Virus record (IMG/VR): IMGVR_UViG_3300030397_000229 | Span: 42,972 to 106,971 of that record | Origin: a virus | Length of the DNA stretch: 64,000 nucleotides | Reading direction: 5' to 3' (one strand) | In this document: piece by piece, positions 1 through 64,000 of the stretch | How the letters are laid out: each line of letters opens with the position of its first letter | How positions within the stretch are numbered: position 1 is the first letter of the stretch | The notes under the pieces: model-generated | The model's input: only the letters and a program-made list of their open reading frames with translations | Database searches by the model: none | Told to the model about the DNA's origin: nothing | Program-made: the position numbers and the translations under genes

Positions 1-1
1 C

Positions 2-3000
2 CGTGGTGATGATGTAGAGCTTGAGGCATTCAGAGATGCTAATGAACTACAGGCTCTATCTGTCAACGATAGTAGGTCTAAGGCTGAAGGCACTGTAGTT
101 ACACAGCTGTCATATAGCATGTACCACAAGTTCTCCTTCTCTAGACTAGCAGGAGAGACATACCCCACGTGTCAGCACATGGGTACGCAGAGTGGTATAC
201 TAAATATGTCTATCAGGACTAACAACCCTGAGATGTATGAGAAGATACACGGCTATAAGAGTGCAGCTGACTTCTTCGTACGTCATGAGGACAAGGTGGT
301 ACGCTTCTCTGGATGGGAGATAGACAACCCACTCATTAGACTGTTCAACTTCTCTGCTGATGCTGCTAGGGAGAGGAACCTTAATGAGAACATAGACCGC
401 AGTGGTAAGGGGTTATGGGATAGATGCTTCTATCCTAAGGTGGTCACCACTGTCACAAATGACGAAAGCCCTAAGCTGCGTGACATAAACATCAGCTTCC
501 TAGAGACGAACCCTGATTTCTTCTCTGACTTTGGCTTTACAATAGCTAAGGGTGGCTATAATATAGAGTCACTGCATAAGTTCTTCAGGTTCTTGTATGA
601 TAGAGCCAACGCTGTCCGACTTGCTAGACAGGGAGGTGCTGCTCTTGATACTGACAACAGCCTAGACTACTATGCCTTTGAGACGTTCTTTGGCACTGGT
701 GACTCGGGTGTGAAGTTTAATATACTTAACCCTGATACCATTACTGCTGCTATACTAGAACCTCAGATATATGATGCTAACTCAGGTGCCCTGAGAGAAG
801 ATAATGAGCTGTCTGTTAACCTATTGTTAGATCTAATAGGTGATGATAGGCTGACAGGTACTATAGACATAGCTGGCAACGGCCTAGAGATACTCCTTCA
901 AGAGCTAGCTACCCTCGGTGGTGTGTTCACCAATATAGAGCTGAACAACAATGACAACATCACGGGTATACTAGACAAATACTTTGAGGTGGGGCCACTC
1001 ATCAACCCATTCGTAAAGGCTGATATAGCTAGAGCTATCAAGCAGATCGCTGATGAGGCAGGCAGAGAGCAGCTCTATCGCTTTATATTTAACAGACCAG
1101 ACATAGCGCTGACTGATGCATTTATCGATAAGCTCTTCACGGCCATAGTCAAGCGCACCAAGCCACCTATTAGTGAGAGAGTATACGACAGAGTAGGTGT
1201 TATACAGGCATTCAATGCCCTAACCCTAGCCTTTGAAGCCATTGCTGATGACGATGAGTTCCTTGGAGCAGAGGGCACAGACGCTCTAGCTCAGAGAGAT
1301 GCTAGCGAGGCTAAGGTCAAGCTTCGTGCTGACGGGAGGATCAACAAGAGTCAGGAGCTGTTGAGTGCATACAATGACTATATGTTCCTCACATATGAGC
1401 ATCTATTTGACATTGAGGTAGGCGGTCAGACTCTAACAGACTACTGGATTAACTTTGGCTACACATACCAGGACATGGGTATCATCAACCCCAACTTCTC
1501 ACAGTATGGTGATGAAGATACTACGTCCTCAGCTCCTGCTACATTCAGTGATTCTATTATAGAGAACGCTCAGCGTCAGATACTCACTAAGCCAGGCTCT
1601 GCTGTACCACCATCGGTGTTCTTCTTTAGAGCTAGTGAGCTGGAGCAGTTCAGAATCAACATGACTAGAGAGTATGGTGACTGGTTCTCCAAGATGTCAT
1701 CTCTGGTTATAGACCTGCCATTCGACGTAGAGAGATTCACACGAGATGAAGATGGTCACTATCAGGGTAAAGATGACCAGGTCTTTGATGTGGAAGAGAA
1801 TCTCAATGGACACATAGGGCCACAGACCTCGACACTGATCAAGCAGGCTGTCCGTAAGATAGCCGAGCAGGATCCTAATAGGCTGGTTAAGGCTGCTGAG
1901 GATATCATAGCCTTTGAGGCATCTCAGATCTTCGGTGCTGAGGATGATAATGACTTCCGCAAGAGGGCGAAGGATCTTATCAGCAAGCCCCTGACTAAAG
2001 AATACTACGACAGTATCTCTTGGTTCTCTGCTGTAGCCAGGGAGGGTATATCTGTGCCTCTCATGCTGGGCACTCACATCAACTCGCCAGTGGCTACATA
2101 TACCAATATGACTGGCGTAGGTGGTGAAGGCGTGGCTCGTGTCATAGTCAATGCTGCTGCTGAACAGAGGGGAGAGACATTTAAGAAGTTCGTAGACCAG
2201 ACACTGACTAAGGCAGCTGGTGGTGGCTTCCAAGATGTCACTATATCTAGTGCCAACCTAGAAGAGGTGCGTGCAGCTATGTTGAAGATTAGTCAGAAGG
2301 TGGCTGACAACAACAATGATATCATCAGGGCCTTCCCTGTGATGCGCATGTATCTCGTAGAGCCTCGTGGACCTAGGGTTTTGGTGCAGGATAACTTCTT
2401 TGGATACCATGCTATTGAGTCTATTGACATCACACTAGACAAAAACGATGCTTCTCTTGCTGTCATTCGTATAGCAGACCCATTACATCTACTACAGGGT
2501 GATGCATTTGGTGATGAGCCTGATAGACATGGTGTGGCAGACGATCTGGTACTGCCTGTGTCCAATGATGACCAAGGTGACTTTAGAATACTAGAGCGTA
2601 TCAAGCTGGCACAGGGTAGACACGTACAGATACGTGGTGGTTACTCTGCTGATGCTGATAACCTAGACATCCTATTTACGGGCAGAATAGCTGAGGTCCA
2701 GTATGGTGACGTAGTTACTGTGGTTGCTCAGGGCTGGAAGGCAGAGCTCATGGGCAGACAGGTGGAGTTTGAACTAAATAGAAAGGTAGACTCCTCTGTC
2801 AAAGACCTTGTTGTCCGTACTATCAGGGATGCCAACCCAGCAGGCATAGGGGACGTATATAGTGCAGAGGAGTTCAGACGCATCAGAGACGTATCTCCTC
2901 TTCTGTCAGCCCAAGAGATCATAGCACAGGCACGTAGACAGCAACTAGGCACCACTGGTGGTGACTCTGGTGCGTCTGGTACAGAGGGCTTCAACATCTT

Positions 3001-5734
3001 AGGCTTCACTATACTAGATCAGCTGGGAGCAGGTCTAGATACTAGGCTCAAGAACATCTGGGTACCTGATAGAGACACCGAGAGATTCAACTTCTTTGGT
3101 GATGTTATCAGCGCTGGATGGCATGGCTCTAGATGGGTTGTGCCACTTACTCCTGCATGGGAGGTGTTGGAGAATGCTACCAACTATGTATGGGGATACA
3201 TCAACCAAGTTGTGCCATTTGACGGAGAATCCACGCTGTTCTTCGGCAGGCCTGACCAGATGTACTTCTATACCAGAGGTGATGCCAGAACAGCACGGTC
3301 ATATAGAAAGCTAAAGGACTCATCTATAGCGCTGTTAGCTAGAAGCTTCAGTACTATTATGAATGGCTTCTTGGAGAGCAGGCAGTTTAATGGCCCTAGC
3401 ATGTCACGTCAAATAGCTGACATGTATGTCTTCCAGCCATTCCCTGTGTCTTCTGGTTCTCCAGCTAATGGAGCAGATGGCGTTGATGCTCTGGACTACT
3501 TAGAGGGTAAGTATGGCATAAGAGACATACATACCAACAGAAGATTTATCATCACACCTGAGAACAACTCGTTCATCACGTTTAAGACCATAGACCAGAA
3601 GCTGAGAAATGACCCAGACAACTCTGGCTCTGGTATATTTGGTAGGTTCTCTGCTACTACACAGAAGCAGGTCCTTGCTAAATCACTGGTTCATCACTTT
3701 GATACTATAGCGGATATACTTGAGAACGATCAGGTGGCGGCTATCTTTATGATGTCTGCCTTCTTCGGCTTCTCTCCTGTTTATATACAGAACAACTTTG
3801 GTTCTATCGTAAACTTCATGAGGCTTATCATGGGCCCACTAGATGAAGATAGAATCTCAGAGATTAGACAGCGCCTTGGTGATACTATACAGAGTGCTGC
3901 TGAGGTTAGGCAGGGCCTAGGTATACAGAGGACTATAGATGATTCTGAGATCAAGGCCCAGAGACTTAAGCATGAGCCTACCATCCAAGCCTTCCTTCAG
4001 TGGGTAGAGACAGGCAGAGGTGCTGACACTGATTCCTTTGGACTAACGCCAGGCAGTACTGAGGCTACCAGGCAGATCGTAGAGGATATGCGTGAGTATT
4101 GGCTTGCCTCTGGCCTAACAAGCAAGGCATATACTCTGGACCAGTGGAGAAGAGTGCGTAAGGCCAACCCAGCTCTTGCAAAAGAGAATGGCTTCCCCAC
4201 TCCTGAAGAGCTTATATCGTCAGCATCTGCCTTCAGAGACAGGAAGGTCAGGACCAGTCAGGCACAGAAATCTATCTTTGCTAGCCAGGGGCTGACTATA
4301 TCTGATAGTATATTTAGTGTCATAGCTAAGAAGCTTGGCAATGAGTATATTACCAAGGAGATAAGGGATGGCAGCCAGAAAGAGGTGGTTGATGTTATGA
4401 TCAATAACATATACCTCTTTAAGTCATTCGTGTTCTTCTTGTCTAAGTGGCTACGTGGCTACTACAACTCTGGTGATATTGACCAAGAGACAAAGGAAGC
4501 TATTGACTTTATATCAGATGACCTGACATTTGATTTCCCATCTGCTCACAACATGAAGGTGTTTAGGGACTATCACTACATCAGGAATGGTGTAGACATA
4601 GTCACCAACAATATAGCTGCCACTACACGTGAGATGTTCAACACTGTGGTAATGAGATACCCAGCAGAACAGGTTACTAGTAACGACTGGCCTCTGGTGC
4701 CAGACTTTATTCAGCGTGCTATCAGCGGTAACGAAGAGCAGACACAGATCAGTGCTGAGACAGAGTGGACATCATGGCCACCTCCCACTAGAGGACATAT
4801 AGGTCTGCAGTTTGATGACTCTGTGACATTGGCAGACAAGAAGATTGGTGTATTCACTGACATCAATGTGACCAGAGAAGATCAGGCTGCCAAGGTGGCT
4901 ACCAATATGCTTACAAAGTACATGCGTAGCATGTATAGAAATGACCTATGCCTACTTGGTAGAGTCATTAAGCCATGGGATCAGCTAATCATTAATGACA
5001 AGTTCATAGATATGTATGGCCCTGTTGAGGTGGAGCGTGTAGTCCATCACTATAGTGCAGAAGATGGATGGAAGACACACATCGTACCTCACGCTGTATG
5101 CGAGGCCAACCCAGGTAACAGACATCTACAGGCAGCTGTGTTCGCCAGTAAGATGGACAGAATATATGATGCCGTGGACTATGCATTCTGGGCTATAGCT
5201 ATTGCCTTAGCTATCCCTACAGCTGGAGCTTCCCTGGGTGCAGGACTGGCAGCTAGACAGGCTCTAGCCTCCACCCTCAAGGCAGGGGCCAGGCAGGGAC
5301 TGAAGACAGCTGCTGGTACTGCTTTTAAGAGAGGCAACGTAGCAGGGCAGATACGACTTGCTAAGAGATATCTACAGAGAGATAGTACCAGACTATTCAA
5401 GACGTATCTTACTACCAGTGCTATACAAGCTGGCATTGGTGAGATCAGTAGGCTAGTTCAGGTTAATGCTGGTGCTGGAGACAAGAGACTGCCTGTCATC
5501 TTCTCACCCCTTCTATATAAGGGTGTGCCATTTGAAGCAGGGCTGCATGGATCAGAATTTACTTACTGGTCTATCGGAGCCAAGCTGCACTGGGCTTGGA
5601 AGCACACCGTTGATGGTATAGGCACTATAGCTGATGTGTTCACCTCGGCCTTCACACCTGATCCATCTGATGACGAACTGGTCCTAGGTAGACTGGCTGG
5701 TCTACATGGGTTGGTAGACAGAGAAAATAGATAA
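2..5734 (+). CDS. Giant baseplate hub / tail-tip protein (gp27/gpD/VgrG-N-like fold), 5'-truncated by the window edge
   Basis: The frame is open from base 2 (RGDDVELEAF...), so the ATG at 119 is probably internal. Hub-like segments: 'QIRGGYSADADNLDILFTGRIAEVQYGDVVTVVAQGWKAELMG' and C-terminal 'LLGRVIKPWDQLIINDKFIDMYGPVEVERVVHHYSAEDGWKTHIVP'. Lies just upstream of gp25-like and baseplate J genes. Confidence 0.65.
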   Translation, partial: RGDDVELEAFRDANELQALSVNDSRSKAEGTVVTQLSYSMYHKFSFSRLAGETYPTCQHMGTQSGILNMSIRTNNPEMYEKIHGYKSAADFFVRHEDKVVRFSGWEIDNPLIRLFNFSADAARERNLNENIDRSGKGLWDRCFYPKVVTTVTNDESPKLRDINISFLETNPDFFSDFGFTIAKGGYNIESLHKFFRFLYDRANAVRLARQGGAALDTDNSLDYYAFETFFGTGDSGVKFNILNPDTITAAILEPQIYDANSGALREDNELSVNLLLDLIGDDRLTGTIDIAGNGLEILLQELATLGGVFTNIELNNNDNITGILDKYFEVGPLINPFVKADIARAIKQIADEAGREQLYRFIFNRPDIALTDAFIDKLFTAIVKRTKPPISERVYDRVGVIQAFNALTLAFEAIADDDEFLGAEGTDALAQRDASEAKVKLRADGRINKSQELLSAYNDYMFLTYEHLFDIEVGGQTLTDYWINFGYTYQDMGIINPNFSQYGDEDTTSSAPATFSDSIIENAQRQILTKPGSAVPPSVFFFRASELEQFRINMTREYGDWFSKMSSLVIDLPFDVERFTRDEDGHYQGKDDQVFDVEENLNGHIGPQTSTLIKQAVRKIAEQDPNRLVKAAEDIIAFEASQIFGAEDDNDFRKRAKDLISKPLTKEYYDSISWFSAVAREGISVPLMLGTHINSPVATYTNMTGVGGEGVARVIVNAAAEQRGETFKKFVDQTLTKAAGGGFQDVTISSANLEEVRAAMLKISQKVADNNNDIIRAFPVMRMYLVEPRGPRVLVQDNFFGYHAIESIDITLDKNDASLAVIRIADPLHLLQGDAFGDEPDRHGVADDLVLPVSNDDQGDFRILERIKLAQGRHVQIRGGYSADADNLDILFTGRIAEVQYGDVVTVVAQGWKAELMGRQVEFELNRKVDSSVKDLVVRTIRDANPAGIGDVYSAEEFRRIRDVSPLLSAQEIIAQARRQQLGTTGGDSGASGTEGFNILGFTILDQLGAGLDTRLKNIWVPDRDTERFNFFGDVISAGWHGSRWVVPLTPAWEVLENATNYVWGYINQVVPFDGESTLFFGRPDQMYFYTRGDARTARSYRKLKDSSIALLARSFSTIMNGFLESRQFNGPSMSRQIADMYVFQPFPVSSGSPANGADGVDALDYLEGKYGIRDIHTNRRFIITPENNSFITFKTIDQKLRNDPDNSGSGIFGRFSATTQKQVLAKSLVHHFDTIADILENDQVAAIFMMSAFFGFSPVYIQNNFGSIVNFMRLIMGPLDEDRISEIRQRLGDTIQSAAEVRQGLGIQRTIDDSEIKAQRLKHEPTIQAFLQWVETGRGADTDSFGLTPGSTEATRQIVEDMREYWLASGLTSKAYTLDQWRRVRKANPALAKENGFPTPEELISSASAFRDRKVRTSQAQKSIFASQGLTISDSIFSVIAKKLGNEYITKEIRDGSQKEVVDVMINNIYLFKSFVFFLSKWLRGYYNSGDIDQETKEAIDFISDDLTFDFPSAHNMKVFRDYHYIRNGVDIVTNNIAATTREMFNTVVMRYPAEQVTSNDWPLVPDFIQRAISGNEEQTQISAETEWTSWPPPTRGHIGLQFDDSVTLADKKIGVFTDINVTREDQAAKVATNMLTKYMRSMYRNDLCLLGRVIKPWDQLIINDKFIDMYGPVEVERVVHHYSAEDGWKTHIVPHAVCEANPGNRHLQAAVFASKMDRIYDAVDYAFWAIAIALAIPTAGASLGAGLAARQALASTLKAGARQGLKTAAGTAFKRGNVAGQIRLAKRYLQRDSTRLFKTYLTTSAIQAGIGEISRLVQVNAGAGDKRLPVIFSPLLYKGVPFEAGLHGSEFTYWSIGAKLHWAWKHTVDGIGTIADVFTSAFTPDPSDDELVLGRLAGLHGLVDRENR

Positions 5735-6894
5735 TGGAAACAGCAAAGGAACTACGTAATAAAGAGAGACGGAGGGACATTGGTTCAGGGACTTACTGGG
5801 AGCTCCTGAATAAAGACTTCCTTCAACTCTTTGTACTACCGCAGATCAGACCTAAGGTGTTAGGCATCTGGGGCTTTGATGCTGTCAGATCTAACATTAC
5901 CTTCAATGACAACGTAGGTATAGGGACATTTGCTCGCTCTGGTATTATCAGGGCTATGGTGACCACTGTAGAGGGTGCCAGGAATATCAGAAACTTCCTG
6001 GACGAACATGGTGGTGCTGTCAGGACTGTTGATCTGGTCAATGAAATAGGGGTAGGTGGTGCTAATGCTGTAGCTGAGGCTCTGGTCAAGGTCTTCTCGC
6101 AGAATGTAACCTTTGGTATAGTAAGGGATTATAGTGGCAACAAGGCAGAGGTTAAAAGATTTATCAATGACCACAAGATAAGAGGAGATGATCTCACACC
6201 TAGATATAAGCTGGTCTCAGAGCACACTACAGACACAGGCCACACAAATGTACTCCTCAAGTCTATTAGGTCTCCTCAAGGTCAGACGGGCCCAGGAGGT
6301 CACCCAGCATATAGATCTAGAGAGCAGGTAGATAGCGAGAAGGCAGCAGGACTCAATAAATTTAACAGCTACTTTGCTGAGGCTGCTGTGAAGATGTCTC
6401 GCCTACTGCCAGATAGAGATCTGACTCAGGACAACCTAGATGATGCCTCTGAGATGATAATAGACCCATTTGCCACTGAGGAATATATCCCTCTAGAGGA
6501 GCAGATGACAGTCAAGGACGATGGTCTATTTGAGGTACACAGAGCCTCCAGACTAGACGAGTCACCCTCTATGAGTATAGGTGGCCCCTCTAATGTGCGT
6601 ATAGATACGGCTGATAGGATCGTAAATGGCACTGCCTTCCAGGCCTATAGCAAGGAGCAGCTCATTACTAGCCCTACGATCACACTACCTAGTGCCCACT
6701 TTGCCCCTAACCCCGGACTGATATCTTCTATTTTTTCTCCACTATCACTGGTGCAAGACCCAGCCATACTTCTAGGCCTGATAGCTATAGTGGCTCTGTC
6801 AGACAGAAACTCTAGCAGATATACCAGTACATACAATATATTGCCTACCCAGGTTATAGATAATGAACCTATAGAGAAGGAGCTGTTCGACTAA
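5734..6894 (+). CDS. Baseplate protein, possibly spike/gpV-like (positional call)
   Basis: 386 aa, TAATG-coupled on both sides, between the hub and the gp25-like gene where spikes usually lie. No diagnostic motif recognised. Confidence 0.35.
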   Translation: METAKELRNKERRRDIGSGTYWELLNKDFLQLFVLPQIRPKVLGIWGFDAVRSNITFNDNVGIGTFARSGIIRAMVTTVEGARNIRNFLDEHGGAVRTVDLVNEIGVGGANAVAEALVKVFSQNVTFGIVRDYSGNKAEVKRFINDHKIRGDDLTPRYKLVSEHTTDTGHTNVLLKSIRSPQGQTGPGGHPAYRSREQVDSEKAAGLNKFNSYFAEAAVKMSRLLPDRDLTQDNLDDASEMIIDPFATEEYIPLEEQMTVKDDGLFEVHRASRLDESPSMSIGGPSNVRIDTADRIVNGTAFQAYSKEQLITSPTITLPSAHFAPNPGLISSIFSPLSLVQDPAILLGLIAIVALSDRNSSRYTSTYNILPTQVIDNEPIEKELFD

Positions 6895-7331
6895 TGGCTA
6901 TCTATTCAGAAAGAGATATAGCGTTCACTCAGTCAGGTGATCTCTCAGTGAATGCCCGTGGAGACCTTGAATTAGCCAGCTCATATGAGTCTCAGAAGGC
7001 AGCTATCAACTTTTTGGTAAAGACCAACAAGGGTGAGTATATACCTGACAACAGGATAGGCTGTGACGCTGGTACATTTATTGGTAGGAACCAGACCAGA
7101 GAGAACATATCGGCTATGGAGGCTGGTGTAATAGCCAACCTGAGTGACTTTGTTATAGCCCGTAGTGATCTAAGTGTCAATATAATTCCTGTGGAACGTG
7201 ACGTGCTTGGATTATTTGTGGGAGTACAGGGAGAATACATAGGAAGTGACGGAAATCTATTGGATTTAGATCCAGAATTGCTTACCTTTACCTTCCCCTA
7301 TCTAGAAGGTTTCCCAACTCCTCAGCCGTAA
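6894..7331 (+). CDS. Baseplate wedge / sheath initiator, gp25-like (XkdS/Mu gp46 type)
   Basis: 145 aa with 'DIAFTQSGDLSVNARGDLEL...AINFLVKTNKGEY...IGCD' pattern, immediately before baseplate J. Confidence 0.75.
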   Translation: MAIYSERDIAFTQSGDLSVNARGDLELASSYESQKAAINFLVKTNKGEYIPDNRIGCDAGTFIGRNQTRENISAMEAGVIANLSDFVIARSDLSVNIIPVERDVLGLFVGVQGEYIGSDGNLLDLDPELLTFTFPYLEGFPTPQP

Positions 7332-7345
7332 AGGAGGTCTAGCAA

Positions 7346-8503
7346 ATGCCTAGGACTTTAAAGACACTTGCTCAGATGAATGCTGATGCTCTGGAGTATC
7401 TATCCGAGAACACAGAGGTCACATATCTGTCTGAGGGGTCTATTGCTAGAGCCTTGGTTGAGGCTACTAACGTTGAGATATCTAATCTACAGGAGTACAT
7501 AGCATCCACGTACTCTAATGTATTTATCAACAGTGCTACTGGTCCATTCCTGGACCTACTTGGAGAGCAGCTGGGAGTCAAGAGACTGGGTGGTGGGGCT
7601 GCTTCCACCAGCGCTGAAGACCAGAACGTCAAATTCAGTGTCACCACAGGTAGATTGGGAGATTTCTTCCAGGACCCAGGTGACTCTAACAAGGGCTTGA
7701 TCTCAGGTGGACTGACAGTGTCTACTGCTGACAGCTCTGTATCATATCAAGTTGCTGAGGATGTCCGGTTTAATCGGAATCTTCGGGAAGTTTTCGTACC
7801 AGTTCTAGCTGATAATGCTGGAGCTGCATCTAATGTAGGCCGTAATAAACTTGTATCCCATAGTGGATCTTCAGCTGTGAACGTGACTAACCTGAAGACC
7901 ATTAATAATGGAAGAGATATAGAGACGGATAGAGAGTACAGGTTTAGACTGGCCAACCAAATAGCTGCCTCACCCAGCGCCAATGAGATAGCTATTAGGC
8001 TAGCGGTAATCGGTAACGCAGATATATCAAGTGTAGAGTTGAGAGAGTTTGCTAGGGGCGCAGGAACATTTGATGCGTTACTTGTCCCAGTGAGAAACAC
8101 ACTGAGTAGACGAACTAAAGAGGTGGTGCAGAACGCCATCAACAGTACATCAGCGTTTGGTATAAGCGGCAGGGCTCTGGACCCAACATATGTGACATTT
8201 AGGATATCCGTGCAGCTCATACCTCTTGAGGATGCGCCAGCAGGAGTGCTGGACTCTAACAGAATCAACGCCAAGAATGCTATACTAGATCACTTCGAGG
8301 GCATCCCTATTGGAGGCGAGCTAGTCATTAATAGATTGAGAGCTGATATAGTCAACGCTATAACACAGGAAGTGAGAGATATCCGCATACTAGAGCTCTG
8401 TGTAGATGGCAGGCCTCATTCTATCCGCAATATAAAGCTCAGACCAGACGAGCTATTCACACCAGCGCTTAGCACTGACACCCAAGCTATTGAGGTGCTC
8501 TAA
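7346..8503 (+). CDS. Baseplate J-like wedge protein
   Basis: 385 aa with 'SEGSIARALVEA', 'ATGPFLDLLGEQLGVKR', 'GAASNVG', 'GRDIETDREYRFRL'. SD AAGGAGG at 7331-7337. Confidence 0.9.
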   Translation: MPRTLKTLAQMNADALEYLSENTEVTYLSEGSIARALVEATNVEISNLQEYIASTYSNVFINSATGPFLDLLGEQLGVKRLGGGAASTSAEDQNVKFSVTTGRLGDFFQDPGDSNKGLISGGLTVSTADSSVSYQVAEDVRFNRNLREVFVPVLADNAGAASNVGRNKLVSHSGSSAVNVTNLKTINNGRDIETDREYRFRLANQIAASPSANEIAIRLAVIGNADISSVELREFARGAGTFDALLVPVRNTLSRRTKEVVQNAINSTSAFGISGRALDPTYVTFRISVQLIPLEDAPAGVLDSNRINAKNAILDHFEGIPIGGELVINRLRADIVNAITQEVRDIRILELCVDGRPHSIRNIKLRPDELFTPALSTDTQAIEVL

Positions 8504-8979
8504 TGGCTTTCTTTGGTTTCTACGAGCCTGAGTTTAATCCTACTGGTCTATCAGGAGAAGTGGGTGGTAGCTTTACCAGTACCGTACTGAAGCCTAAGCT
8601 TGGTGAGCTGGTCTCTCCAATGGAGTCCTCTGTAGATAGCGAGGTCACTCAGTATCGCAAGCTGTTTATCAGGCAGGATGAGGAAGCCACATTCCAGGAC
8701 CTGTCAGTCATACTCAGTAACGTGGAGCACACTGGCCAGGTCTCTTTCGCTATATCTACTGGACAGATGGAAGAGCAGGCCACAGATGCTATCACAGCAC
8801 CTGATGGTATACCTTCTGACAACTTCTCTGGTGATCACGTCACTGCCATTACTCTGACTGGTACATCAGTACAGGATGATATATATGGTATATGGCTAAG
8901 AGTAGTACTGCCTACTGGTGCTGGTATTGATGAGCTAGCTACATTCGGTGTCAGAGTAAAGGGGACTAGACTGAACTAA
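8503..8979 (+). CDS. Hypothetical virion protein
   Basis: 158 aa, TAATG-coupled on both sides within the baseplate module, acidic and beta-rich, (S/T)G-rich. Confidence 0.6.
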   Translation: MAFFGFYEPEFNPTGLSGEVGGSFTSTVLKPKLGELVSPMESSVDSEVTQYRKLFIRQDEEATFQDLSVILSNVEHTGQVSFAISTGQMEEQATDAITAPDGIPSDNFSGDHVTAITLTGTSVQDDIYGIWLRVVLPTGAGIDELATFGVRVKGTRLN

Positions 8980-10673
8980 TGAAAGAGATCGCCCCCTTTG
9001 ATTCTGGCTTTGCCTACACCTCTGAATTTGGTGAAGGGCTCACAGTTGTATACAGCTATACTGAGAGGGATCCAGTAATAACTGATACGACCATAGCCTA
9101 TTCATACACTGATGGGAGTAGTGATCAATCTAGGGTGACTGGCAGAAGAGTTGGTGCTACCCAGCAGATCATGAACAACCTCCCACACTGGATGGAGATG
9201 AGGTTAAAGCATAACTCTCTAGGTCAGAGGCTAACCCAGGCATGGGCTGGCAACTTAGAAGGAGCATTCGAAGCATACAATGACTACAGGACTGATGAAT
9301 TCCTTGCCACTGCTAATGTATATCCTGATGTTCACCTAGGGGTAGCAGAGATAAGCTTTAGTGATGACAGGGTGTATGAGCCTGCCTTCAGGAATATACT
9401 GTTTAACTCTAGTTTTTCTATGCTCGCAGCTAGCAGGCTGCAGAAGCCAGAGGGCTGGAATGTGTCCCGTAACGTCCTGGACGCACTCAAGTTCTCTACA
9501 GATCACAGTCTATTTGGAAACAGGTGCTTGTTCTTAGACGGGCTAGAAGGGAGCGTAGATCTCAAGCAGTCTAGGGACATCATTATACCTGGAGGCAGTC
9601 TGGCGCTCAGTATCTACGTACGTACTGATGACAACGGACGTAGTACTACGGCGACCCTTGATGCGACAGAAGCGGGCATTATACTTGTAGTGGAGTACAA
9701 TGACGCCACTGTCACTACTTATGGAGTGGGCTTCCCCGAGAACACAGGGGGCTCTTGGCATAGAGCAGCTCTCACAGCTACTCTAGACAGGGAAGTTCAC
9801 TCTGTGACTGCTATGATAGTCAACAGGACTGACCATCAGTTCTATGTTGACCTACCACTACTGGAGACCGGGAAGAAGCCAACCACGTGGACACCATCCT
9901 CAGTGGACCTACCTATATATATAGAGTCAGGTACCAGAGAGGTCACTGGTGTCCAAGCCCTCGCTGACGCAGAAGATGGAGAGCGAGTTACGAAGATAGA
10001 GATATTGCCTATAAGCACTGAGGGTGAGTTCAGAGATATTAGAGTGCCCACCAGGATAGAACCCTTTTCACCCCAAAGGGACCCCAATAATACTGTGAAT
10101 CTCACTCTCGGTAGGCAGGTTGACTTCTCCAGAAATAGCTTCCCGACTCTGTGGACTGCTGACAGCAACCAGATACTAGAGAAATCTGTGCTGACTAATG
10201 ACAGATATATCAGTGTCCTACCAGCAGACCTGTCTATGGATGAGTTTGGGGATCTCTTTCTTGATATGACACTAGTGGATAACCCTGACTCTATATTGGT
10301 CAAGGGCACTGTAGTCGTTGACAACCTATTATATGTAGTCACCAAGGAGGCATACGCTGGCAAGACTGCATACTATCTAAAGTTCGTTAGAATCGATAAG
10401 AACTTTTACGAGGATACATTCGTTGAATCCCTAGCGGATGTAGAGCTGCCTCTAGAACTAGGACTGAAGTTCGGTCTAGGCTCTACCGCAGAAGAGGTTA
10501 GTAGAATAGGTATATGCAAGAACATACCTGATTGCATATTTATAGACACTGACCTAGACAGAAGATTCTACTTCAAACTTATATATGACTATTACTTTGC
10601 TGACCTAAGTACCAGAAAGCTGTATTGTAGGCAGAATTATCAGGCTACTAATGCCCATCTTCAGGTGATCTAA
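8979..10673 (+). CDS. Baseplate/tail protein with carbohydrate-binding-module-like domain
   Basis: 564 aa. 'FRNILFNSSFS...PEGW' and 'GGSWHRAALTATL...YVDLPLLETGKKPTTWTPS' resemble CBM_4_9-like jelly-rolls of phage tail proteins. Confidence 0.55.
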   Translation: MKEIAPFDSGFAYTSEFGEGLTVVYSYTERDPVITDTTIAYSYTDGSSDQSRVTGRRVGATQQIMNNLPHWMEMRLKHNSLGQRLTQAWAGNLEGAFEAYNDYRTDEFLATANVYPDVHLGVAEISFSDDRVYEPAFRNILFNSSFSMLAASRLQKPEGWNVSRNVLDALKFSTDHSLFGNRCLFLDGLEGSVDLKQSRDIIIPGGSLALSIYVRTDDNGRSTTATLDATEAGIILVVEYNDATVTTYGVGFPENTGGSWHRAALTATLDREVHSVTAMIVNRTDHQFYVDLPLLETGKKPTTWTPSSVDLPIYIESGTREVTGVQALADAEDGERVTKIEILPISTEGEFRDIRVPTRIEPFSPQRDPNNTVNLTLGRQVDFSRNSFPTLWTADSNQILEKSVLTNDRYISVLPADLSMDEFGDLFLDMTLVDNPDSILVKGTVVVDNLLYVVTKEAYAGKTAYYLKFVRIDKNFYEDTFVESLADVELPLELGLKFGLGSTAEEVSRIGICKNIPDCIFIDTDLDRRFYFKLIYDYYFADLSTRKLYCRQNYQATNAHLQVI

Positions 10674-13396
10674 TGGCATACGAACAATACTCAGATCAGG
10701 CATACACCGGGGGAGTAGAGTCAGCTAAGAATAGAATATCTAGTAACTCTAACAGTCCCGATGCCGAGACTATTGGGTTCCCCAATACATTTGATCTCTT
10801 TGTTAACAAGGAGAATGCATCCCTAGGTGGGTTTGCAGTAACAGAAGAACATGCTACCGCTGACATAGACGGTAGTGTCCTATTCCTTGACCACAGACCG
10901 GCAGTAGATGTTACTGGTGGAATAGGTCTTATAACGGTTAGTGAAGGCACTATTGACTCAGGCCAGACTGATGTAGGTGCTAAGACAGTCACATTCTCTA
11001 CTCTACCCACAGCAGAGACGTTTACCATCTCATATGATGCAGCTGCTGACAGAGTAGAAGACAGTCATATCAATGCTCTACAGAATGCAGTGATGGCTCT
11101 GCAGTCCACTGTAGGTCTAAAGGCAGCGGTTAGTGAGATAGGTAGTGGTATCAGCACCCTACCCATAGTCACCACTCTAGACCTTGGTAGCCTAGCTGAG
11201 CTACAGGCAGTCCAGGACTTCCTTCCTAACGTTGTATTAGCAAATGCTCTGGCCGAGAACTTTGTCCTGGGTAGTACAGATATAGCTGCACTACCTGGTG
11301 ACGGAGCTAGAATATATATTGGTGCTACTGGCTCTCTCAATAGAGATGATGTATACATTGATGCCAATAGCCTCCACATCGGTGCTAGAGAAGGTGATGG
11401 TACAGAGAACTGCATCATGCACATCGGTCTCCACACAGGAGACAGAGTTCATATCACTGGCTGCACTGACATAGCCTCACAGGTTACCATTGGCTTTGAA
11501 GGTGGTGCTTGTGGTAACTTGCAAGACACTATACCTCAGTCAGATCTGGGTGCATTCTACTCAGGTGCATTCCTGAGGGTGCATGGTGGTGTCTACTTCG
11601 GTGATGGTATCTCAGGTGTGGGTGACATTGTGTTCGTTACCACAACTGGCGAGGAGGTGCAAGTACAAGGTGACTTCCACGCTACCACACTATTGGTTGA
11701 TGCGACATCAACATTCAACGGTGTATCGACATTCAATAAGGATGTCAGGATACTGAGTCCAGGCTTCCTGTTGACCAACCAGGATATCGTTATGAGCGAT
11801 ACTCCAGGTGGTGCCCCAACTACAATAGACAGCCTAGATGCCTCATATGCCAAGGTCAACCTAGAGAACCAGCATGTTATCAGAGGCTCTGTGATAAGCA
11901 GTGTCAGATCGCCGCTAACTACCCCTGAAGCCACGCCATATACTCAAGGCGCCAAGGTACACCCAGTACACGGCTTCAATATGTATCCCATCATAGGTGG
12001 CTGGACTTACACCGGCCTTGTAAACTTTGAGAAGGCTACAGATGGCTCGCAACACCAGAACATTCTTCTCCTGTCTGCGGCTATGGATGCTATCGGTAAT
12101 AACTACCCTAATGGCACGGCTGCACAAAATAGCAATGTGGGTGGTGGGTCGATAAGCTATGGCGACTACGCCACAGGTTTCTTCAACCCAGGTGACACAT
12201 ACATTGAGCTAGACTTAGGCAATGGAGTTGTTAGTAAGGTAAGCTACCCCATATACCACCACACTGAAGAGGGCTTTGATGGTACTACCATGACAGGGCT
12301 TAATGTGTACGTGGCTGCTGATGACAGCTCATTCCAGGACGCTGCTATAGCTGGTAGTGTATACAAGCTCTTTCAGCCTGGTAACGCTCCCACTGACCAC
12401 CTCAACACAGACTTCTCTGATTCCTCTAACCCACTAGCTGTGCTAGGTAACCAGAATAACTCTGATTACCCACAAGAGAATGTATCTCTACTCACAGAGC
12501 GTGGTTTTGATGGTGGCAACAGAGCTCAGTCTAATCACCCAGTACTCAAATCGCTAGGTGCTGGCAGCACTGTAAGTGTGAACATGGCCAATGCTCTAAC
12601 CAAGAGTATTGACAACCCACCGTACTACCCACAGACAGGTATAGCATATATCTATGCCAACACTGACAACAACGCACTGACCAGAGAAGACAACATAGCT
12701 CTTAGAGCTTCACCGTCTCCCTACGGCATAGCAGGTCAGTTTGTGAACCACCTAGGCTATACACTTAGACCTGGTCAGCATTGTCCAGTGGGTGAGGTTG
12801 TAGCTACCACGACAGACGGCAGTGCATGGACATTAGTAGAGTCTGTTGGCTATAGACCTGATGCATTCTATGACTCATGCTGGGTGCCCATGGTTGAATA
12901 TATGTCTGCTCTATCACCAGAGACGACCATACCAAGTAACATAGGTAGATGCCTACCTATATTTGGCACCAACTCTACAGAGTTTGAAGATGACGAATTC
13001 AACTTCTTCGTTGAGCACAACATTGGTCCAGTCAGGTCACTGACTGAGGTCACCAAGCAGGTATTTATAGCTAGCTACAAAGATATGGCATTCACCGGTC
13101 ACCCAGTAGAGGGTGAGCACGCCTCCATCTACAAGCACTCTGCTGCTGGCTCATACAACCTGTGGTCACCATACGCAGAACCATTCAAGGCTGGGCATGA
13201 TTTTGACACGCCTGATGCCGATCTTATCACTACAAAGCAAGGATACCTGAGAGATATATCCAACCTCGTACACTTTAGGATGTTTGACTCTAGGTTCGCC
13301 ATGCTAGGCATAGAAGATTCAGAGGCTACAGTATTCGAGGACAAGGACGGTAGAAGCGCTCAGTATATCAGGGTTGTAATCAAGCGAGCGAGGTAA
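10673..13396 (+). CDS. Tail fibre/appendage-like virion protein
   Basis: 907 aa. 'VEDSHINALQNAVMALQSTVG' is a typical fibre-attachment segment, followed by Gly/Thr-rich beta repeats. Confidence 0.5.
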   Translation: MAYEQYSDQAYTGGVESAKNRISSNSNSPDAETIGFPNTFDLFVNKENASLGGFAVTEEHATADIDGSVLFLDHRPAVDVTGGIGLITVSEGTIDSGQTDVGAKTVTFSTLPTAETFTISYDAAADRVEDSHINALQNAVMALQSTVGLKAAVSEIGSGISTLPIVTTLDLGSLAELQAVQDFLPNVVLANALAENFVLGSTDIAALPGDGARIYIGATGSLNRDDVYIDANSLHIGAREGDGTENCIMHIGLHTGDRVHITGCTDIASQVTIGFEGGACGNLQDTIPQSDLGAFYSGAFLRVHGGVYFGDGISGVGDIVFVTTTGEEVQVQGDFHATTLLVDATSTFNGVSTFNKDVRILSPGFLLTNQDIVMSDTPGGAPTTIDSLDASYAKVNLENQHVIRGSVISSVRSPLTTPEATPYTQGAKVHPVHGFNMYPIIGGWTYTGLVNFEKATDGSQHQNILLLSAAMDAIGNNYPNGTAAQNSNVGGGSISYGDYATGFFNPGDTYIELDLGNGVVSKVSYPIYHHTEEGFDGTTMTGLNVYVAADDSSFQDAAIAGSVYKLFQPGNAPTDHLNTDFSDSSNPLAVLGNQNNSDYPQENVSLLTERGFDGGNRAQSNHPVLKSLGAGSTVSVNMANALTKSIDNPPYYPQTGIAYIYANTDNNALTREDNIALRASPSPYGIAGQFVNHLGYTLRPGQHCPVGEVVATTTDGSAWTLVESVGYRPDAFYDSCWVPMVEYMSALSPETTIPSNIGRCLPIFGTNSTEFEDDEFNFFVEHNIGPVRSLTEVTKQVFIASYKDMAFTGHPVEGEHASIYKHSAAGSYNLWSPYAEPFKAGHDFDTPDADLITTKQGYLRDISNLVHFRMFDSRFAMLGIEDSEATVFEDKDGRSAQYIRVVIKRAR

Positions 13397-13400
13397 GTAA

Positions 13401-15389
13401 ATGGCATCTGGGCAACTCCCCGAATACCTCAGGGACGTATACGGCGATGCTACTATTAGCTTTGTCCCTCCCGTAACCAACTATGTTTACGCGGAGAACA
13501 TACCTGAACGTGGGATAAACGACAGAGACTTCCACTGGGAGGAAGTAGCTATAGAGCTGGACAACGTTATGTCCGGTGCTCTTATAGACTTTGTCATGCC
13601 AGACATGTACACTGTGCAGATCACACCAGATCTGGGGTGGCATGATAGTCTATCCATGTTCGGTGAGACAGATGACCTAGACTTTAACAACCCTCACCTC
13701 TCTACGCTGGGCCCATTCTCTATAGAGGGAGGCACACTAGCAGATCTGTCTGATAATTCTGTCTCTGTCACCCTGAGTGAGGGTGATATGGATAGCTCTG
13801 TCATAGATGGCTATGCTAGATATCTCTGGAGAGCTGTGCCATGGGCTAATGGGAATCCAGGACTTGGTGGTCTCCCTGTTGCCTTTACCTATATCTCTAC
13901 CGAGGATCAGCTCAACTTCACTGTTGACGCTGTAGTCAAAGAGACCAGAAGAGCCCTACAGCAGATCTCTGGTACTAAGAATCCACGTGTCACCATCAGC
14001 ATCACGAATGACAACAATCCAGATGTCTTCGTAGATCAGACCCCTACTACATGGACAGTCTCGTTCTCCATTGACAGGCCTAGGGTCAAGTTCAGGATCA
14101 ACGCAACTGATTCTGGGGGAACAGCAGTAGGCTTCCATGATGTAGATATAGAGTATGAGTCTTTCGGGCAGTACGACAGACACGTATGGAATACCTTTGA
14201 TAGCTTTGCTCTGTTCGCCAGCGTAGATAGACTGCCAGGAGAGAGCAACGCTGAGCTTAAAGATAGATCTATTGATGCTCTACAGAACAAGGGAGCCACG
14301 CATTATTCTGCCCTTATCAAGTCTATCAACAGAGAACTAGGTCTAAGACGATATGATAATGCGATCACACTGACTAGGTTCAAAGAGGACATGACCTCTC
14401 CTAGTGAGGGGACACTGCAGGTCTTCAGTAACCACAGCAGGCTGTCTATACAAGCCCCCAGCTTCATTGTGCATGATGAGGTCAAGAGGATAGACAAATA
14501 CCACAAGACTGTCACAACTGATCACAGAGTTAGTGAGATAGTTTGTGTTAAGAATCTACGAGATGTGGAGTTCAGGTCAGACCAGTATACTCTCACAGAT
14601 CACGTAGATGGCAATGAGATAGAGTTCGTAGAGGGTGTGACTGGTCCCATTAAGATCAGCTACAGGTATTGGCAGGATGTGGATTACGATGTAAATACAA
14701 CTATCGGTAGTGTAGTTGATGCCCTGAATGCCCTCAAGAGCCCAGCAAATGTAAGAGTGGTCACTGCCTCTTTACACGACAGGATGTCAGGTGAAGAGCT
14801 ATCGACATACCTCTATAAGACGGGCGTGACTATATCTCCCTCCAACCAGTCTATTGATATAGGCTGGTCTAAGGTAGGTCTGTTTGCTATCAATGACGAA
14901 GAGTATAAGCAGTCCTTCGCTGATGAAGGCAATATGTTCTTCGACAGTGAGTTCTATAAGTTTGTGTTGGAACTAAAGAGTAAGACCAATATAGAGTGGG
15001 GCTTTGTGGTAGCTGACCAAGACTTCTGGGATGCTGTGGATGCAGACAACTATGGTAGAGATAGTTTGCCCACAGTATTTGACCCAGGTATATCACACTA
15101 TGTTACTGTCGTACCACTTAGGGCTGACCAGATATCTGTGGACTTTGATCCATGGGAAGCCTTTAGAATGGGATACTATTACGAGAAGCATAACATCAGA
15201 AACTTTGGGTATCCCAGAGAGGCCTTTAGGTCTGGAGTAGGATACAAGAAGGACTGCAGGGTGGGCGTTGATATAATAAACATCAGCTCCAAGGATAGCA
15301 GAGTCAATCAGAATCCAGTAGTATATCTGCCTGACAACCTGCTGCAAATAGACCCAGCAGACCTAGATGACTTTATTGTAAACATCTAA
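13401..15389 (+). CDS. Baseplate wedge protein (gpI/gp7-like segment)
   Basis: 662 aa with 'FDSFALFASVDRLPGESNAELKDRS...ALIKSINRELGL', the 'R..GE.D...R.R' motif of wedge proteins. Confidence 0.5.
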   Translation: MASGQLPEYLRDVYGDATISFVPPVTNYVYAENIPERGINDRDFHWEEVAIELDNVMSGALIDFVMPDMYTVQITPDLGWHDSLSMFGETDDLDFNNPHLSTLGPFSIEGGTLADLSDNSVSVTLSEGDMDSSVIDGYARYLWRAVPWANGNPGLGGLPVAFTYISTEDQLNFTVDAVVKETRRALQQISGTKNPRVTISITNDNNPDVFVDQTPTTWTVSFSIDRPRVKFRINATDSGGTAVGFHDVDIEYESFGQYDRHVWNTFDSFALFASVDRLPGESNAELKDRSIDALQNKGATHYSALIKSINRELGLRRYDNAITLTRFKEDMTSPSEGTLQVFSNHSRLSIQAPSFIVHDEVKRIDKYHKTVTTDHRVSEIVCVKNLRDVEFRSDQYTLTDHVDGNEIEFVEGVTGPIKISYRYWQDVDYDVNTTIGSVVDALNALKSPANVRVVTASLHDRMSGEELSTYLYKTGVTISPSNQSIDIGWSKVGLFAINDEEYKQSFADEGNMFFDSEFYKFVLELKSKTNIEWGFVVADQDFWDAVDADNYGRDSLPTVFDPGISHYVTVVPLRADQISVDFDPWEAFRMGYYYEKHNIRNFGYPREAFRSGVGYKKDCRVGVDIINISSKDSRVNQNPVVYLPDNLLQIDPADLDDFIVNI

Positions 15390-18300
15390 TGGCTCAGATA
15401 TTCAACAAGTACTATGTAGGTGAGGGCCAGCCCTATGGCTCCGTTACTCAGGCGCTAAATACCATAGCGGATATCCTGGGCAGTGGAGACTTCACGCTCC
15501 CGTCATCTACTCTACCTGATGGTGGCAATGTCAATATTGTCATCCGCGGTGGAGGTCTGCATAGGCCATTTAGAATAGCAGACAACACTACAGGTCCTCT
15601 AGCTGCCAACGGCAGATATCTGGTCATTACCAGAGAGGAGTTCACTGAGTCTGGTGTGCTAGTGTCTGACTCTCTGCCTGTAATCAGCTCCGCTGCTCCC
15701 ATGGCAGCTGACCTAGAGGTGCAGGATAGAGTCATAGCATGCAACATAGGCGACAACAATCCCAATGTTAAGCTTATAGGTATTAGGGTGCAGGACTCCG
15801 TGATTGGAGTCAACGCAGGGTTTAACTGCCATGATCTAGAGATCAATAGATGCTTTATAACCAACTGCTCTAACGCACAGATATATGTACACGACTCACA
15901 TCAGGTAGCATTTGTAAACAACATATTGGTTGGTGGTGAGTTTGGGCTAGTCGCTAAGTTCTGCCGTGGTATCAAGGCCATACACAATACCATCTTCTTA
16001 GACGGTCTGACAGCCCTGAACGGAGAAGCTAAGGCTGGCATGGTTCTCCAAGGTGATAGGCTGTTCGGTGCTGGCGTTAATAACTTCGTCACCTGTCTTG
16101 GTAACCTGATATATACCATTGGTGGAGTGGGCGCTATATTCTACAAGGAGGATCTTGACCTCCTACGAATCAATAGTGACTACAATGACTTCTTCAATGT
16201 CGGTGGGACCCTAGTAGAGCTGAGACAGGACAATGCTCAGCTTGCAGGTGAAGACGAGATCATTGATAGAAAGTTCTTCACCCTCGCTGATTGGCAGGGT
16301 GTGGGTACTCTCCCACTGGCACCTGGCAGTATAGACAACCACTCTATCTCTGTCCACCCAGTATTCATTCAGAATATATCTATAGCAGGCTCTACACCCA
16401 CTTCGGTTATAGACCTGACTCAGATTGGTAACAGTCCCATACTAGGCAGAGTCCCATCTTGGTTCTTTGTCAATGACCCCAACTACATACCATCTGACTT
16501 TGACACAGACCTGATCTCAAAGGACTCTCTGCTGAACGCAAGAGAGAAGCCCTTCACTGCCATAGGCGCCAATGATGGCCCCTCAGTTAATGGGTTCTTT
16601 GGTCAGGATATATTCACCAGTCCTCTGCTCACTGACCCAGAGAGATCATGTGACTTAGATCCGCTAGCGGTCATATCAGCACAGAACTTGGACATGGTAT
16701 ATCCGGCTATCATGGCTGGATACTTCTGGTCTCATGAGAGACCATATTATCTCTACGGAAAGAAGGGGGCATCACAGTTAGGATTCCTGGCTAGAACCAC
16801 TTTTGATCTCCCGGCACATGTCGATGTAAGATCCAACGTCGTCATAAAGTTCAGGGATAGGGAACTGCCGGAGGATTCATGGGACCTTGTAGGTAAGCAA
16901 CTAAAGGTCTGGCATAAGGACGTAGGTATAGTCTCCTACGAGGACGAGATCCAGGTAGAGTGTGAGATCACTTCCTGGAATGAAAACGGCTTCTCATCTC
17001 GTCCTGCATACTATATCTTCAGAATTAAGGACGGGAAGACCGACTTTGTGCTGCCCCCAACTTATCAACCAGGTGCTCCTGTTGTCGTGACAGATGACAG
17101 AGTCAACCTGCTTGACCCAATAGATGTCACACGTAGAGAGTTTAAGGTTGAGTTCGATGAGGACAGACAGGAGACTACGCTTAACTTCCTGCCTAGTGAG
17201 AACCTAGTATCAAACGCAGCCTTTAATATCACCAGTACCTACAAGACACCGTCATACTGGAATACAGATCCAGTGGGTGATGACAAGAAGGTGTTCTTGG
17301 TGGGTGCCAACTACTCATACATGGGTGACTTAGCAGTGGGTATTAAGGTGAATGAGGATCCAGGATGGATAGCCTCTAACCGTATACCTATAGAGAGAGA
17401 CACTCATACTACTCTGTCTTGGCACTCTCGTATACCAGTAGATATGTCTGGGTTTACTGGTGGCAATCCTGTGACTACAGGGGATCCAATAGAGTTTATC
17501 ACTGGTCACTACTACGTGCATTTCTATGACCAGTTCAATCAGCTCATAGAGGACAGCCCTGAAGGGGATTTCTTTGCCACTAGAACTGGATTCTATAGAC
17601 ACTATCTAACAGTTGGATCCAGTGACATAGATATCAATGAGGACATACAGGGTGTAGACAGTGCGCCACTAGACCAGGTGTCTAACTTAATATCCTTCCC
17701 AGACACAGCTACCCACCTAGAGCTAGTGTTATCTGGTACAGCTAATGCAGATATCAACCCAGATGCCTTTATGGTGGTTGATGCTGTGCAAATAGAAAAC
17801 ACCTCAGAGCCTACATACTTCCATCCAGAGCTTAGCTTTGATGCTATGACTGTAGAGTATGAGACTGACCCATCTGGTATCTTCGTTGATAAGAGAATGA
17901 ACATCACACCATTCTTCAACGAGAACCCTAACGGCTTCTTGTATATCACAGACATGCCTGCTGATCTATGGGGAGGTCCTTCTGATGTAGAGGTCACCAC
18001 GCTCAACGAATATAGATGGCCTGTTGGTAGAATATCTGTCTTGCCTTGGTCTAGACTGCATGGTAAAGACAAGCTCAAGCAAGTAACGTTTGAATCAGAG
18101 GCTGTTACTCCACCCACTGATATCATAGCTCCATACGTGCTACCTAAGAAAGCATCTGAAGCTGCTATGACTCCTGCTGTGTTGACTACAGTACAGGGTC
18201 AGCGGGAGGCAGAGGGCCTGAATATCAGAGTAATAGACAATGCCAGAAACTCATACGGCCTGCGCAGGTATACTCTTCAGGTGTATGACCCCAATGACAA

Positions 18301-19051
18301 CTTCCCAGGCTGGCTAGCCAAGCGCAAGTTTGGTGCTAAGGAGCAGCTAGGCAATAGTATATTTGGGCAGCTCAATAGCAATGGCTCTGTCAGTGCACAC
18401 TTTGTACCACCTGACTCAGACCTGATCAGGGTAGTAGACGTGGTACCTACTCCTATCAACCACCCCGAAGCTCTATCTGGTACCACAGACAGGATATCTA
18501 TAGTGGAGACGCCGTACAATGTCAACCTAGACAACAACGGCAATATAACCATTATAGGTGAGGGTGGTAAGTTCCACAGCACTCAAGATGTTTCGTTCAC
18601 CACAGGTATGTATCATGCAGAAGTGGATACGGACTCAGTCAAGATCAACCTAGAGCACCCACCTGTCTTCGGTAGCCTTAGTATATCGCAAGACGAAACA
18701 ACGTTCGCAGAGACGCAGGGCAATCCTCAACAGGACGAATTCTTTGTGAACTACCCATTTGCCCAAGTGGTATTCCCTGCTGGTACACCCGCAACCGAAC
18801 CTTTTAACGTCTCTTTCCAGCCCAAGTACGCCTACCCTGATCCCAATGACCAGAGGAGCATTATAATACACCACGACCAGGTATTCTCTGAATACGATGG
18901 CCCCATACAAGTAGACTACGATGCGGAAATCTTTGTAGAGATCCGCGTACAGCAGACCGTTGCTGGAGAGTTTGTAGGTACATTCCCTATAGTCCTGCAG
19001 AATCCAAAGCTATCCGTCCTATCAGATGACCCAGCTAGCCTAGAATTCTAA
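15389..19051 (+). CDS. Large virion protein with N-terminal right-handed beta-helix (pectin-lyase-like) and CBM-like domain
   Basis: 1220 aa. 'YYVGEGQPYGSVTQAL' start motif, parallel beta-helix repeats ('INRCFITNCSNAQIYVHDSHQVAFVNNILVGG...IHNTIF') and 'ENLVSNAAF...SYW'. Confidence 0.6.
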   Translation: MAQIFNKYYVGEGQPYGSVTQALNTIADILGSGDFTLPSSTLPDGGNVNIVIRGGGLHRPFRIADNTTGPLAANGRYLVITREEFTESGVLVSDSLPVISSAAPMAADLEVQDRVIACNIGDNNPNVKLIGIRVQDSVIGVNAGFNCHDLEINRCFITNCSNAQIYVHDSHQVAFVNNILVGGEFGLVAKFCRGIKAIHNTIFLDGLTALNGEAKAGMVLQGDRLFGAGVNNFVTCLGNLIYTIGGVGAIFYKEDLDLLRINSDYNDFFNVGGTLVELRQDNAQLAGEDEIIDRKFFTLADWQGVGTLPLAPGSIDNHSISVHPVFIQNISIAGSTPTSVIDLTQIGNSPILGRVPSWFFVNDPNYIPSDFDTDLISKDSLLNAREKPFTAIGANDGPSVNGFFGQDIFTSPLLTDPERSCDLDPLAVISAQNLDMVYPAIMAGYFWSHERPYYLYGKKGASQLGFLARTTFDLPAHVDVRSNVVIKFRDRELPEDSWDLVGKQLKVWHKDVGIVSYEDEIQVECEITSWNENGFSSRPAYYIFRIKDGKTDFVLPPTYQPGAPVVVTDDRVNLLDPIDVTRREFKVEFDEDRQETTLNFLPSENLVSNAAFNITSTYKTPSYWNTDPVGDDKKVFLVGANYSYMGDLAVGIKVNEDPGWIASNRIPIERDTHTTLSWHSRIPVDMSGFTGGNPVTTGDPIEFITGHYYVHFYDQFNQLIEDSPEGDFFATRTGFYRHYLTVGSSDIDINEDIQGVDSAPLDQVSNLISFPDTATHLELVLSGTANADINPDAFMVVDAVQIENTSEPTYFHPELSFDAMTVEYETDPSGIFVDKRMNITPFFNENPNGFLYITDMPADLWGGPSDVEVTTLNEYRWPVGRISVLPWSRLHGKDKLKQVTFESEAVTPPTDIIAPYVLPKKASEAAMTPAVLTTVQGQREAEGLNIRVIDNARNSYGLRRYTLQVYDPNDNFPGWLAKRKFGAKEQLGNSIFGQLNSNGSVSAHFVPPDSDLIRVVDVVPTPINHPEALSGTTDRISIVETPYNVNLDNNGNITIIGEGGKFHSTQDVSFTTGMYHAEVDTDSVKINLEHPPVFGSLSISQDETTFAETQGNPQQDEFFVNYPFAQVVFPAGTPATEPFNVSFQPKYAYPDPNDQRSIIIHHDQVFSEYDGPIQVDYDAEIFVEIRVQQTVAGEFVGTFPIVLQNPKLSVLSDDPASLEF

Positions 19052-21840
19052 TGAAGGTAACTATCCAGAATATAGAGCACCAGGCTTTCGCAGAGAGGCT
19101 GATAATAACCTATCACCTCGCTGTGCACGCATCTGATCCAGCTATAGGTGGTTGGATATATAAGCTAGACTCATGTGGGTATAGAGCTGTGTGTGACACA
19201 GAGTGGATACTCATGGAACCTAACACCCAGCACCCACAGCACAGTGACACTATCACCACTCCAGGTGTCTATACCTTTATATGGGATTATGGTGGCGTAC
19301 AAGGGCTCAACCCCCAAGCATTCGACTCAGAGCATAGCTATATAGTGCAGCTAGCCCTTATAGATGGCTCATGCCTCTCTGAGGATATATGTGACATATC
19401 TCCTCACCTCACACCACCAGGTTCACCAGAGCCAGGAGTGCCAGTATCAGGAGAGTTTGGCACAACAGGCAACTGCGGTGATGGCTATGAGATAGCCTTT
19501 GATATCTTTGGGTGCCCCTTCTGTGAGCCAGTGCCTGGCCCAGGCCCAGGTGGTCCTGACTTTGAGATAGATGACTCTGGTGTTGCGACCGTACCCATTC
19601 CCTCTCCTCCTCCTACTCCTCCAGGCCCTACTGGCCCCTCTCCAGCAGGCCCAGCCAATCCTCTGCCAGCAGGTGGTGGCGGACCAGGCCCCATTCCAGG
19701 ACCTCCTCCCCTAGCGGGCCCAGTTTCCCCAGGACCAGTTGGCCCAGGTGGCCCTGGAGGTCCGGGTGGTCCAGGCAGTCCTGGTGGTCCCGGCGGTCCT
19801 ATATCTCCAGGCCCAGCAGGAGGTCCTAGTTCCCCAGGTCCAGCAGGACCACAATCTCCAACTCCCGTAGGCCCTGGCACTGGTCCAGGTCCAACCAGTC
19901 CCCCTCCAGCAGGTCCAGTATCTCCAGGTGGAGTCACAGGTCCTGTAGGCCCAGGCCCCGCAGGTCCTCAGTCACCTGGTGGTGTGGGTCCTGGTAGTCC
20001 AGGCGGTCCAGGAGGCTCACTAGGTGGTCCTAGCTCAGTAGACACCTTTGGTACTCCCGGAGGTCCAGGTGGTCCCGGAGGTGATGGTGGTGGAGTAACT
20101 GGCTACGTCGGCAACCCAAGCCTAGAGTTCGGCGTAGGTTCAACTACTCCTGACGATGAACTACCTATACCTGACACACCAGACCTAGTCATAGGCAGTG
20201 TGTTCGGAGGTGTAGGCCCATCTATTATACATCAAGAGGCAGAGGACCTGAATGTGCTCTACTCTCAGGAGATAACAGAGGTAACTCAGAACTCACAGAC
20301 ACACTCTACCAACCCTGTGATGGACATAGGTCCCAGAGATGTGCCTGTTGATGGACTAGACCTTACTCTTAATGAGATACCCAACCCACAAGAGCAGAAG
20401 TCTGACACGAAGATCAAAGATGCTATAGTTACTGACTCTGATGGTCAGATTCATGTGCAGGGTAGTCAGAAGTTTAGAACAGCTGCGGCATCTCTGATAT
20501 CAAGGTCAGAAGCCAATGCTGGTATAAGATCTAAGCAGAGAATAAAAGAGGACTTCCTGAACAACAAGACCCAGCGTGATGCTGGCGTGGTAGGCAAGGC
20601 CTCAGTTAAAGGAACTGCCCTGAATATAGCTGGTGACGATAGGTTTGTCGCTGACCAGGGTGGTGCTGTAGGTAGAAGAAGAACAGCAGGAGACATTAAG
20701 ATTCAGCCATCCACCAGAGGTGCTGGTCATCTCCTGGCATACAAGGATAGCCCTGAGTTCAAATCTAACTTTGACTTGAGGCTTATAGCGAGTGATACAG
20801 CCAAAGATAGAATTATATTTGAGGCAAGACTAGAACCGACTCCCCGCAGGGTAGTCAAAACCAGGCTTTCGGTTTATGCAGCTCAGGATGACAAAACATT
20901 CCTGGCAGGCCAGACTCAGCTACGCAATACTATTCACCCACGGAGTATAGCCAAGGGTATCCCAGCAGGTCAGTTTAGATCTGGCAGGACTGTCAATATA
21001 ATAGCTGTGGTTGATGATGGTGTGAACATCATAGGACGTCGTGCAGTAGAAGTAACTTTATTGGATCCTGGGACAGTCAAAGTAGCTGGCGGAGCTCTTC
21101 CTGCCACCTTCCTTGGGAGGGGAGGTCATAAGGAAGCCGTAGAAACGCTTGTAAGCCCCTCTGCGGAGATTTCTCGTCCAGTAGGTAGTCCAAGGCATTA
21201 TCTCCCAACTCTCCTCCAGAGGCGGGACACGACGAATACGAGCCCAGAGCTAGCAGCCTTCGCTAGGTCAACCAGACCAGAGCAAGACTATGCTATCTCT
21301 GTGTATGACAATGACAACGTAACCTGGAATGCAGAGGGCACCAATCTATTTACTGGCCCTGTGTTAGTTCAGAACGTAGGCAAGATTAATATACCTGGGC
21401 TCAAGGTACCAGGTACTAAGTACGCTGGCGGTGTCTTTGGGACTGATTCCAGTACTAGCGTAACTACATACCTAATGATCGCAAGCTCAGTAGGTGGTAC
21501 GATGCCCAATAAAATGAGGCTGAGCATCGGTAAGGACCTTAAATTTGTAAAACCAGCTGTGACCTCTACAGGAGACAGTGGCACAGAGAATGAATATAAT
21601 GTGACCCTCCAGAGCATGCACCCTAGGACGGAGCATGTAGCCTACATTGCTGGCGGAAATAGAATAGTACCCTCTAGTGTGAGTACGTATGCGTTCACTA
21701 CAGGGGCTGATGGTACTGGGACTGTGACTATACCTAGTCTCGTGTTCCCAAATTGGATTGGTATTGCTTTAGTGAATCCTTCTACGTTCTCTCTATATGA
21801 GAGGACTATAGCGTGGGTGTCTATTAATGGTACAGAGTAG
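19051..21840 (+). CDS. Virion protein with Cys-containing N-domain and long Pro/Gly-rich linker
   Basis: 929 aa containing about 190 residues of GPGGPG/SPGP repeats. TAATG-coupled in the structural cluster. Confidence 0.6.
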   Translation: MKVTIQNIEHQAFAERLIITYHLAVHASDPAIGGWIYKLDSCGYRAVCDTEWILMEPNTQHPQHSDTITTPGVYTFIWDYGGVQGLNPQAFDSEHSYIVQLALIDGSCLSEDICDISPHLTPPGSPEPGVPVSGEFGTTGNCGDGYEIAFDIFGCPFCEPVPGPGPGGPDFEIDDSGVATVPIPSPPPTPPGPTGPSPAGPANPLPAGGGGPGPIPGPPPLAGPVSPGPVGPGGPGGPGGPGSPGGPGGPISPGPAGGPSSPGPAGPQSPTPVGPGTGPGPTSPPPAGPVSPGGVTGPVGPGPAGPQSPGGVGPGSPGGPGGSLGGPSSVDTFGTPGGPGGPGGDGGGVTGYVGNPSLEFGVGSTTPDDELPIPDTPDLVIGSVFGGVGPSIIHQEAEDLNVLYSQEITEVTQNSQTHSTNPVMDIGPRDVPVDGLDLTLNEIPNPQEQKSDTKIKDAIVTDSDGQIHVQGSQKFRTAAASLISRSEANAGIRSKQRIKEDFLNNKTQRDAGVVGKASVKGTALNIAGDDRFVADQGGAVGRRRTAGDIKIQPSTRGAGHLLAYKDSPEFKSNFDLRLIASDTAKDRIIFEARLEPTPRRVVKTRLSVYAAQDDKTFLAGQTQLRNTIHPRSIAKGIPAGQFRSGRTVNIIAVVDDGVNIIGRRAVEVTLLDPGTVKVAGGALPATFLGRGGHKEAVETLVSPSAEISRPVGSPRHYLPTLLQRRDTTNTSPELAAFARSTRPEQDYAISVYDNDNVTWNAEGTNLFTGPVLVQNVGKINIPGLKVPGTKYAGGVFGTDSSTSVTTYLMIASSVGGTMPNKMRLSIGKDLKFVKPAVTSTGDSGTENEYNVTLQSMHPRTEHVAYIAGGNRIVPSSVSTYAFTTGADGTGTVTIPSLVFPNWIGIALVNPSTFSLYERTIAWVSINGTE
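19528..20103 (+). repeat. Pro/Gly low-complexity coding repeat (GPGGPG, SPGP, AGP)
   Basis: Translation reads e.g. 'GPVGPGGPGGPGGPGSPGGPGGPISPGPAGGPSSPGPAGP'. Confidence 0.9.
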
Positions 21841-22933
21841 TAGCTTCGGCCCGGCTCTGCCTCCTGGTTCAGAGGCATTCATGGGCGAAGATGGCTCAGA
21901 CTTTGACGAATTCATCGTGGATGATACCGGGATGATGTGTCTAGCAGCAGGTGTCGGGGGAGTGTTGGTCCCCGAGAGTGCTCAGATAGTCGAAGTATGC
22001 CAGGACCCCAATGACTTGAACATAGTGTTCATGAGGGTAACTGTCACAGGGCCATACCTATATACTCCTGTATGCACTGTCAAGGCTGACGGTGGTGAGC
22101 GCATCAATGTAGATGGATACTTCGTCTCAAACTATAAGGCTGAAGGTGTATCCTCATTCCCGATTGACTTAGACTGTGCCTCTAAGACAGTACTGCTGGC
22201 CTATCGTATGGGTAGTGCGATACCACAGTTTGCATCTGTCAAAGAGCTGGAGATCACACTGAGGTTTAACGGTGACTCCAGTGGTATCAGTGAAGATCCT
22301 GTAGTACAGGATATATTTACCTCAGTCAACCCAGAAGACATGATAGTCTTCGCCAAGGGGTTGTCCCCAGACCCATTCCTCCTGTTCCTCGATCCTACGA
22401 GCGGCAAGCTTAAGATCCAGTTTGCCAACCTAGGTGATATACCATGTCAGTGTGCCATTGACTGTGTCGTGCCTTCTGAGGATGACTTTGGTATCACGGT
22501 ATGCGAGGATGAAATACAAGAGATCACCGTAGACAAGACTTCTATAGTAGGTGATCCGACATTAATAAACCTTGTCTTTAGGGATAGTACAGGCAACGTT
22601 ACGAATGTCGATGTGCAGGCTATGTTAGGTGTTGATCCACGCACACCTGGTGCTCTTAGGCTTGAAGTACCGAATAGAGTGAACGTCAACTTATTCTATG
22701 AGACTACTAACGCTTCCAGGCTTGACCCAACTAAGTTGAGCTATCAGATCTGGAAGTACAAGAACAACCAGGACAATGCGTTTATATTCAAGGACTGGTC
22801 CTCTAAGCCATGGACTACATTCGTTGATGACGATGTAGAAAGTGGTCAAGAGTATGGCTATGCTGTACGATTTAGAGGTGAGTTCAGGGATGTGAGCAAC
22901 TTCTCTAGCTGGACTGCTGTCGAGATTCCGTAA
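21827..22933 (+). CDS. Virion protein with C-terminal fibronectin type III domain
   Basis: 368 aa ending 'SYQIWKY...WTTFVDDDVESGQEYGYAVRFRGEFRDVSNFS', an FN3 signature. Confidence 0.65.
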   Translation: MVQSSSFGPALPPGSEAFMGEDGSDFDEFIVDDTGMMCLAAGVGGVLVPESAQIVEVCQDPNDLNIVFMRVTVTGPYLYTPVCTVKADGGERINVDGYFVSNYKAEGVSSFPIDLDCASKTVLLAYRMGSAIPQFASVKELEITLRFNGDSSGISEDPVVQDIFTSVNPEDMIVFAKGLSPDPFLLFLDPTSGKLKIQFANLGDIPCQCAIDCVVPSEDDFGITVCEDEIQEITVDKTSIVGDPTLINLVFRDSTGNVTNVDVQAMLGVDPRTPGALRLEVPNRVNVNLFYETTNASRLDPTKLSYQIWKYKNNQDNAFIFKDWSSKPWTTFVDDDVESGQEYGYAVRFRGEFRDVSNFSSWTAVEIP

Positions 22934-25900
22934 ATGACGTTTAAGCCACAGTACAACCTATGGTCGACTGACGACTTCAACTCTGACGAGGGTTTCACTT
23001 ATGACAACCCTGGTGAGTTTGAAGTTACTGGTGGTACTACCCGCCTCATACCAGTCAACTATAACACTGGGTCATATAGCTATAACTCAGAGCTCGACCC
23101 AGTTACTGGATGGTTCCTAGAGAACAGCCTTGATGACATAGATACTGTCACAGGTGAGTTCGCTGTTTTTGCCAATGGTTCTGGCTTTTACGGGAATATC
23201 GGGACCTTTGCTGGACAGGGATTCCTAACTGATACACCCACAGTTACTACTGGTGCTGATGGGTCATGGGAGTCTGGTCACTATGCATGCTGGGTAGATA
23301 ATACTATCGCATCAAACGGTAGCTTCACTCTAGAGTTTGATGTAAGAACTATACCTAGTGACACCAACCATGCCCTGGATAATGGCACAGGGATGACAGG
23401 CGTAGTCAATCATGGTATATTTATAGCTGCGACCAACTGCTTCTCATTCATTGAGGTACACCCTGAAGGGCTGAAGGTACACGGTGTATCAGGCGCCATC
23501 CTGCCTGGTGACTTCACCAGCTCTATGAAGAGAGTGAGAGTGGCTGGCTTTAATGTTCTTACAGATGGCGACCTAGCTATAGCCACATCAGATGGCCAGA
23601 CACTATTTGTTGATCAAGCCTTCCAGGACATCAGTAATGGTGTGCCCACTACCCTCATGTCTTTCGGTGCCTTCCCGCTCACAGGCATCCAGGATATCAG
23701 TGGACATGTAGGTGGTCAGTTCCCTGACTTCACACAGTTCTATGACGATCAGGGCATCACAGGCTTTGCAGCCTTCGAAGGTAGGACTATATGGGACAAC
23801 TATAACGCTATCTTCAATGAGGCTGTCATCAAGCACCCAGATGCTGTACTCACTGAGTTCCCACAGGGACTCAAGACTATGTACACAGCTCCATGGTATC
23901 CCAATGCAGCACTGGATCAGTATCTCGGCGCATACGTAGAGCTCATACCACTCTCTGGTGGCCATACTATAGTCACACCTCAGGTGAGACAGCCTAGTGG
24001 TCTGTTCGGTGAGGAACAGTTCATTGATATCCCCAACGCTGATGCTATCACTATTGATGGCCCCTCACAGCAGGACAACGTCAGATATATAGATCTATCT
24101 GATACGCCTGTTTATCAACCACCTTTCCTGAACCAAATTAGGTTTAAGATAGAGGCTGAGTCAGTAGATGGTGCTCCACCTGAGATAGATACTATCACAG
24201 CTATAGCAAAGTCTCCTGGTTACTGCGCTAAGATAGTCCCCAACTGGAAGGTCACATCACTACCACAGGATGTGTTCTTTATCAGTGACACCGACAAATA
24301 CAATGACCTCATACCACCTCCTCACCATGAGGATCTGGTCTATCTACATAACGAGGCCAACAGGTTTGACATAGATACTGACGACTCTGTCAGTGGCTTT
24401 ATCCCATCTGCACCCTCTGGCAATGTCAAGACTATTGACTTCATAGATGGCGCACAGGGTCTACGTGGTATACAGGACGGCGTGCATGGTCCTGCCTTCA
24501 GAAACTTCGTGCCCATTGAATCCTACAGTGGTAACTTCTTCAGCCAGACTACTCAGGCTATCAATGAGGATGATATATTTGTTGGTGAGATCCTTGACTC
24601 ACTCGGCAGACATCCATTTAATGATGTAGGTCAGAGCACAGTTACTGGTGGTGACTTCACAGTGAGCTTCAATGTAGAAGACTACACCACTATAGCTGGT
24701 GAGATGCTCAAGGTGCAGACTGTCAGAGTATCTAATTACACTGGCCAGGTTGGCGATGTGGTCCAGGATGTGGGCCTTGCTGCTACCGGAGTATTCATAC
24801 CAACTGGTGCTAACAACGTGGTATCTGTGGTTGAGGGTGTCATAGAGATACCTAAGGGCCCAGGTGTCGTGGTAACTATACACGAGGTGGAGCAGAAGCA
24901 CCAGTACTTCCTGGAGGGTAATAACTATAGAGAGCCTACCAAGTTTGGTGTGGCTACTGTGTTCACTGGTGCACACACCACTAATGCACAGCAGGAAGAC
25001 ACCTATGTGTCCCTTGGTGTCAGACCACGTCAGTCAAATACTACTGGCACTCTAGATCCAGAGTTTGGCGATTGGATCACTGCTATAGAGAACAACGCTG
25101 ATGATGAGTTCATACTGTATAGCCTAACAGGTTATACGGCAGACCATGTCTTCGTGCAGTATGACAACATAAGTGGCAATGCAATAAGACAGCCTGCACA
25201 TCTAGACCCGGATGTATTCAGTACATCTGATGACTATAGACCAGTCCACAGAGATTCTTTCCTGCTAGAGGGGTGGTTCAGACCCTTCGGTCTTACAGAG
25301 GGTATAGAGAGCGATACGGCTATGCTGGCTGAGGTGTACCACGGCTCCCCACATACAGCTGCCATAGAGGTCAGGCTTGATAGAAGTGGTCAGGTAACAG
25401 CCAACTTCAATGCTGGTGTGCACAAGGCCTCCTACGGTGAAGAGACAGACGATGTAGAGAACATAGGTCCTGACACCAACGGCTGGGTGACCACAGGCAA
25501 TACCAATATGTTCTCTCTGTCAAGCTCCCTGAACAGAATAGCATGGGGTGCCTGGAATCATATAGGTCTGGTACTTGAGAGCAGAGCTATAGGTGACACT
25601 ACCTGGGCAGCGAATCAACCACAACTGCCTAACTACACTGGCAACCTGCTCCACGGCGCTCGCTCCTCCATGGTCTACCTGTCAGTCAACTCAGAGATAG
25701 TTGATGCAGTAGATATATCACCTAACAACTATGCAGGTAGAACAGGCGAGGCAGATGCCAACACAGTAGATGCATGGCCACCACTTGTCAGGGATGCCTT
25801 CAATTCAACAGACAAGAGTGTGCTGATCGGCTCTGGAGTGGTGTGTGACTTTGACCATGTACGGTACGGTGTGCGTAGTACAGCAGATGCCCTAACCACG

Positions 25901-28132
25901 CTGAACACGTTTGGCTACAAGGACACACCTCCTCAGTTCGTGCCCTTCGATGCACCCAAGCCTTCTGACCCAGTATCTGGCGGGGTCTCACACCAAGAGT
26001 TTGCACATATCTATAGGTTCGATAGACCTAACCAATACGTTGGTTGGGACGATGGCTTCGCCCCATCTCACCTCATATTCGAGATGCACACAGGCCACTC
26101 TCTCCTTGACAGCTATGGTATTAGATCAGACGACTTCCTTCAGGTAGTTGATGGTCCTCATGGCAGACCAGCACTGCGTATAGGCCCAGGTGCCAATGCC
26201 TACGTGCCGTGGAGTGCATTTGATGAGCGTACATTTAATGGCACTGGCTGCTTTGAGTTTAATGATAACTCAACCAGCTCTCTCTATAGCTCTAGTGGTG
26301 CTCTACTATGGCCCGATAGAGTTGGGTATGAGTATGAGAGACGTACTGCCAATGGTCACTGGAGATTCCATACCAAGATCATGTTCAACACGTTGCCAGC
26401 CAATGACAGCCATGCAAATGCTATAGCTGATTTCATTACGTTGGACGACTCATCTGACATGGCTGAGTATGGCCTTGGCCAGGCATACTTTGGTATTGAC
26501 CAGGATGGCTTTATCAATTGGGGTACTAGATATAACTACAACAGTGCTGCTTCTGCATCTGAGAGAGTAGGTCCATTCAGCAGTGTTGCTCAGCTTACCA
26601 CTGGTGTGTGGTATGATATAGGTGGAGACATCTTCTTGTCTGACCTAGATGACAAGCAGCCCTTCATGAACCTATACGTCAGTGGCCAGCTAGACACAGA
26701 GAAAACACTCACGATTGGCCCAGGAGGTGGTATAGCTTCCACACAAGGTAGAGCTATGGGCTTCCTTGGTGCTCTAAACGATAACGAGTACAAATCTAGA
26801 TGGCGCATAGGTGGTGATATACCCAGAGAGAATAGAGCCTCAGCTATAGGCAACTGGGAATACTTCCATTCAGATATATCAGTGCAAGACTTTGTCATAG
26901 GTTATTCCTTTGATGACATGGATGTCTCTGAAAACCACAGGGACATCTCCTACTGGGACTTCGCACGCTTGGCAGGAACAGGGCTGTACACGGGCCACAC
27001 TGATGTAGCCGTTGTGAATAACACCGGAGTGGTAGGTCCCGTGTATGGCACTGGCCAGATGCCTAATGTTTTCTTCACAGGTGTCGTAGAGTATCCTGCA
27101 ACCCCATTCTCAGACGCAGGACAGAAGCTTTTGTTCTCTACTGCTAATGGCGGGAATGACTTTGAGGGGCTGGCTATGTTCGGGTTGCCGTTATTCGGCG
27201 ACGGAACATTTGTTAACGCTGAGTCCTACTATGCTGTATATGAAAACGATAATGCATCAGAGGTACTAGGTACCACAGACAGTCCGATACAAATAGGTGG
27301 CAGTGTCCCGAGGGATAGTGTCAACCTTGCCCTAGTTACCACGAAAGAGTGGTCAACCCCAGCAGCTTCCACGACATTCGATTTATCTGATGATAACTAC
27401 GCTAATGTTACTAATAAGCTGCAAGGGGACTTTACCACGCAAGATAATCTTTCTGCTAGTGGCCTTAGTGGTATTATCGGGCTAGGTATAGACTCTGATG
27501 AAGTGAGACTCAGTAGCACTGCTCTGTGGGATGGACAAGCAGCCACACAGAACATAGGCTACTTTATGCATCTTGTAGGTGGTGAAGACAAGGGTGTGTA
27601 TGTACCCAATGCTATACCACAGTCAGGTATCAGCACTGGTGAGTACTTCACTAACCTCAATAAGATCAAAGAGGCTATCACCATTAATGATAGGGATGGC
27701 AACCCTATACCATGGGAAACCTTCCCCTATGACATCATAGCCACCCCGTATGGTCCTGACTCAGCCGATCAGATAGAGTCAGTACTGGATGAGGTGTTCA
27801 TCCCCACTACTGGTGGGTTCCACGGTGACATAGCCAACGAAGAAGGTGTGTTTACTGTCCTTGTGGTGGCTGGACCACAGAGCATCGGGCAGTCAGTCTT
27901 CATACACTATCCTTCCAAGACATACGATGGTGAGGACATCAACCTGATGGACAAGGAGGTCTACAACCCTGTACCACTAATGAGAGAGCAACTAGTGCAT
28001 AGTGTCTTCTTGGCTGATGGCACGTTCAATGGACAGACTGGCTACTTCAGCGTGATACCTAGACATGACCTAAGAGACTACTTCGTCACTATATGGCATG
28101 CTGACATAGAGGGTTGGGACGACAAGGCATAA
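22934..28132 (+). CDS. Very large virion protein with concanavalin A/LamG-like domains
   Basis: 1732 aa with 'FLLEGWFRP...IEVRLDRSGQV...GAWNHIGLV...VYLSVNSE' and 'FHTKIMFN...GVWYDIG...MNLYVSGQL' LamG-like motifs. Confidence 0.65.
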   Translation: MTFKPQYNLWSTDDFNSDEGFTYDNPGEFEVTGGTTRLIPVNYNTGSYSYNSELDPVTGWFLENSLDDIDTVTGEFAVFANGSGFYGNIGTFAGQGFLTDTPTVTTGADGSWESGHYACWVDNTIASNGSFTLEFDVRTIPSDTNHALDNGTGMTGVVNHGIFIAATNCFSFIEVHPEGLKVHGVSGAILPGDFTSSMKRVRVAGFNVLTDGDLAIATSDGQTLFVDQAFQDISNGVPTTLMSFGAFPLTGIQDISGHVGGQFPDFTQFYDDQGITGFAAFEGRTIWDNYNAIFNEAVIKHPDAVLTEFPQGLKTMYTAPWYPNAALDQYLGAYVELIPLSGGHTIVTPQVRQPSGLFGEEQFIDIPNADAITIDGPSQQDNVRYIDLSDTPVYQPPFLNQIRFKIEAESVDGAPPEIDTITAIAKSPGYCAKIVPNWKVTSLPQDVFFISDTDKYNDLIPPPHHEDLVYLHNEANRFDIDTDDSVSGFIPSAPSGNVKTIDFIDGAQGLRGIQDGVHGPAFRNFVPIESYSGNFFSQTTQAINEDDIFVGEILDSLGRHPFNDVGQSTVTGGDFTVSFNVEDYTTIAGEMLKVQTVRVSNYTGQVGDVVQDVGLAATGVFIPTGANNVVSVVEGVIEIPKGPGVVVTIHEVEQKHQYFLEGNNYREPTKFGVATVFTGAHTTNAQQEDTYVSLGVRPRQSNTTGTLDPEFGDWITAIENNADDEFILYSLTGYTADHVFVQYDNISGNAIRQPAHLDPDVFSTSDDYRPVHRDSFLLEGWFRPFGLTEGIESDTAMLAEVYHGSPHTAAIEVRLDRSGQVTANFNAGVHKASYGEETDDVENIGPDTNGWVTTGNTNMFSLSSSLNRIAWGAWNHIGLVLESRAIGDTTWAANQPQLPNYTGNLLHGARSSMVYLSVNSEIVDAVDISPNNYAGRTGEADANTVDAWPPLVRDAFNSTDKSVLIGSGVVCDFDHVRYGVRSTADALTTLNTFGYKDTPPQFVPFDAPKPSDPVSGGVSHQEFAHIYRFDRPNQYVGWDDGFAPSHLIFEMHTGHSLLDSYGIRSDDFLQVVDGPHGRPALRIGPGANAYVPWSAFDERTFNGTGCFEFNDNSTSSLYSSSGALLWPDRVGYEYERRTANGHWRFHTKIMFNTLPANDSHANAIADFITLDDSSDMAEYGLGQAYFGIDQDGFINWGTRYNYNSAASASERVGPFSSVAQLTTGVWYDIGGDIFLSDLDDKQPFMNLYVSGQLDTEKTLTIGPGGGIASTQGRAMGFLGALNDNEYKSRWRIGGDIPRENRASAIGNWEYFHSDISVQDFVIGYSFDDMDVSENHRDISYWDFARLAGTGLYTGHTDVAVVNNTGVVGPVYGTGQMPNVFFTGVVEYPATPFSDAGQKLLFSTANGGNDFEGLAMFGLPLFGDGTFVNAESYYAVYENDNASEVLGTTDSPIQIGGSVPRDSVNLALVTTKEWSTPAASTTFDLSDDNYANVTNKLQGDFTTQDNLSASGLSGIIGLGIDSDEVRLSSTALWDGQAATQNIGYFMHLVGGEDKGVYVPNAIPQSGISTGEYFTNLNKIKEAITINDRDGNPIPWETFPYDIIATPYGPDSADQIESVLDEVFIPTTGGFHGDIANEEGVFTVLVVAGPQSIGQSVFIHYPSKTYDGEDINLMDKEVYNPVPLMREQLVHSVFLADGTFNGQTGYFSVIPRHDLRDYFVTIWHADIEGWDDKA

Positions 28133-31100
28133 TGAGTGGACTATCTAAGAGAACCCTGGGCTACATGAGAAAGCTCGTTGCCAGCCGTAACGTACGGCCG
28201 GTAGGGTGCATTCTATTCTTCGACCCACTCTTCCCTGATGGTGACACCACATATCAAGTGGTCCTCACTGACACTACTATAGGTATAACAGACGGCAGTG
28301 ATCCGTATACGATCGACTATACTGGTAAGTCTACCAGACAGATAGTAACTGAGCTGTCTACCTCTCCGTTCCCTGTAGAGGTGAGAGTCCTACTAAATGT
28401 GCCAAGCTTATCTAGTGGTGACCTGGGTGCTTCTGGTAATAATATACCTCAGTCCTTTGATATAGAAGACCGTACAACAGATGGCAAGGGCTGTATAGTC
28501 AGACTGAAGCGCTGGTCTGTCACCTATGACAAGCTGTCTAATATAGATGTCAAGCCACCGTATTTTGAAGGACCATCACTACCGTGGTTCGTTAGAATAG
28601 GGAATGGTGCCTTCTCACAGAGAGTGAAGGGCATCACATATAAGTTCGGCGTCCCTGAGTATGAGACCCAGGTGTGGTCTGAGACATGGGGAGCTCCTTT
28701 CGTTGATGTAGGTGGGGAGCAAGCCAAGTTTGTAACTCCTAAAGCTATCCAGCTTTCTAAGTTCCCCATCTACTTTAAAAACAATAATATAGTAATCACA
28801 GGCACTGGTGACAGGATATTCCCCACCTCTATTATTGAGGATGTGGATACCATGAACGGACTGGTGTACATCAAGGAGGGAGTAGTCCTACCTTCAGAGG
28901 TAGAGGTCTTCTACACCTATCTTGAGAAGAGCTATATATATAAGAAGATCAATGTCAACGCTCACTTCTTACAAAACCCCTTCCTGCTTGACAAGTATAT
29001 TGTATTCTATGCCAGACCTATAGAGAGCAATGCTGGTCTAAGACGTAGTGAGGGCATAGAGCATGTAGTAGGTGAGTCTATACTTGAGGCCATCAGTGCT
29101 ATACAGGAACTAGATGTAGATGAGCCTATAGCTCTGCTCGGTGCTATTAGTGTCAGAGGCGCTGTAGATCAACGTGACTACAACGTGATAGACACTAGAT
29201 CCTTTGGTGGTGGTCTGCATGAGGACCCAGTAGGCAAAGCTGCCGAGCTCAAGTTTAAGAGATCACAGTACTTCTTCGACATTGGTAGAGTCGAGGGTAT
29301 TCCATATCCAGGCTCGGCATCCATTGTAGTTGAGATACCTCCTGAGCTAAAGGAGGTCATGCCTGTAGCAGAGATCAAGCGTAGAGCTAGTAAGTTTATA
29401 GCTGCTGGCGTGTACCCAGTTTTCAAGTTCACTGAGGACACATACAACGAGCAATTCGAGCAGGGTGATCACAGTGCTGATATATCTCTACTGAAGTACG
29501 ACATAGAACCAGCTAACCCAGAGGCTCTCAGTGCAGCAACAGGTATATTCGGTAGTCGTAATGATGCAGCAGACTGGATTAATCACGATCTATCTATACC
29601 CATCAGCGGCCTATATGGCGACTATACTCCTGATGAACTAGAGGTAGGTCCTGAGATAGATCAAGGGCTGGCTGTGGATTATATGAAGCTCCAGGATGGC
29701 AAGACATATAGAGCTACATATCTCAAGGGACCAGCCGATGCTATATTCTCTTATGAAGAGAGAGGCAGAGGTGGTCAGTGGACTCGCAGAACTATAGTTG
29801 ATGATAGAGAAGTCACAGAGGGTAAGCTAGTAGCTGGCCACATAGATATCAGCGCAGAGCATGGCTACAAAGAGGTCAGAAACTTTACTGGCTTTGCACC
29901 ATACAGGCTGGACGGCATCAAGGAGGATGGATTCTTCCTAGATCTCGTGGGCAGTACTACCCAGATCGTGGAAGATACTCTGATACAGATCAATACTGGC
30001 CTTCAGGTGTCAGAGGTGGCTGATGTAAATGTGGCTACACTCAGAGACTTCTCAGAGGACAACCCAGAGGTCAGGCCCATGATCCGCCCCTTCGTGGATC
30101 ATATAGACACTATGACTGGCATGAATTTCTACTCAAGCCAGACAGTCATAGACGATCTAGTCACTTATATCCATACCAACACAGAGGGTGACGATCAGTT
30201 CCCAGGCAATGACTATAACGGCACATACAATGCCATGGACGAGATCAGTCTCTTTGCTGATCTAGCCAAATACTATATCAACGAACACTCTAACACAGGT
30301 GGTGCAAACGACCCATCAATGACATTCAGTGGCTTTGAGGCATTCTTTGATGGTGACGGTTCCACCAGAGCTCTGGAGTGCTTCTCAGGCGCCCTCTCTA
30401 TAGCCAGAAAGGCCCTAGACATTGATCCATATGCTGGCCAACACATTGAGCCGTTCTATAATCCATCCACCTCAACCACTATACCACTGGTGACAGGCCA
30501 GGGTAACTCTGAGATTGATGAGGGCCTAGACCAGAGCTTCTATCAAGCCAAGTACATCAAGGCCATGGGTGCTCTGTACGCAGCTACCACTATGCCTATA
30601 GAGGCTGACTTCTTCAATGGTCATCTAGAGGACAACAGCAGTGGTCAGTTTGCGCCATTGGACTTCAGCCCAAGAGAGATAGCTATGTCAGGCATGGCCA
30701 ATATGCTCCTGGATTTCAACTCCAGATATGATGAGGCTATACTCAGTGGCGAGGCCTTAGCCCTAGGCTGGCTGTCTAGGTACAATAGAATAGGAACCAT
30801 GGCTGCCGAGATCATGACAGATATCTTGGATGGCTTTGAGAGTGTGTACTACGGCAACGATGAGTGGGCAGGCTGGGTAGGTACAGGCAGCAAGACAGCC
30901 CCTGTGTATCACGCAACGGAGAACGACTTCGATGAATTCCTATGGGATACCAACCTCCACCAGGGCACCACACCTATATTCTTCGGTGGCGCATACTTTG
31001 ATACCCCGAACAGCCTGGTATTCCCCTCTATAGTGAACCTGTACAATGCAGCGCTAGTTGATGTGGGTAATTTCATCTGGGTCAACGCCACCAGAGGTGG

Positions 31101-31626
31101 TATAATCAACCCAGGGACCATAAAATTCCTGGATCTCTATCCTAGATTCGCACAGCACGTCCTGGAAGAGGAGGAGCTCTTCACTATAGCTGGCCTGGAC
31201 GAGGCACACCTCATGAATGTCTTTGAGATAGGCATGGGCGCAGCTCTAAAGGGTAGCCTGTCAGAAGACGGAATACTTATAGAGGGTGGTAGCTTTAAGA
31301 ACCAGCAGGCACCGTTTACTGGGTCTCTTCCCAGTGATATGCTCAAGGCCTGTGGATCAGCTATTAAATACTACAGAGCAGCAGGAGACACAGCCAATGA
31401 GAACAAATGGATGGCCGTCTCTCAGGGGCTGTTCAAGACTATAACAGGAGATTACAACCTGGCAGGTGGCTATCCAAATGACCCAAGATTCGACTCCAGT
31501 GAGACCACCTCAGGTAACCCAGGGCCACTCGATGCATATCTAACCCTGATGGGCAGCATGACTGGCTCCCTGACTGATGCTCAATTCAATGAGTTCACAG
31601 GTGCTATAACTACAAGACTAAGCTAA
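28132..31626 (+). CDS. Large structural protein of large-phage tails, with long C-terminal extension
   Basis: Likely start is the ATG in TAATG at 28132, not TTG 28114. Contains 'DTRSFGGG...FFDIGRVEGIPYPG...KFIAAGV', a motif I recall from large myovirus structural proteins (not verified). Confidence 0.5.
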   Translation: MSGLSKRTLGYMRKLVASRNVRPVGCILFFDPLFPDGDTTYQVVLTDTTIGITDGSDPYTIDYTGKSTRQIVTELSTSPFPVEVRVLLNVPSLSSGDLGASGNNIPQSFDIEDRTTDGKGCIVRLKRWSVTYDKLSNIDVKPPYFEGPSLPWFVRIGNGAFSQRVKGITYKFGVPEYETQVWSETWGAPFVDVGGEQAKFVTPKAIQLSKFPIYFKNNNIVITGTGDRIFPTSIIEDVDTMNGLVYIKEGVVLPSEVEVFYTYLEKSYIYKKINVNAHFLQNPFLLDKYIVFYARPIESNAGLRRSEGIEHVVGESILEAISAIQELDVDEPIALLGAISVRGAVDQRDYNVIDTRSFGGGLHEDPVGKAAELKFKRSQYFFDIGRVEGIPYPGSASIVVEIPPELKEVMPVAEIKRRASKFIAAGVYPVFKFTEDTYNEQFEQGDHSADISLLKYDIEPANPEALSAATGIFGSRNDAADWINHDLSIPISGLYGDYTPDELEVGPEIDQGLAVDYMKLQDGKTYRATYLKGPADAIFSYEERGRGGQWTRRTIVDDREVTEGKLVAGHIDISAEHGYKEVRNFTGFAPYRLDGIKEDGFFLDLVGSTTQIVEDTLIQINTGLQVSEVADVNVATLRDFSEDNPEVRPMIRPFVDHIDTMTGMNFYSSQTVIDDLVTYIHTNTEGDDQFPGNDYNGTYNAMDEISLFADLAKYYINEHSNTGGANDPSMTFSGFEAFFDGDGSTRALECFSGALSIARKALDIDPYAGQHIEPFYNPSTSTTIPLVTGQGNSEIDEGLDQSFYQAKYIKAMGALYAATTMPIEADFFNGHLEDNSSGQFAPLDFSPREIAMSGMANMLLDFNSRYDEAILSGEALALGWLSRYNRIGTMAAEIMTDILDGFESVYYGNDEWAGWVGTGSKTAPVYHATENDFDEFLWDTNLHQGTTPIFFGGAYFDTPNSLVFPSIVNLYNAALVDVGNFIWVNATRGGIINPGTIKFLDLYPRFAQHVLEEEELFTIAGLDEAHLMNVFEIGMGAALKGSLSEDGILIEGGSFKNQQAPFTGSLPSDMLKACGSAIKYYRAAGDTANENKWMAVSQGLFKTITGDYNLAGGYPNDPRFDSSETTSGNPGPLDAYLTLMGSMTGSLTDAQFNEFTGAITTRLS

Positions 31627-34364
31627 TGGGACTACTATCACAGATACAGAGACTCATAACTCCTGGTCATAGGGAGGCCATAAAGAAGGTCTTTGAGACC
31701 CTCAAGGCTAAGAGTCCATTCTCTAGTGACAGAGAGGCTCAGTTTGAGGCCAAGCGTCTTGTCAATAGGGTGGTAGATGCACAGGAGGAGAGAGTATTCT
31801 TCCCAGGGCTGGCTGAGTCTGGTGTTAAGATTAGCTCTGACTCTCATAATCAGAATATGGAGGGCGCGTTCATTGACCTCAATGCGCTGTACAAAGAGAC
31901 CTCCAATATAGGTGCTATACAGACACAGCAGACAGAATCGCTGCTTGATGACTTCGCCAAGGCCAGAGCTGCTATATTAAAACTGATCAATGATGCTCGT
32001 GTCTTTGCTATACGCAGCAAGTTCCCTGAATTTGATGACATCAAGCTCGTCAACTTCAATATCAGTAGGAACACATCCAAGGACAGCCCCACTGCACTGG
32101 TCGATCCTGACACTCGAACCCTCAAGCTACCTCAGCTACTAAAGAGGCGTAACCATCTTGAGAGGAGGGGCTTGCGCAAGACGGTTGCTAGTGTTGAGGT
32201 GCTAGGTCAGGGTCAAGTGGGGCAACTAAGCAGGCAGTTTACTCCGAACAGGGCGATAGACTCTAAGCGCGAGAGTTTCTGGGCCGAGGTGATATACTCT
32301 GATGTGGTCTTCCAGACAGTCTACAACAGATATGGCCCAGATGCTACTGGCAGCATGGTAGATATAATCAATGGCCCTGTCATCAGATATAAGCTGTCGT
32401 TCACAAATATCGAGGCCGTCAACCAGATCAAGATTCTCCCCTTTGGTGACTTCCCCATCAAGGTGCTTGAGATTACCTACAGGACTACCAACTCATCTCT
32501 GATCAGGGTTCCTGTTCCTGACTTCGTACAAGAGGAGAGCCTGGACTGGATGGAGTTTAACTTCGATACTGTCTTTGCCGCTGATGTAGAGATAGTATTG
32601 GCTCAGGAGACGTACAGGAATCTTGCTATCAGAGTGCCTAAGAATGTCCTGTTCTCAACTGACTTCTTCCTGAGGCTCATAGAGTCACGTACGAGTGATC
32701 TAAACAACCAGATACCACAGCTAGCTGATGTCAATGTTGGTGGTGTTAGTGCCATCTATGACGAGGCTGTGTCTGACCTGGCCTCTCTAATAGACACCAG
32801 AATACTAGAGAAGACACCGACCACTGAGATAGACCTTGCTGGCAAGACTATACTCTCTATAGGAGAGGCTCTTGTCAACTTCGATCCCTCTCTTGCTGAC
32901 CTGCTAGAAGAAGCCACAGTGTATACTGACAGCCTGCCAAAGCAGTTCCAGAATGAGATAGAGACTCTCAATAAGGTGGAGTATATTGTCGGTGCTCGTG
33001 AGATAGAGGCTAGCTATGTCATATACTCACCTATAGGAAACTATAGCTCTGAGAAGTTTGAGCCTGCTGCTACAGTCACCAATGTAGAGCTAGAGGTAGA
33101 TGAGAGACATCCTGTCTTTAGAGGCCCCTTTGGTGAGTTTAGAAGAACCTCCACTGAGTGGTCTATTGAGTTCTCACCTGAGCGCGTTGTGCCTATCTTC
33201 CCTGTAAATCAGGTAGAAGAAGGCTTCGTTAAGGTCAGAGGAGAGTTCCTAGATGTTAGCACCAATACATTTACGGGGCTGAGTAGATTTAGATCGCAGT
33301 TTGCCTTCGCTAATGTAAGAGAGAACGATGAGCTACTCACACCAGACGTAGACTATGATATGGTGTGGAACGACCAGTTTGAGGGTAGACTGCAGATAGG
33401 AATAAAAGAGGAGCGCTTTGATAGAGGCAAGCTATATACCATAGACTATATAGGCCATCCTCAGTCTACAGCTATAGATGTACTAGAGAAATTCAATGAC
33501 AAGAGGCTTGCCACTCCCGATATATTTGAAAATACTGGTCCTGATAATGACCTTGATCTTAGCTACTTCCCTTATGTCAACTACGGGATCATCAACTCTG
33601 ATGACTTCACCTATGATAGCAACGCAGACGCATGGGAGTACGAAGCACCCACTGGAGCACACACATCTGGCAGAGCCCAGATAACCCCTACCTGGCTACG
33701 AAATGATGGCTCTATTATACAGACACAGACGGGAAGCGTGCTCGTGTCTGGTATATCTGGCCTAGTGGATGGACCAACTGTGTGGAACCAGCTAGATCAG
33801 GACTTCTTTATAGAGCCATATGATTACTTCTTAAAGATAACCGATGTACCTGGAGCTATATTTAATGTCAAGGAGATATTAAATGACGATTCACTGGAGT
33901 TGGAAGATATACCAGTACTGGCTACAGGATTCATAGGAGATGAGATACCATTCTCCTCATTCATAGGAGACATCACCACTGGAGGATACATAAACGTCCC
34001 GTACTCCTTAGAAGTTGTGTACCGCAATGCAGAGCAGATATTCGGATTCGACAACGTGCTATACCAACCTGTTACAGTGCTCGTCGGTGGTACACCTGCC
34101 AAGAACATCACAGACTACCAAAACCTAGAACAACCCGCCTTCACTATAGGTACAGCTGAAGACGGTGAGTTTGAGTTCATCCACGATGGCAAGAAGATAT
34201 TCTTGAATCAGCCTGTTGTCAACACAGAGGTGTTGGTTGACTATAGGTGGTTGACTCAATATGCGAGGGTTAACTGTAGGCTGCGAGCTAATAAGGCAAT
34301 TACTCCCTCTATAACACCTCAGATAAATGAATTAAGAATGCTTATGAATACGACAATCTTGTAA
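31626..34364 (+). CDS. Structural protein, paralog A of local family
   Basis: 912 aa. Shares 'S..HNQNM...DL..LY', 'FWAEV', 'Y..GARE' and the C-terminal 'ITPQI' motif with ORFs at 35034-38690, 39397 and 42834. Confidence 0.6.
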   Translation: MGLLSQIQRLITPGHREAIKKVFETLKAKSPFSSDREAQFEAKRLVNRVVDAQEERVFFPGLAESGVKISSDSHNQNMEGAFIDLNALYKETSNIGAIQTQQTESLLDDFAKARAAILKLINDARVFAIRSKFPEFDDIKLVNFNISRNTSKDSPTALVDPDTRTLKLPQLLKRRNHLERRGLRKTVASVEVLGQGQVGQLSRQFTPNRAIDSKRESFWAEVIYSDVVFQTVYNRYGPDATGSMVDIINGPVIRYKLSFTNIEAVNQIKILPFGDFPIKVLEITYRTTNSSLIRVPVPDFVQEESLDWMEFNFDTVFAADVEIVLAQETYRNLAIRVPKNVLFSTDFFLRLIESRTSDLNNQIPQLADVNVGGVSAIYDEAVSDLASLIDTRILEKTPTTEIDLAGKTILSIGEALVNFDPSLADLLEEATVYTDSLPKQFQNEIETLNKVEYIVGAREIEASYVIYSPIGNYSSEKFEPAATVTNVELEVDERHPVFRGPFGEFRRTSTEWSIEFSPERVVPIFPVNQVEEGFVKVRGEFLDVSTNTFTGLSRFRSQFAFANVRENDELLTPDVDYDMVWNDQFEGRLQIGIKEERFDRGKLYTIDYIGHPQSTAIDVLEKFNDKRLATPDIFENTGPDNDLDLSYFPYVNYGIINSDDFTYDSNADAWEYEAPTGAHTSGRAQITPTWLRNDGSIIQTQTGSVLVSGISGLVDGPTVWNQLDQDFFIEPYDYFLKITDVPGAIFNVKEILNDDSLELEDIPVLATGFIGDEIPFSSFIGDITTGGYINVPYSLEVVYRNAEQIFGFDNVLYQPVTVLVGGTPAKNITDYQNLEQPAFTIGTAEDGEFEFIHDGKKIFLNQPVVNTEVLVDYRWLTQYARVNCRLRANKAITPSITPQINELRMLMNTTIL

Positions 34365-34384
34365 TCCAACACAGGAGGTGTGTT

Positions 34385-34981
34385 ATGCGTGCCCAAATCT
34401 TGGCTCTCTTGTTAATCCTTATTGGATGTGCGAGCCCTAACTTTGGCCCAGCTATAACCGAAGATTTTCGGAGCTTTGGGCCTATAAACGGGGACCCTAT
34501 GGTCAACCTAAGCCCGTTTACCTATGTACTACGCGTAACTAAAGATGGACAGACTTACTTTGGCAAATCATTTATAGTAAATGGCATTATCGTAGGACCA
34601 CAACATATGAACCCGAACCTAGAAGAAGACTATGACATCACGTCAGATAAACCTGATATCTGGCTGTATGGACAGAGCGAGGAAGAAGGCCTCGACCTAT
34701 GTCCACACTATCATGGTGTAGATTCTTGGGTTCACTATCACACCACTCGTGGTGTTGTGAGAATGGTAATTGACAGCTTTCAATCTTGGTACTACATGAC
34801 AAACTGTGAAATTCCAGTGCTACCTGGTGACTCAGGCTCACCAGTATTATGCAATGACCATGAGAAAGTGGTCGGTGTTGTATCAGGGAGAGGTGGCTGG
34901 AAGAGGCCTATAGGTTATATAGCCAAACTAGACCACAAAATATTGTTTGAACTACATAAGGCAAAGAAAGATGATGGGTAG
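34385..34981 (+). CDS. Trypsin-fold serine protease, predicted lipoprotein
   Basis: Lipobox 'LLILIGC'. Catalytic triad candidates H (GPQHM), D (KPDIWL) and S (GDSGSPV). SD AGGAGGTG. Confidence 0.75.
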   Translation: MRAQILALLLILIGCASPNFGPAITEDFRSFGPINGDPMVNLSPFTYVLRVTKDGQTYFGKSFIVNGIIVGPQHMNPNLEEDYDITSDKPDIWLYGQSEEEGLDLCPHYHGVDSWVHYHTTRGVVRMVIDSFQSWYYMTNCEIPVLPGDSGSPVLCNDHEKVVGVVSGRGGWKRPIGYIAKLDHKILFELHKAKKDDG

Positions 34982-35033
34982 ATGTCCTAAATGTGGAGGC
35001 AGAGGCAGATTTTGTACTTGCAGACGTAGATAA
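34971..35033 (+). CDS. 20-aa Cys-rich micro-ORF (MMGRCPKCGGRGRFCTCRRR)
   Basis: Missing from the ORF track. It overlaps the protease stop (ATGATGGGTAG), ends with TAA directly abutting the next ATG (35034), and carries a CPxCG motif. Confidence 0.55.
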   Translation: MMGRCPKCGGRGRFCTCRRR

Positions 35034-36071
35034 ATGGCTGACTTATTTAATACTATAGAGGTTAATCCCACAGATGCTGAGAAACTAAGAAAGCATCTGG
35101 AGTTGATTAAACAATCCCAAGACTCAAGCAGTGAGCTGGGTCAGGCTATAGGTACAGCTGTAGAGCAGTTTAATCAGTTCTTCTTGGACTACGGTAAGCC
35201 ATATTTTACTGCTCATGAGCTGAGATTAAATGAGACACCACAGTCTGAAGTGTACAACGAGAACATGCAGACACTGTCACAAGATATTGACAGACTGTAT
35301 AGCTCTCTAGTGTCAGCTTCTAGCACTACACTAACAGCATATAACTATGCTACCACAGTATCTAATCAAGTTAAGACTAATGCTCAGATTGCAGCATCTA
35401 AAGTACTAGATCTTAACATACTCAATAACTTCACCAAGGGGGCTGTCATAATAGCAGGCGATGACTTTGTCAACGCTGATAAAATTGATGGCTCCTTCGG
35501 TGTTGAAACTAGTAGAGCTGAGCTATTAAATGGTGCTAGCTCTATTACTCTAGCTAGAACAGGCTCGGAGATAGTGAGCACTCCGGACACGAGAATTACA
35601 GTTACTCCAGTACTGCCTGTGACAGCCGGAACTAAGATAGGAACAGATCCTACCCCCTTGAACCTAGAGCGGTTCTATGAGGGTAAGTTCTATGCAGAAA
35701 TAGGAGATATAAGACCTGAGGGAGCTAATCTTAATCTACAATATATAGTAGACCCTCAGAAAATACCAGGTAGAGCAGTAGAAACAACCGTAGACGGTGT
35801 TGTGGATGAAGACAGAAGTACTGAGATATCACCAGAGGAGGCCCTTGCTAGAGCAGATGGCGTGGGTTACTTTGCTATTATCTCTGCTACCGAAGAAGAG
35901 AAGCAGGCCGTTAGACGACGAATGATAGACAACAACCCAGCTACCTTCTGGGAAGCAGAAGTGGTGTTCTCCGCTGAGCCATTGATTGATCCTCTTCAGA
36001 CTGACAGACAGTTCAGTGTGAAGGGTGCTGAGATCTCCAGAAAGGGCGTTGAAGAAGAAGGTAATAACTAA
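35034..36071 (+). CDS. Structural protein, paralog B, fragment 1 (N-terminal)
   Basis: 'SEVYNENMQTLSQDIDRLY' and 'FWEAEV' match the N-terminal half of paralog A. Confidence 0.6.
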   Translation: MADLFNTIEVNPTDAEKLRKHLELIKQSQDSSSELGQAIGTAVEQFNQFFLDYGKPYFTAHELRLNETPQSEVYNENMQTLSQDIDRLYSSLVSASSTTLTAYNYATTVSNQVKTNAQIAASKVLDLNILNNFTKGAVIIAGDDFVNADKIDGSFGVETSRAELLNGASSITLARTGSEIVSTPDTRITVTPVLPVTAGTKIGTDPTPLNLERFYEGKFYAEIGDIRPEGANLNLQYIVDPQKIPGRAVETTVDGVVDEDRSTEISPEEALARADGVGYFAIISATEEEKQAVRRRMIDNNPATFWEAEVVFSAEPLIDPLQTDRQFSVKGAEISRKGVEEEGNN

Positions 36072-36607
36072 TGGTACTAGAGGTAGAAGGCTCGAGGCTT
36101 GCAAACTTCGGTGAAGGCACACAGATCACCATTGATTTCCAAGCAGCTGAGGAGATGGCTAAGAAGTTTGACTTCCAAGGCCGTGACCTGCAGTTGCATG
36201 TAGATTATGAGTTTCCTAATGCCAAGCCAGTTAACTTCGTAGTAATAGACCCAGTACTATTTGGTACGAGTGCCTTCGCAGAGGTTGTTGATGTGGCTAC
36301 ACTGTCAGAGGAAGGGGAGTTCGAGACAGTTGACGGCTTCGAGAATCAAGCCTTCGATAAGGTTCTTACTCCGGAGGCTAATAAAGTAATTGATGATGAC
36401 GTTATATCTAAGACCCTAGCACCATCTCAGTTCGCATATGAGGGACTAGGAGTCTTCGCCTTCCCACTTAGGATAACTACTAAGTTGAGGGTTACCCTCC
36501 TGATGAGAGATCCTGTGCCCAACATCTATGAGCGACTTCATGTACTTACTCAGGAGGTTATAACAGATACTATTGTGTCCAAGAAGAAAAAGAAAGGTCT
36601 GTTTTAA
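36071..36607 (+). CDS. Structural protein, paralog B, fragment 2
   Basis: 'GRDLQLHVDYEFPNAKPVNFVVIDP' aligns by eye with paralog A 'GPVIRYKLSFTNIEAVNQIKILP'. Ends in KKKKKGLF. Confidence 0.6.
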   Translation: MVLEVEGSRLANFGEGTQITIDFQAAEEMAKKFDFQGRDLQLHVDYEFPNAKPVNFVVIDPVLFGTSAFAEVVDVATLSEEGEFETVDGFENQAFDKVLTPEANKVIDDDVISKTLAPSQFAYEGLGVFAFPLRITTKLRVTLLMRDPVPNIYERLHVLTQEVITDTIVSKKKKKGLF

Positions 36608-37954
36608 CCATGAAACTATTTTATACAATCTTAGCTCTGTTTGCATTGGCAGTCGTGGCAGGTGGCCAGACTGTGATGACAGAGATACTACATGTAGATA
36701 CCACAGTAATCTCCCCTGTCCACCCCTACTATGGTACTATACAATCAGCTATTGACGCCGCCGATCACGGGGATACCGTGATGATATATGATGGCGTTTA
36801 CCATGAGAATCTGACTATATTACAGAAGGGTATAACTGTCATTGAAAGAGAGGGCCATACTGTCACAGTGTTTGGCCAACTGCGCGTGACGTACAATAAT
36901 CCGCCTGCCCTGTACTACTATAATATATTTAAAGGCATTGACTTTATCAATCATAATGTCCTAGATACTAGCACAGGAGCAGTCACAGTTCAAGATGGCC
37001 ACATCTTTGATACCGTAGAGAACCCAGTGTTCCTTGAGGACTGTTCTTTTATCAATGGCTCCGTAGGTCTAGCCAGTAACCTAGCAGGTCTTACTATGAA
37101 CGACTGCGGCAGGGTTGTCATAGTAAATTGCGCCTTTAACGGATCTAAGGGCTCACCAGAGTCAGGACCAGGACTTGCAACTAACAATGTAAGTCGCTTT
37201 TATATGTGGTCTAGTCTGTTAGTGGGTGGCATGGGTGCTATAGGCCCCAACAAGGCAGGTGATGGTGCTAGGTTAGATATACACGGAGAGTGTTTTCTTC
37301 AGGGCAATAACTTTATAGGAAGAGATGGTGAGGCAGGCTCTCTGCATACTGGAGGTCCTACTGGCCCAGTGTGCACTGAGGGAGGCAGTGGCGGTCATGG
37401 TTTAGATATCACTGCCCATGTTCTTAGGAGACAGGATAATATATTCACGGGAGGTGCAGCTGGCTTACCAATATCTGCCCCTTGTGTATCTGGCTTGCCT
37501 GGTCTTGGACTCAAGGCTCAGATAACCACTACTGACACTGTGCTGCCAGGGACAGCTAGAGATAACAGATGTGAATCATTCCTAGACGCTGGAGCAACAG
37601 GTGTCTTTGGTAGTAAGGGAGAGCCAGGCGATGTGTTCTTTGTTGTGCGGGCTGACCCTGGTGGTAATGGCTTTGCTTCCTTTCCTCACATAGGACATAG
37701 CTTTATAAAGAACACACAGTCTACAAGGGTTATAGCTGCTGGTGTTGTGGGCAGTGATGGCCAGATGACCACATTCTATAATATCACCCTGCCACATTCC
37801 CCAGCTCTAGGTTTATTCAGTGGTATATTATATGGTACTCACTGTGTTCAGACCGTATTCGTTAACATGGACCCAGCAGGAAATATATTCTACCTAGGAC
37901 CTCCTAATATAGTTACATACTACGACATTCCGTAATGGGTAAGAAGAAAAAGAA
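36581..37954 (+). repeat. 14-bp direct repeat AAGAAGAAAAAGAA flanking the 441-aa gene
   Basis: Identical 14-mers at 36581-36594 and 37941-37954, both encoding poly-Lys. Confidence 0.7.
36610..37935 (+). CDS. Secreted beta-helix (pectin-lyase-like/DUF1565-type) protein inserted within paralog B
   Basis: Signal peptide 'MKLFYTILALFALAVVAGG', motif 'YGTIQSAIDAADHGDTVMIYDGVYHENLTI', Gly-rich repeats. Confidence 0.6.
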   Translation: MKLFYTILALFALAVVAGGQTVMTEILHVDTTVISPVHPYYGTIQSAIDAADHGDTVMIYDGVYHENLTILQKGITVIEREGHTVTVFGQLRVTYNNPPALYYYNIFKGIDFINHNVLDTSTGAVTVQDGHIFDTVENPVFLEDCSFINGSVGLASNLAGLTMNDCGRVVIVNCAFNGSKGSPESGPGLATNNVSRFYMWSSLLVGGMGAIGPNKAGDGARLDIHGECFLQGNNFIGRDGEAGSLHTGGPTGPVCTEGGSGGHGLDITAHVLRRQDNIFTGGAAGLPISAPCVSGLPGLGLKAQITTTDTVLPGTARDNRCESFLDAGATGVFGSKGEPGDVFFVVRADPGGNGFASFPHIGHSFIKNTQSTRVIAAGVVGSDGQMTTFYNITLPHSPALGLFSGILYGTHCVQTVFVNMDPAGNIFYLGPPNIVTYYDIP

Positions 37955-38690
37955 GACCACAGAGGTCATCACCACTGTAGAGACCAAGGTCATTAAGCTG
38001 ACCTATCTACAGACTCTAGCTATATCTAATCAGCTAGCTAGTGCTCAGGATTTAGAGACTGGTGCGCAGGAGGGGGAGTTTGCGCAGGTCTCTGGTGACA
38101 GTGATGGCCCCAGTCCCCTGGCATTTGTGCCTGGATTTGGGATAGGTCTGTTCGGCAAGAAGAAGAAATCTGTCAGTGTCAAGACAGATACTTCAGGATT
38201 GCAGGTCAAGGATCAATGGCTACAGCCATACTTCAATAGAATTAGGTATGGTATAGGCATTAGAGAGCTGACAGCTGCTGCATATACATTTGACCAGAAG
38301 TCTGAGTTTGTGTCAGTGCCATTTGTGTCTCCCAAAGAGATTATCAAGGTACACTGTCTGGTAGACGAGTACATACCACCTCAGTTTGACCAAAATCAGG
38401 CATGGCTAGAGTACTTCATTAGAGTGGAGGGAGAAGAGAACTTCATCAGGATAAACCCACTCAATGCTCCTACTAGATTTGACGAGGCAGGCGAGATCAT
38501 TCCTAAGATCATAAACTTCAACCTGCCTAAGCCTACCACAGCTCAGCTGGAGGACAAGTTTAACACCACTGAGGAGCCTGTCAAGAAGATCCGGTTCAAG
38601 GCGGTACTAACTAGACCTACAGACGGGGATAGTGAGAATATTACTCCTTTGCTAAAGAGCTATAGACTAGTTATGACACCAAGACAGTAA
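37935..38690 (+). CDS. Structural protein, paralog B, fragment 3 (C-terminal)
   Basis: Starts MGKKKKK. 'RYGIGIREL...FVS' and the C-terminal 'ITPLLKSYRLVM' match the C-terminal half of paralogs A and C. Confidence 0.6.
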   Translation: MGKKKKKTTEVITTVETKVIKLTYLQTLAISNQLASAQDLETGAQEGEFAQVSGDSDGPSPLAFVPGFGIGLFGKKKKSVSVKTDTSGLQVKDQWLQPYFNRIRYGIGIRELTAAAYTFDQKSEFVSVPFVSPKEIIKVHCLVDEYIPPQFDQNQAWLEYFIRVEGEENFIRINPLNAPTRFDEAGEIIPKIINFNLPKPTTAQLEDKFNTTEEPVKKIRFKAVLTRPTDGDSENITPLLKSYRLVMTPRQ

Positions 38691-38691
38691 T

Positions 38692-38922
38692 ATGAACCTA
38701 CATGACATAGAAAGAAAATATTTCACCAAGGATCAGAAGAAGCAGATAGATGAATTTAAGCTTGCCCATAAAGAGTGTCGAGATAGTATTGGATATCAAG
38801 GACTAGGAGCTGCTGACTGCTTTTCTTACATATTTACGCATGGATCAATAGGTGATTATAATTCAATAATTTGTAGTGTATGCAATACAAAAGAAGACAT
38901 AACTGACGTAGACGTTTGGTAG
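38692..38922 (+). CDS. Small conserved phage protein (C-terminal CxxC)
   Basis: 76 aa with 'F..GSIG...IICSVC...EDITD..W' pattern, common in phage genomes as I recall it. AT-rich. Confidence 0.6.
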   Translation: MNLHDIERKYFTKDQKKQIDEFKLAHKECRDSIGYQGLGAADCFSYIFTHGSIGDYNSIICSVCNTKEDITDVDVW

Positions 38923-38923
38923 A

Positions 38924-39397
38924 ATGAATACTAACAGAATTCCCTTAAAAGATAGGATATTAAACAAGTTAGTTGAAGATCCTAATGGATGTATGATATG
39001 GCAAGGATATACTATCGAAGGATATGGCAGAATCAACGAAGGTGGTAAATTTAGCAAAAAGATATTAGTTCATAGGGCGCTTTGGGAGATCTATAATGGC
39101 CCCATCCCGGAAGGTAAGCTTGTCAGACATACCTGTGATAATAGAAGATGCTGCAACCTAAAACATCTGATACTAGGTACACATCAAGATAATTCACGAG
39201 ATGCGGTTTCCAGAGGTAGGATAGTTGCACATAAGGGCGAGGCTCATCATAACTCTAAGCTAACTAAAGAAGACATCTTAAGTATACGCAGATTGTATAA
39301 AGACGGCAAATCGCTCACAGAATTAGGAAAAGACTTCGATGTGACCATGCAAAATATATACTTAATCGTGAACAAAAAATCCTGGAGTCATATATAA
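38924..39397 (+). mobile_element. Free-standing HNH homing endonuclease (HNH_3 type with C-terminal HTH-like DNA-binding region)
   Basis: 'CMIWQG...GYGRI...VHRALWEIYNGPIPEGKLVRHTCDNRRCCNLKHLILGTHQDN...KGEAHHNSKLT'. A-run-rich composition unlike its flanks. Confidence 0.9.
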
Positions 39398-42354
39398 TGA
39401 CTTTATCATTACGCCAGTACCAGCGGGTCTATGATAGATTTTTGTTGGAATTCTTGCGAGAGGGTAAAGTCCCTACCTTTGATGAGGTACTGGTACGTGC
39501 CGGTGATGAGCTTCCTGATCCCAGTAAGCCTATAGCTCCTATCTATCAGTTCACACCTCAAACTAAGAGGGCTGTATTTGATATCCTCAATCACAACAGG
39601 TCTGTCAGGAATATCAAGACTGACCTTGAGTTGCTATTTGATGAGCTGAACCAGATACAGCTACAGAACATTACTCGTATTATCAATGCAGATCTGTTTG
39701 AGCACGTGCATTCTCATGAGCTCAACGTACTAACCAAACAACTCGACGCGCTACTATTCGCTTTAGAAGGAGCAGATGATAGCTTCTTTGCTAGGTTTGA
39801 GAGTTTTGATGATTTAACAAAAATTGACCTTGACAAGTCTACCCCAGGCATAGTGGATACCCACGAGGGAGCTCTAGCCCTACCTATAGGTCTAGCAGGT
39901 ACGTTCAAGATACCTCTTGAGCACCTGTCCTCCCTAAATAACACTCCGATTACCATCAGTGATTCTGCTGCGACCAACCTGGGTAATATACCAGGTACAC
40001 GATTTGGCAATATCTTCGCAGACTCCACGAATGCCTGGGGTGTGACTATTGAGTCTCCTAATGGAGGCCCACTTGAAGTTGAGTTCACCTTCCGACTCGC
40101 CAGGGAGGAGTTCATCAACAGGATGACCCTATTACACCATGGTCCTAACCAGCAGCGAGCCATTATAGCTACTAGTGTAGACAATGCCAATAGGGATCTT
40201 ATCCTAGAGTACTCAGAGGGTGTCCTGCTCTCACAACAGGCTGACCTCGTGTCTCTAGACTTTGATGACAAGCTGGTAGATTTCGTGCATGTGACCTTAG
40301 CTAAGGACACGCCGGACAGCTTTGATTCAGACCGCAATATACATACATACACATTTGGACTGAGAAACATCAGTATATATACTACTGGTAGAGCAAGGGA
40401 GGGTACATACGTATCTAAGGCATTTGAGTTTGATGAGGTAGATTCAGTGGGTCTGGTGGGTATATCAGCCAATGAACTACTGCCTGACAACACATCTGTC
40501 GACTGGTCTGTGGGTATAGTGGACGAGAATGACCAGGTGGTAGGCTCATTTATGCCTATTACACCTCAGTCTAGAAACGTCAGCTCTGGTCCACCCAAGA
40601 CTGTTAGTATACAGGACATTATAGAGAATCAAAAGATCTTTAGATCCACAGATGACAGCTTCACGAATATACTGTCCTTCAATAACATAGACTTCTATAA
40701 GGTCACCACCATAGACACACCCCCAGTGTTTGGCAGTGCCTTCTTATTCAGGGGTATACGCTCTTGGCTGAGGGATCAGTCCGAGGCAGTCAACCCTGTC
40801 CTAGTCAAGGACAACTATATACCCTTCTCCAAGGGTGATACCCAATCACTGTATAAGATCAGACAGGAGGTGGCGCCTGCTAACACTATAACAAACGATG
40901 CTGGTGAAGTCCAGACCGTCGTTGTGGTAGCAAATCCCCCGCTATATGACCAGGCCAAGGGACACTCGCTGATACCAGGTGAGGGCATAGATCCTGGACA
41001 GGACACACAACCTAACTATGCTGTATTGCTAGCTCAACTGAGCAATGCTCCCCTCACAGCAATCAAAGCAGGTCAGGACTTCTCTGCGGCCAACCCCGTA
41101 GACCTAGGAGTTAAGAATATACTATATAATACAGCCGGTGACATAGAGGTTAAGGATGAGTCGATAGAACGTATCTTCCTTGATGGCACTGACTACATTG
41201 TAGAGTTCACTGACGGCTTCCCGACAGGTAGAATACGTGCTCTGCCTGACTCTGATCTACTTGGGTACACAGATGATGAGGGTGTGGACCACCAGCCCAT
41301 CGTCAGTATCACATACAAGATAGATCCTGACATCAGTAGGTTTATCAGCAGTATAGCCAACTCACAGATCTACTTCGACTTCGATATCAGCACTCTGGGG
41401 CTCACACAGGCTGTCATCAAGTACAGGTTTGTTACCCCTAAGGTCATTAAGTCCTCAGTAAAGGCCAAAAAGCTGTTTGGTACTGTGAACTCCTCTGATA
41501 TATTTGTTCAGGGCGTGGACTATATCTTTGATGAGAGGACCAGCACCATACAGAGACTGACCACTGGCTCCATTGATCCAGGACAGGATATATACCTGGA
41601 CTATAAATTCAATGATATCTCAGACCAGCTAGAGCAGTTCTTCGTCTGGGCTCATGTTGACGATTTAGACGGAGTCAACATAGTGACGGCCAGAAAGAGG
41701 TCTACTGACCTGTCCGTACAGTCCACTCTGGACCCAGAGACAGACAGAGGAGAGGAGCTGTTCGTCAGTATTCCCGGAGTAGGCCTAGTTAACCTCAACA
41801 AGGCCGTAGAATGGCCCAAGTTGACAGGGTGGGTCCAATTCGTAGTAAAGTCCATCCCGCCAGAGGAGGACCTGGAGGGCAGTAGAGAGCCTCTCATACA
41901 CCAGGTCATTAAATTGAAGGATGAGGACGGAGACTTCATATTTGTCCAAGGCGGTAAATATTTTAGTGATCTGACTGCTATCAGGGAGCCCCTGAACCAA
42001 GTCGGATTCCAGTTCTTGAAGACAAATGTCCTCAAGAATGATGATAGATTCTTCGCTGTTAGGACCGTCAACCTAACGCCAGATATAACAGAGAACCAGG
42101 TCATAGTCAATTTCAAGCCAAACGAGAGTGAGAAGCTGTATCAGTACTCTCCAATACCTGACGTGGTAGGAGAGACCGGCGTGCTGAGTATCTATCCCAT
42201 CAAGGAGGAATGGAAGGTAGTTTGGTCAAATAGAGAGACGACTGTGGGATCATTCAACAAGGTAGTGGTGCGAGCTATGCTCACCAGGACAGCCGAAGCT
42301 GGTGGCAATGTCACACCCAAGGTATTTGACTATTTTGTCAAGGCAGGATTCTAA
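39397..42354 (+). CDS. Structural protein, paralog C
   Basis: 985 aa with 'HNRSVRNIKTDLELLF', 'YTFGLRNI...GTYVSK' and C-terminal 'VTPKVFDY'. Confidence 0.6.
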   Translation: MTLSLRQYQRVYDRFLLEFLREGKVPTFDEVLVRAGDELPDPSKPIAPIYQFTPQTKRAVFDILNHNRSVRNIKTDLELLFDELNQIQLQNITRIINADLFEHVHSHELNVLTKQLDALLFALEGADDSFFARFESFDDLTKIDLDKSTPGIVDTHEGALALPIGLAGTFKIPLEHLSSLNNTPITISDSAATNLGNIPGTRFGNIFADSTNAWGVTIESPNGGPLEVEFTFRLAREEFINRMTLLHHGPNQQRAIIATSVDNANRDLILEYSEGVLLSQQADLVSLDFDDKLVDFVHVTLAKDTPDSFDSDRNIHTYTFGLRNISIYTTGRAREGTYVSKAFEFDEVDSVGLVGISANELLPDNTSVDWSVGIVDENDQVVGSFMPITPQSRNVSSGPPKTVSIQDIIENQKIFRSTDDSFTNILSFNNIDFYKVTTIDTPPVFGSAFLFRGIRSWLRDQSEAVNPVLVKDNYIPFSKGDTQSLYKIRQEVAPANTITNDAGEVQTVVVVANPPLYDQAKGHSLIPGEGIDPGQDTQPNYAVLLAQLSNAPLTAIKAGQDFSAANPVDLGVKNILYNTAGDIEVKDESIERIFLDGTDYIVEFTDGFPTGRIRALPDSDLLGYTDDEGVDHQPIVSITYKIDPDISRFISSIANSQIYFDFDISTLGLTQAVIKYRFVTPKVIKSSVKAKKLFGTVNSSDIFVQGVDYIFDERTSTIQRLTTGSIDPGQDIYLDYKFNDISDQLEQFFVWAHVDDLDGVNIVTARKRSTDLSVQSTLDPETDRGEELFVSIPGVGLVNLNKAVEWPKLTGWVQFVVKSIPPEEDLEGSREPLIHQVIKLKDEDGDFIFVQGGKYFSDLTAIREPLNQVGFQFLKTNVLKNDDRFFAVRTVNLTPDITENQVIVNFKPNESEKLYQYSPIPDVVGETGVLSIYPIKEEWKVVWSNRETTVGSFNKVVVRAMLTRTAEAGGNVTPKVFDYFVKAGF

Positions 42355-42830
42355 TGCAAAAGCTTATTTTATACTTCATGTTGGCACTAATGATTTCTAT
42401 ACCGGTTGGATGCGCCGGTCTAAAGCCAAGCCTAAATGACCCTGCATTCAGGGACGAGATACATGACTTCAGAGTAGAACTTGAACCTCTGATTGACGAA
42501 TATTTCCTGCTCACTAGGCCAGACGGCCAGAGCGATAGCTGGGAGAGGCTAAAGGAACAGCTAGATGTGGTTGCCACTGTATGGGATGCCTATCTAGATG
42601 ACCCTACAGACGAGAATAAGAGTGAGCTTGTTCTCATGCTGAGTCTGGCGTTGGATCTAACAGATGCCATGTTGCCTCATATCACCGGTGATGAAGAGAA
42701 GGTGCTCACTATACGCCTTGGTATCAGAGCTATACAGCTAGCTATACGCAGAGCTGCTAGAAACCTCGATGAGCCAGAACTAGAGGCTGAAGCAACTCGC
42801 AGTATGGCTGCATTTAAAGCAGTGGAGTAA
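42354..42830 (+). CDS. Predicted lipoprotein, helical, unknown function
   Basis: Signal peptide with lipobox 'LMISIPVGC' followed by an all-alpha mature region. TAATG-coupled. Confidence 0.55.
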   Translation: MQKLILYFMLALMISIPVGCAGLKPSLNDPAFRDEIHDFRVELEPLIDEYFLLTRPDGQSDSWERLKEQLDVVATVWDAYLDDPTDENKSELVLMLSLALDLTDAMLPHITGDEEKVLTIRLGIRAIQLAIRRAARNLDEPELEAEATRSMAAFKAVE

Positions 42831-42833
42831 GAC

Positions 42834-44156
42834 ATGACCCAGGAACTTAGAATAGTCCAGCCCCGTATTAAGCGGAGGCCTGCTAGATTTAGAGGACCAC
42901 TGTCCTCAGAGGAGTATAATGACATTCAGGATGAGGTATTCTCTGACATCATAGCCCTGTCTACTGCTGTCAATACCAACAACAACCTGCTAGTCAACTC
43001 ACTCAACCAGATCTACCAGGAGCTCCAGAATATACGTGGTAGGACCTCCCAATTAGAGGAGAAGGATGGTTACAGGGAGTTTGTTTATGGTAGCCATGCT
43101 GTCAATATTGATAAGTACCTGGATTTCCATGATGCTACTCCCATCAACTTCCCTGCAACAGTGCCTGCTGACAAGGCTGCCTCATATAAGAGTCAGTTTG
43201 GTGAGATAGCACTGCCCATAAATGCAGTGGAAAACAAGTTCTATAACTTCTCCCTCAGAACCTCAGAAATCATCATTCCATCCGACTTCTCAGCTGAAGC
43301 AAATGGTATATTTGACAAGGCTGATGGCAATGGCACTCAAGACTATGAGAGTGGTGGTCTGGTTAATGAGGGAGAGGTGAAGAACGCGTTCAACGGTATC
43401 AATGAGACCGTATGGTCGCGCACTGTTACGTTCCCCCTGGAGTCTGACGTAGATGAGGTTGAGGTACAGCTCACAGCTGTAGTCCCAGCAGGCATATCTT
43501 CGCAGGCTAACCTCTTAGAGGTGGTCCCTTATCCAGAGGGCAACGTAGATATCACGTCACTGTCTACTGCTGGTGACTTAGGGGAGTCCTTCCTGATGGT
43601 GGATAACTTTGGTGAGCTAAATAACGCTGTAGCCAAGAGATTCCACTTCTCTCCACGTAATGTAGAGCAGGTAAGGATACGACTCAGGTCTAGAAACTGG
43701 CAGGAAGTCAATGGCAAGAAGGTATTTACCTATGGGCTCAGAGAAATGGGCCTCAAGCTAGTAGATTACAAGAAGGAATTTATAGATTCAGATGGCTTCG
43801 GACAAAATCCGACGGTGGTGGTACAAATTTCCCCGCCCAGTAACCACTCATTCAACACCCTCTTCAGGGTCGACCCGGTACCGAATTTCCTCCTGGAGGA
43901 CGTATCAAAAAGACATGTTAGACTACGTCTATCGTCAACTCCTGACCTCTCCGGGACGATATGGGACTCCGCGGTTGACATACCACCTCAGCTTGGCGTG
44001 GGCACCGGCATTGACCTGGGTGGCGTATCCAACCTATATGGGATTTATACACTCAGATTCGTCGAAAACTCAGGTGGGTTCCAATCGCCCTTCCCAGTGG
44101 GTACCACACCTACAGTGAACGGACTAGGCCTACTATTTAAGGCTATACCAAACTAA
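42834..44156 (+). CDS. Structural protein, distant paralog D
   Basis: 440 aa with 'RFRGPLSSEEYN...DIIAL' and 'FTYGLREM' matching the family motifs. Confidence 0.55.
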   Translation: MTQELRIVQPRIKRRPARFRGPLSSEEYNDIQDEVFSDIIALSTAVNTNNNLLVNSLNQIYQELQNIRGRTSQLEEKDGYREFVYGSHAVNIDKYLDFHDATPINFPATVPADKAASYKSQFGEIALPINAVENKFYNFSLRTSEIIIPSDFSAEANGIFDKADGNGTQDYESGGLVNEGEVKNAFNGINETVWSRTVTFPLESDVDEVEVQLTAVVPAGISSQANLLEVVPYPEGNVDITSLSTAGDLGESFLMVDNFGELNNAVAKRFHFSPRNVEQVRIRLRSRNWQEVNGKKVFTYGLREMGLKLVDYKKEFIDSDGFGQNPTVVVQISPPSNHSFNTLFRVDPVPNFLLEDVSKRHVRLRLSSTPDLSGTIWDSAVDIPPQLGVGTGIDLGGVSNLYGIYTLRFVENSGGFQSPFPVGTTPTVNGLGLLFKAIPN

Positions 44157-44159
44157 TAG

Positions 44160-46277
44160 ATGGCTATTGAGGACTCGTTAGACGAGCTTACAGGCTTATA
44201 TAATACTATAAGTGGTGATCTTAGTGGTCTCACTGATAGGGTTGATGTATTGGACACAACCATCAACCTGACACCTAGCCTTACAGACTTCTCTAACTAC
44301 ACCTCAACAGTCAACGCTAATATATCTGCTATTCAGTCGATCAACACCTCACAGCAGAGTGAGATCGATCTGATTCTGGAGAGAATACCCCTGATATCAG
44401 GCCTATCAGGGGTCACTCCAACACAGACAGTTACACTAGCAAACTTCAGCTCTTATACGTCTACGGTTAACGCTAACCTAGACGCTATTGAGGCTGTTAA
44501 TACAGCTCAGCAGGTCACGATTGACTCTCTAGTACAGCGTATTACGACTGTAACAGGTGAGCGTGGCCCTGAGGGTGCCCCAGGAACAGGAGCCGTCACT
44601 AACCTTGGCAACCTCGTAGAAATACAGACTGGGGCCATGACCAGTGGTGAGATCCTGTTCCATGATGGCAACTATTTTGTCAACACAGGCTTACAAGATC
44701 AGATTGGCAACCATACTCATGTCATAGCTGACACCACGAACCTGGAGACGGTGCTAGGTGACCTGACAGGAGCCGATCAAGACACTAATTTCCACCTAAA
44801 TAACGTCTCTGGCTACCTAGATGATGTGTCTGGTGATGTCACTACCAACGCGACCAGTATCACTACTAACGCTGGTGACATAGACTATGTACAATTTGAA
44901 CTAGGCAATCTATCTGGCTTTGTGACCACTGTTTCAGGACAGGCAGCTGCCACAGAGCTGAACGGACTCACAGATGTAGTCATCACTGGCCCAGCTAGTG
45001 GTGATCTTCTAGAGTATGATGGGAATACATGGGTAAATACAGGTGATTTAGGCAATGAGGTGGCTGCTAACACAGCTAACATAGCTACTAATGTCACTGA
45101 TATAGCGACTAACGCAGGAGATATAGATTATGTAGAAAGAGAGCTCGGTAACCTCTCAGGTCACTCTGCAACAGCCTCAGGCAACGCAGAATATGTCCAC
45201 AGAGAGCTGGGCAACCTATCCGGACACGTGTCAACCATCTCTGGTAGCGTAGATACCAACACTACAAACATATCTACCAACACCACTGACATTGCCACTA
45301 ACGCTGGGGACATAGATTACCTCGAACTAGAGCTCGGGAATCTATCAGGACATAGTGCTACGGCCTCTGGTAACGCTGATTATGCTCAGGATGAGCTCGG
45401 CAACTTGTCTGGCTTTGTAGCTGAGATATCGGGTAGCGTGGATACAAATACCACCAATATATCCACTAACACCACTAATATCTCGACAAATACCACAGAT
45501 ATAGCTACAAATGTAGGCGATATAGCGTACGCACAGGCAGAGCTAGGAAATCTGTCGGGCTTCGTAAGTACCATTTCTGGTGATGTAGACACTAACACAA
45601 CAAACATCTCCACGAACAGCTCAAATATCACCACAAATGCAGCGGATATAGACTACGTTGAATTTGAGCTGGGTAACCTCTCTGGCTTCGTCTCCACCGT
45701 GTCAGGCAATGCTAATACTAATGGTACTGACCTAGATTATACGCATTTCGAGCTCGGAAATCTCTCTGGGTTTGTGTCTGAGATCTCTGGCAGTGTTGAC
45801 ACCAATACTACCAACATATCTAGTAACGATGATGACATAGCGACCAATGCAGGTGACATAGGATACCTGGAATTAGAGCTTGGAAACCTGTCTGGTCATG
45901 TTACTACAGTGTCTGGTGTCGCTGATCTGAATGACGCAGAGATAGTAGATCTGTCAAACTCCATTGACCATATATCAGGGCAGCTAACAGGTCATGGTGA
46001 GCGTACTATAACGATGGAACTAGGTCAGATGCCCGCGTCAGCAGGTACTACCCTGATACCTCATGGTTTAACTATAGACTTCGATGAAAAGGTGGAGATA
46101 TATGGCTCTATGAACTCTCAGCATGCACAGCCTATAGCTATCACACTGCCATATCTACTCCTGTCACCTCTTCAAACTGTAGCCCTAAGTGTAACAGACA
46201 CTGATGTGCAGATCATCAACAATGTAGACTTCTCAAACTTCACAGGATACTGTAGAATATCCTACACACCGGCATAA
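44160..46277 (+). CDS. Trimeric coiled-coil tail fibre with repeats
   Basis: 705 aa with IxxNTxx heptads, nine ELGNLSG repeats, a short collagen stretch GERGPEGAPG and a C-terminal 'TLIPHGLT' domain. Confidence 0.75.
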   Translation: MAIEDSLDELTGLYNTISGDLSGLTDRVDVLDTTINLTPSLTDFSNYTSTVNANISAIQSINTSQQSEIDLILERIPLISGLSGVTPTQTVTLANFSSYTSTVNANLDAIEAVNTAQQVTIDSLVQRITTVTGERGPEGAPGTGAVTNLGNLVEIQTGAMTSGEILFHDGNYFVNTGLQDQIGNHTHVIADTTNLETVLGDLTGADQDTNFHLNNVSGYLDDVSGDVTTNATSITTNAGDIDYVQFELGNLSGFVTTVSGQAAATELNGLTDVVITGPASGDLLEYDGNTWVNTGDLGNEVAANTANIATNVTDIATNAGDIDYVERELGNLSGHSATASGNAEYVHRELGNLSGHVSTISGSVDTNTTNISTNTTDIATNAGDIDYLELELGNLSGHSATASGNADYAQDELGNLSGFVAEISGSVDTNTTNISTNTTNISTNTTDIATNVGDIAYAQAELGNLSGFVSTISGDVDTNTTNISTNSSNITTNAADIDYVEFELGNLSGFVSTVSGNANTNGTDLDYTHFELGNLSGFVSEISGSVDTNTTNISSNDDDIATNAGDIGYLELELGNLSGHVTTVSGVADLNDAEIVDLSNSIDHISGQLTGHGERTITMELGQMPASAGTTLIPHGLTIDFDEKVEIYGSMNSQHAQPIAITLPYLLLSPLQTVALSVTDTDVQIINNVDFSNFTGYCRISYTPA
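44898..45896 (+). repeat. Nine ELGNLSG-centred coding repeats
   Basis: Counted directly in the translation. All nine copies use different codon strings. Confidence 0.9.
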
Positions 46278-46278
46278 T

Positions 46279-47031
46279 ATGATTCCCTTTCAGATTCAAG
46301 CCCTAACGAGGACATCTCCTCCTTCCACCTACTCAGCAGGCCATGCATACCTTATAAATGGCGCTGGTGCTGGTGCGTGGGCAGGCCACGGACCGGATGA
46401 ATGGGCTATTGCACTAACTGATAGCACTGTTGGTGGTGTGTGGGTCTTCTCTGAGGTACAGCCAGGCTTCGTTTTTCATGATGTAAACATAGGAACGGAG
46501 ATGATAGTCACCAACACAGGCAGTGTGTTCAAGACATTGCTAGCCTACAATAGTGGTGAGCTGGCTGATGGGCATATTGTAGTGTTTTCCGGTGATTGCT
46601 GGATAAACAGAGAGAATCATCACCATTTCTTAGACGGGAATGAAGATGATGATCATCCACAATATGTAGTGGGTGATAATACACGAGCAACGACCGGTGC
46701 AATTACTTTCAACTACATAGAACATGGTCATTTAAGTGGCTCTGGCGGTGAGGCTACTGCTACTATAGACTGGAATGAGAGTTTAAAACAGCAGGGCACG
46801 GTTATTCACAGCCCCACGGACATATCATTTGTAGACCCTATAGATGCTTGTAGTTTGACCCTCAGGATAGACAACGACAACGCCACAGGTAGTATATCTT
46901 GGCCAACTGGAGTCCTATGGCCTGCTGGTACCACAGGAGCAGTTTCGGCTGAGGCTGGCACTGTCGATATATTCTCATTCTTCTTTGATGGTACTACATA
47001 TCACGGCCAAGTAGCTAAGGACTTCTCTTAA
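46279..47031 (+). CDS. Tail fibre-associated protein (DUF2793-like N-terminus)
   Basis: 'PPSTYSAGHAYLINGAGAGAWAGH...GGVWVF' and C-terminal 'ISWPTGVLWPAG...VDIFSFFFDGTTYHG'. Confidence 0.6.
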   Translation: MIPFQIQALTRTSPPSTYSAGHAYLINGAGAGAWAGHGPDEWAIALTDSTVGGVWVFSEVQPGFVFHDVNIGTEMIVTNTGSVFKTLLAYNSGELADGHIVVFSGDCWINRENHHHFLDGNEDDDHPQYVVGDNTRATTGAITFNYIEHGHLSGSGGEATATIDWNESLKQQGTVIHSPTDISFVDPIDACSLTLRIDNDNATGSISWPTGVLWPAGTTGAVSAEAGTVDIFSFFFDGTTYHGQVAKDFS

Positions 47032-47585
47032 TGGCTCTACCCGTAACACAGCAGACTACCCAAAACAACCAAGATGGCATGATTGCAGCCTGTTCAGGCC
47101 TTACTCAGGCTAATAAGGCTGTCCAGGGGAGACTCAAGAGGTTGGGTCCTCCGTCTACTACTTCTGATCAGATAACGCTCACTAGTGGGCAAACTGATGT
47201 ACGTGGCGTGCACATGCAGTCGCGTCCTAATGAGCCAGGAGAGGTAGATTGGGAAGCAGGACAGTGGGTTTATAGACTTAGAGTCTCCATTGCTAATGCT
47301 AATATAACCTGGGACTCAATACATATATGCAGGATAGACAACGGAGGTACCTCATTAGCCACTGTAGCCTCAAAAGCACAGAGCATAGCCCTAGATACTG
47401 CTCAAGTCTATGAGGTCATACTAGAGGGTGTAGCTACAACAGGATCTAAGACAGATGAGATCTATATAGTTTGTGGATTTACGAATAAGACAGGCGCCAG
47501 TCAGACAGCTACGTTTGTTCTGGATCAGGAGATAGATACCCCTATAGGTGCTGGTGGTGCAGTAGCCTTTGGGTCCAATTTTTAA
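47031..47585 (+). CDS. Hypothetical tail-associated protein
   Basis: 184 aa, TAATG-coupled between fibre genes, predicted beta-rich. Confidence 0.55.
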   Translation: MALPVTQQTTQNNQDGMIAACSGLTQANKAVQGRLKRLGPPSTTSDQITLTSGQTDVRGVHMQSRPNEPGEVDWEAGQWVYRLRVSIANANITWDSIHICRIDNGGTSLATVASKAQSIALDTAQVYEVILEGVATTGSKTDEIYIVCGFTNKTGASQTATFVLDQEIDTPIGAGGAVAFGSNF

Positions 47586-47594
47586 GGTGGATGG

Positions 47595-50500
47595 ATGGCC
47601 TTATTAACCGCTACATTCAAGATTACCAAGGGTCGAGGTGTACTCGATGTTGATGCGTTCATTAGAAGCGCTATTGGTAGAGATGTAAGCTTAATTCGGG
47701 GCCTGGATGCAGTATCCCTAAATGACTCCACCACTCAGATAACTCTGAGCTATCTCGACAGGCCTGAGTCTGTTGTAGACATTACTAACCCCATACAGGG
47801 GCTTCTGGCAGGCACTGGAGACGGTCCTGATCAGTACTATATACAGTATACTGCTCCTATACAATTTAGCAGTGTTACTGGCGGTAGTCAGGTTCTATTC
47901 AATGATCTAGAACTGACCGAAACAGACAGATTCTTCCTAGAAGCAGAGTCTGCTAGCCATATTGTGGCTGTCAATATCTCTGGTCTGTACAGCGATACAG
48001 GCGCAGATGTCCACAATATGATAGTCGATGACACAGTCCTCGATCTCAAGGGAAATAAGCAGCCACACTCACATCTGGGTGGTTTTACTGTCACACCTGC
48101 TGCTTCCTCTTACTTAGGTCACGAAGAGGTCTATCCTGCTAACCAGAGAAGAGGTGTAGTCAAGCTCAGATACACCACAATTGACACATCTGTTGCTACT
48201 GACCGCCTAGTAAAGGAGAGAGTGGGGCCAGGCAAGGAGCTTATAGCCTTTGCTACAGCCAAGAAATCAGAGAAGACCACCGAGCTATTTATGCTGGTCC
48301 TGGAGAGGCCAGAGCCACGCATAGTAGAGACCTATCCACCTCTGGGGGCTCTGTATCCTAAGGACACTCCTGTTGATACAGTTCATCTCACCTTCGCTCA
48401 GGACCTAGATAGAGATCAGGTCGAAAATGAGCCTATTTTGTCCCTGAATGAGTTCTTCGGGACTACTACTCAGGTGAGCACCAGCTATGTGTCACTGCTA
48501 AGTGACGACAGAACTGTCAAATTCAAGATATTGGAGTTCCTTGACGATAATGCAATCGTCAACCAGTATCCTAGTGTAATCATACAGACTGGCCTGAAGA
48601 CAGACGCGGGTGTCCTACTGTCTAAGCCCTATCTTATACCCTATGCCAACAATGTCAATCTAGCTAGGGCTGATGTGACAGGTGGCACCATCTCTGGCTC
48701 CTCTGCCACTGGTGTAGCTACTGCATTTGGTGACCTAACTGACGTAGATCTTGGTACTCTAGGTAGTGGTGAGCTACCTGAGTATGATGGTACACGATGG
48801 GTGAACACAGGTACTGTCAGAGATCGTCTAGATGGTCATGATGATGACATAGACAAGAATGCCTTTGATATAGATAACGTATCAGGCGACACTGATAGGA
48901 ATACCGACGACATAGGTGATCTGTCCGGCCATCTGGGTCGTGTGTCTGGTCAGACAGATGACAATACGGACGATATATCTGATAATTCCTTCCATATCAA
49001 CAATATATCGGGTTATCTAGATGATGTATCAGGTCAGCTTGTTGACGTCATTGATGACCTTGATGATGTCATAGTTGGCACCCCCTCTAGTGGTGATATA
49101 CTAGAGTATGACGGTACTAATTGGATAGCCACTGGGAATGATGGTAGCGACACAGGTATACCTCCGCTCGTAGACCTGTCAGACGTTAGCATAGCAGGCC
49201 CTGTAGACGGTGATGTGCCGACTTGGGATGGTAGCAACTGGGTTAACAGAGCAAGCGACACAGGTCAGCCACCCATTGATGACTTAGATAATGTCGACAT
49301 CACTGATCTGAGTGTTGATGACATACTTCAGTACGATGGAAACAACTGGATAGCTACAGGCAATGATGGAGGTGACACGGGCATTCCGCCTCTTGTCGAT
49401 CTCGCTGATGTTAACGTTGCTGGTCCATTAGATGGAGATAGTGTGCAATGGGACGGTGGTTCTAGTACTTGGGTGAACAGGCCCAGTGACACTGGTACTC
49501 CACCTATTGATGATCTCATCAACGTTGATATCACAGATCTTGGCGCTAATGATATCCTCCAATATGATGGCAATAATTGGATAGCAACGGGCAATGATGG
49601 TGGAGATACAGGTATCCCGCCTTTAGTAGATCTGACCGATGTCTCTATAGCTGGCCCAAGTGACGGTGACTTTGTAGCCTGGGACACCGCAGGTGATCAG
49701 TTTACTAATAGGCCTTCAGATACAGGCCAACCACCTGTTGATGACCTAATCAATGTAGATATTACTGACCTCTCTTCTGGTCTAGTACTTGAATACGATG
49801 GCACTGCTTGGGTAGCCACCGGCATAGGTGGTATGGACGGCGCAGATACTGGTATTCCACCCCTGGTAGACCTATCTGATGTAAGCATAGCAGGTCCAGC
49901 TGATGGCGACTTTGTGGGGTGGGACACAGATGGCAATGGTTTCGTTAACAGGCCCAGCCATACAGGCTTCCCACCTGTAGGAGACCTCACAGACGTTACA
50001 CTTGGTGGCTCATCACTTAGTAGTGGCGATGTCATGCGCTGGGATGGTGGTAGTGATTGGATAAACGACCCAGATCTTGGTCGTGAGGTGGATAAGCACG
50101 GCTATGACATTGGCAACATCTCTGGGTATCTAGATGATGTCTCTGGTGATGTGCCAACCTTTATTAATGATCTAGATGATGTGCTCGTACTCACCCCATC
50201 TGAGGGTCAGCAGCTTGAGTACTCATCAGATCTAAGTAGATGGGTCAATAGACCAGGAGACACTGGTGAGCCACCTCTAGTTAATCTAGCAGATGTCAGT
50301 CTTGGAAGTCCCAGTGACGGAGATGCAGTCACATGGGATACAGCAGGAGATCAATGGGTTGGTAGGCCAAGTGACACAGGTCAACCGCCAATAGATGACC
50401 TGATAAACGTTGATATCACCGACCTGTCATCTGGGCATATACTGGAGTATGATGGAACTGCCTGGGTTACTACTGGCTTAGGTGATATGGATGGTAGTGA

Positions 50501-53183
50501 CACTGGTATACCACCTCTTGTGGACCTTACCGACGTGTCTATCGCTGGACCATCTGATGGTGATTTCGTCGGATGGGATACTGCTGGCAACAATTTCACT
50601 AATAGACCCTCCAACACGGGACAACCGCCTGTAGCAGACCTTAATGACGTATCTTTAGGTGGTGTTGAGCTTGAAGATGGCAACGTCCTTAGCTGGCTTG
50701 GGGCTACGTGGGTCAATGACAGCAGCCTGCCAACAGCTGTTGACACAAATACCTTTGATATAGCAAATGTCTCTGGTAACGCTGACGGTAACACAGACTC
50801 CATAAATGACAACACCTTTCACATAGGTAATATTTCTGGCTATCTGGACGATGTGTCTGGAGGTGTTCCTGACAACCTTACTGACCTAGATGATGTTAGT
50901 ATATCGTCACCTAGTGATGGAGATGTACTGTCATATGACGCTGGAAGTAGTGAATGGGTTAACAGCGCTGGTGATACAGGCAACCCGAACTTAGGTGAGC
51001 TGGCAGATGTATACGTTGCTGGTATATCTAGCGGCAGTATCCTTGAATACGATGGAAATAACTGGATAGGCACTGGTAATGCTGGTGCTGGTGGCGGTGA
51101 TACTGGCATACCTCCACTTGTTGATTTAGCAGACGTTTCCATTGCTGGGCCAGCCGACGGTGATTTTGTTGGTTGGGATACAGACGGTAATCAGTTCACA
51201 AACAGACCATCTGACACTGGACAGCCTAATTTCGGAGATCTGAGTGACGTCTCTGTCGCGGGACTCAGTAGTGGTGATGTACCTGAATGGGACGGTGGTA
51301 CCTGGAGAGCCACAGGAGACTTCACAAACCGTCTGGCAGGTCATGATGACAGATTAGACGATGCCGAGGGAGATATAGCCTGGACTGATTTCCAACTTGG
51401 TGAGCTGTCGGGTCATGTTACCACTGTATCTGGCAATGTTGAGGGTGTTGGCAACAAGCTTGGCCTGGTTTCTGGACAGGTGGTCACTAACACTGTTGAT
51501 ATTCTTGTCAATGAAGCTGCTGCCACTGCAGCTATTCAGCAGAATGAACATGACATACGTATTACTTCTGGCAATGCAGACTATACACAGTTTGAACTAG
51601 GTAATCTCTCTGGCCACGTATCTGACATCTCAGGTCAGCTTGGTGGTGGCGGTGGAGGTAACTATCACGGAGAGCTGTTCAGTGGTGTTGCTGTTGATAT
51701 ACTAGCTGACTCCTTTGTAACCTACTCAGGTGCTGTATTCTATACCCCCGATGCTGTGTCCTATGACGGTGGAGATGATACTCCATGGGCATGGAAGAAG
51801 CGGGGTTATGGTCTGTCTGGTGCGCATCCATTCCAGCTAGTCTCAAGAGGGTGGAACCCAGATGTTATATTTAACCCAGCTCCTGTTGTGCTGGGTGGTG
51901 GTATACTGAGTATAGGCGCTGGTGTAGGATCACATCAGGAGTTCTTTGAAGAGCAGGGTGGTTTCCCAGGCACTGAAGCACTAGGCATCCCCACTCTTGT
52001 AGTTGATGTCCACGGTCCTGATGACGAGGAGTCTGTAGGTCTCACAGTACAGACAGGTACAGGATTCTATGATGGTAGGCTGGAGTTAGTTCTATCTCAC
52101 GGCCTGACAGGTGGTACTGGAACCTCAGGCGACATGATGGGTGTGGCTCAAGCCCTACAAGTATATGTTGACGTAAGAGGTGGACTTGACTTTAATAATG
52201 AGGGTGCTATATGTGTTCAAACAGGCACAGGCATCTCTATCGTTGACGGCCTAGTACAGATTAATGCTGAGGATGCTGGTGTTCTAAGACACTCAGACTA
52301 TGGCATACATTCTATACTCTTTACAGACAACTCTGTACCTTCTGTTGTAGAAGGCAAGGGCCTTAGTAACAACGCTATTATAGGCCGTAAAGGCGCTAAC
52401 CTTATCGATGAGATAGTATTCGGTGACACTGAGTTCTTGTGTAAGACTGGTGCTGGTGTCGGACTAGATACTATGACTGCTGGTGATGTCAACCATCTAC
52501 TGAACCAGCATGGTTCAATAACTCATCATGACTACGATGATAAGGGTGACTTACAGGTAGGCCAGGCCAACAATGAGTACTTCAAGCTGCCTATAGATGA
52601 CAATGATGCTATGCTTATGGTTGATACCAACCAAGGTGTTGGCATGAAGTGGGCTGCTGGTACTATGATAAGAGATGCCCACAGAGAGCAGTTCTATACA
52701 GGTTATCACTACTCTAGTTCAGGAGATTTCCCACCTGATCCTGAGGATGGCTTTAGATGGCGTCAAGAGAATGAGTGGTGGACATTCCATAGTGGTGCTA
52801 CTGGCTGGATAGGTGATACTACTTATCATATGGAAGCGGGTGGTGTGCATAACCCAACGTCATGGCTCCGTATGTATAACGACACATCCATGGCATATGC
52901 CAGTACACAGGGTGACGTCATGGTTCATGACTGTATTATATACGATATGCAGGGCTGGACTTATGGCGCTAGCACTGTTGATGTAGTAATGACTGATGAT
53001 GGCTCTATTATCAATGAGGCTATTATATCTTTCAGTTCTAACAGAAAGGCGACAAACGAAGAATGTTGGAAAGGTGGAGTAAAGATAGCGAAGGAAAGCA
53101 TCGTAGGTTTCCGGGCCAGAAACGGAACGGTATCCACAGCCTACAAGATGTCAGCTCGTCTGAAGAGATTCAAGGACGTATAA
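47595..53183 (+). CDS. Giant repeat-rich tail fibre / adhesin
   Basis: 1862 aa with an Ig-like 'PRIVETYPP' segment, tandem 'L.DL.DV...DGD...(W/Y)DG..W.N/ATG' repeats and coiled-coil spacers. Confidence 0.75.
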   Translation: MALLTATFKITKGRGVLDVDAFIRSAIGRDVSLIRGLDAVSLNDSTTQITLSYLDRPESVVDITNPIQGLLAGTGDGPDQYYIQYTAPIQFSSVTGGSQVLFNDLELTETDRFFLEAESASHIVAVNISGLYSDTGADVHNMIVDDTVLDLKGNKQPHSHLGGFTVTPAASSYLGHEEVYPANQRRGVVKLRYTTIDTSVATDRLVKERVGPGKELIAFATAKKSEKTTELFMLVLERPEPRIVETYPPLGALYPKDTPVDTVHLTFAQDLDRDQVENEPILSLNEFFGTTTQVSTSYVSLLSDDRTVKFKILEFLDDNAIVNQYPSVIIQTGLKTDAGVLLSKPYLIPYANNVNLARADVTGGTISGSSATGVATAFGDLTDVDLGTLGSGELPEYDGTRWVNTGTVRDRLDGHDDDIDKNAFDIDNVSGDTDRNTDDIGDLSGHLGRVSGQTDDNTDDISDNSFHINNISGYLDDVSGQLVDVIDDLDDVIVGTPSSGDILEYDGTNWIATGNDGSDTGIPPLVDLSDVSIAGPVDGDVPTWDGSNWVNRASDTGQPPIDDLDNVDITDLSVDDILQYDGNNWIATGNDGGDTGIPPLVDLADVNVAGPLDGDSVQWDGGSSTWVNRPSDTGTPPIDDLINVDITDLGANDILQYDGNNWIATGNDGGDTGIPPLVDLTDVSIAGPSDGDFVAWDTAGDQFTNRPSDTGQPPVDDLINVDITDLSSGLVLEYDGTAWVATGIGGMDGADTGIPPLVDLSDVSIAGPADGDFVGWDTDGNGFVNRPSHTGFPPVGDLTDVTLGGSSLSSGDVMRWDGGSDWINDPDLGREVDKHGYDIGNISGYLDDVSGDVPTFINDLDDVLVLTPSEGQQLEYSSDLSRWVNRPGDTGEPPLVNLADVSLGSPSDGDAVTWDTAGDQWVGRPSDTGQPPIDDLINVDITDLSSGHILEYDGTAWVTTGLGDMDGSDTGIPPLVDLTDVSIAGPSDGDFVGWDTAGNNFTNRPSNTGQPPVADLNDVSLGGVELEDGNVLSWLGATWVNDSSLPTAVDTNTFDIANVSGNADGNTDSINDNTFHIGNISGYLDDVSGGVPDNLTDLDDVSISSPSDGDVLSYDAGSSEWVNSAGDTGNPNLGELADVYVAGISSGSILEYDGNNWIGTGNAGAGGGDTGIPPLVDLADVSIAGPADGDFVGWDTDGNQFTNRPSDTGQPNFGDLSDVSVAGLSSGDVPEWDGGTWRATGDFTNRLAGHDDRLDDAEGDIAWTDFQLGELSGHVTTVSGNVEGVGNKLGLVSGQVVTNTVDILVNEAAATAAIQQNEHDIRITSGNADYTQFELGNLSGHVSDISGQLGGGGGGNYHGELFSGVAVDILADSFVTYSGAVFYTPDAVSYDGGDDTPWAWKKRGYGLSGAHPFQLVSRGWNPDVIFNPAPVVLGGGILSIGAGVGSHQEFFEEQGGFPGTEALGIPTLVVDVHGPDDEESVGLTVQTGTGFYDGRLELVLSHGLTGGTGTSGDMMGVAQALQVYVDVRGGLDFNNEGAICVQTGTGISIVDGLVQINAEDAGVLRHSDYGIHSILFTDNSVPSVVEGKGLSNNAIIGRKGANLIDEIVFGDTEFLCKTGAGVGLDTMTAGDVNHLLNQHGSITHHDYDDKGDLQVGQANNEYFKLPIDDNDAMLMVDTNQGVGMKWAAGTMIRDAHREQFYTGYHYSSSGDFPPDPEDGFRWRQENEWWTFHSGATGWIGDTTYHMEAGGVHNPTSWLRMYNDTSMAYASTQGDVMVHDCIIYDMQGWTYGASTVDVVMTDDGSIINEAIISFSSNRKATNEECWKGGVKIAKESIVGFRARNGTVSTAYKMSARLKRFKDV
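48730..51300 (+). repeat. Tandem fibre repeats including seven DTG(I/E)PPLV(D/N)L units
   Basis: Units begin at 49149, 49374, 49605, 49845, about 50260, 50499 and 51099. Confidence 0.9.
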
Positions 53184-53224
53184 AGATAGGTGGACTTGAC
53201 ACCAAGGACCAAGGAGTAGCCAGT

Positions 53225-53620
53225 ATGCCAGATCCCACAGTAGACGAGATCATAGCAAGAGAAGCAGCTAGGCGAGCGCGTAGAGAGGGCAAGGCTAGGC
53301 GTGCATTTAGACGCCATAGAAATGCCACGCTGCATCTATGCAGAACATTAGCCAATACTATGGGCCATCCTGCTGCAGCAGGTGATATAAATGGTCTCAT
53401 ACACCCCAATGATACCTCTCTTACTGCCGGTGAGCTGACTGAGGCTGAAAGCTTGGAGATAGAGGATCAGCATGATCCTGATGATGCCCTCTTGGCCTCT
53501 TCATTAAATGCCCATGAGACTATAAGGGATACAGCTATAGATGACTGTGCTGCTATTGCTCAAACCAGAGGTCTGCCTGCTTTACGTCAGGCCTTTTTGG
53601 ATCTTAAGCACGGGAGATAA
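53225..53620 (+). CDS. Hypothetical protein, possibly fibre assembly chaperone (positional call)
   Basis: Likely start ATG 53225 after SD AAGGAG, rather than 53063 which lies inside the fibre gene. 131 aa, helical. Confidence 0.5.
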   Translation: MPDPTVDEIIAREAARRARREGKARRAFRRHRNATLHLCRTLANTMGHPAAAGDINGLIHPNDTSLTAGELTEAESLEIEDQHDPDDALLASSLNAHETIRDTAIDDCAAIAQTRGLPALRQAFLDLKHGR

Positions 53621-53622
53621 TC

Positions 53623-55974
53623 ATGGCCAATCCTAAGCTCAAAGTAATAATACCAAACCTGCCCAACTTTGTGGCCAGGGGCACATGTCCTATACTAAAG
53701 ACAGACTTCCAGAGATTTCCCTGCCCATACTACCTCAAGCACCCCCTAAATGGTAGTAAGCTGCCTACTCAATGGGAGCTGGTAGCTGAGCTAGACGAGT
53801 ACATGATTGTGGAGTTCATGTGCAACGTCAACAATGAGGACAAGCGCACTAGGCTTAACTATCTAGTGATTGGTGATGAGTATGAGTTTGAGCTCATGCC
53901 AGACCCATCTCCTACGGTCATACCGCCATTCATGAGCAACTTGGTGACTATTGCACAGACACCAGGCATGATCAATTATGTGATAACAGACCAGAGTGGC
54001 ACTGATCATACCTATTCTATATCTGGCTATAACCCTGCTACTGACAAATTACACAGAGCAGGCCAATGTATGATTACTCTCCAGAAGTATATAGACTTCG
54101 GAGACAACTTTGGTGGCATGCATGTGTGGATAAGTGTGCAGGCTGGAGTGCCCATGATATATCTCCAGACTAACTGGACTAATGGGGCAATCAACTCCTC
54201 AGGTACAGCCAGAGGTCATGCATACTTCGGAGCTAGCAGGATAGATGCTCCTCCGTCTATCACATGGAGGCAGCAGTACTTACAGAATGGTATAGCCCTG
54301 CCTGGCTACCACTTCGGTCCATTCTTCCACATGATACCACAGCGCTTTGAGAGGAGTGACCGACTCATACTGGCAGACAATGACTTCACAGGGCCTGATG
54401 ACTGGGATGCACCCACTGTCTCAACAGACCTTATAGATGAGCTGCGTAAGTCACCTGGCTGGGGTATATTTGACAGGTGGGACAAGGTGCCTGCATGGAT
54501 GCCTCAGGCATTACAGATACCAAACCTAGATCACGTAGGTAATAAAGAAACTGTCATTATCAACCAGGCTAATAATGACAGAAATAGGTACTTTAATGGC
54601 CAGACTAGTCAGTCAGGCTCTATAGGAGGTGGCTTCCTATTTGGTGACCCCATACCTAATGTGCTATGGCCTACTGGAGGCAACGAATATGGAGGCACAT
54701 CAGGTGGTAATGGCATCAGTCAGTACGATGGCTGTGTGCATGCCCAGGTAAACAGCTTCTATGTGCTCGTACAGCTACATATCGAACAGATAAGAGAGAG
54801 CTGTAGGCAGATGGGGCATATATATGAGAACAACGGTGACGTGTTGAACTCTGATAACTACCTGAATGGCAATGGTAGTACACCATGGCAGCTATCTAAC
54901 TCATTCTTTGAGAATGAGGGCACAGCAGACAACCCATGGAACTGGGATAGTGCTACGCATCCACCTGGTACGTGTCCTTATGAGTTCCCACTGGTGTTCG
55001 TATGGAACCCACTTTACTCAGGCTGGCAGGCTTATGACAACCAGCATCTAGTGAGATATACTAAGTCACAGAAGATGCTGTGCTGGCTTGACAATGACCC
55101 TCTAGCTCAGCTATATCTACAAGCCAGGGCTGAGCTCATTAAGATGGCTTTCCATCCTAATACCATCAATGGAGATCTCAACATACCTACTACCAACTTC
55201 GCCAATGGATCTGGCTATGGTAGAGAGCTCTCCTGGTCTATGGACTGTATAGCAGCGGCCTATGCTGTCTCAGTCCATCCCTTCGATCAGCCACTTAGGG
55301 CCAGGTGGACGGAGTGGATCGAAACCGCTAAGCACCACTTCATTAGAAAGCAGATGAAGAATGGCTACCTGTCCGCCATCAATTCTGGCAAGATTGCCGA
55401 AGACCCACCCTTGGGTACTGGCCCGCCACAGAATATATGTAACTACTGGGGTCATAGAACTAACGAGCAAGCCACGCTTGTGCATGGCATAGTTGGTATT
55501 AAGAACACGTATGGTGACTCTACTGGTGAGCTAGAGGTGCTTATTGCTAGGGTAGGTGAGGCTATCAGAGACTATGGTTGGCACGAGGATGCGCCTGTTC
55601 CTAACGGCCCCATTGAGAGGTATCCTGCTGGTATCAACGAGGGTAGTACAGGTACTGGTAGATTTGACTCCAGGTCAGGTTGGCCCACAGATCTATTCGA
55701 TGCTATCAATGCTATCGTGGGTCCAGGTGGTCAGCCCAACTTCTTCGATAACTTCCAGACTCCTACCTTGATGGCTCATGGCAGAATGGAGGGCGCTACT
55801 GGTGCAGATACTGGTCAGTCTGGTGTCACACTGTTAGGCCCAGACATGATCAATAGATATTTTGACATGACTAACACCAGTACTACAGGTGGGCTACAGG
55901 CATGGAGTAACAACCAGTTGATTGACAATATATCTAATCTGGCTAATACTCACAGATTCATTCAGGATCTATAA
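53623..55974 (+). CDS. Large putative carbohydrate-active/enzymatic protein, paralog of 60100-62034
   Basis: 783 aa sharing PQR(F/M)ERS, LWP.G..YGG..GG, PWNWD, D.QH..R, WL.NDPL..LYL and KIAEDPP motifs with the 644-aa ORF. The enzymatic role is inference. Confidence 0.45.
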   Translation: MANPKLKVIIPNLPNFVARGTCPILKTDFQRFPCPYYLKHPLNGSKLPTQWELVAELDEYMIVEFMCNVNNEDKRTRLNYLVIGDEYEFELMPDPSPTVIPPFMSNLVTIAQTPGMINYVITDQSGTDHTYSISGYNPATDKLHRAGQCMITLQKYIDFGDNFGGMHVWISVQAGVPMIYLQTNWTNGAINSSGTARGHAYFGASRIDAPPSITWRQQYLQNGIALPGYHFGPFFHMIPQRFERSDRLILADNDFTGPDDWDAPTVSTDLIDELRKSPGWGIFDRWDKVPAWMPQALQIPNLDHVGNKETVIINQANNDRNRYFNGQTSQSGSIGGGFLFGDPIPNVLWPTGGNEYGGTSGGNGISQYDGCVHAQVNSFYVLVQLHIEQIRESCRQMGHIYENNGDVLNSDNYLNGNGSTPWQLSNSFFENEGTADNPWNWDSATHPPGTCPYEFPLVFVWNPLYSGWQAYDNQHLVRYTKSQKMLCWLDNDPLAQLYLQARAELIKMAFHPNTINGDLNIPTTNFANGSGYGRELSWSMDCIAAAYAVSVHPFDQPLRARWTEWIETAKHHFIRKQMKNGYLSAINSGKIAEDPPLGTGPPQNICNYWGHRTNEQATLVHGIVGIKNTYGDSTGELEVLIARVGEAIRDYGWHEDAPVPNGPIERYPAGINEGSTGTGRFDSRSGWPTDLFDAINAIVGPGGQPNFFDNFQTPTLMAHGRMEGATGADTGQSGVTLLGPDMINRYFDMTNTSTTGGLQAWSNNQLIDNISNLANTHRFIQDL

Positions 55975-56991
55975 ACAGTGTGCTCTATTCTCTGCAATAG
56001 AATTAGCACTACATCTCTTCACGTAGGCTTTCTGTCTGAACTGTGTCAGGTCACTAGCTCCAACATATGACATAGCAGATCTGATGCCATCACATATATC
56101 TTTGACAATAGCCTCAGTACTACCTGTAGGTAGTCTTTTAATTGAGGTTTCTATACCTTCCCTGTATTCGCTCCCATTTAGCCCGTATGAGGACTTGGCA
56201 GAGGCCGAGGCCATACCCCTAAAAGGTACTGTGCTGCCCTCAGAGCCTCTCTCAAACCATCCTGGGACACAATCAGATCCAGCCAGCATTCCACCTACCA
56301 TAATGGCCTTAGCACCGGCAGCCAGAGCAATGGCAGCATGACCTGGTTGCTTGATACCACCATCAGCTATAATAGGAGGCCCAGAGTACCCTATGTTAGC
56401 ACAGTCTTCAACTGCACTAAATTGAGGAACACCACACCCTGTCTTAATTCTAGTAGTACAGGCACTACCACCTCCTATGCCTACCTTAATTATATCAGCT
56501 CCGAACATACGTAGATCAGTAGTAGCTTGCTTAGTGCATACATTGCCAGCTATGATGGGGACACTTACTCTCTCCGCAATATACTGACATGTATCTCTCA
56601 TGTGCTCAGAATGGCCATGGGCCATGTCAATACATATAACTATCTTGGCTAAATTAGATAGCTTACAGACTAGATCAATTCTTTCTTGGTCATTGGCTAA
56701 GCAGCCCACCGCTATCCCTAGCCACTTGTCCTCATATACTTCTATCCAGTTGTCAACATAAGCCTTGAGTGGTTCTATAGGTAAATATCTATGAAGAATA
56801 CCCAGACCACCGAGCTCTGCCATCTTAGCAGCCATTTTAAATTCAGTAATGGTATCCATGTTGGCAGAAATAACTGGTATCTTCAGGTCAATTCCTGCAA
56901 ACCCAGTGCTTATGTCTACATCTGACCTGCTCATAATAGTAGAGTACTTGGGCGTGATCAGGACGTCATCGTATGTTAGCAATTCATTCAT
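55969..56991 (-). CDS. IMP dehydrogenase / GMP reductase family enzyme, no CBS domains
   Basis: 'LTYDDVLITP', 'PVISANMDT', 'IDMAHGHS', 'IAGNV', catalytic loop 'KVGIGGGSACTTR', 'IIADGGI', 'FRGMAS'. Likely start ATG 56991. Confidence 0.92.
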   Translation of the reverse strand: MNELLTYDDVLITPKYSTIMSRSDVDISTGFAGIDLKIPVISANMDTITEFKMAAKMAELGGLGILHRYLPIEPLKAYVDNWIEVYEDKWLGIAVGCLANDQERIDLVCKLSNLAKIVICIDMAHGHSEHMRDTCQYIAERVSVPIIAGNVCTKQATTDLRMFGADIIKVGIGGGSACTTRIKTGCGVPQFSAVEDCANIGYSGPPIIADGGIKQPGHAAIALAAGAKAIMVGGMLAGSDCVPGWFERGSEGSTVPFRGMASASAKSSYGLNGSEYREGIETSIKRLPTGSTEAIVKDICDGIRSAMSYVGASDLTQFRQKAYVKRCSANSIAENRAHCL

Positions 56992-57004
56992 AATATAAAC
57001 CCCA

Positions 57005-57595
57005 ATGAACATTTCCGTATATAATCCGGCTCCCACCTACATAATAATAGACGACATCATAACTCCGGAGCTAGCTCAGCATATGATGGATGTTGTTGAT
57101 GTTTTAGGGACCGACTCCAACTACACAGGGAATAGAAATACCCTAGAGAGACGGCTGCAACCCTATATGCACAGAGGGTTTATAGCAGGTACCGCAGAAG
57201 ATCGAAAAGAAGTTGAAATAATCGCGGAACTTTCCCGTATAACTAGTAGTCTAACTAGTTATATAGCAGACGTGTTTAAGAATAGTGCTCTAGATACTAT
57301 CACAGGACATAGAGGCTTCTGGCTTATGAAGTATGGTCCTGGTGGAGAGTTTGAAGAGCACGTAGACTGGTCCACTGACGACGACAAGCAGTCTACTCCA
57401 GCAGTTGCCACTCTGTGTATCAAATTAAATGATGAATATACAGGTGGCACTACTCTTATTAATGGCTCACCTATAGACGTACCTCAGTATGGTGGTGCTA
57501 TATGGGACGGTTGGACCTATCACACAGCTGAGCCAGTAGAAGAGGGAGACAGATACGTCTGCGTGATACATTTCTTAGGTACTCTTAAGGTTTAA
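57005..57595 (+). CDS. 2OG-Fe(II) oxygenase, prolyl 4-hydroxylase-like
   Basis: HxD...H triad ('FEEHVD' ... 'YHTAEPVEEGDRY') and 'LCIKLNDEYTGG' match the 2OG-FeII_Oxy_3/P4Hc pattern. Confidence 0.85.
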   Translation: MNISVYNPAPTYIIIDDIITPELAQHMMDVVDVLGTDSNYTGNRNTLERRLQPYMHRGFIAGTAEDRKEVEIIAELSRITSSLTSYIADVFKNSALDTITGHRGFWLMKYGPGGEFEEHVDWSTDDDKQSTPAVATLCIKLNDEYTGGTTLINGSPIDVPQYGGAIWDGWTYHTAEPVEEGDRYVCVIHFLGTLKV

Positions 57596-57859
57596 ATGAA
57601 AGTAAAAATAAACATTACCCCTCAAGATATGGAGCAAGGCGAGCCCTGGTCTGATATCAACTGTCCGGCAGCTCTAGCCCTAGCCAGAAGCACAGGTCGA
57701 GAGGTCTCAGTAGGCTATGGTAGGATAGAGATAGATGGTATAGGGTTCTTTAAGATCCCCAAGGCAGTAGCAGAGTTCGTCAGGAAGTTCGATCTCTATG
57801 AGGATAACTATAGAAATATATATACAATCAACAAGGAGTTCAATCTATTTAAGTATTAA
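57596..57859 (+). CDS. Small conserved phage hypothetical protein
   Basis: 87 aa with 'INITPQDMEQG...CPAALALAR' pattern. TAAATG-coupled to the oxygenase. Confidence 0.6.
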   Translation: MKVKINITPQDMEQGEPWSDINCPAALALARSTGREVSVGYGRIEIDGIGFFKIPKAVAEFVRKFDLYEDNYRNIYTINKEFNLFKY

Positions 57860-57985
57860 TTGAGACGGTCGTTGTGGTTCATTTTGAATATCTTTTATTA
57901 GTTTATATATACTGAGCCTAGTCTTTCTCTTCCTTATAGCTTGTCTTACTGCGGGAGGGAAGAAGTTTATTCTTTGTCTTGCCAT
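57845..57985 (-). CDS. Possible 46-aa basic protein (MARQRINFFPPAVRQAIRKRK...)
   Basis: Read manually. It starts 3 nt after the stop of the upstream minus-strand ORF and fills the gap. Confidence 0.4.
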   Translation of the reverse strand: MARQRINFFPPAVRQAIRKRKTRLSIYKLIKDIQNEPQRPSQLILK

Positions 57986-57988
57986 GCG

Positions 57989-58207
57989 TTATACTCTAAG
58001 GTCAGGACGTCTGTCTACAAGGGCAAAGACACCAGACACGAGGGCAAGGAATATAATGACGACAACCCAAAACATCCCGTCTGAGGTGACCTTTTCTTCA
58101 GCCCTAGCCTGGGGAATATAAGGATCACACTCACAAGTGTGACATAGGTGTATGGTGTTATCTTTGGGTGTTCCGCAGTCTAGCTGCTTTCCAGAGTCTT
58201 CTTGCAT
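57989..58207 (-). CDS. Small membrane protein with Cys/His cluster (HLCHTCEC) and C-terminal TM helix
   Basis: Likely ATG 58207. Hydrophobic stretch 'MFWVVVIIFLALVSGVFALV'. Confidence 0.5.
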   Translation of the reverse strand: MQEDSGKQLDCGTPKDNTIHLCHTCECDPYIPQARAEEKVTSDGMFWVVVIIFLALVSGVFALVDRRPDLRV

Positions 58208-58514
58208 GAATGTTCGCCTCGTTGAGATCGATTTGGAAGTACGGCCCACCATATTTATTTATAGCCCACTCTACATAGTATGATAGAACAAGCTGACTTA
58301 TGCTGCCCATCCAGGGCTCAATCAGTTTATCGTAAGGCAGAGCGAAGTTCGTACACTCGTATGGTGAGGGCTTGACAGCTTTTATTCTCTTGTAGATTCT
58401 CCAAGGCCCGAGGCAGGTCTTCTTAGCCTTCCTGATCTCTCTTTCAATTTTCCAAGTTTTCTTTTGAGTATTAGCCTTCTTAAATCGCACTTGTCTCTTA
58501 ACAATTCTCGACAT
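58158..58514 (-). CDS. Basic hypothetical protein
   Basis: 118-aa ORF in the run of minus-strand small genes. Confidence 0.5.
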   Translation of the reverse strand: MSRIVKRQVRFKKANTQKKTWKIEREIRKAKKTCLGPWRIYKRIKAVKPSPYECTNFALPYDKLIEPWMGSISQLVLSYYVEWAINKYGGPYFQIDLNEANIHARRLWKAARLRNTQR

Positions 58515-58535
58515 GGGTCAGGCCATTCCCATTCT

Positions 58536-58715
58536 CTAGAACGATCTTCCCCTGTTATGTACGCTCCATAATTCATAGGGCCAGAATAATAATGACTTCC
58601 ACCAGTTATGCTTAGTCACTCTATACATAGAGCATTTAATTGATCTCTTTCCTACTATATTTGCACAGCCAGAGAAGATATACAGGAAGGTGACATATCC
58701 TAGTAGAGCTACCAT
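58536..58715 (-). CDS. Small membrane protein
   Basis: ATG overlaps the upstream stop (ATGGTAG). N-terminal hydrophobic stretch ending FSGC. Confidence 0.45.
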   Translation of the reverse strand: MVALLGYVTFLYIFSGCANIVGKRSIKCSMYRVTKHNWWKSLLFWPYELWSVHNRGRSF

Positions 58716-58891
58716 TCTATATCTCCGTCTATGGTACCCCAGATGAGAGCACATATGATTATCCATATACTAGGCACTAGCACTATGAACCAGATCCAGA
58801 ATGTAGATAGACATATTCCTATACCGAAGAAGCCTACAGATGCTAGAGCGAGCTTTGGGTGAGCCTTAATGAATTCTTTGATCTTTCCCAC
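58709..58891 (-). CDS. Small membrane protein (two hydrophobic segments)
   Basis: 60 aa: 'LALASVGFFGIGICLSTFWIWFIVLVPSIWIIICALIWG'. Confidence 0.55.
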   Translation of the reverse strand: MGKIKEFIKAHPKLALASVGFFGIGICLSTFWIWFIVLVPSIWIIICALIWGTIDGDIEW

Positions 58892-59078
58892 GGTGCATTC
58901 CTTTCAGGAGGGCAGCCAAGACAGCATCAGCTATCCTTTCTACTGGTCTAGCCCATCGGTTGTTCTCTATGGTGATTGATAACCGGCGTCTCTGGCACTC
59001 TCTATATATTCTCCAGAATTTTAAGTTCCTTTTAGTCCACTTTAGATGATCTTTCTTCCACCAATGTTCATTAACCAC
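58866..59078 (-). CDS. Possible basic hypothetical protein
   Basis: 3' part of the 124-aa track ORF, with a GTG start outside the sigma gene. Confidence 0.3.
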   Translation of the reverse strand: MVNEHWWKKDHLKWTKRNLKFWRIYRECQRRRLSITIENNRWARPVERIADAVLAALLKGMHRGKDQRIH

Positions 59079-59091
59079 AAGGAGCCATGTT

Positions 59092-59910
59092 ATGAGTAAG
59101 CCTTCTAAGAAGACGAATAATGTAGGCCGCCTCACAGATCTCAATGAGGGCCAGGATGAAGAGGAGGCAATGAGCCATGATGAGTTCCTCCTGTGGTTTT
59201 TGGAAAAGAACAAGGGCATTATCAATAGGTATATCCACAAGCGGATGATACCTAATAGATATGCCTACTCGGATGTGCGTGCTTATATATCTGAGCGCAT
59301 CCTAGACATCCTTCAGAAGAGGGAGGCCAAGGGCAACCCCATCAAGGAACCCAAGATATATTTCACCAAGCTCATAGACTATTACTGCATAGAATTCCAG
59401 CGCATGCATGGATATATCTATGGCATGCCCAAGAGACCTCGTGCTCCAGAGGCGGAAAAAGAAATAAGCCAGTATGGCTTTGTCTATTTCCACACAGACC
59501 CTGAATCTACCCTTGACAGTGAGGGTCAGCTTGGGTACATAGACAACACCGTTACGAATCCGGAACGGTTTAAAGACTACAAAGTAAAGGGCCTCGACCC
59601 TGGAACTAACTCAGACGCATGGGACCAGATCATGAAGATGGCTATTGAGGATGACAGAGCGGTCCTGACATGTGTCTACAAGTACAACATGAGTGTGCCC
59701 GAGGCCTCTAGACACTTAGGGATATCAGTGTCTACAGCCTATATGCGGAGAGACAGGGGTCTCTTAGCTATCTCTGGTACTCTGGTCAGCTACGTTGATC
59801 TTGATCAGACCAGCTGGCGCATTCTTGATGACGTAGCAAACTTAGAAGAAGAGGAAATATCAGTTGACCAGTTCATCAGAAATAGAGGCAAAAAGCCGGA
59901 TACAGTATAG
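59092..59910 (+). CDS. Phage sigma-70/ECF-like RNA polymerase sigma factor
   Basis: Region-2-like 'IINRYIHKR...DVRAYISERILDIL...YFTKLIDYYCIEFQR' and region-4 HTH 'MSVPEASRHLGISVSTAYMRRDRGL'. SD AAGGAG. Confidence 0.7.
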   Translation: MSKPSKKTNNVGRLTDLNEGQDEEEAMSHDEFLLWFLEKNKGIINRYIHKRMIPNRYAYSDVRAYISERILDILQKREAKGNPIKEPKIYFTKLIDYYCIEFQRMHGYIYGMPKRPRAPEAEKEISQYGFVYFHTDPESTLDSEGQLGYIDNTVTNPERFKDYKVKGLDPGTNSDAWDQIMKMAIEDDRAVLTCVYKYNMSVPEASRHLGISVSTAYMRRDRGLLAISGTLVSYVDLDQTSWRILDDVANLEEEEISVDQFIRNRGKKPDTV

Positions 59911-60100
59911 AATCAGCTTTGAGGAGGTAGCTAGGCTCCTCAATTATTACGAAGGTCTACCGGAGGGAGGTCAGGTGATACGCATCTGGGTAGACAATGA
60001 ACGAGAACAAGTTAAGGTCCTCATCGACGGACCTGAACTATATTTAGTCCCGGAGGGAGGTGAGACTCCCGAACGCACCATCAAGGTAGGAGGCATATAA
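59864..60100 (+). CDS. Hypothetical protein
   Basis: 78 aa, TAATG-coupled to the next gene. Confidence 0.55.
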   Translation: MTSSSEIEAKSRIQYRISFEEVARLLNYYEGLPEGGQVIRIWVDNEREQVKVLIDGPELYLVPEGGETPERTIKVGGI

Positions 60101-62034
60101 TGATTAAAATAAGGAACGCTCCGAAGGGTAAGTTCCTTCTAAATGCAGTAGTCCCTAGGGACAACCCTGATGACTTTGTTGTAGTTGACGGTGCTAGTGG
60201 CTGTCAGAATGACCGAGTGACAGACAATGCTGTTGAGGTAACAGCACTAGTGGACGGCGGTGACGAAGGAGGTGATCTAACTTTCAACGTATCTATCCAG
60301 GAAGATGAGCCAGGCGTAGACCTGTCGGGCTTTGATCCCATTCTGTTAGAGGGCTTAAGAGCAACCCCAACAGCTATCCAATTGGAGATTACAAAGGATG
60401 GCCACAGACATCGCATACCCCTCTCGGGTACTGCTCATTTCAAAGGATTTTATAGATACGGAAGTTGCAAGATCACTGGCAAGTATGCCACTGAAGGCGG
60501 AGGCTTAGGCTTCCAATGGTGGCTCACTACTTATGCGCATAGTAAGCAGGTCGACCTGATTCTCAATGTGCACAATGGTATCCCAGGTCCTCCAGTATGG
60601 TTTGACAGCATGCGTTTGCTCACTCCTGATGGTTGGACATGGAGGCCCATGTTACATGACCCCTGTATGGGTGATGGGTTCCTCGTTAAGCCTCACGGCC
60701 GTAACGTCTTCCCACAACGTATGGAGAGATCATTTAGAGTATGCTTCTTCCCAGAGCATGAGCTCGAAGGGTGGTACGACAGACATCCAATCAACGGATG
60801 GGGTGTTGCCGACTGGCACAAGCACTATCTACCTCAGGGCACAGCTCTTCCAAAAGACATAGATAGAGTTGGGACGATTGTCAACAGGTTCAATCGTGCT
60901 CAAGGCAGGCTAGCTAACAACCAAGCTAGTGAGCCTGGTGATTCTCCCTGGGCCCCTCTTTGGCCAGGGGAAGGTGTTCGATATGGCGGTATGACTGGTG
61001 GTGTAGACATCTGGCAGACGCCTGGTGCTACTGAAGCCCTTGCTCCTGTCCCTGAGTCAATTAAGTTGATGTGGCTTAAGCAGTTGCGCTACCGCTCGAG
61101 ACAGAAGGGATGCATTTACAAGCGTAATGGTGACCCTGACTATAGGTCAGACGCCAAGATGTTCAACAGTCAGTTCCTGAGGGACAGTGATGACCCTTGG
61201 AATTGGGATCGTTGGAGTGATGTATCCACTGGGTGGGACCCCATCGATAGTCAACACTACATTAGAGCCATGAAAGACAGTTTGGCTCTAGCGTGGTTGA
61301 CTAATGATCCACTCTCGAAGCTTTATCTGAGGATGGATAGCAACATCACGAGGATGTCATTCAGTAACAGGCTTCCCTCTTCACCTGGCAAAGGTGGCGG
61401 TGGTAGAGCCGAGGGCTGGGCTGGCGTGCTTGTCTGTGCTTCCTATCAACTCGATGGCGGAGAAGGTAGACTCAAGTGGATAGCAGACTATGCCCTCAAC
61501 TATGCTACTAGGATGATGCCTAGTGGTATGCTACCTGCTACTAATCTATATAAGATAGCTGAGGACCCACCCTTTAATAGTAGGTTCTGGGCAGGCAGGT
61601 CTAATGAGCATATTTATATGATGCACGGCCTAAAGGCGTGCGCTGTATCTTTAGGTCCAGCTGGCTTGGCTTTAGCTTCAACCCTAGAAAAGGGCCTTCA
61701 AGCCCTCTCAGACTATGCTTGGGGAGGTGGTGCCACGTACAGAAAGTACGTCGCAGGCCCCAATGACGGGAGTGGCCACAGGTACGCATCCAAGGATGAG
61801 TGGCCACCTGATCTGAATATGTCTGCGGTCGGTACCGATGGATACCAATGTGGCAACGTACCAGGACTCGCATGGTATTGTGGTCTGTTCCTCAGAGATA
61901 TTTTGTTGGACTACTGCAATAAGGACAGTGTAGAAGAAGCGCGTCAATGGTTCGTGGCACAAGCACACTCCACTGACAACCTTGAGAACATTGCACTCTC
62001 CGTCGCGGCCTTACAGCGCGGCGCAGAGATCTAA
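60100..62034 (+). CDS. Large putative enzyme, paralog of 53623-55974
   Basis: 644 aa. Motifs shared with the 783-aa ORF are listed above. Confidence 0.45.
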   Translation: MIKIRNAPKGKFLLNAVVPRDNPDDFVVVDGASGCQNDRVTDNAVEVTALVDGGDEGGDLTFNVSIQEDEPGVDLSGFDPILLEGLRATPTAIQLEITKDGHRHRIPLSGTAHFKGFYRYGSCKITGKYATEGGGLGFQWWLTTYAHSKQVDLILNVHNGIPGPPVWFDSMRLLTPDGWTWRPMLHDPCMGDGFLVKPHGRNVFPQRMERSFRVCFFPEHELEGWYDRHPINGWGVADWHKHYLPQGTALPKDIDRVGTIVNRFNRAQGRLANNQASEPGDSPWAPLWPGEGVRYGGMTGGVDIWQTPGATEALAPVPESIKLMWLKQLRYRSRQKGCIYKRNGDPDYRSDAKMFNSQFLRDSDDPWNWDRWSDVSTGWDPIDSQHYIRAMKDSLALAWLTNDPLSKLYLRMDSNITRMSFSNRLPSSPGKGGGGRAEGWAGVLVCASYQLDGGEGRLKWIADYALNYATRMMPSGMLPATNLYKIAEDPPFNSRFWAGRSNEHIYMMHGLKACAVSLGPAGLALASTLEKGLQALSDYAWGGGATYRKYVAGPNDGSGHRYASKDEWPPDLNMSAVGTDGYQCGNVPGLAWYCGLFLRDILLDYCNKDSVEEARQWFVAQAHSTDNLENIALSVAALQRGAEI

Positions 62035-62209
62035 GATACCTTAGCGTCGTCTTGCACTTCACTATTACAGCGTGACATCGTGAGGCTTCTCGCATATGCT
62101 TAAGCCATACACCTGATATTCTAGACACACCACCGAGCCGCATTTCAGCTGCTCTCTTACGGTATCCCCTCCTCTCCTTCACTGCGGCTGAGATGAGGGG
62201 ATCCTTCAT
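61892..62209 (-). CDS. Basic hypothetical protein
   Basis: ATGA-coupled to the upstream minus-strand gene. Its 3' end overlaps the convergent gene by 143 nt. Confidence 0.4.
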   Translation of the reverse strand: MKDPLISAAVKERRGYRKRAAEMRLGGVSRISGVWLKHMREASRCHAVIVKCKTTLRYLRSLRRAVRPRRRVQCSQGCQWSVLVPRTIDALLLHCPYCSSPTKYL

Positions 62210-62505
62210 TTATTACCATTCATATGTAGCTCGCCTAGCATGCCTCTGCCTCTCATCAGCGAGCTACTCCAAGGGAGTCTGGACTTCCAGAACACTATAG
62301 ACTTTGTGATCTCTCTAACCCTACCACTGTACTCTGTGATGAGCTTCAGTTTACTCTCGAGCGTGAGATCCATATCACTGAGGCGTGTACCATCCTTCAG
62401 TTCTCTTAGAGTTCTCTTGTAGGTCTTCCTCCGTGCAGATAGGGTTCTCACTCTCTCCTTATCTATGTTAGCAGCATGCCTTCTATCATCCAAAGAGATA
62501 CGCAA
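62206..62505 (-). CDS. Basic coiled-coil hypothetical protein
   Basis: 99 aa, TTG start about 11 nt after GGAGG. Confidence 0.5.
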   Translation of the reverse strand: MRISLDDRRHAANIDKERVRTLSARRKTYKRTLRELKDGTRLSDMDLTLESKLKLITEYSGRVREITKSIVFWKSRLPWSSSLMRGRGMLGELHMNGNK

Positions 62506-62587
62506 GGATCATTAACCCTCCAGTTACCACTACCCACAATACTATAGGTAGGATGCCTATAGAATCTATGTCTTGCCTAAAGCTCAT
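62486..62587 (-). CDS. 33-aa single-TM peptide (MSFRQDIDSIGILPIVLWVVVTGGLMILAYLFG)
   Basis: Read manually. It overlaps the stop of the upstream gene and the start of the downstream gene, and has one clean hydrophobic helix. Confidence 0.5.
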   Translation of the reverse strand: MSFRQDIDSIGILPIVLWVVVTGGLMILAYLFG

Positions 62588-62816
62588 CAGCCCCTCCAAA
62601 CAAGGCTGCAACAAGGTACCCCAGTATACATAGTACTATAACTATACCCAGGACTGTAAACAGTCCCGAGAAGAATGCACCTACTCCACCAAGCCCCATA
62701 GACTTGCCTAGGGCAGTAAGTCCTACAACAACAGCCGTTCCCATAGCTGTGACTACCGCGCCTACCATGACATAGATGCCTATATACTTAGGCTGAAACT
62801 TAAGGCCTTTCTTCAT
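62577..62816 (-). CDS. Small two-TM membrane protein
   Basis: 79 aa with two hydrophobic helices. Confidence 0.6.
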   Translation of the reverse strand: MKKGLKFQPKYIGIYVMVGAVVTAMGTAVVVGLTALGKSMGLGGVGAFFSGLFTVLGIVIVLCILGYLVAALFGGADEL

Positions 62817-63138
62817 CTGTCTCGTCGTCGGGTTGCAATAAATCTTCTAGCTCATCTTCATCATCAAATAGCCAATCTCTGAACTCCTGTTCATCAAGGT
62901 CCTCTTGATAGACCTTCCGCATCTCTACCTTTTCTTGTACTATATCTACAACTGAGCCTATGCCATAAGCAACAGCTAGTCCAGCTGCTATTAGTACAAG
63001 GCCTAGTAGGCCGGCTGTGATGATTCCAGCACCGTCTCCTAGTACAGCCATCCCCAAGAAAAACGATAGACACAAAACCATGAAAGCTATTCCTCCCCAG
63101 AGGAATCCCATGGTTATTCTGTAGTTGATGTCACCCAT
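62800..63138 (-). CDS. Two-TM membrane protein with acidic C-terminal tail
   Basis: Likely ATG 63138. Two hydrophobic helices followed by 'EDLDEQEFRDWLFDDEDELEDLLQPDDETDEERP'. Confidence 0.6.
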   Translation of the reverse strand: MGDINYRITMGFLWGGIAFMVLCLSFFLGMAVLGDGAGIITAGLLGLVLIAAGLAVAYGIGSVVDIVQEKVEMRKVYQEDLDEQEFRDWLFDDEDELEDLLQPDDETDEERP

Positions 63139-63145
63139 AATGATC

Positions 63146-63181
63146 AAAAAAAAGGAGGCCAGGCTTTTACACCTGACCTCC
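63146..63181 (-). terminator. Rho-independent terminator
   Basis: Minus strand reads GGAGGTCAGG-tgtaaaag-CCTGGCCTCC followed by T8 (10-bp stem with one G-U pair). Confidence 0.8.
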
Positions 63182-63231
63182 CCTAGACACCGCTAAGCAC
63201 CCGGTTAGGGGCGCCACGGAAACGTTCGCTG

Positions 63232-63885
63232 TTAGCACCCAGCGCATCCACAAGGGCAAGGTGCGTGGAAGTCATCCCCTGAGCAAGCGTTATCTATATA
63301 ACCACTTGCTGCCTGATAGCAACACCCTGTTACTGCTACTGCTCCTGTATAAGATAACTCTAGATCTTCTTGGTGAGCATTCACGAACAGGAAGTCATGC
63401 TCTAATCCTCCTAACAGTGTGCCATATTCCCCTAGTCCAGGGAACCACCTGTTTGAACAGAAACCTGTCCAACATCCGGTAACACCAGAAACACCATCCG
63501 GATGTCCGAGGACTGTGACTGGTGTACAGATACCTGTACCTGTCAGGATTTCTATGTCGCAGTAGCTGAAGCATCCTGAACTCCACCCGTCATATGAATC
63601 ATATTCTGTACCTCCGTTACCGGAGAAGTTATCATCACAGAAACGCAAGGTAGTAGCATCAGCTAGAACCTCATACTGGTTCTCGCCTTCTTCAGTTAGT
63701 TCCGATATCAATGTGAATATAGGATATAGCCTACCCTTATTGATATGAGTTATCTTTATCTTTCTGTAGTGTCTATCTATTAGTTCCTGAGTGGTTTCCC
63801 CAGGGTTTTGAGTGGTAGTCCAGACTTGGTCTGCTCCTAACCCTAGAGCATCTCCATCAGTCGTAATAGTTAACTTCGTTGCCAT
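63232..63885 (-). CDS. Cys-rich, (S/T)G-rich hypothetical protein
   Basis: 217 aa with a strong SD (GGAGGT), 13 Cys all in the last ~135 aa, ending PCPCGCAGC, followed by a terminator. Confidence 0.7.
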   Translation of the reverse strand: MATKLTITTDGDALGLGADQVWTTTQNPGETTQELIDRHYRKIKITHINKGRLYPIFTLISELTEEGENQYEVLADATTLRFCDDNFSGNGGTEYDSYDGWSSGCFSYCDIEILTGTGICTPVTVLGHPDGVSGVTGCWTGFCSNRWFPGLGEYGTLLGGLEHDFLFVNAHQEDLELSYTGAVAVTGCCYQAASGYIDNACSGDDFHAPCPCGCAGC

Positions 63886-63931
63886 ACTTTACCTCCAATT
63901 AGTATACTAATATAGCTCAAACGAGCTCATT

Positions 63932-64000
63932 CTATTTCCGCTCAGGAGCTTCCTGTGATGCGTCTATCTTTTTCCACTTACCTCTGGGACCAGGAGGTAG
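63932..64000 (-). CDS. 3' end of a gene truncated by the window edge
   Basis: Open from the edge: LPPGPRGKWKKIDASQEAPERK-TAG. Confidence 0.4.
   Translation of the reverse strand, partial: LPPGPRGKWKKIDASQEAPERK

Follow-up and report, generated by a model that had tools for sequence, protein, structure and literature searches.

A putative virion structural gene in three pieces, with an accessory gene at an apparently reused break, in an uncultured myovirus lineage

The window analysed here is the whole 64,000-nt stretch of virus record IMGVR_UViG_3300030397_000229 (record positions 42,972-106,971). The source record is a metagenomic virus contig with an estimated completeness of 64%. The features considered below are as follows, in window coordinates.

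34385-34981, plus strand: trypsin-like lipoprotein gene at the junction upstream of f1 (Pfam Trypsin, E 2.8e-4)
35034-36071, plus strand: fragment 1 (f1), 345 aa, N-terminal third of the putative split virion structural protein
36071-36607, plus strand: fragment 2 (f2), 178 aa, middle piece, C-terminus SKKKKKGLF-stop
36581-36594, plus strand: left copy of the 14-bp direct repeat AAGAAGAAAAAGAA, in f2 Lys codons, encoding KKKKK
36610-37935, plus strand: cargo gene, 441 aa, signal-peptide-like N-terminal helix followed by a probable right-handed beta-helix
37935-38690, plus strand: fragment 3 (f3), 251 aa, C-terminal piece, N-terminus MGKKKKKTTEV
37941-37954, plus strand: right copy of the 14-bp direct repeat AAGAAGAAAAAGAA, in f3 Lys codons
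38145-38168, plus strand: second intact GLFGKKKK motif, within f3 (residues 71-78)
38692-39397, plus strand: low-GC cassette, a 76-aa Cys-containing ORF and an HNH_3/HTH homing-endonuclease-like gene

The TAA of f1 overlaps the ATG of f2, the spacer between f2 and the cargo is 2 nt, and the TAA of the cargo overlaps the ATG of f3 by 1 nt. An earlier, sequence-only reading of this DNA had given the same ORF coordinates, starts and stops across 35034-38690, and had placed an intact GLFGKKKK motif at 38145-38168 and an HNH gene downstream of f3; all of these are present, the HNH_3 gene at 38924-39397. Its in-frame GLF-GKKKKK join was likewise reproduced in silico, where loss of 36605-37937 (1333 nt) yields the in-frame sequence ...SKKKKKGLFGKKKKKTTEV. 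The Logan assembly L022 is identical to the window over 35979-38719, so that both junctions are present in a second, independent assembly.

Comparison with full-length orthologues (710-830 aa) indicates that f1, f2 and f3 together cover one such protein end to end. Against the full-length 710-aa protein P0101, f1 aligns to residues 7-278, f2 to 292-422 and f3 to 422-706; f2 residue 178 and f3 residue 1 both fall at P0101 residue 422, with nothing extra between them. The proposal that the three ORFs are parts of one ancestral gene, aligning to complementary parts of an intact protein, is borne out by this gapless tiling and by fused relatives in which the motif is contiguous. The intact protein in question had been sought in a paralogue inside the window ('paralog A'), to which the likeness is only partial and weak. 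Using hhalign, the N-terminal ~130 aa matched the 985-aa family with a probability of 80% (E 1.3e-5) and the f3 core matched the 912-aa family with a probability of 26%, while an all-against-all BLASTP of the window ORFs at E 1e-3 gave no paralogue for f1, f2 or f3.

In the PHROG 21108 profile, f1 matches positions 37-179 (E 2e-10) and f3 positions 470-618 (E 3e-16). A full HMMER scan returned 268 homologues of f3 and, among the 150 of these 268 matches listed, the f3 match sits at the C-terminus of 640-940-aa proteins. Many relatives carry f1 as a separate ORF of 310-375 aa, and L019 has a fused 710-aa gene at the syntenic position. The order of a 912-aa gene (PHROG 20243), the split protein and a 985-aa gene (PHROG 19683) is kept in 10 of 10 distinct related arrangements (L001, L003, L006, L008, L009, L013, L015, L018, L019 and L020). 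A viral-contig scan with f1 as query recovered a single locus, L001; the same scan with f3 recovered no relative, and the locus had no blastn match among 50,697 phage records. These data support the assignment of f1, f2 and f3 to a PHROG 21108-type virion structural protein of the 0305phi8-36-related tail-module family. As in phage 0305phi8-36 (gp171-gp173; PHROGs 20243/21108/19683), gene order is conserved and the split protein matches PHROG 21108; the neighbouring 912-aa gene shares 24% identity with ORF171 over 55% of its length. Annotation of the family as virion proteins by mass spectrometry concerns the 0305phi8-36 homologues only. That phage is annotated with single ORFs downstream of ORF171 (ORF172 and ORF173), ORF171 being the one compared here, and it is in the environmental subfamily that the Lys-rich GLF hairpin motif and the fissions occur.

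The sequence-only reading held that insertion of the cargo had created the break between f2 and f3, and the relatives do not bear this out. The f2-f3 boundary is empty in 4 of the 8 split relatives examined: L001 reads KSKKKGLF-stop, 18 nt, MGSKKKKK, with two in-frame stops; L006 reads KKSGIF-stop, 1 nt, MGKKKK; L013 reads KKSGLF-stop/MGKKKK; and L015 reads SKKGLF-stop/LGKKKK. These cargo-less loci are broken at the same place and end alike, so the break exists without the cargo, and it most likely predates the window's phage. On the earlier reading, loci lacking the insert should carry one contiguous gene, and separate ORFs with unrelated ends would count against it. Half of this contrary outcome was found: the four cargo-less loci are still separate ORFs, but their ends, of the (G)LF-stop and MGKKKK type, are related. 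In L003-5 f2 is fused to f3 with KKKLFKKKKK at the join, and other relatives are fully fused; across the fused relatives the motif reads KKKKKGLFKSKK, KKKLFKKKKK or KKKRTLFGTKKK, and in the full-length outgroup P0101 it reads LFGTKKK. The view that the basic-GLF-basic motif was formerly contiguous is therefore sound, as it is seen unbroken in the fused relatives. Fusion of f1 to f2 occurs in L001 and L020. In L020 the turn is broken in another way, through a duplicated GLF (...KKGLFA-stop/MGLFSKK), and this lineage broke it independently.

In a careful tree of the neighbouring ~985-aa gene, the window, L006, L008 with L013, and L009 with L018 form a clade with 100/100 support. All of its members are split at f2-f3; five are split three ways, and L009 is cut upstream of f2. 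L003, L001 with L015, and the window's clade form a polytomy in this tree, so that within the close subfamily either fission or re-fusion may be the derived change, and the cargo-less split forms could be secondary losses. In the tree of the f3 domain the stand-alone state requires 23 changes, of which well-supported branches force at least 7, so fission is a recurrent event in the family. Piece boundaries with conserved lengths and ends are found in many independent contigs at 50-67% protein identity.

We evaluated the position of the break using an AF2 model of the fused relative P0081 (64-sequence alignment; pLDDT 87.7, pTM 0.67). In this model a strand at 150-172 is followed by a turn at 173-176 (K L F K) and a second strand at 177-195, which places the second break at the K-L-F-K turn of a predicted long two-stranded beta-hairpin. 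The last strand of f2 would then be the first arm of the hairpin and the first strand of f3 its second arm. VIA-align of the fused model gave CBM32/discoidin-like jelly rolls at a middling Z of 7-7.7 over model residues 36-296, on both sides of the break, and Foldseek of the fused f2+f3 model against the PDB returned nothing at E up to 0.001. From the aligned ranges and the contact list, the hairpin appears to belong to an intertwined beta-sandwich with residues from both sides of the break. The second GLFGKKKK motif of f3 (residues 71-78) corresponds to a Gly-rich, low-confidence loop at 232-245 of the fused model.

When the window's own f2 and f3 were predicted as a complex, the ipSAE was 0.61, against 0.00 for the best control; of 80 solved complexes 58 attain that mark, as do 2 of 110 mismatched pairs. 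At least 87% of contacts are shared between runs, the partner pLDDT is at least 77, and the predicted interface sets f2 147-173 against f3 5-24 and 76-117. The alignments were our own and were cut from fused homologues. Success in a test of this kind is to be expected for two halves of one split gene, and we therefore read the prediction as compatibility and not as binding. The multimer check proposed earlier, run here on f2 and f3, thus passes its controls and is consistent with reassembly by strand pairing. The idea that the insertion was tolerated because the protein reassembles is retained in its second half, since reassembly is plausible by prediction, and lost in its first, since the relatives lend no support to the cargo as the cause of the break.

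The cargo is a compositionally ameliorated gene, with a phage-like GC of 0.462 and codon-usage r of 0.76. Word-based searches of 5.8 billion proteins, using either the full-length cargo or its residues 25-200, recovered nothing but the cargo itself, and no second copy was found in the phage record. Its ESM Atlas model (pTM 0.80) has beta-helix clusters as neighbours at TM 0.45-0.50, and Pfam Beta_helix PF13229 matches at E 0.05 and 13.7 bits, under the 25.9 cut-off; an AF2 model from the single sequence, without an alignment, was unusable (pLDDT 33.6). Based on the Atlas model, the sub-threshold Pfam match and the look of the N-terminus, the cargo is probably an exported right-handed beta-helix protein. 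The description of the insert as almost entirely a secreted-protein ORF without a nuclease is accurate as to the single 441-aa ORF, with no nuclease domain in Pfam or PHROGs; export is a prediction. A promoter and terminator scan showed no enrichment of such sites and none bracketing the cargo.

Other genes occupy the same boundary in relatives: L008 has a 117-aa lipoprotein-like gene (class C), and L018 and L009/L010 have a gene of 390/397 aa (class B). The 441-aa cargo (class A) has no detectable similarity to classes B and C. Cargo A against cargo B gave a BLASTP E of 0.016 over 17 residues and an hhalign probability of 3%, scores so weak that we treat the two as not homologous. Within the window's clade the state is A in the window, none in L006, C in L008, none in L013 and B in L009 and L018. 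Three mutually dissimilar cargos, or none, in one well-supported clade point to the f2-f3 boundary as a recurrent insertion slot.

The neighbouring junctions also carry additional genes, and there are at least three junction insertions in the window. The trypsin-like gene has a 188-aa counterpart at the same position in L013/L014 and is missing in L003, L006, L008 and L015, making it another lineage-specific junction gene. The low-GC cassette was inserted separately, at the gene junction that follows, and is missing there in L003, L008, L009, L013 and L015. Its two ORFs have GC of 0.351 and 0.373 and codon-usage r of 0.45 and 0.29, and its HNH gene (Pfam HNH_3, E 5e-16) sits past f3 plus one further ORF. 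This gene had been proposed to have mobilised the cargo. We found no link between the two: the cassette has a GC of 0.35-0.37 and foreign codon usage against the phage-like cargo at 0.46, and relatives with other cargos have no HNH gene there.

These data allow us to propose, as the best explanation as a whole and one that we consider quite probable, an old split virion gene whose coupled junction was reused as a slot, with the cargo as its present occupant. Here f1, f2 and f3 would be translated separately, each as a piece of a single conserved virion structural protein of ~710-830 aa. The protein would belong to the baseplate/fibre module of an uncultured lineage of myoviruses that has Bacillus phage 0305phi8-36 as a distant relative. 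The first break (f1-f2) would lie in a variable acidic linker and the second at the K-L-F-K turn of the Lys-rich two-stranded beta-hairpin, the arms of which are predicted to pair in trans and may allow reassembly without covalent joining. Both breaks are most likely older than the window's phage, given that in its closest relatives the protein is divided into the same three pieces, ending alike, and the cargo is missing. The f2-f3 boundary would be an ordinary translationally coupled gene junction into which lineage-specific genes have slotted repeatedly. The cargo would be made late, together with the tail genes, and may be a surface polysaccharide-binding or -degrading, or adhesin-like, protein.

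Alternatively, the insertion may have come first. A mobile gene, possibly a nuclease gene since replaced, would have hit the intact hairpin-tip codons and supplied the stop and the start; the cargo-less splits would then be secondary deletions and the three cargos successive replacements. The break adds just a stop, a start and a few bases, as a coupled gene cassette would leave, and the retention of G in MG-KKKK, set beside the LFGTKKK of the outgroup, fits insertion between the F and G codons. In the 18-nt spacer of L001 a degenerate AAAGG-TATTTAA from the f2 end recurs, and L008 has a duplicated ATGGGAAA at the cargo end, both footprint-like. There is also a precedent in phage Aeh1, where nrdA is split by the free-standing homing endonuclease gene mobE and the pieces assemble non-covalently (Crona et al. 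2010, PMC3045599). We nevertheless regard this order of events as rather unlikely, with half of the split relatives examined empty, three cargo classes that lack detectable homology and include no nuclease, and L020, in which a short tandem duplication alone breaks the turn with no cargo. It also needs more events than the use of a pre-existing boundary as a slot.

A more elaborate version of the slot, in which the hairpin tip is a dedicated cassette site, seems to us distinctly doubtful as a whole. In such a system the purine-rich Lys-codon tracts would act as portable microhomology arms by which related phages swap accessory genes, and the tight coupling from f2 through the cargo to f3 would tie cargo dosage to that of the baseplate protein. 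A conceivable role for the beta-helix cargos (classes A and B) would even be that of exchangeable virion enzymes docked on the split protein.

The 14-bp repeat AAGAAGAAAAAGAA occurs exactly twice in the 64-kb window, against 0.01 copies expected, confirming that the direct repeat noted earlier around the insert is real. It is Lys-codon sequence and not a target duplication; repeats of the same kind, of 7-10 nt, flank the boundary in 4 of the 8 relatives measured, including the cargo-less L013. This perfect repeat on both sides of the insert, and the in-frame deletion of 36605-37937, are what would suggest that the 1333-nt insert is at times excised, spliced at the RNA or protein level, or bypassed to give a fused f2-f3. 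However, recombination between the repeats removes GLF-stop...MG and does not produce the GLFGKKKK join. One ORF fills the insert, with its 2-nt spacer upstream and 1-nt overlap downstream, so there is no room for a ribozyme, and Rfam found no intron or ribozyme in 34000-40000 at E up to 1, which removes a group I/II intron with an ORF from consideration. No intein domains were found by Pfam, and alignment of the pieces to the orthologue leaves no residues over that could make up split-intein halves. A bypass of the T4 gene 60 type was also rejected: the gap here is 1333 nt and a complete 441-codon ORF, far beyond the ~50-nt gap reported for T4 gene 60 (10.1101/2022.08.31.505936). The cargo-less relatives stay split, L001 with two in-frame stops, and the only other contig carrying the window's locus (L022) also has the insert. 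We consider a switch between split and fused forms, as once suggested, very improbable. A frameshifted or interrupted pseudogene, or a misassembled contig, could be imagined from the different frames of the pieces and the incomplete metagenomic source, and has next to no likelihood given the same boundaries, lengths and ends in many independent contigs, the tidy coupled overlaps like those in the rest of the operon, and the independent assembly identical over both junctions.

The arrangement resembles known systems in part. As with Aeh1 nrdA/mobE, a phage gene lies in adjacent ORFs with another gene between them, and in Aeh1 function is restored without splicing. In contrast to Aeh1, where the intervening nuclease made the break and insertion-created tail sequences mediate assembly, the occupant here is no nuclease, no extra residues are present beyond the initiator Met, and the break is also found empty or with mutually dissimilar cargos in relatives. 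The 'fractured genes' of environmental phage-like DNA, in which a free-standing endonuclease separates split-intein halves (Dassa et al. 2009, PMC2677866), share the order of piece, inserted ORF and piece, whereas the inserted ORF here is no endonuclease and there are no intein halves. Like morons, the inserted genes are lineage-specific, have putative export signals and lie at junctions of a conserved structural operon. Unlike a classical moron, the cargo has no detected promoter or terminator of its own, is not foreign in composition and is coupled in translation to both of its neighbours, and the junction itself is a fission point in an ancestral gene.

Gene fission with an inserted gene is already a known phenomenon, and no new mechanism of gene restoration is involved. 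In the old split gene with a reused junction, the predicted position of the break at a beta-hairpin turn would offer a structural reason for a broken virion gene that works, since the two arms could pair in trans. The fission point would then serve as a site where accessory genes can land repeatedly, in a structural operon that is rigid elsewhere. For annotation, many small 'hypothetical' ORFs (180, 250 and 345 aa) in a widespread uncultured lineage would be the pieces of one protein, and the genes between the pieces, lineage-specific and probably concerned with host interaction, are worth study.

A virion structural gene lies in three adjacent ORFs in the window (f1, f2 and f3), with a 441-aa ORF, here called the cargo, between f2 and f3. 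The ORF map agrees with the sequence-only reading and is listed here with two neighbouring genes:

34385-34981, trypsin-like gene with a lipoprotein signal, upstream of f1
35034-36071, f1, 345 aa; its TAA has one base in common with the f2 ATG
36071-36607, f2, 178 aa; C-terminal end SKKKKKGLF-stop
36610-37935, cargo ORF, 441 aa; begins two bases past f2, and its TAA overlaps the f3 ATG
37935-38690, f3, 251 aa; N-terminus MGKKKKKTTEV
38924-39397, HNH_3 gene

Deleting 36605-37937 (1333 nt) in silico gives the in-frame read ...SKKKKKGLFGKKKKKTTEV, and a second GLFGKKKK copy lies inside f3 at 38145-38168. The direct repeat said to surround the insert was also recovered, AAGAAGAAAAAGAA being present exactly twice in the window (36581 and 37941) against 0.01 copies expected. 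Window 35979-38719 is matched at every base by L022, a separate Logan assembly; SRR4039773 carries an identical contig. The split gene with its cargo is confirmed as an observation; the interpretation first placed on it is partly supported overall.

The window belongs to a 123-kb virus record with a myovirus-type tail module, and a baseplate wedge PHROG is matched at 7346-8503. Both f1 (profile 37-179) and f3 (profile 470-618) match PHROG 21108, 'virion structural protein'. ORF171 of Bacillus phage 0305phi8-36, a protein that mass spectrometry identified in virions, is matched by the adjoining 912-aa gene. Hardies et al. (PMC2147016) assigned the genes lying downstream of orf151 in this phage to baseplate, fibre or appendage components. 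Because the window pieces tile a 710-aa homologue, P0101, without gap or overlap (f1 7-278, f2 292-422, f3 422-706), and the syntenic position in the related contig L019 is held by a fused 710-aa gene, the proposal of one gene in three pieces is correct. A full HMMER scan returned 268 f3 homologues; among the 150 listed, the f3 match reaches the C-terminus of 640-940-aa proteins, and the remainder are stand-alone proteins of ~240-290 aa with a few of ~430 aa. The f1+f2 protein of a relative, used as query, returned four length classes: f1 alone (310-375 aa), f1+f2 (470-580 aa), f2+f3 (~430 aa) and all fused (780-826 aa). Stand-alone homologues of f1, f2 or f3 occur in at least about 70 contigs. 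That the GLF/GKKKK motif was once contiguous is likewise upheld, since fused f2+f3 proteins read across it uninterrupted, as KKKKKGLFKSKKSTK (P0078) or TKKKLFKKKKKTT (P0079-81; L003-5). Distant full-length proteins carry a basic-hydrophobic-basic motif: KKKRTLFGTKKK (P0101), KRRLWKKKR (P0107) and KKKKKRFGKVKRK (P0162).

Less survives of the 'intact paralogue' suggested within the window. BLASTP found no paralogue of the fragments there, and profile comparison gave weak links: the N-terminal ~130 aa of the split family against the 985-aa family (hhalign probability 80%, E 1.3e-5), and the f3 core against the 912-aa family (probability 26%), these two families being those of the structural genes that flank the split gene. 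The related N-terminal ~130 aa correspond to window regions 35034-35500 and 39397-39900, and may represent an attachment module shared among tail-module proteins.

We compared ten distinct related arrangements, with duplicate contigs L004, L005, L010, L014, L016 and L021 in addition, and read the f2/f3 boundary in each.

Boundary between f2 and f3 in related loci (end of f2; intervening sequence; start of f3)
L001: KSKKKGLF-stop; 18 nt; MGSKKKKK
L006: KKSGIF-stop; 1 nt; MGKKKK
L013: KKSGLF-stop; TAATG overlap; MGKKKK
L015: SKKGLF-stop; nothing; LGKKKK (TTG start)
L008: KKKSLF-stop; 117-aa gene with lipobox and C-terminal membrane helix; MGKKKKKTT
L018: KKKGL-stop; gene of the 390/397-aa class; MGKKKKKKKV
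L009/L010: KSKKKGLF-stop (L009); gene of the 390/397-aa class; MGKKKSKKKKT

The sequence-only reading held that insertion of the cargo had broken the gene. For this cargo at least, that is contradicted by L001, L006, L013 and L015, which share the break with no gene inside it. The 390/397-aa cargos of L018 and L009/L010 are 80% identical, with an Arg-rich N-terminus, a Pro-rich linker and beta-helix-like repeats, and neither they nor the L008 gene showed homology to the window cargo (BLASTP E 0.016 over 17 residues; hhalign probability 3%). In a tree of the neighbouring ~985-aa gene, the window, L006, (L008, L013) and (L009, L018) form a 100/100 clade in which every member is split at f2/f3, five of them three ways and L009 with its cut upstream of f2. 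Across this clade the cargo is the 441-aa protein in the window, the 117-aa gene in L008, the 390/397-aa class in L009 and L018, and none in L006 and L013. The simplest reading is that the boundary was already split and was then filled independently several times.

The 14-bp repeat of the window is Lys-codon sequence. Of eight relatives measured, four, including cargo-less L013, have Lys-codon repeats of 7-10 nt on either side of the boundary. In L001 (9540-9563) the 18-nt spacer is a degenerate repeat of the AAAGG..TATTTAA end of f2, and in L008 (8950-8975) ATGGGAAA occurs twice at the cargo end; both duplications are footprint-like. The L008 slot gene (8600-8953) encodes an N-terminal LAISSC lipoprotein signal and a C-terminal membrane helix, a layout known from unimolecular spanins such as T1 gp11. 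A lysis gene inside a tail operon would be unusual.

The HNH gene had been put forward as a possible mobiliser of the cargo. Its composition (GC 0.373, codon usage r 0.29) and that of the preceding 76-aa ORF (GC 0.351) are foreign, and the cassette at 38692-39397, comprising the 76-aa Cys-containing ORF and the HNH_3/HTH gene, has codon usage unlike the operon (r 0.29-0.45). These features suggest a recent mobile cassette between f3 and the 985-aa gene. Nothing ties it to the cargo: it was inserted separately, one junction further on, and relatives with other cargos lack it. The suggestion that the insert is excised, spliced or bypassed has no support: no Rfam family matched 34000-40000 even at E 1, a single ORF fills the insert and so leaves no room for a ribozyme, the pieces tile P0101 too closely to accommodate intein halves, two in-frame stops are present in L001, and cargo-less relatives stay split. 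Recombination between the 14-bp repeats, considered as a restoring event, would not yield the GLFGKKKK join.

Fission at the f2/f3 point is recurrent. In an f3-domain tree (149 rows) the stand-alone state requires 23 changes, of which well-supported branches force at least 7; truncated gene calls may account for some of the short proteins. In L020 (5960-6040) the GLF codons are doubled around the stop and start (GGACTATTTGCATAATGGGACTGTTC), the boundary reading ...KKGLFA-stop, TAATG GGACTGTTC..., that is, MGLFSKK. This is an independent fission at the same hairpin tip, and it shows that no more than a short tandem duplication is needed to split the gene. Within the close subfamily, L015 (three pieces), L003 (f2+f3 fused) and L001 (f1+f2 fused) sit on a polytomy that is compatible with either direction of change; there must have been at least one re-fusion or one parallel fission. 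L020 also carries, between a 905-aa structural gene and the f1+f2 gene, a 214-aa PAS-domain gene (3589-4233; PF08447, weak PF00989 and PF13188), a sensor-type domain that is unexpected in a tail module.

An AF2 model of fused P0081 from a 64-sequence alignment was confident (pLDDT 87.7, pTM 0.67). Its long strands 150-172 and 177-195 are joined by a K-L-F-K turn (173-176), which puts the break at a beta-hairpin tip, the hairpin being long and Lys-rich; the second GLFGKKK motif falls in a low-confidence Gly-rich loop (232-245). Foldseek found no PDB match to this model. VIA-align paired it with CBM32/discoidin-type jelly rolls at Z 7-7.7, a range the tool calls common, with alignments that cover residues 36-296 and extend to either side of the break, which suggests an intertwined sandwich built from both sides. 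Complex prediction for window f2+f3 scored 0.61 against 0.00 for the best control. Among 80 solved complexes 58 attain that score, as do 2 among 110 mismatched pairs; these counts are only rough, as own alignments were used. Contact agreement between runs was at least 87% and partner pLDDT at least 77; the predicted interface joins f2 147-173 to f3 5-24 and 76-117, the last f2 strand lying between two f3 strands. No similar solved complex turned up that the predictor could have reproduced. The alignments were cut from fused homologues, and with such input the two halves of a split gene should pass; the predicted complex shows compatibility, not binding. A variable acidic linker contains the first break, between f1 and f2. 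In the fused f2+f3 model the first 16 residues are disordered, and stand-alone f2 begins MV in the window, L006 and L008.

Among 5.8 billion proteins, a search for homologues of the window cargo returned only the cargo itself. Its N-terminus, MKLFYTILALFALAVVAGGQ, looks signal-peptide-like. Pfam Beta_helix scored below threshold (E 0.05), and the ESM Atlas model of the exact protein (pTM 0.80) has right-handed beta-helix clusters as structural neighbours (TM 0.45-0.50). Its feature-space neighbours there are unnamed Planctomycetota clusters, a lead only. The gene agrees with the phage in GC content (0.462) and in codon usage (r 0.76), and no promoter or terminator was found bracketing it. The cargo is probably a secreted beta-helix protein, produced late along with the tail genes. 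It may act on polysaccharide at a surface or serve as an adhesin-like factor; confidence in this function is low.

The window has further insertions at gene junctions, and the junction upstream of f1 may be a second slot. The trypsin-like gene of the window also occurs in L013, where a weakly similar 188-aa gene (4435-5001; BLASTP E 3e-4; also in L014) holds the same position, and L018 has an unrelated 230-aa gene at this junction. Elsewhere in the window, a 158-aa ORF at 42354-42830 has a lipoprotein-type signal (…IPVGC), and relatives carry 217-241-aa genes at its position.

The closest precedent is found in phage Aeh1, where mobE splits nrdA and the resulting pieces come together again non-covalently (PMC3045599); a second comparison is with split-intein 'fractured genes' (PMC2677866). 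The window locus has the piece-gene-piece layout in common with both, and we infer non-covalent reassembly for it. Unlike Aeh1 nrdA, it has no nuclease between the pieces and no insertion-derived tails, and unlike the fractured genes it has no intein. The most fitting description of the locus is a recurrent fission point within a virion gene, serving at the same time as an accessory-gene slot.
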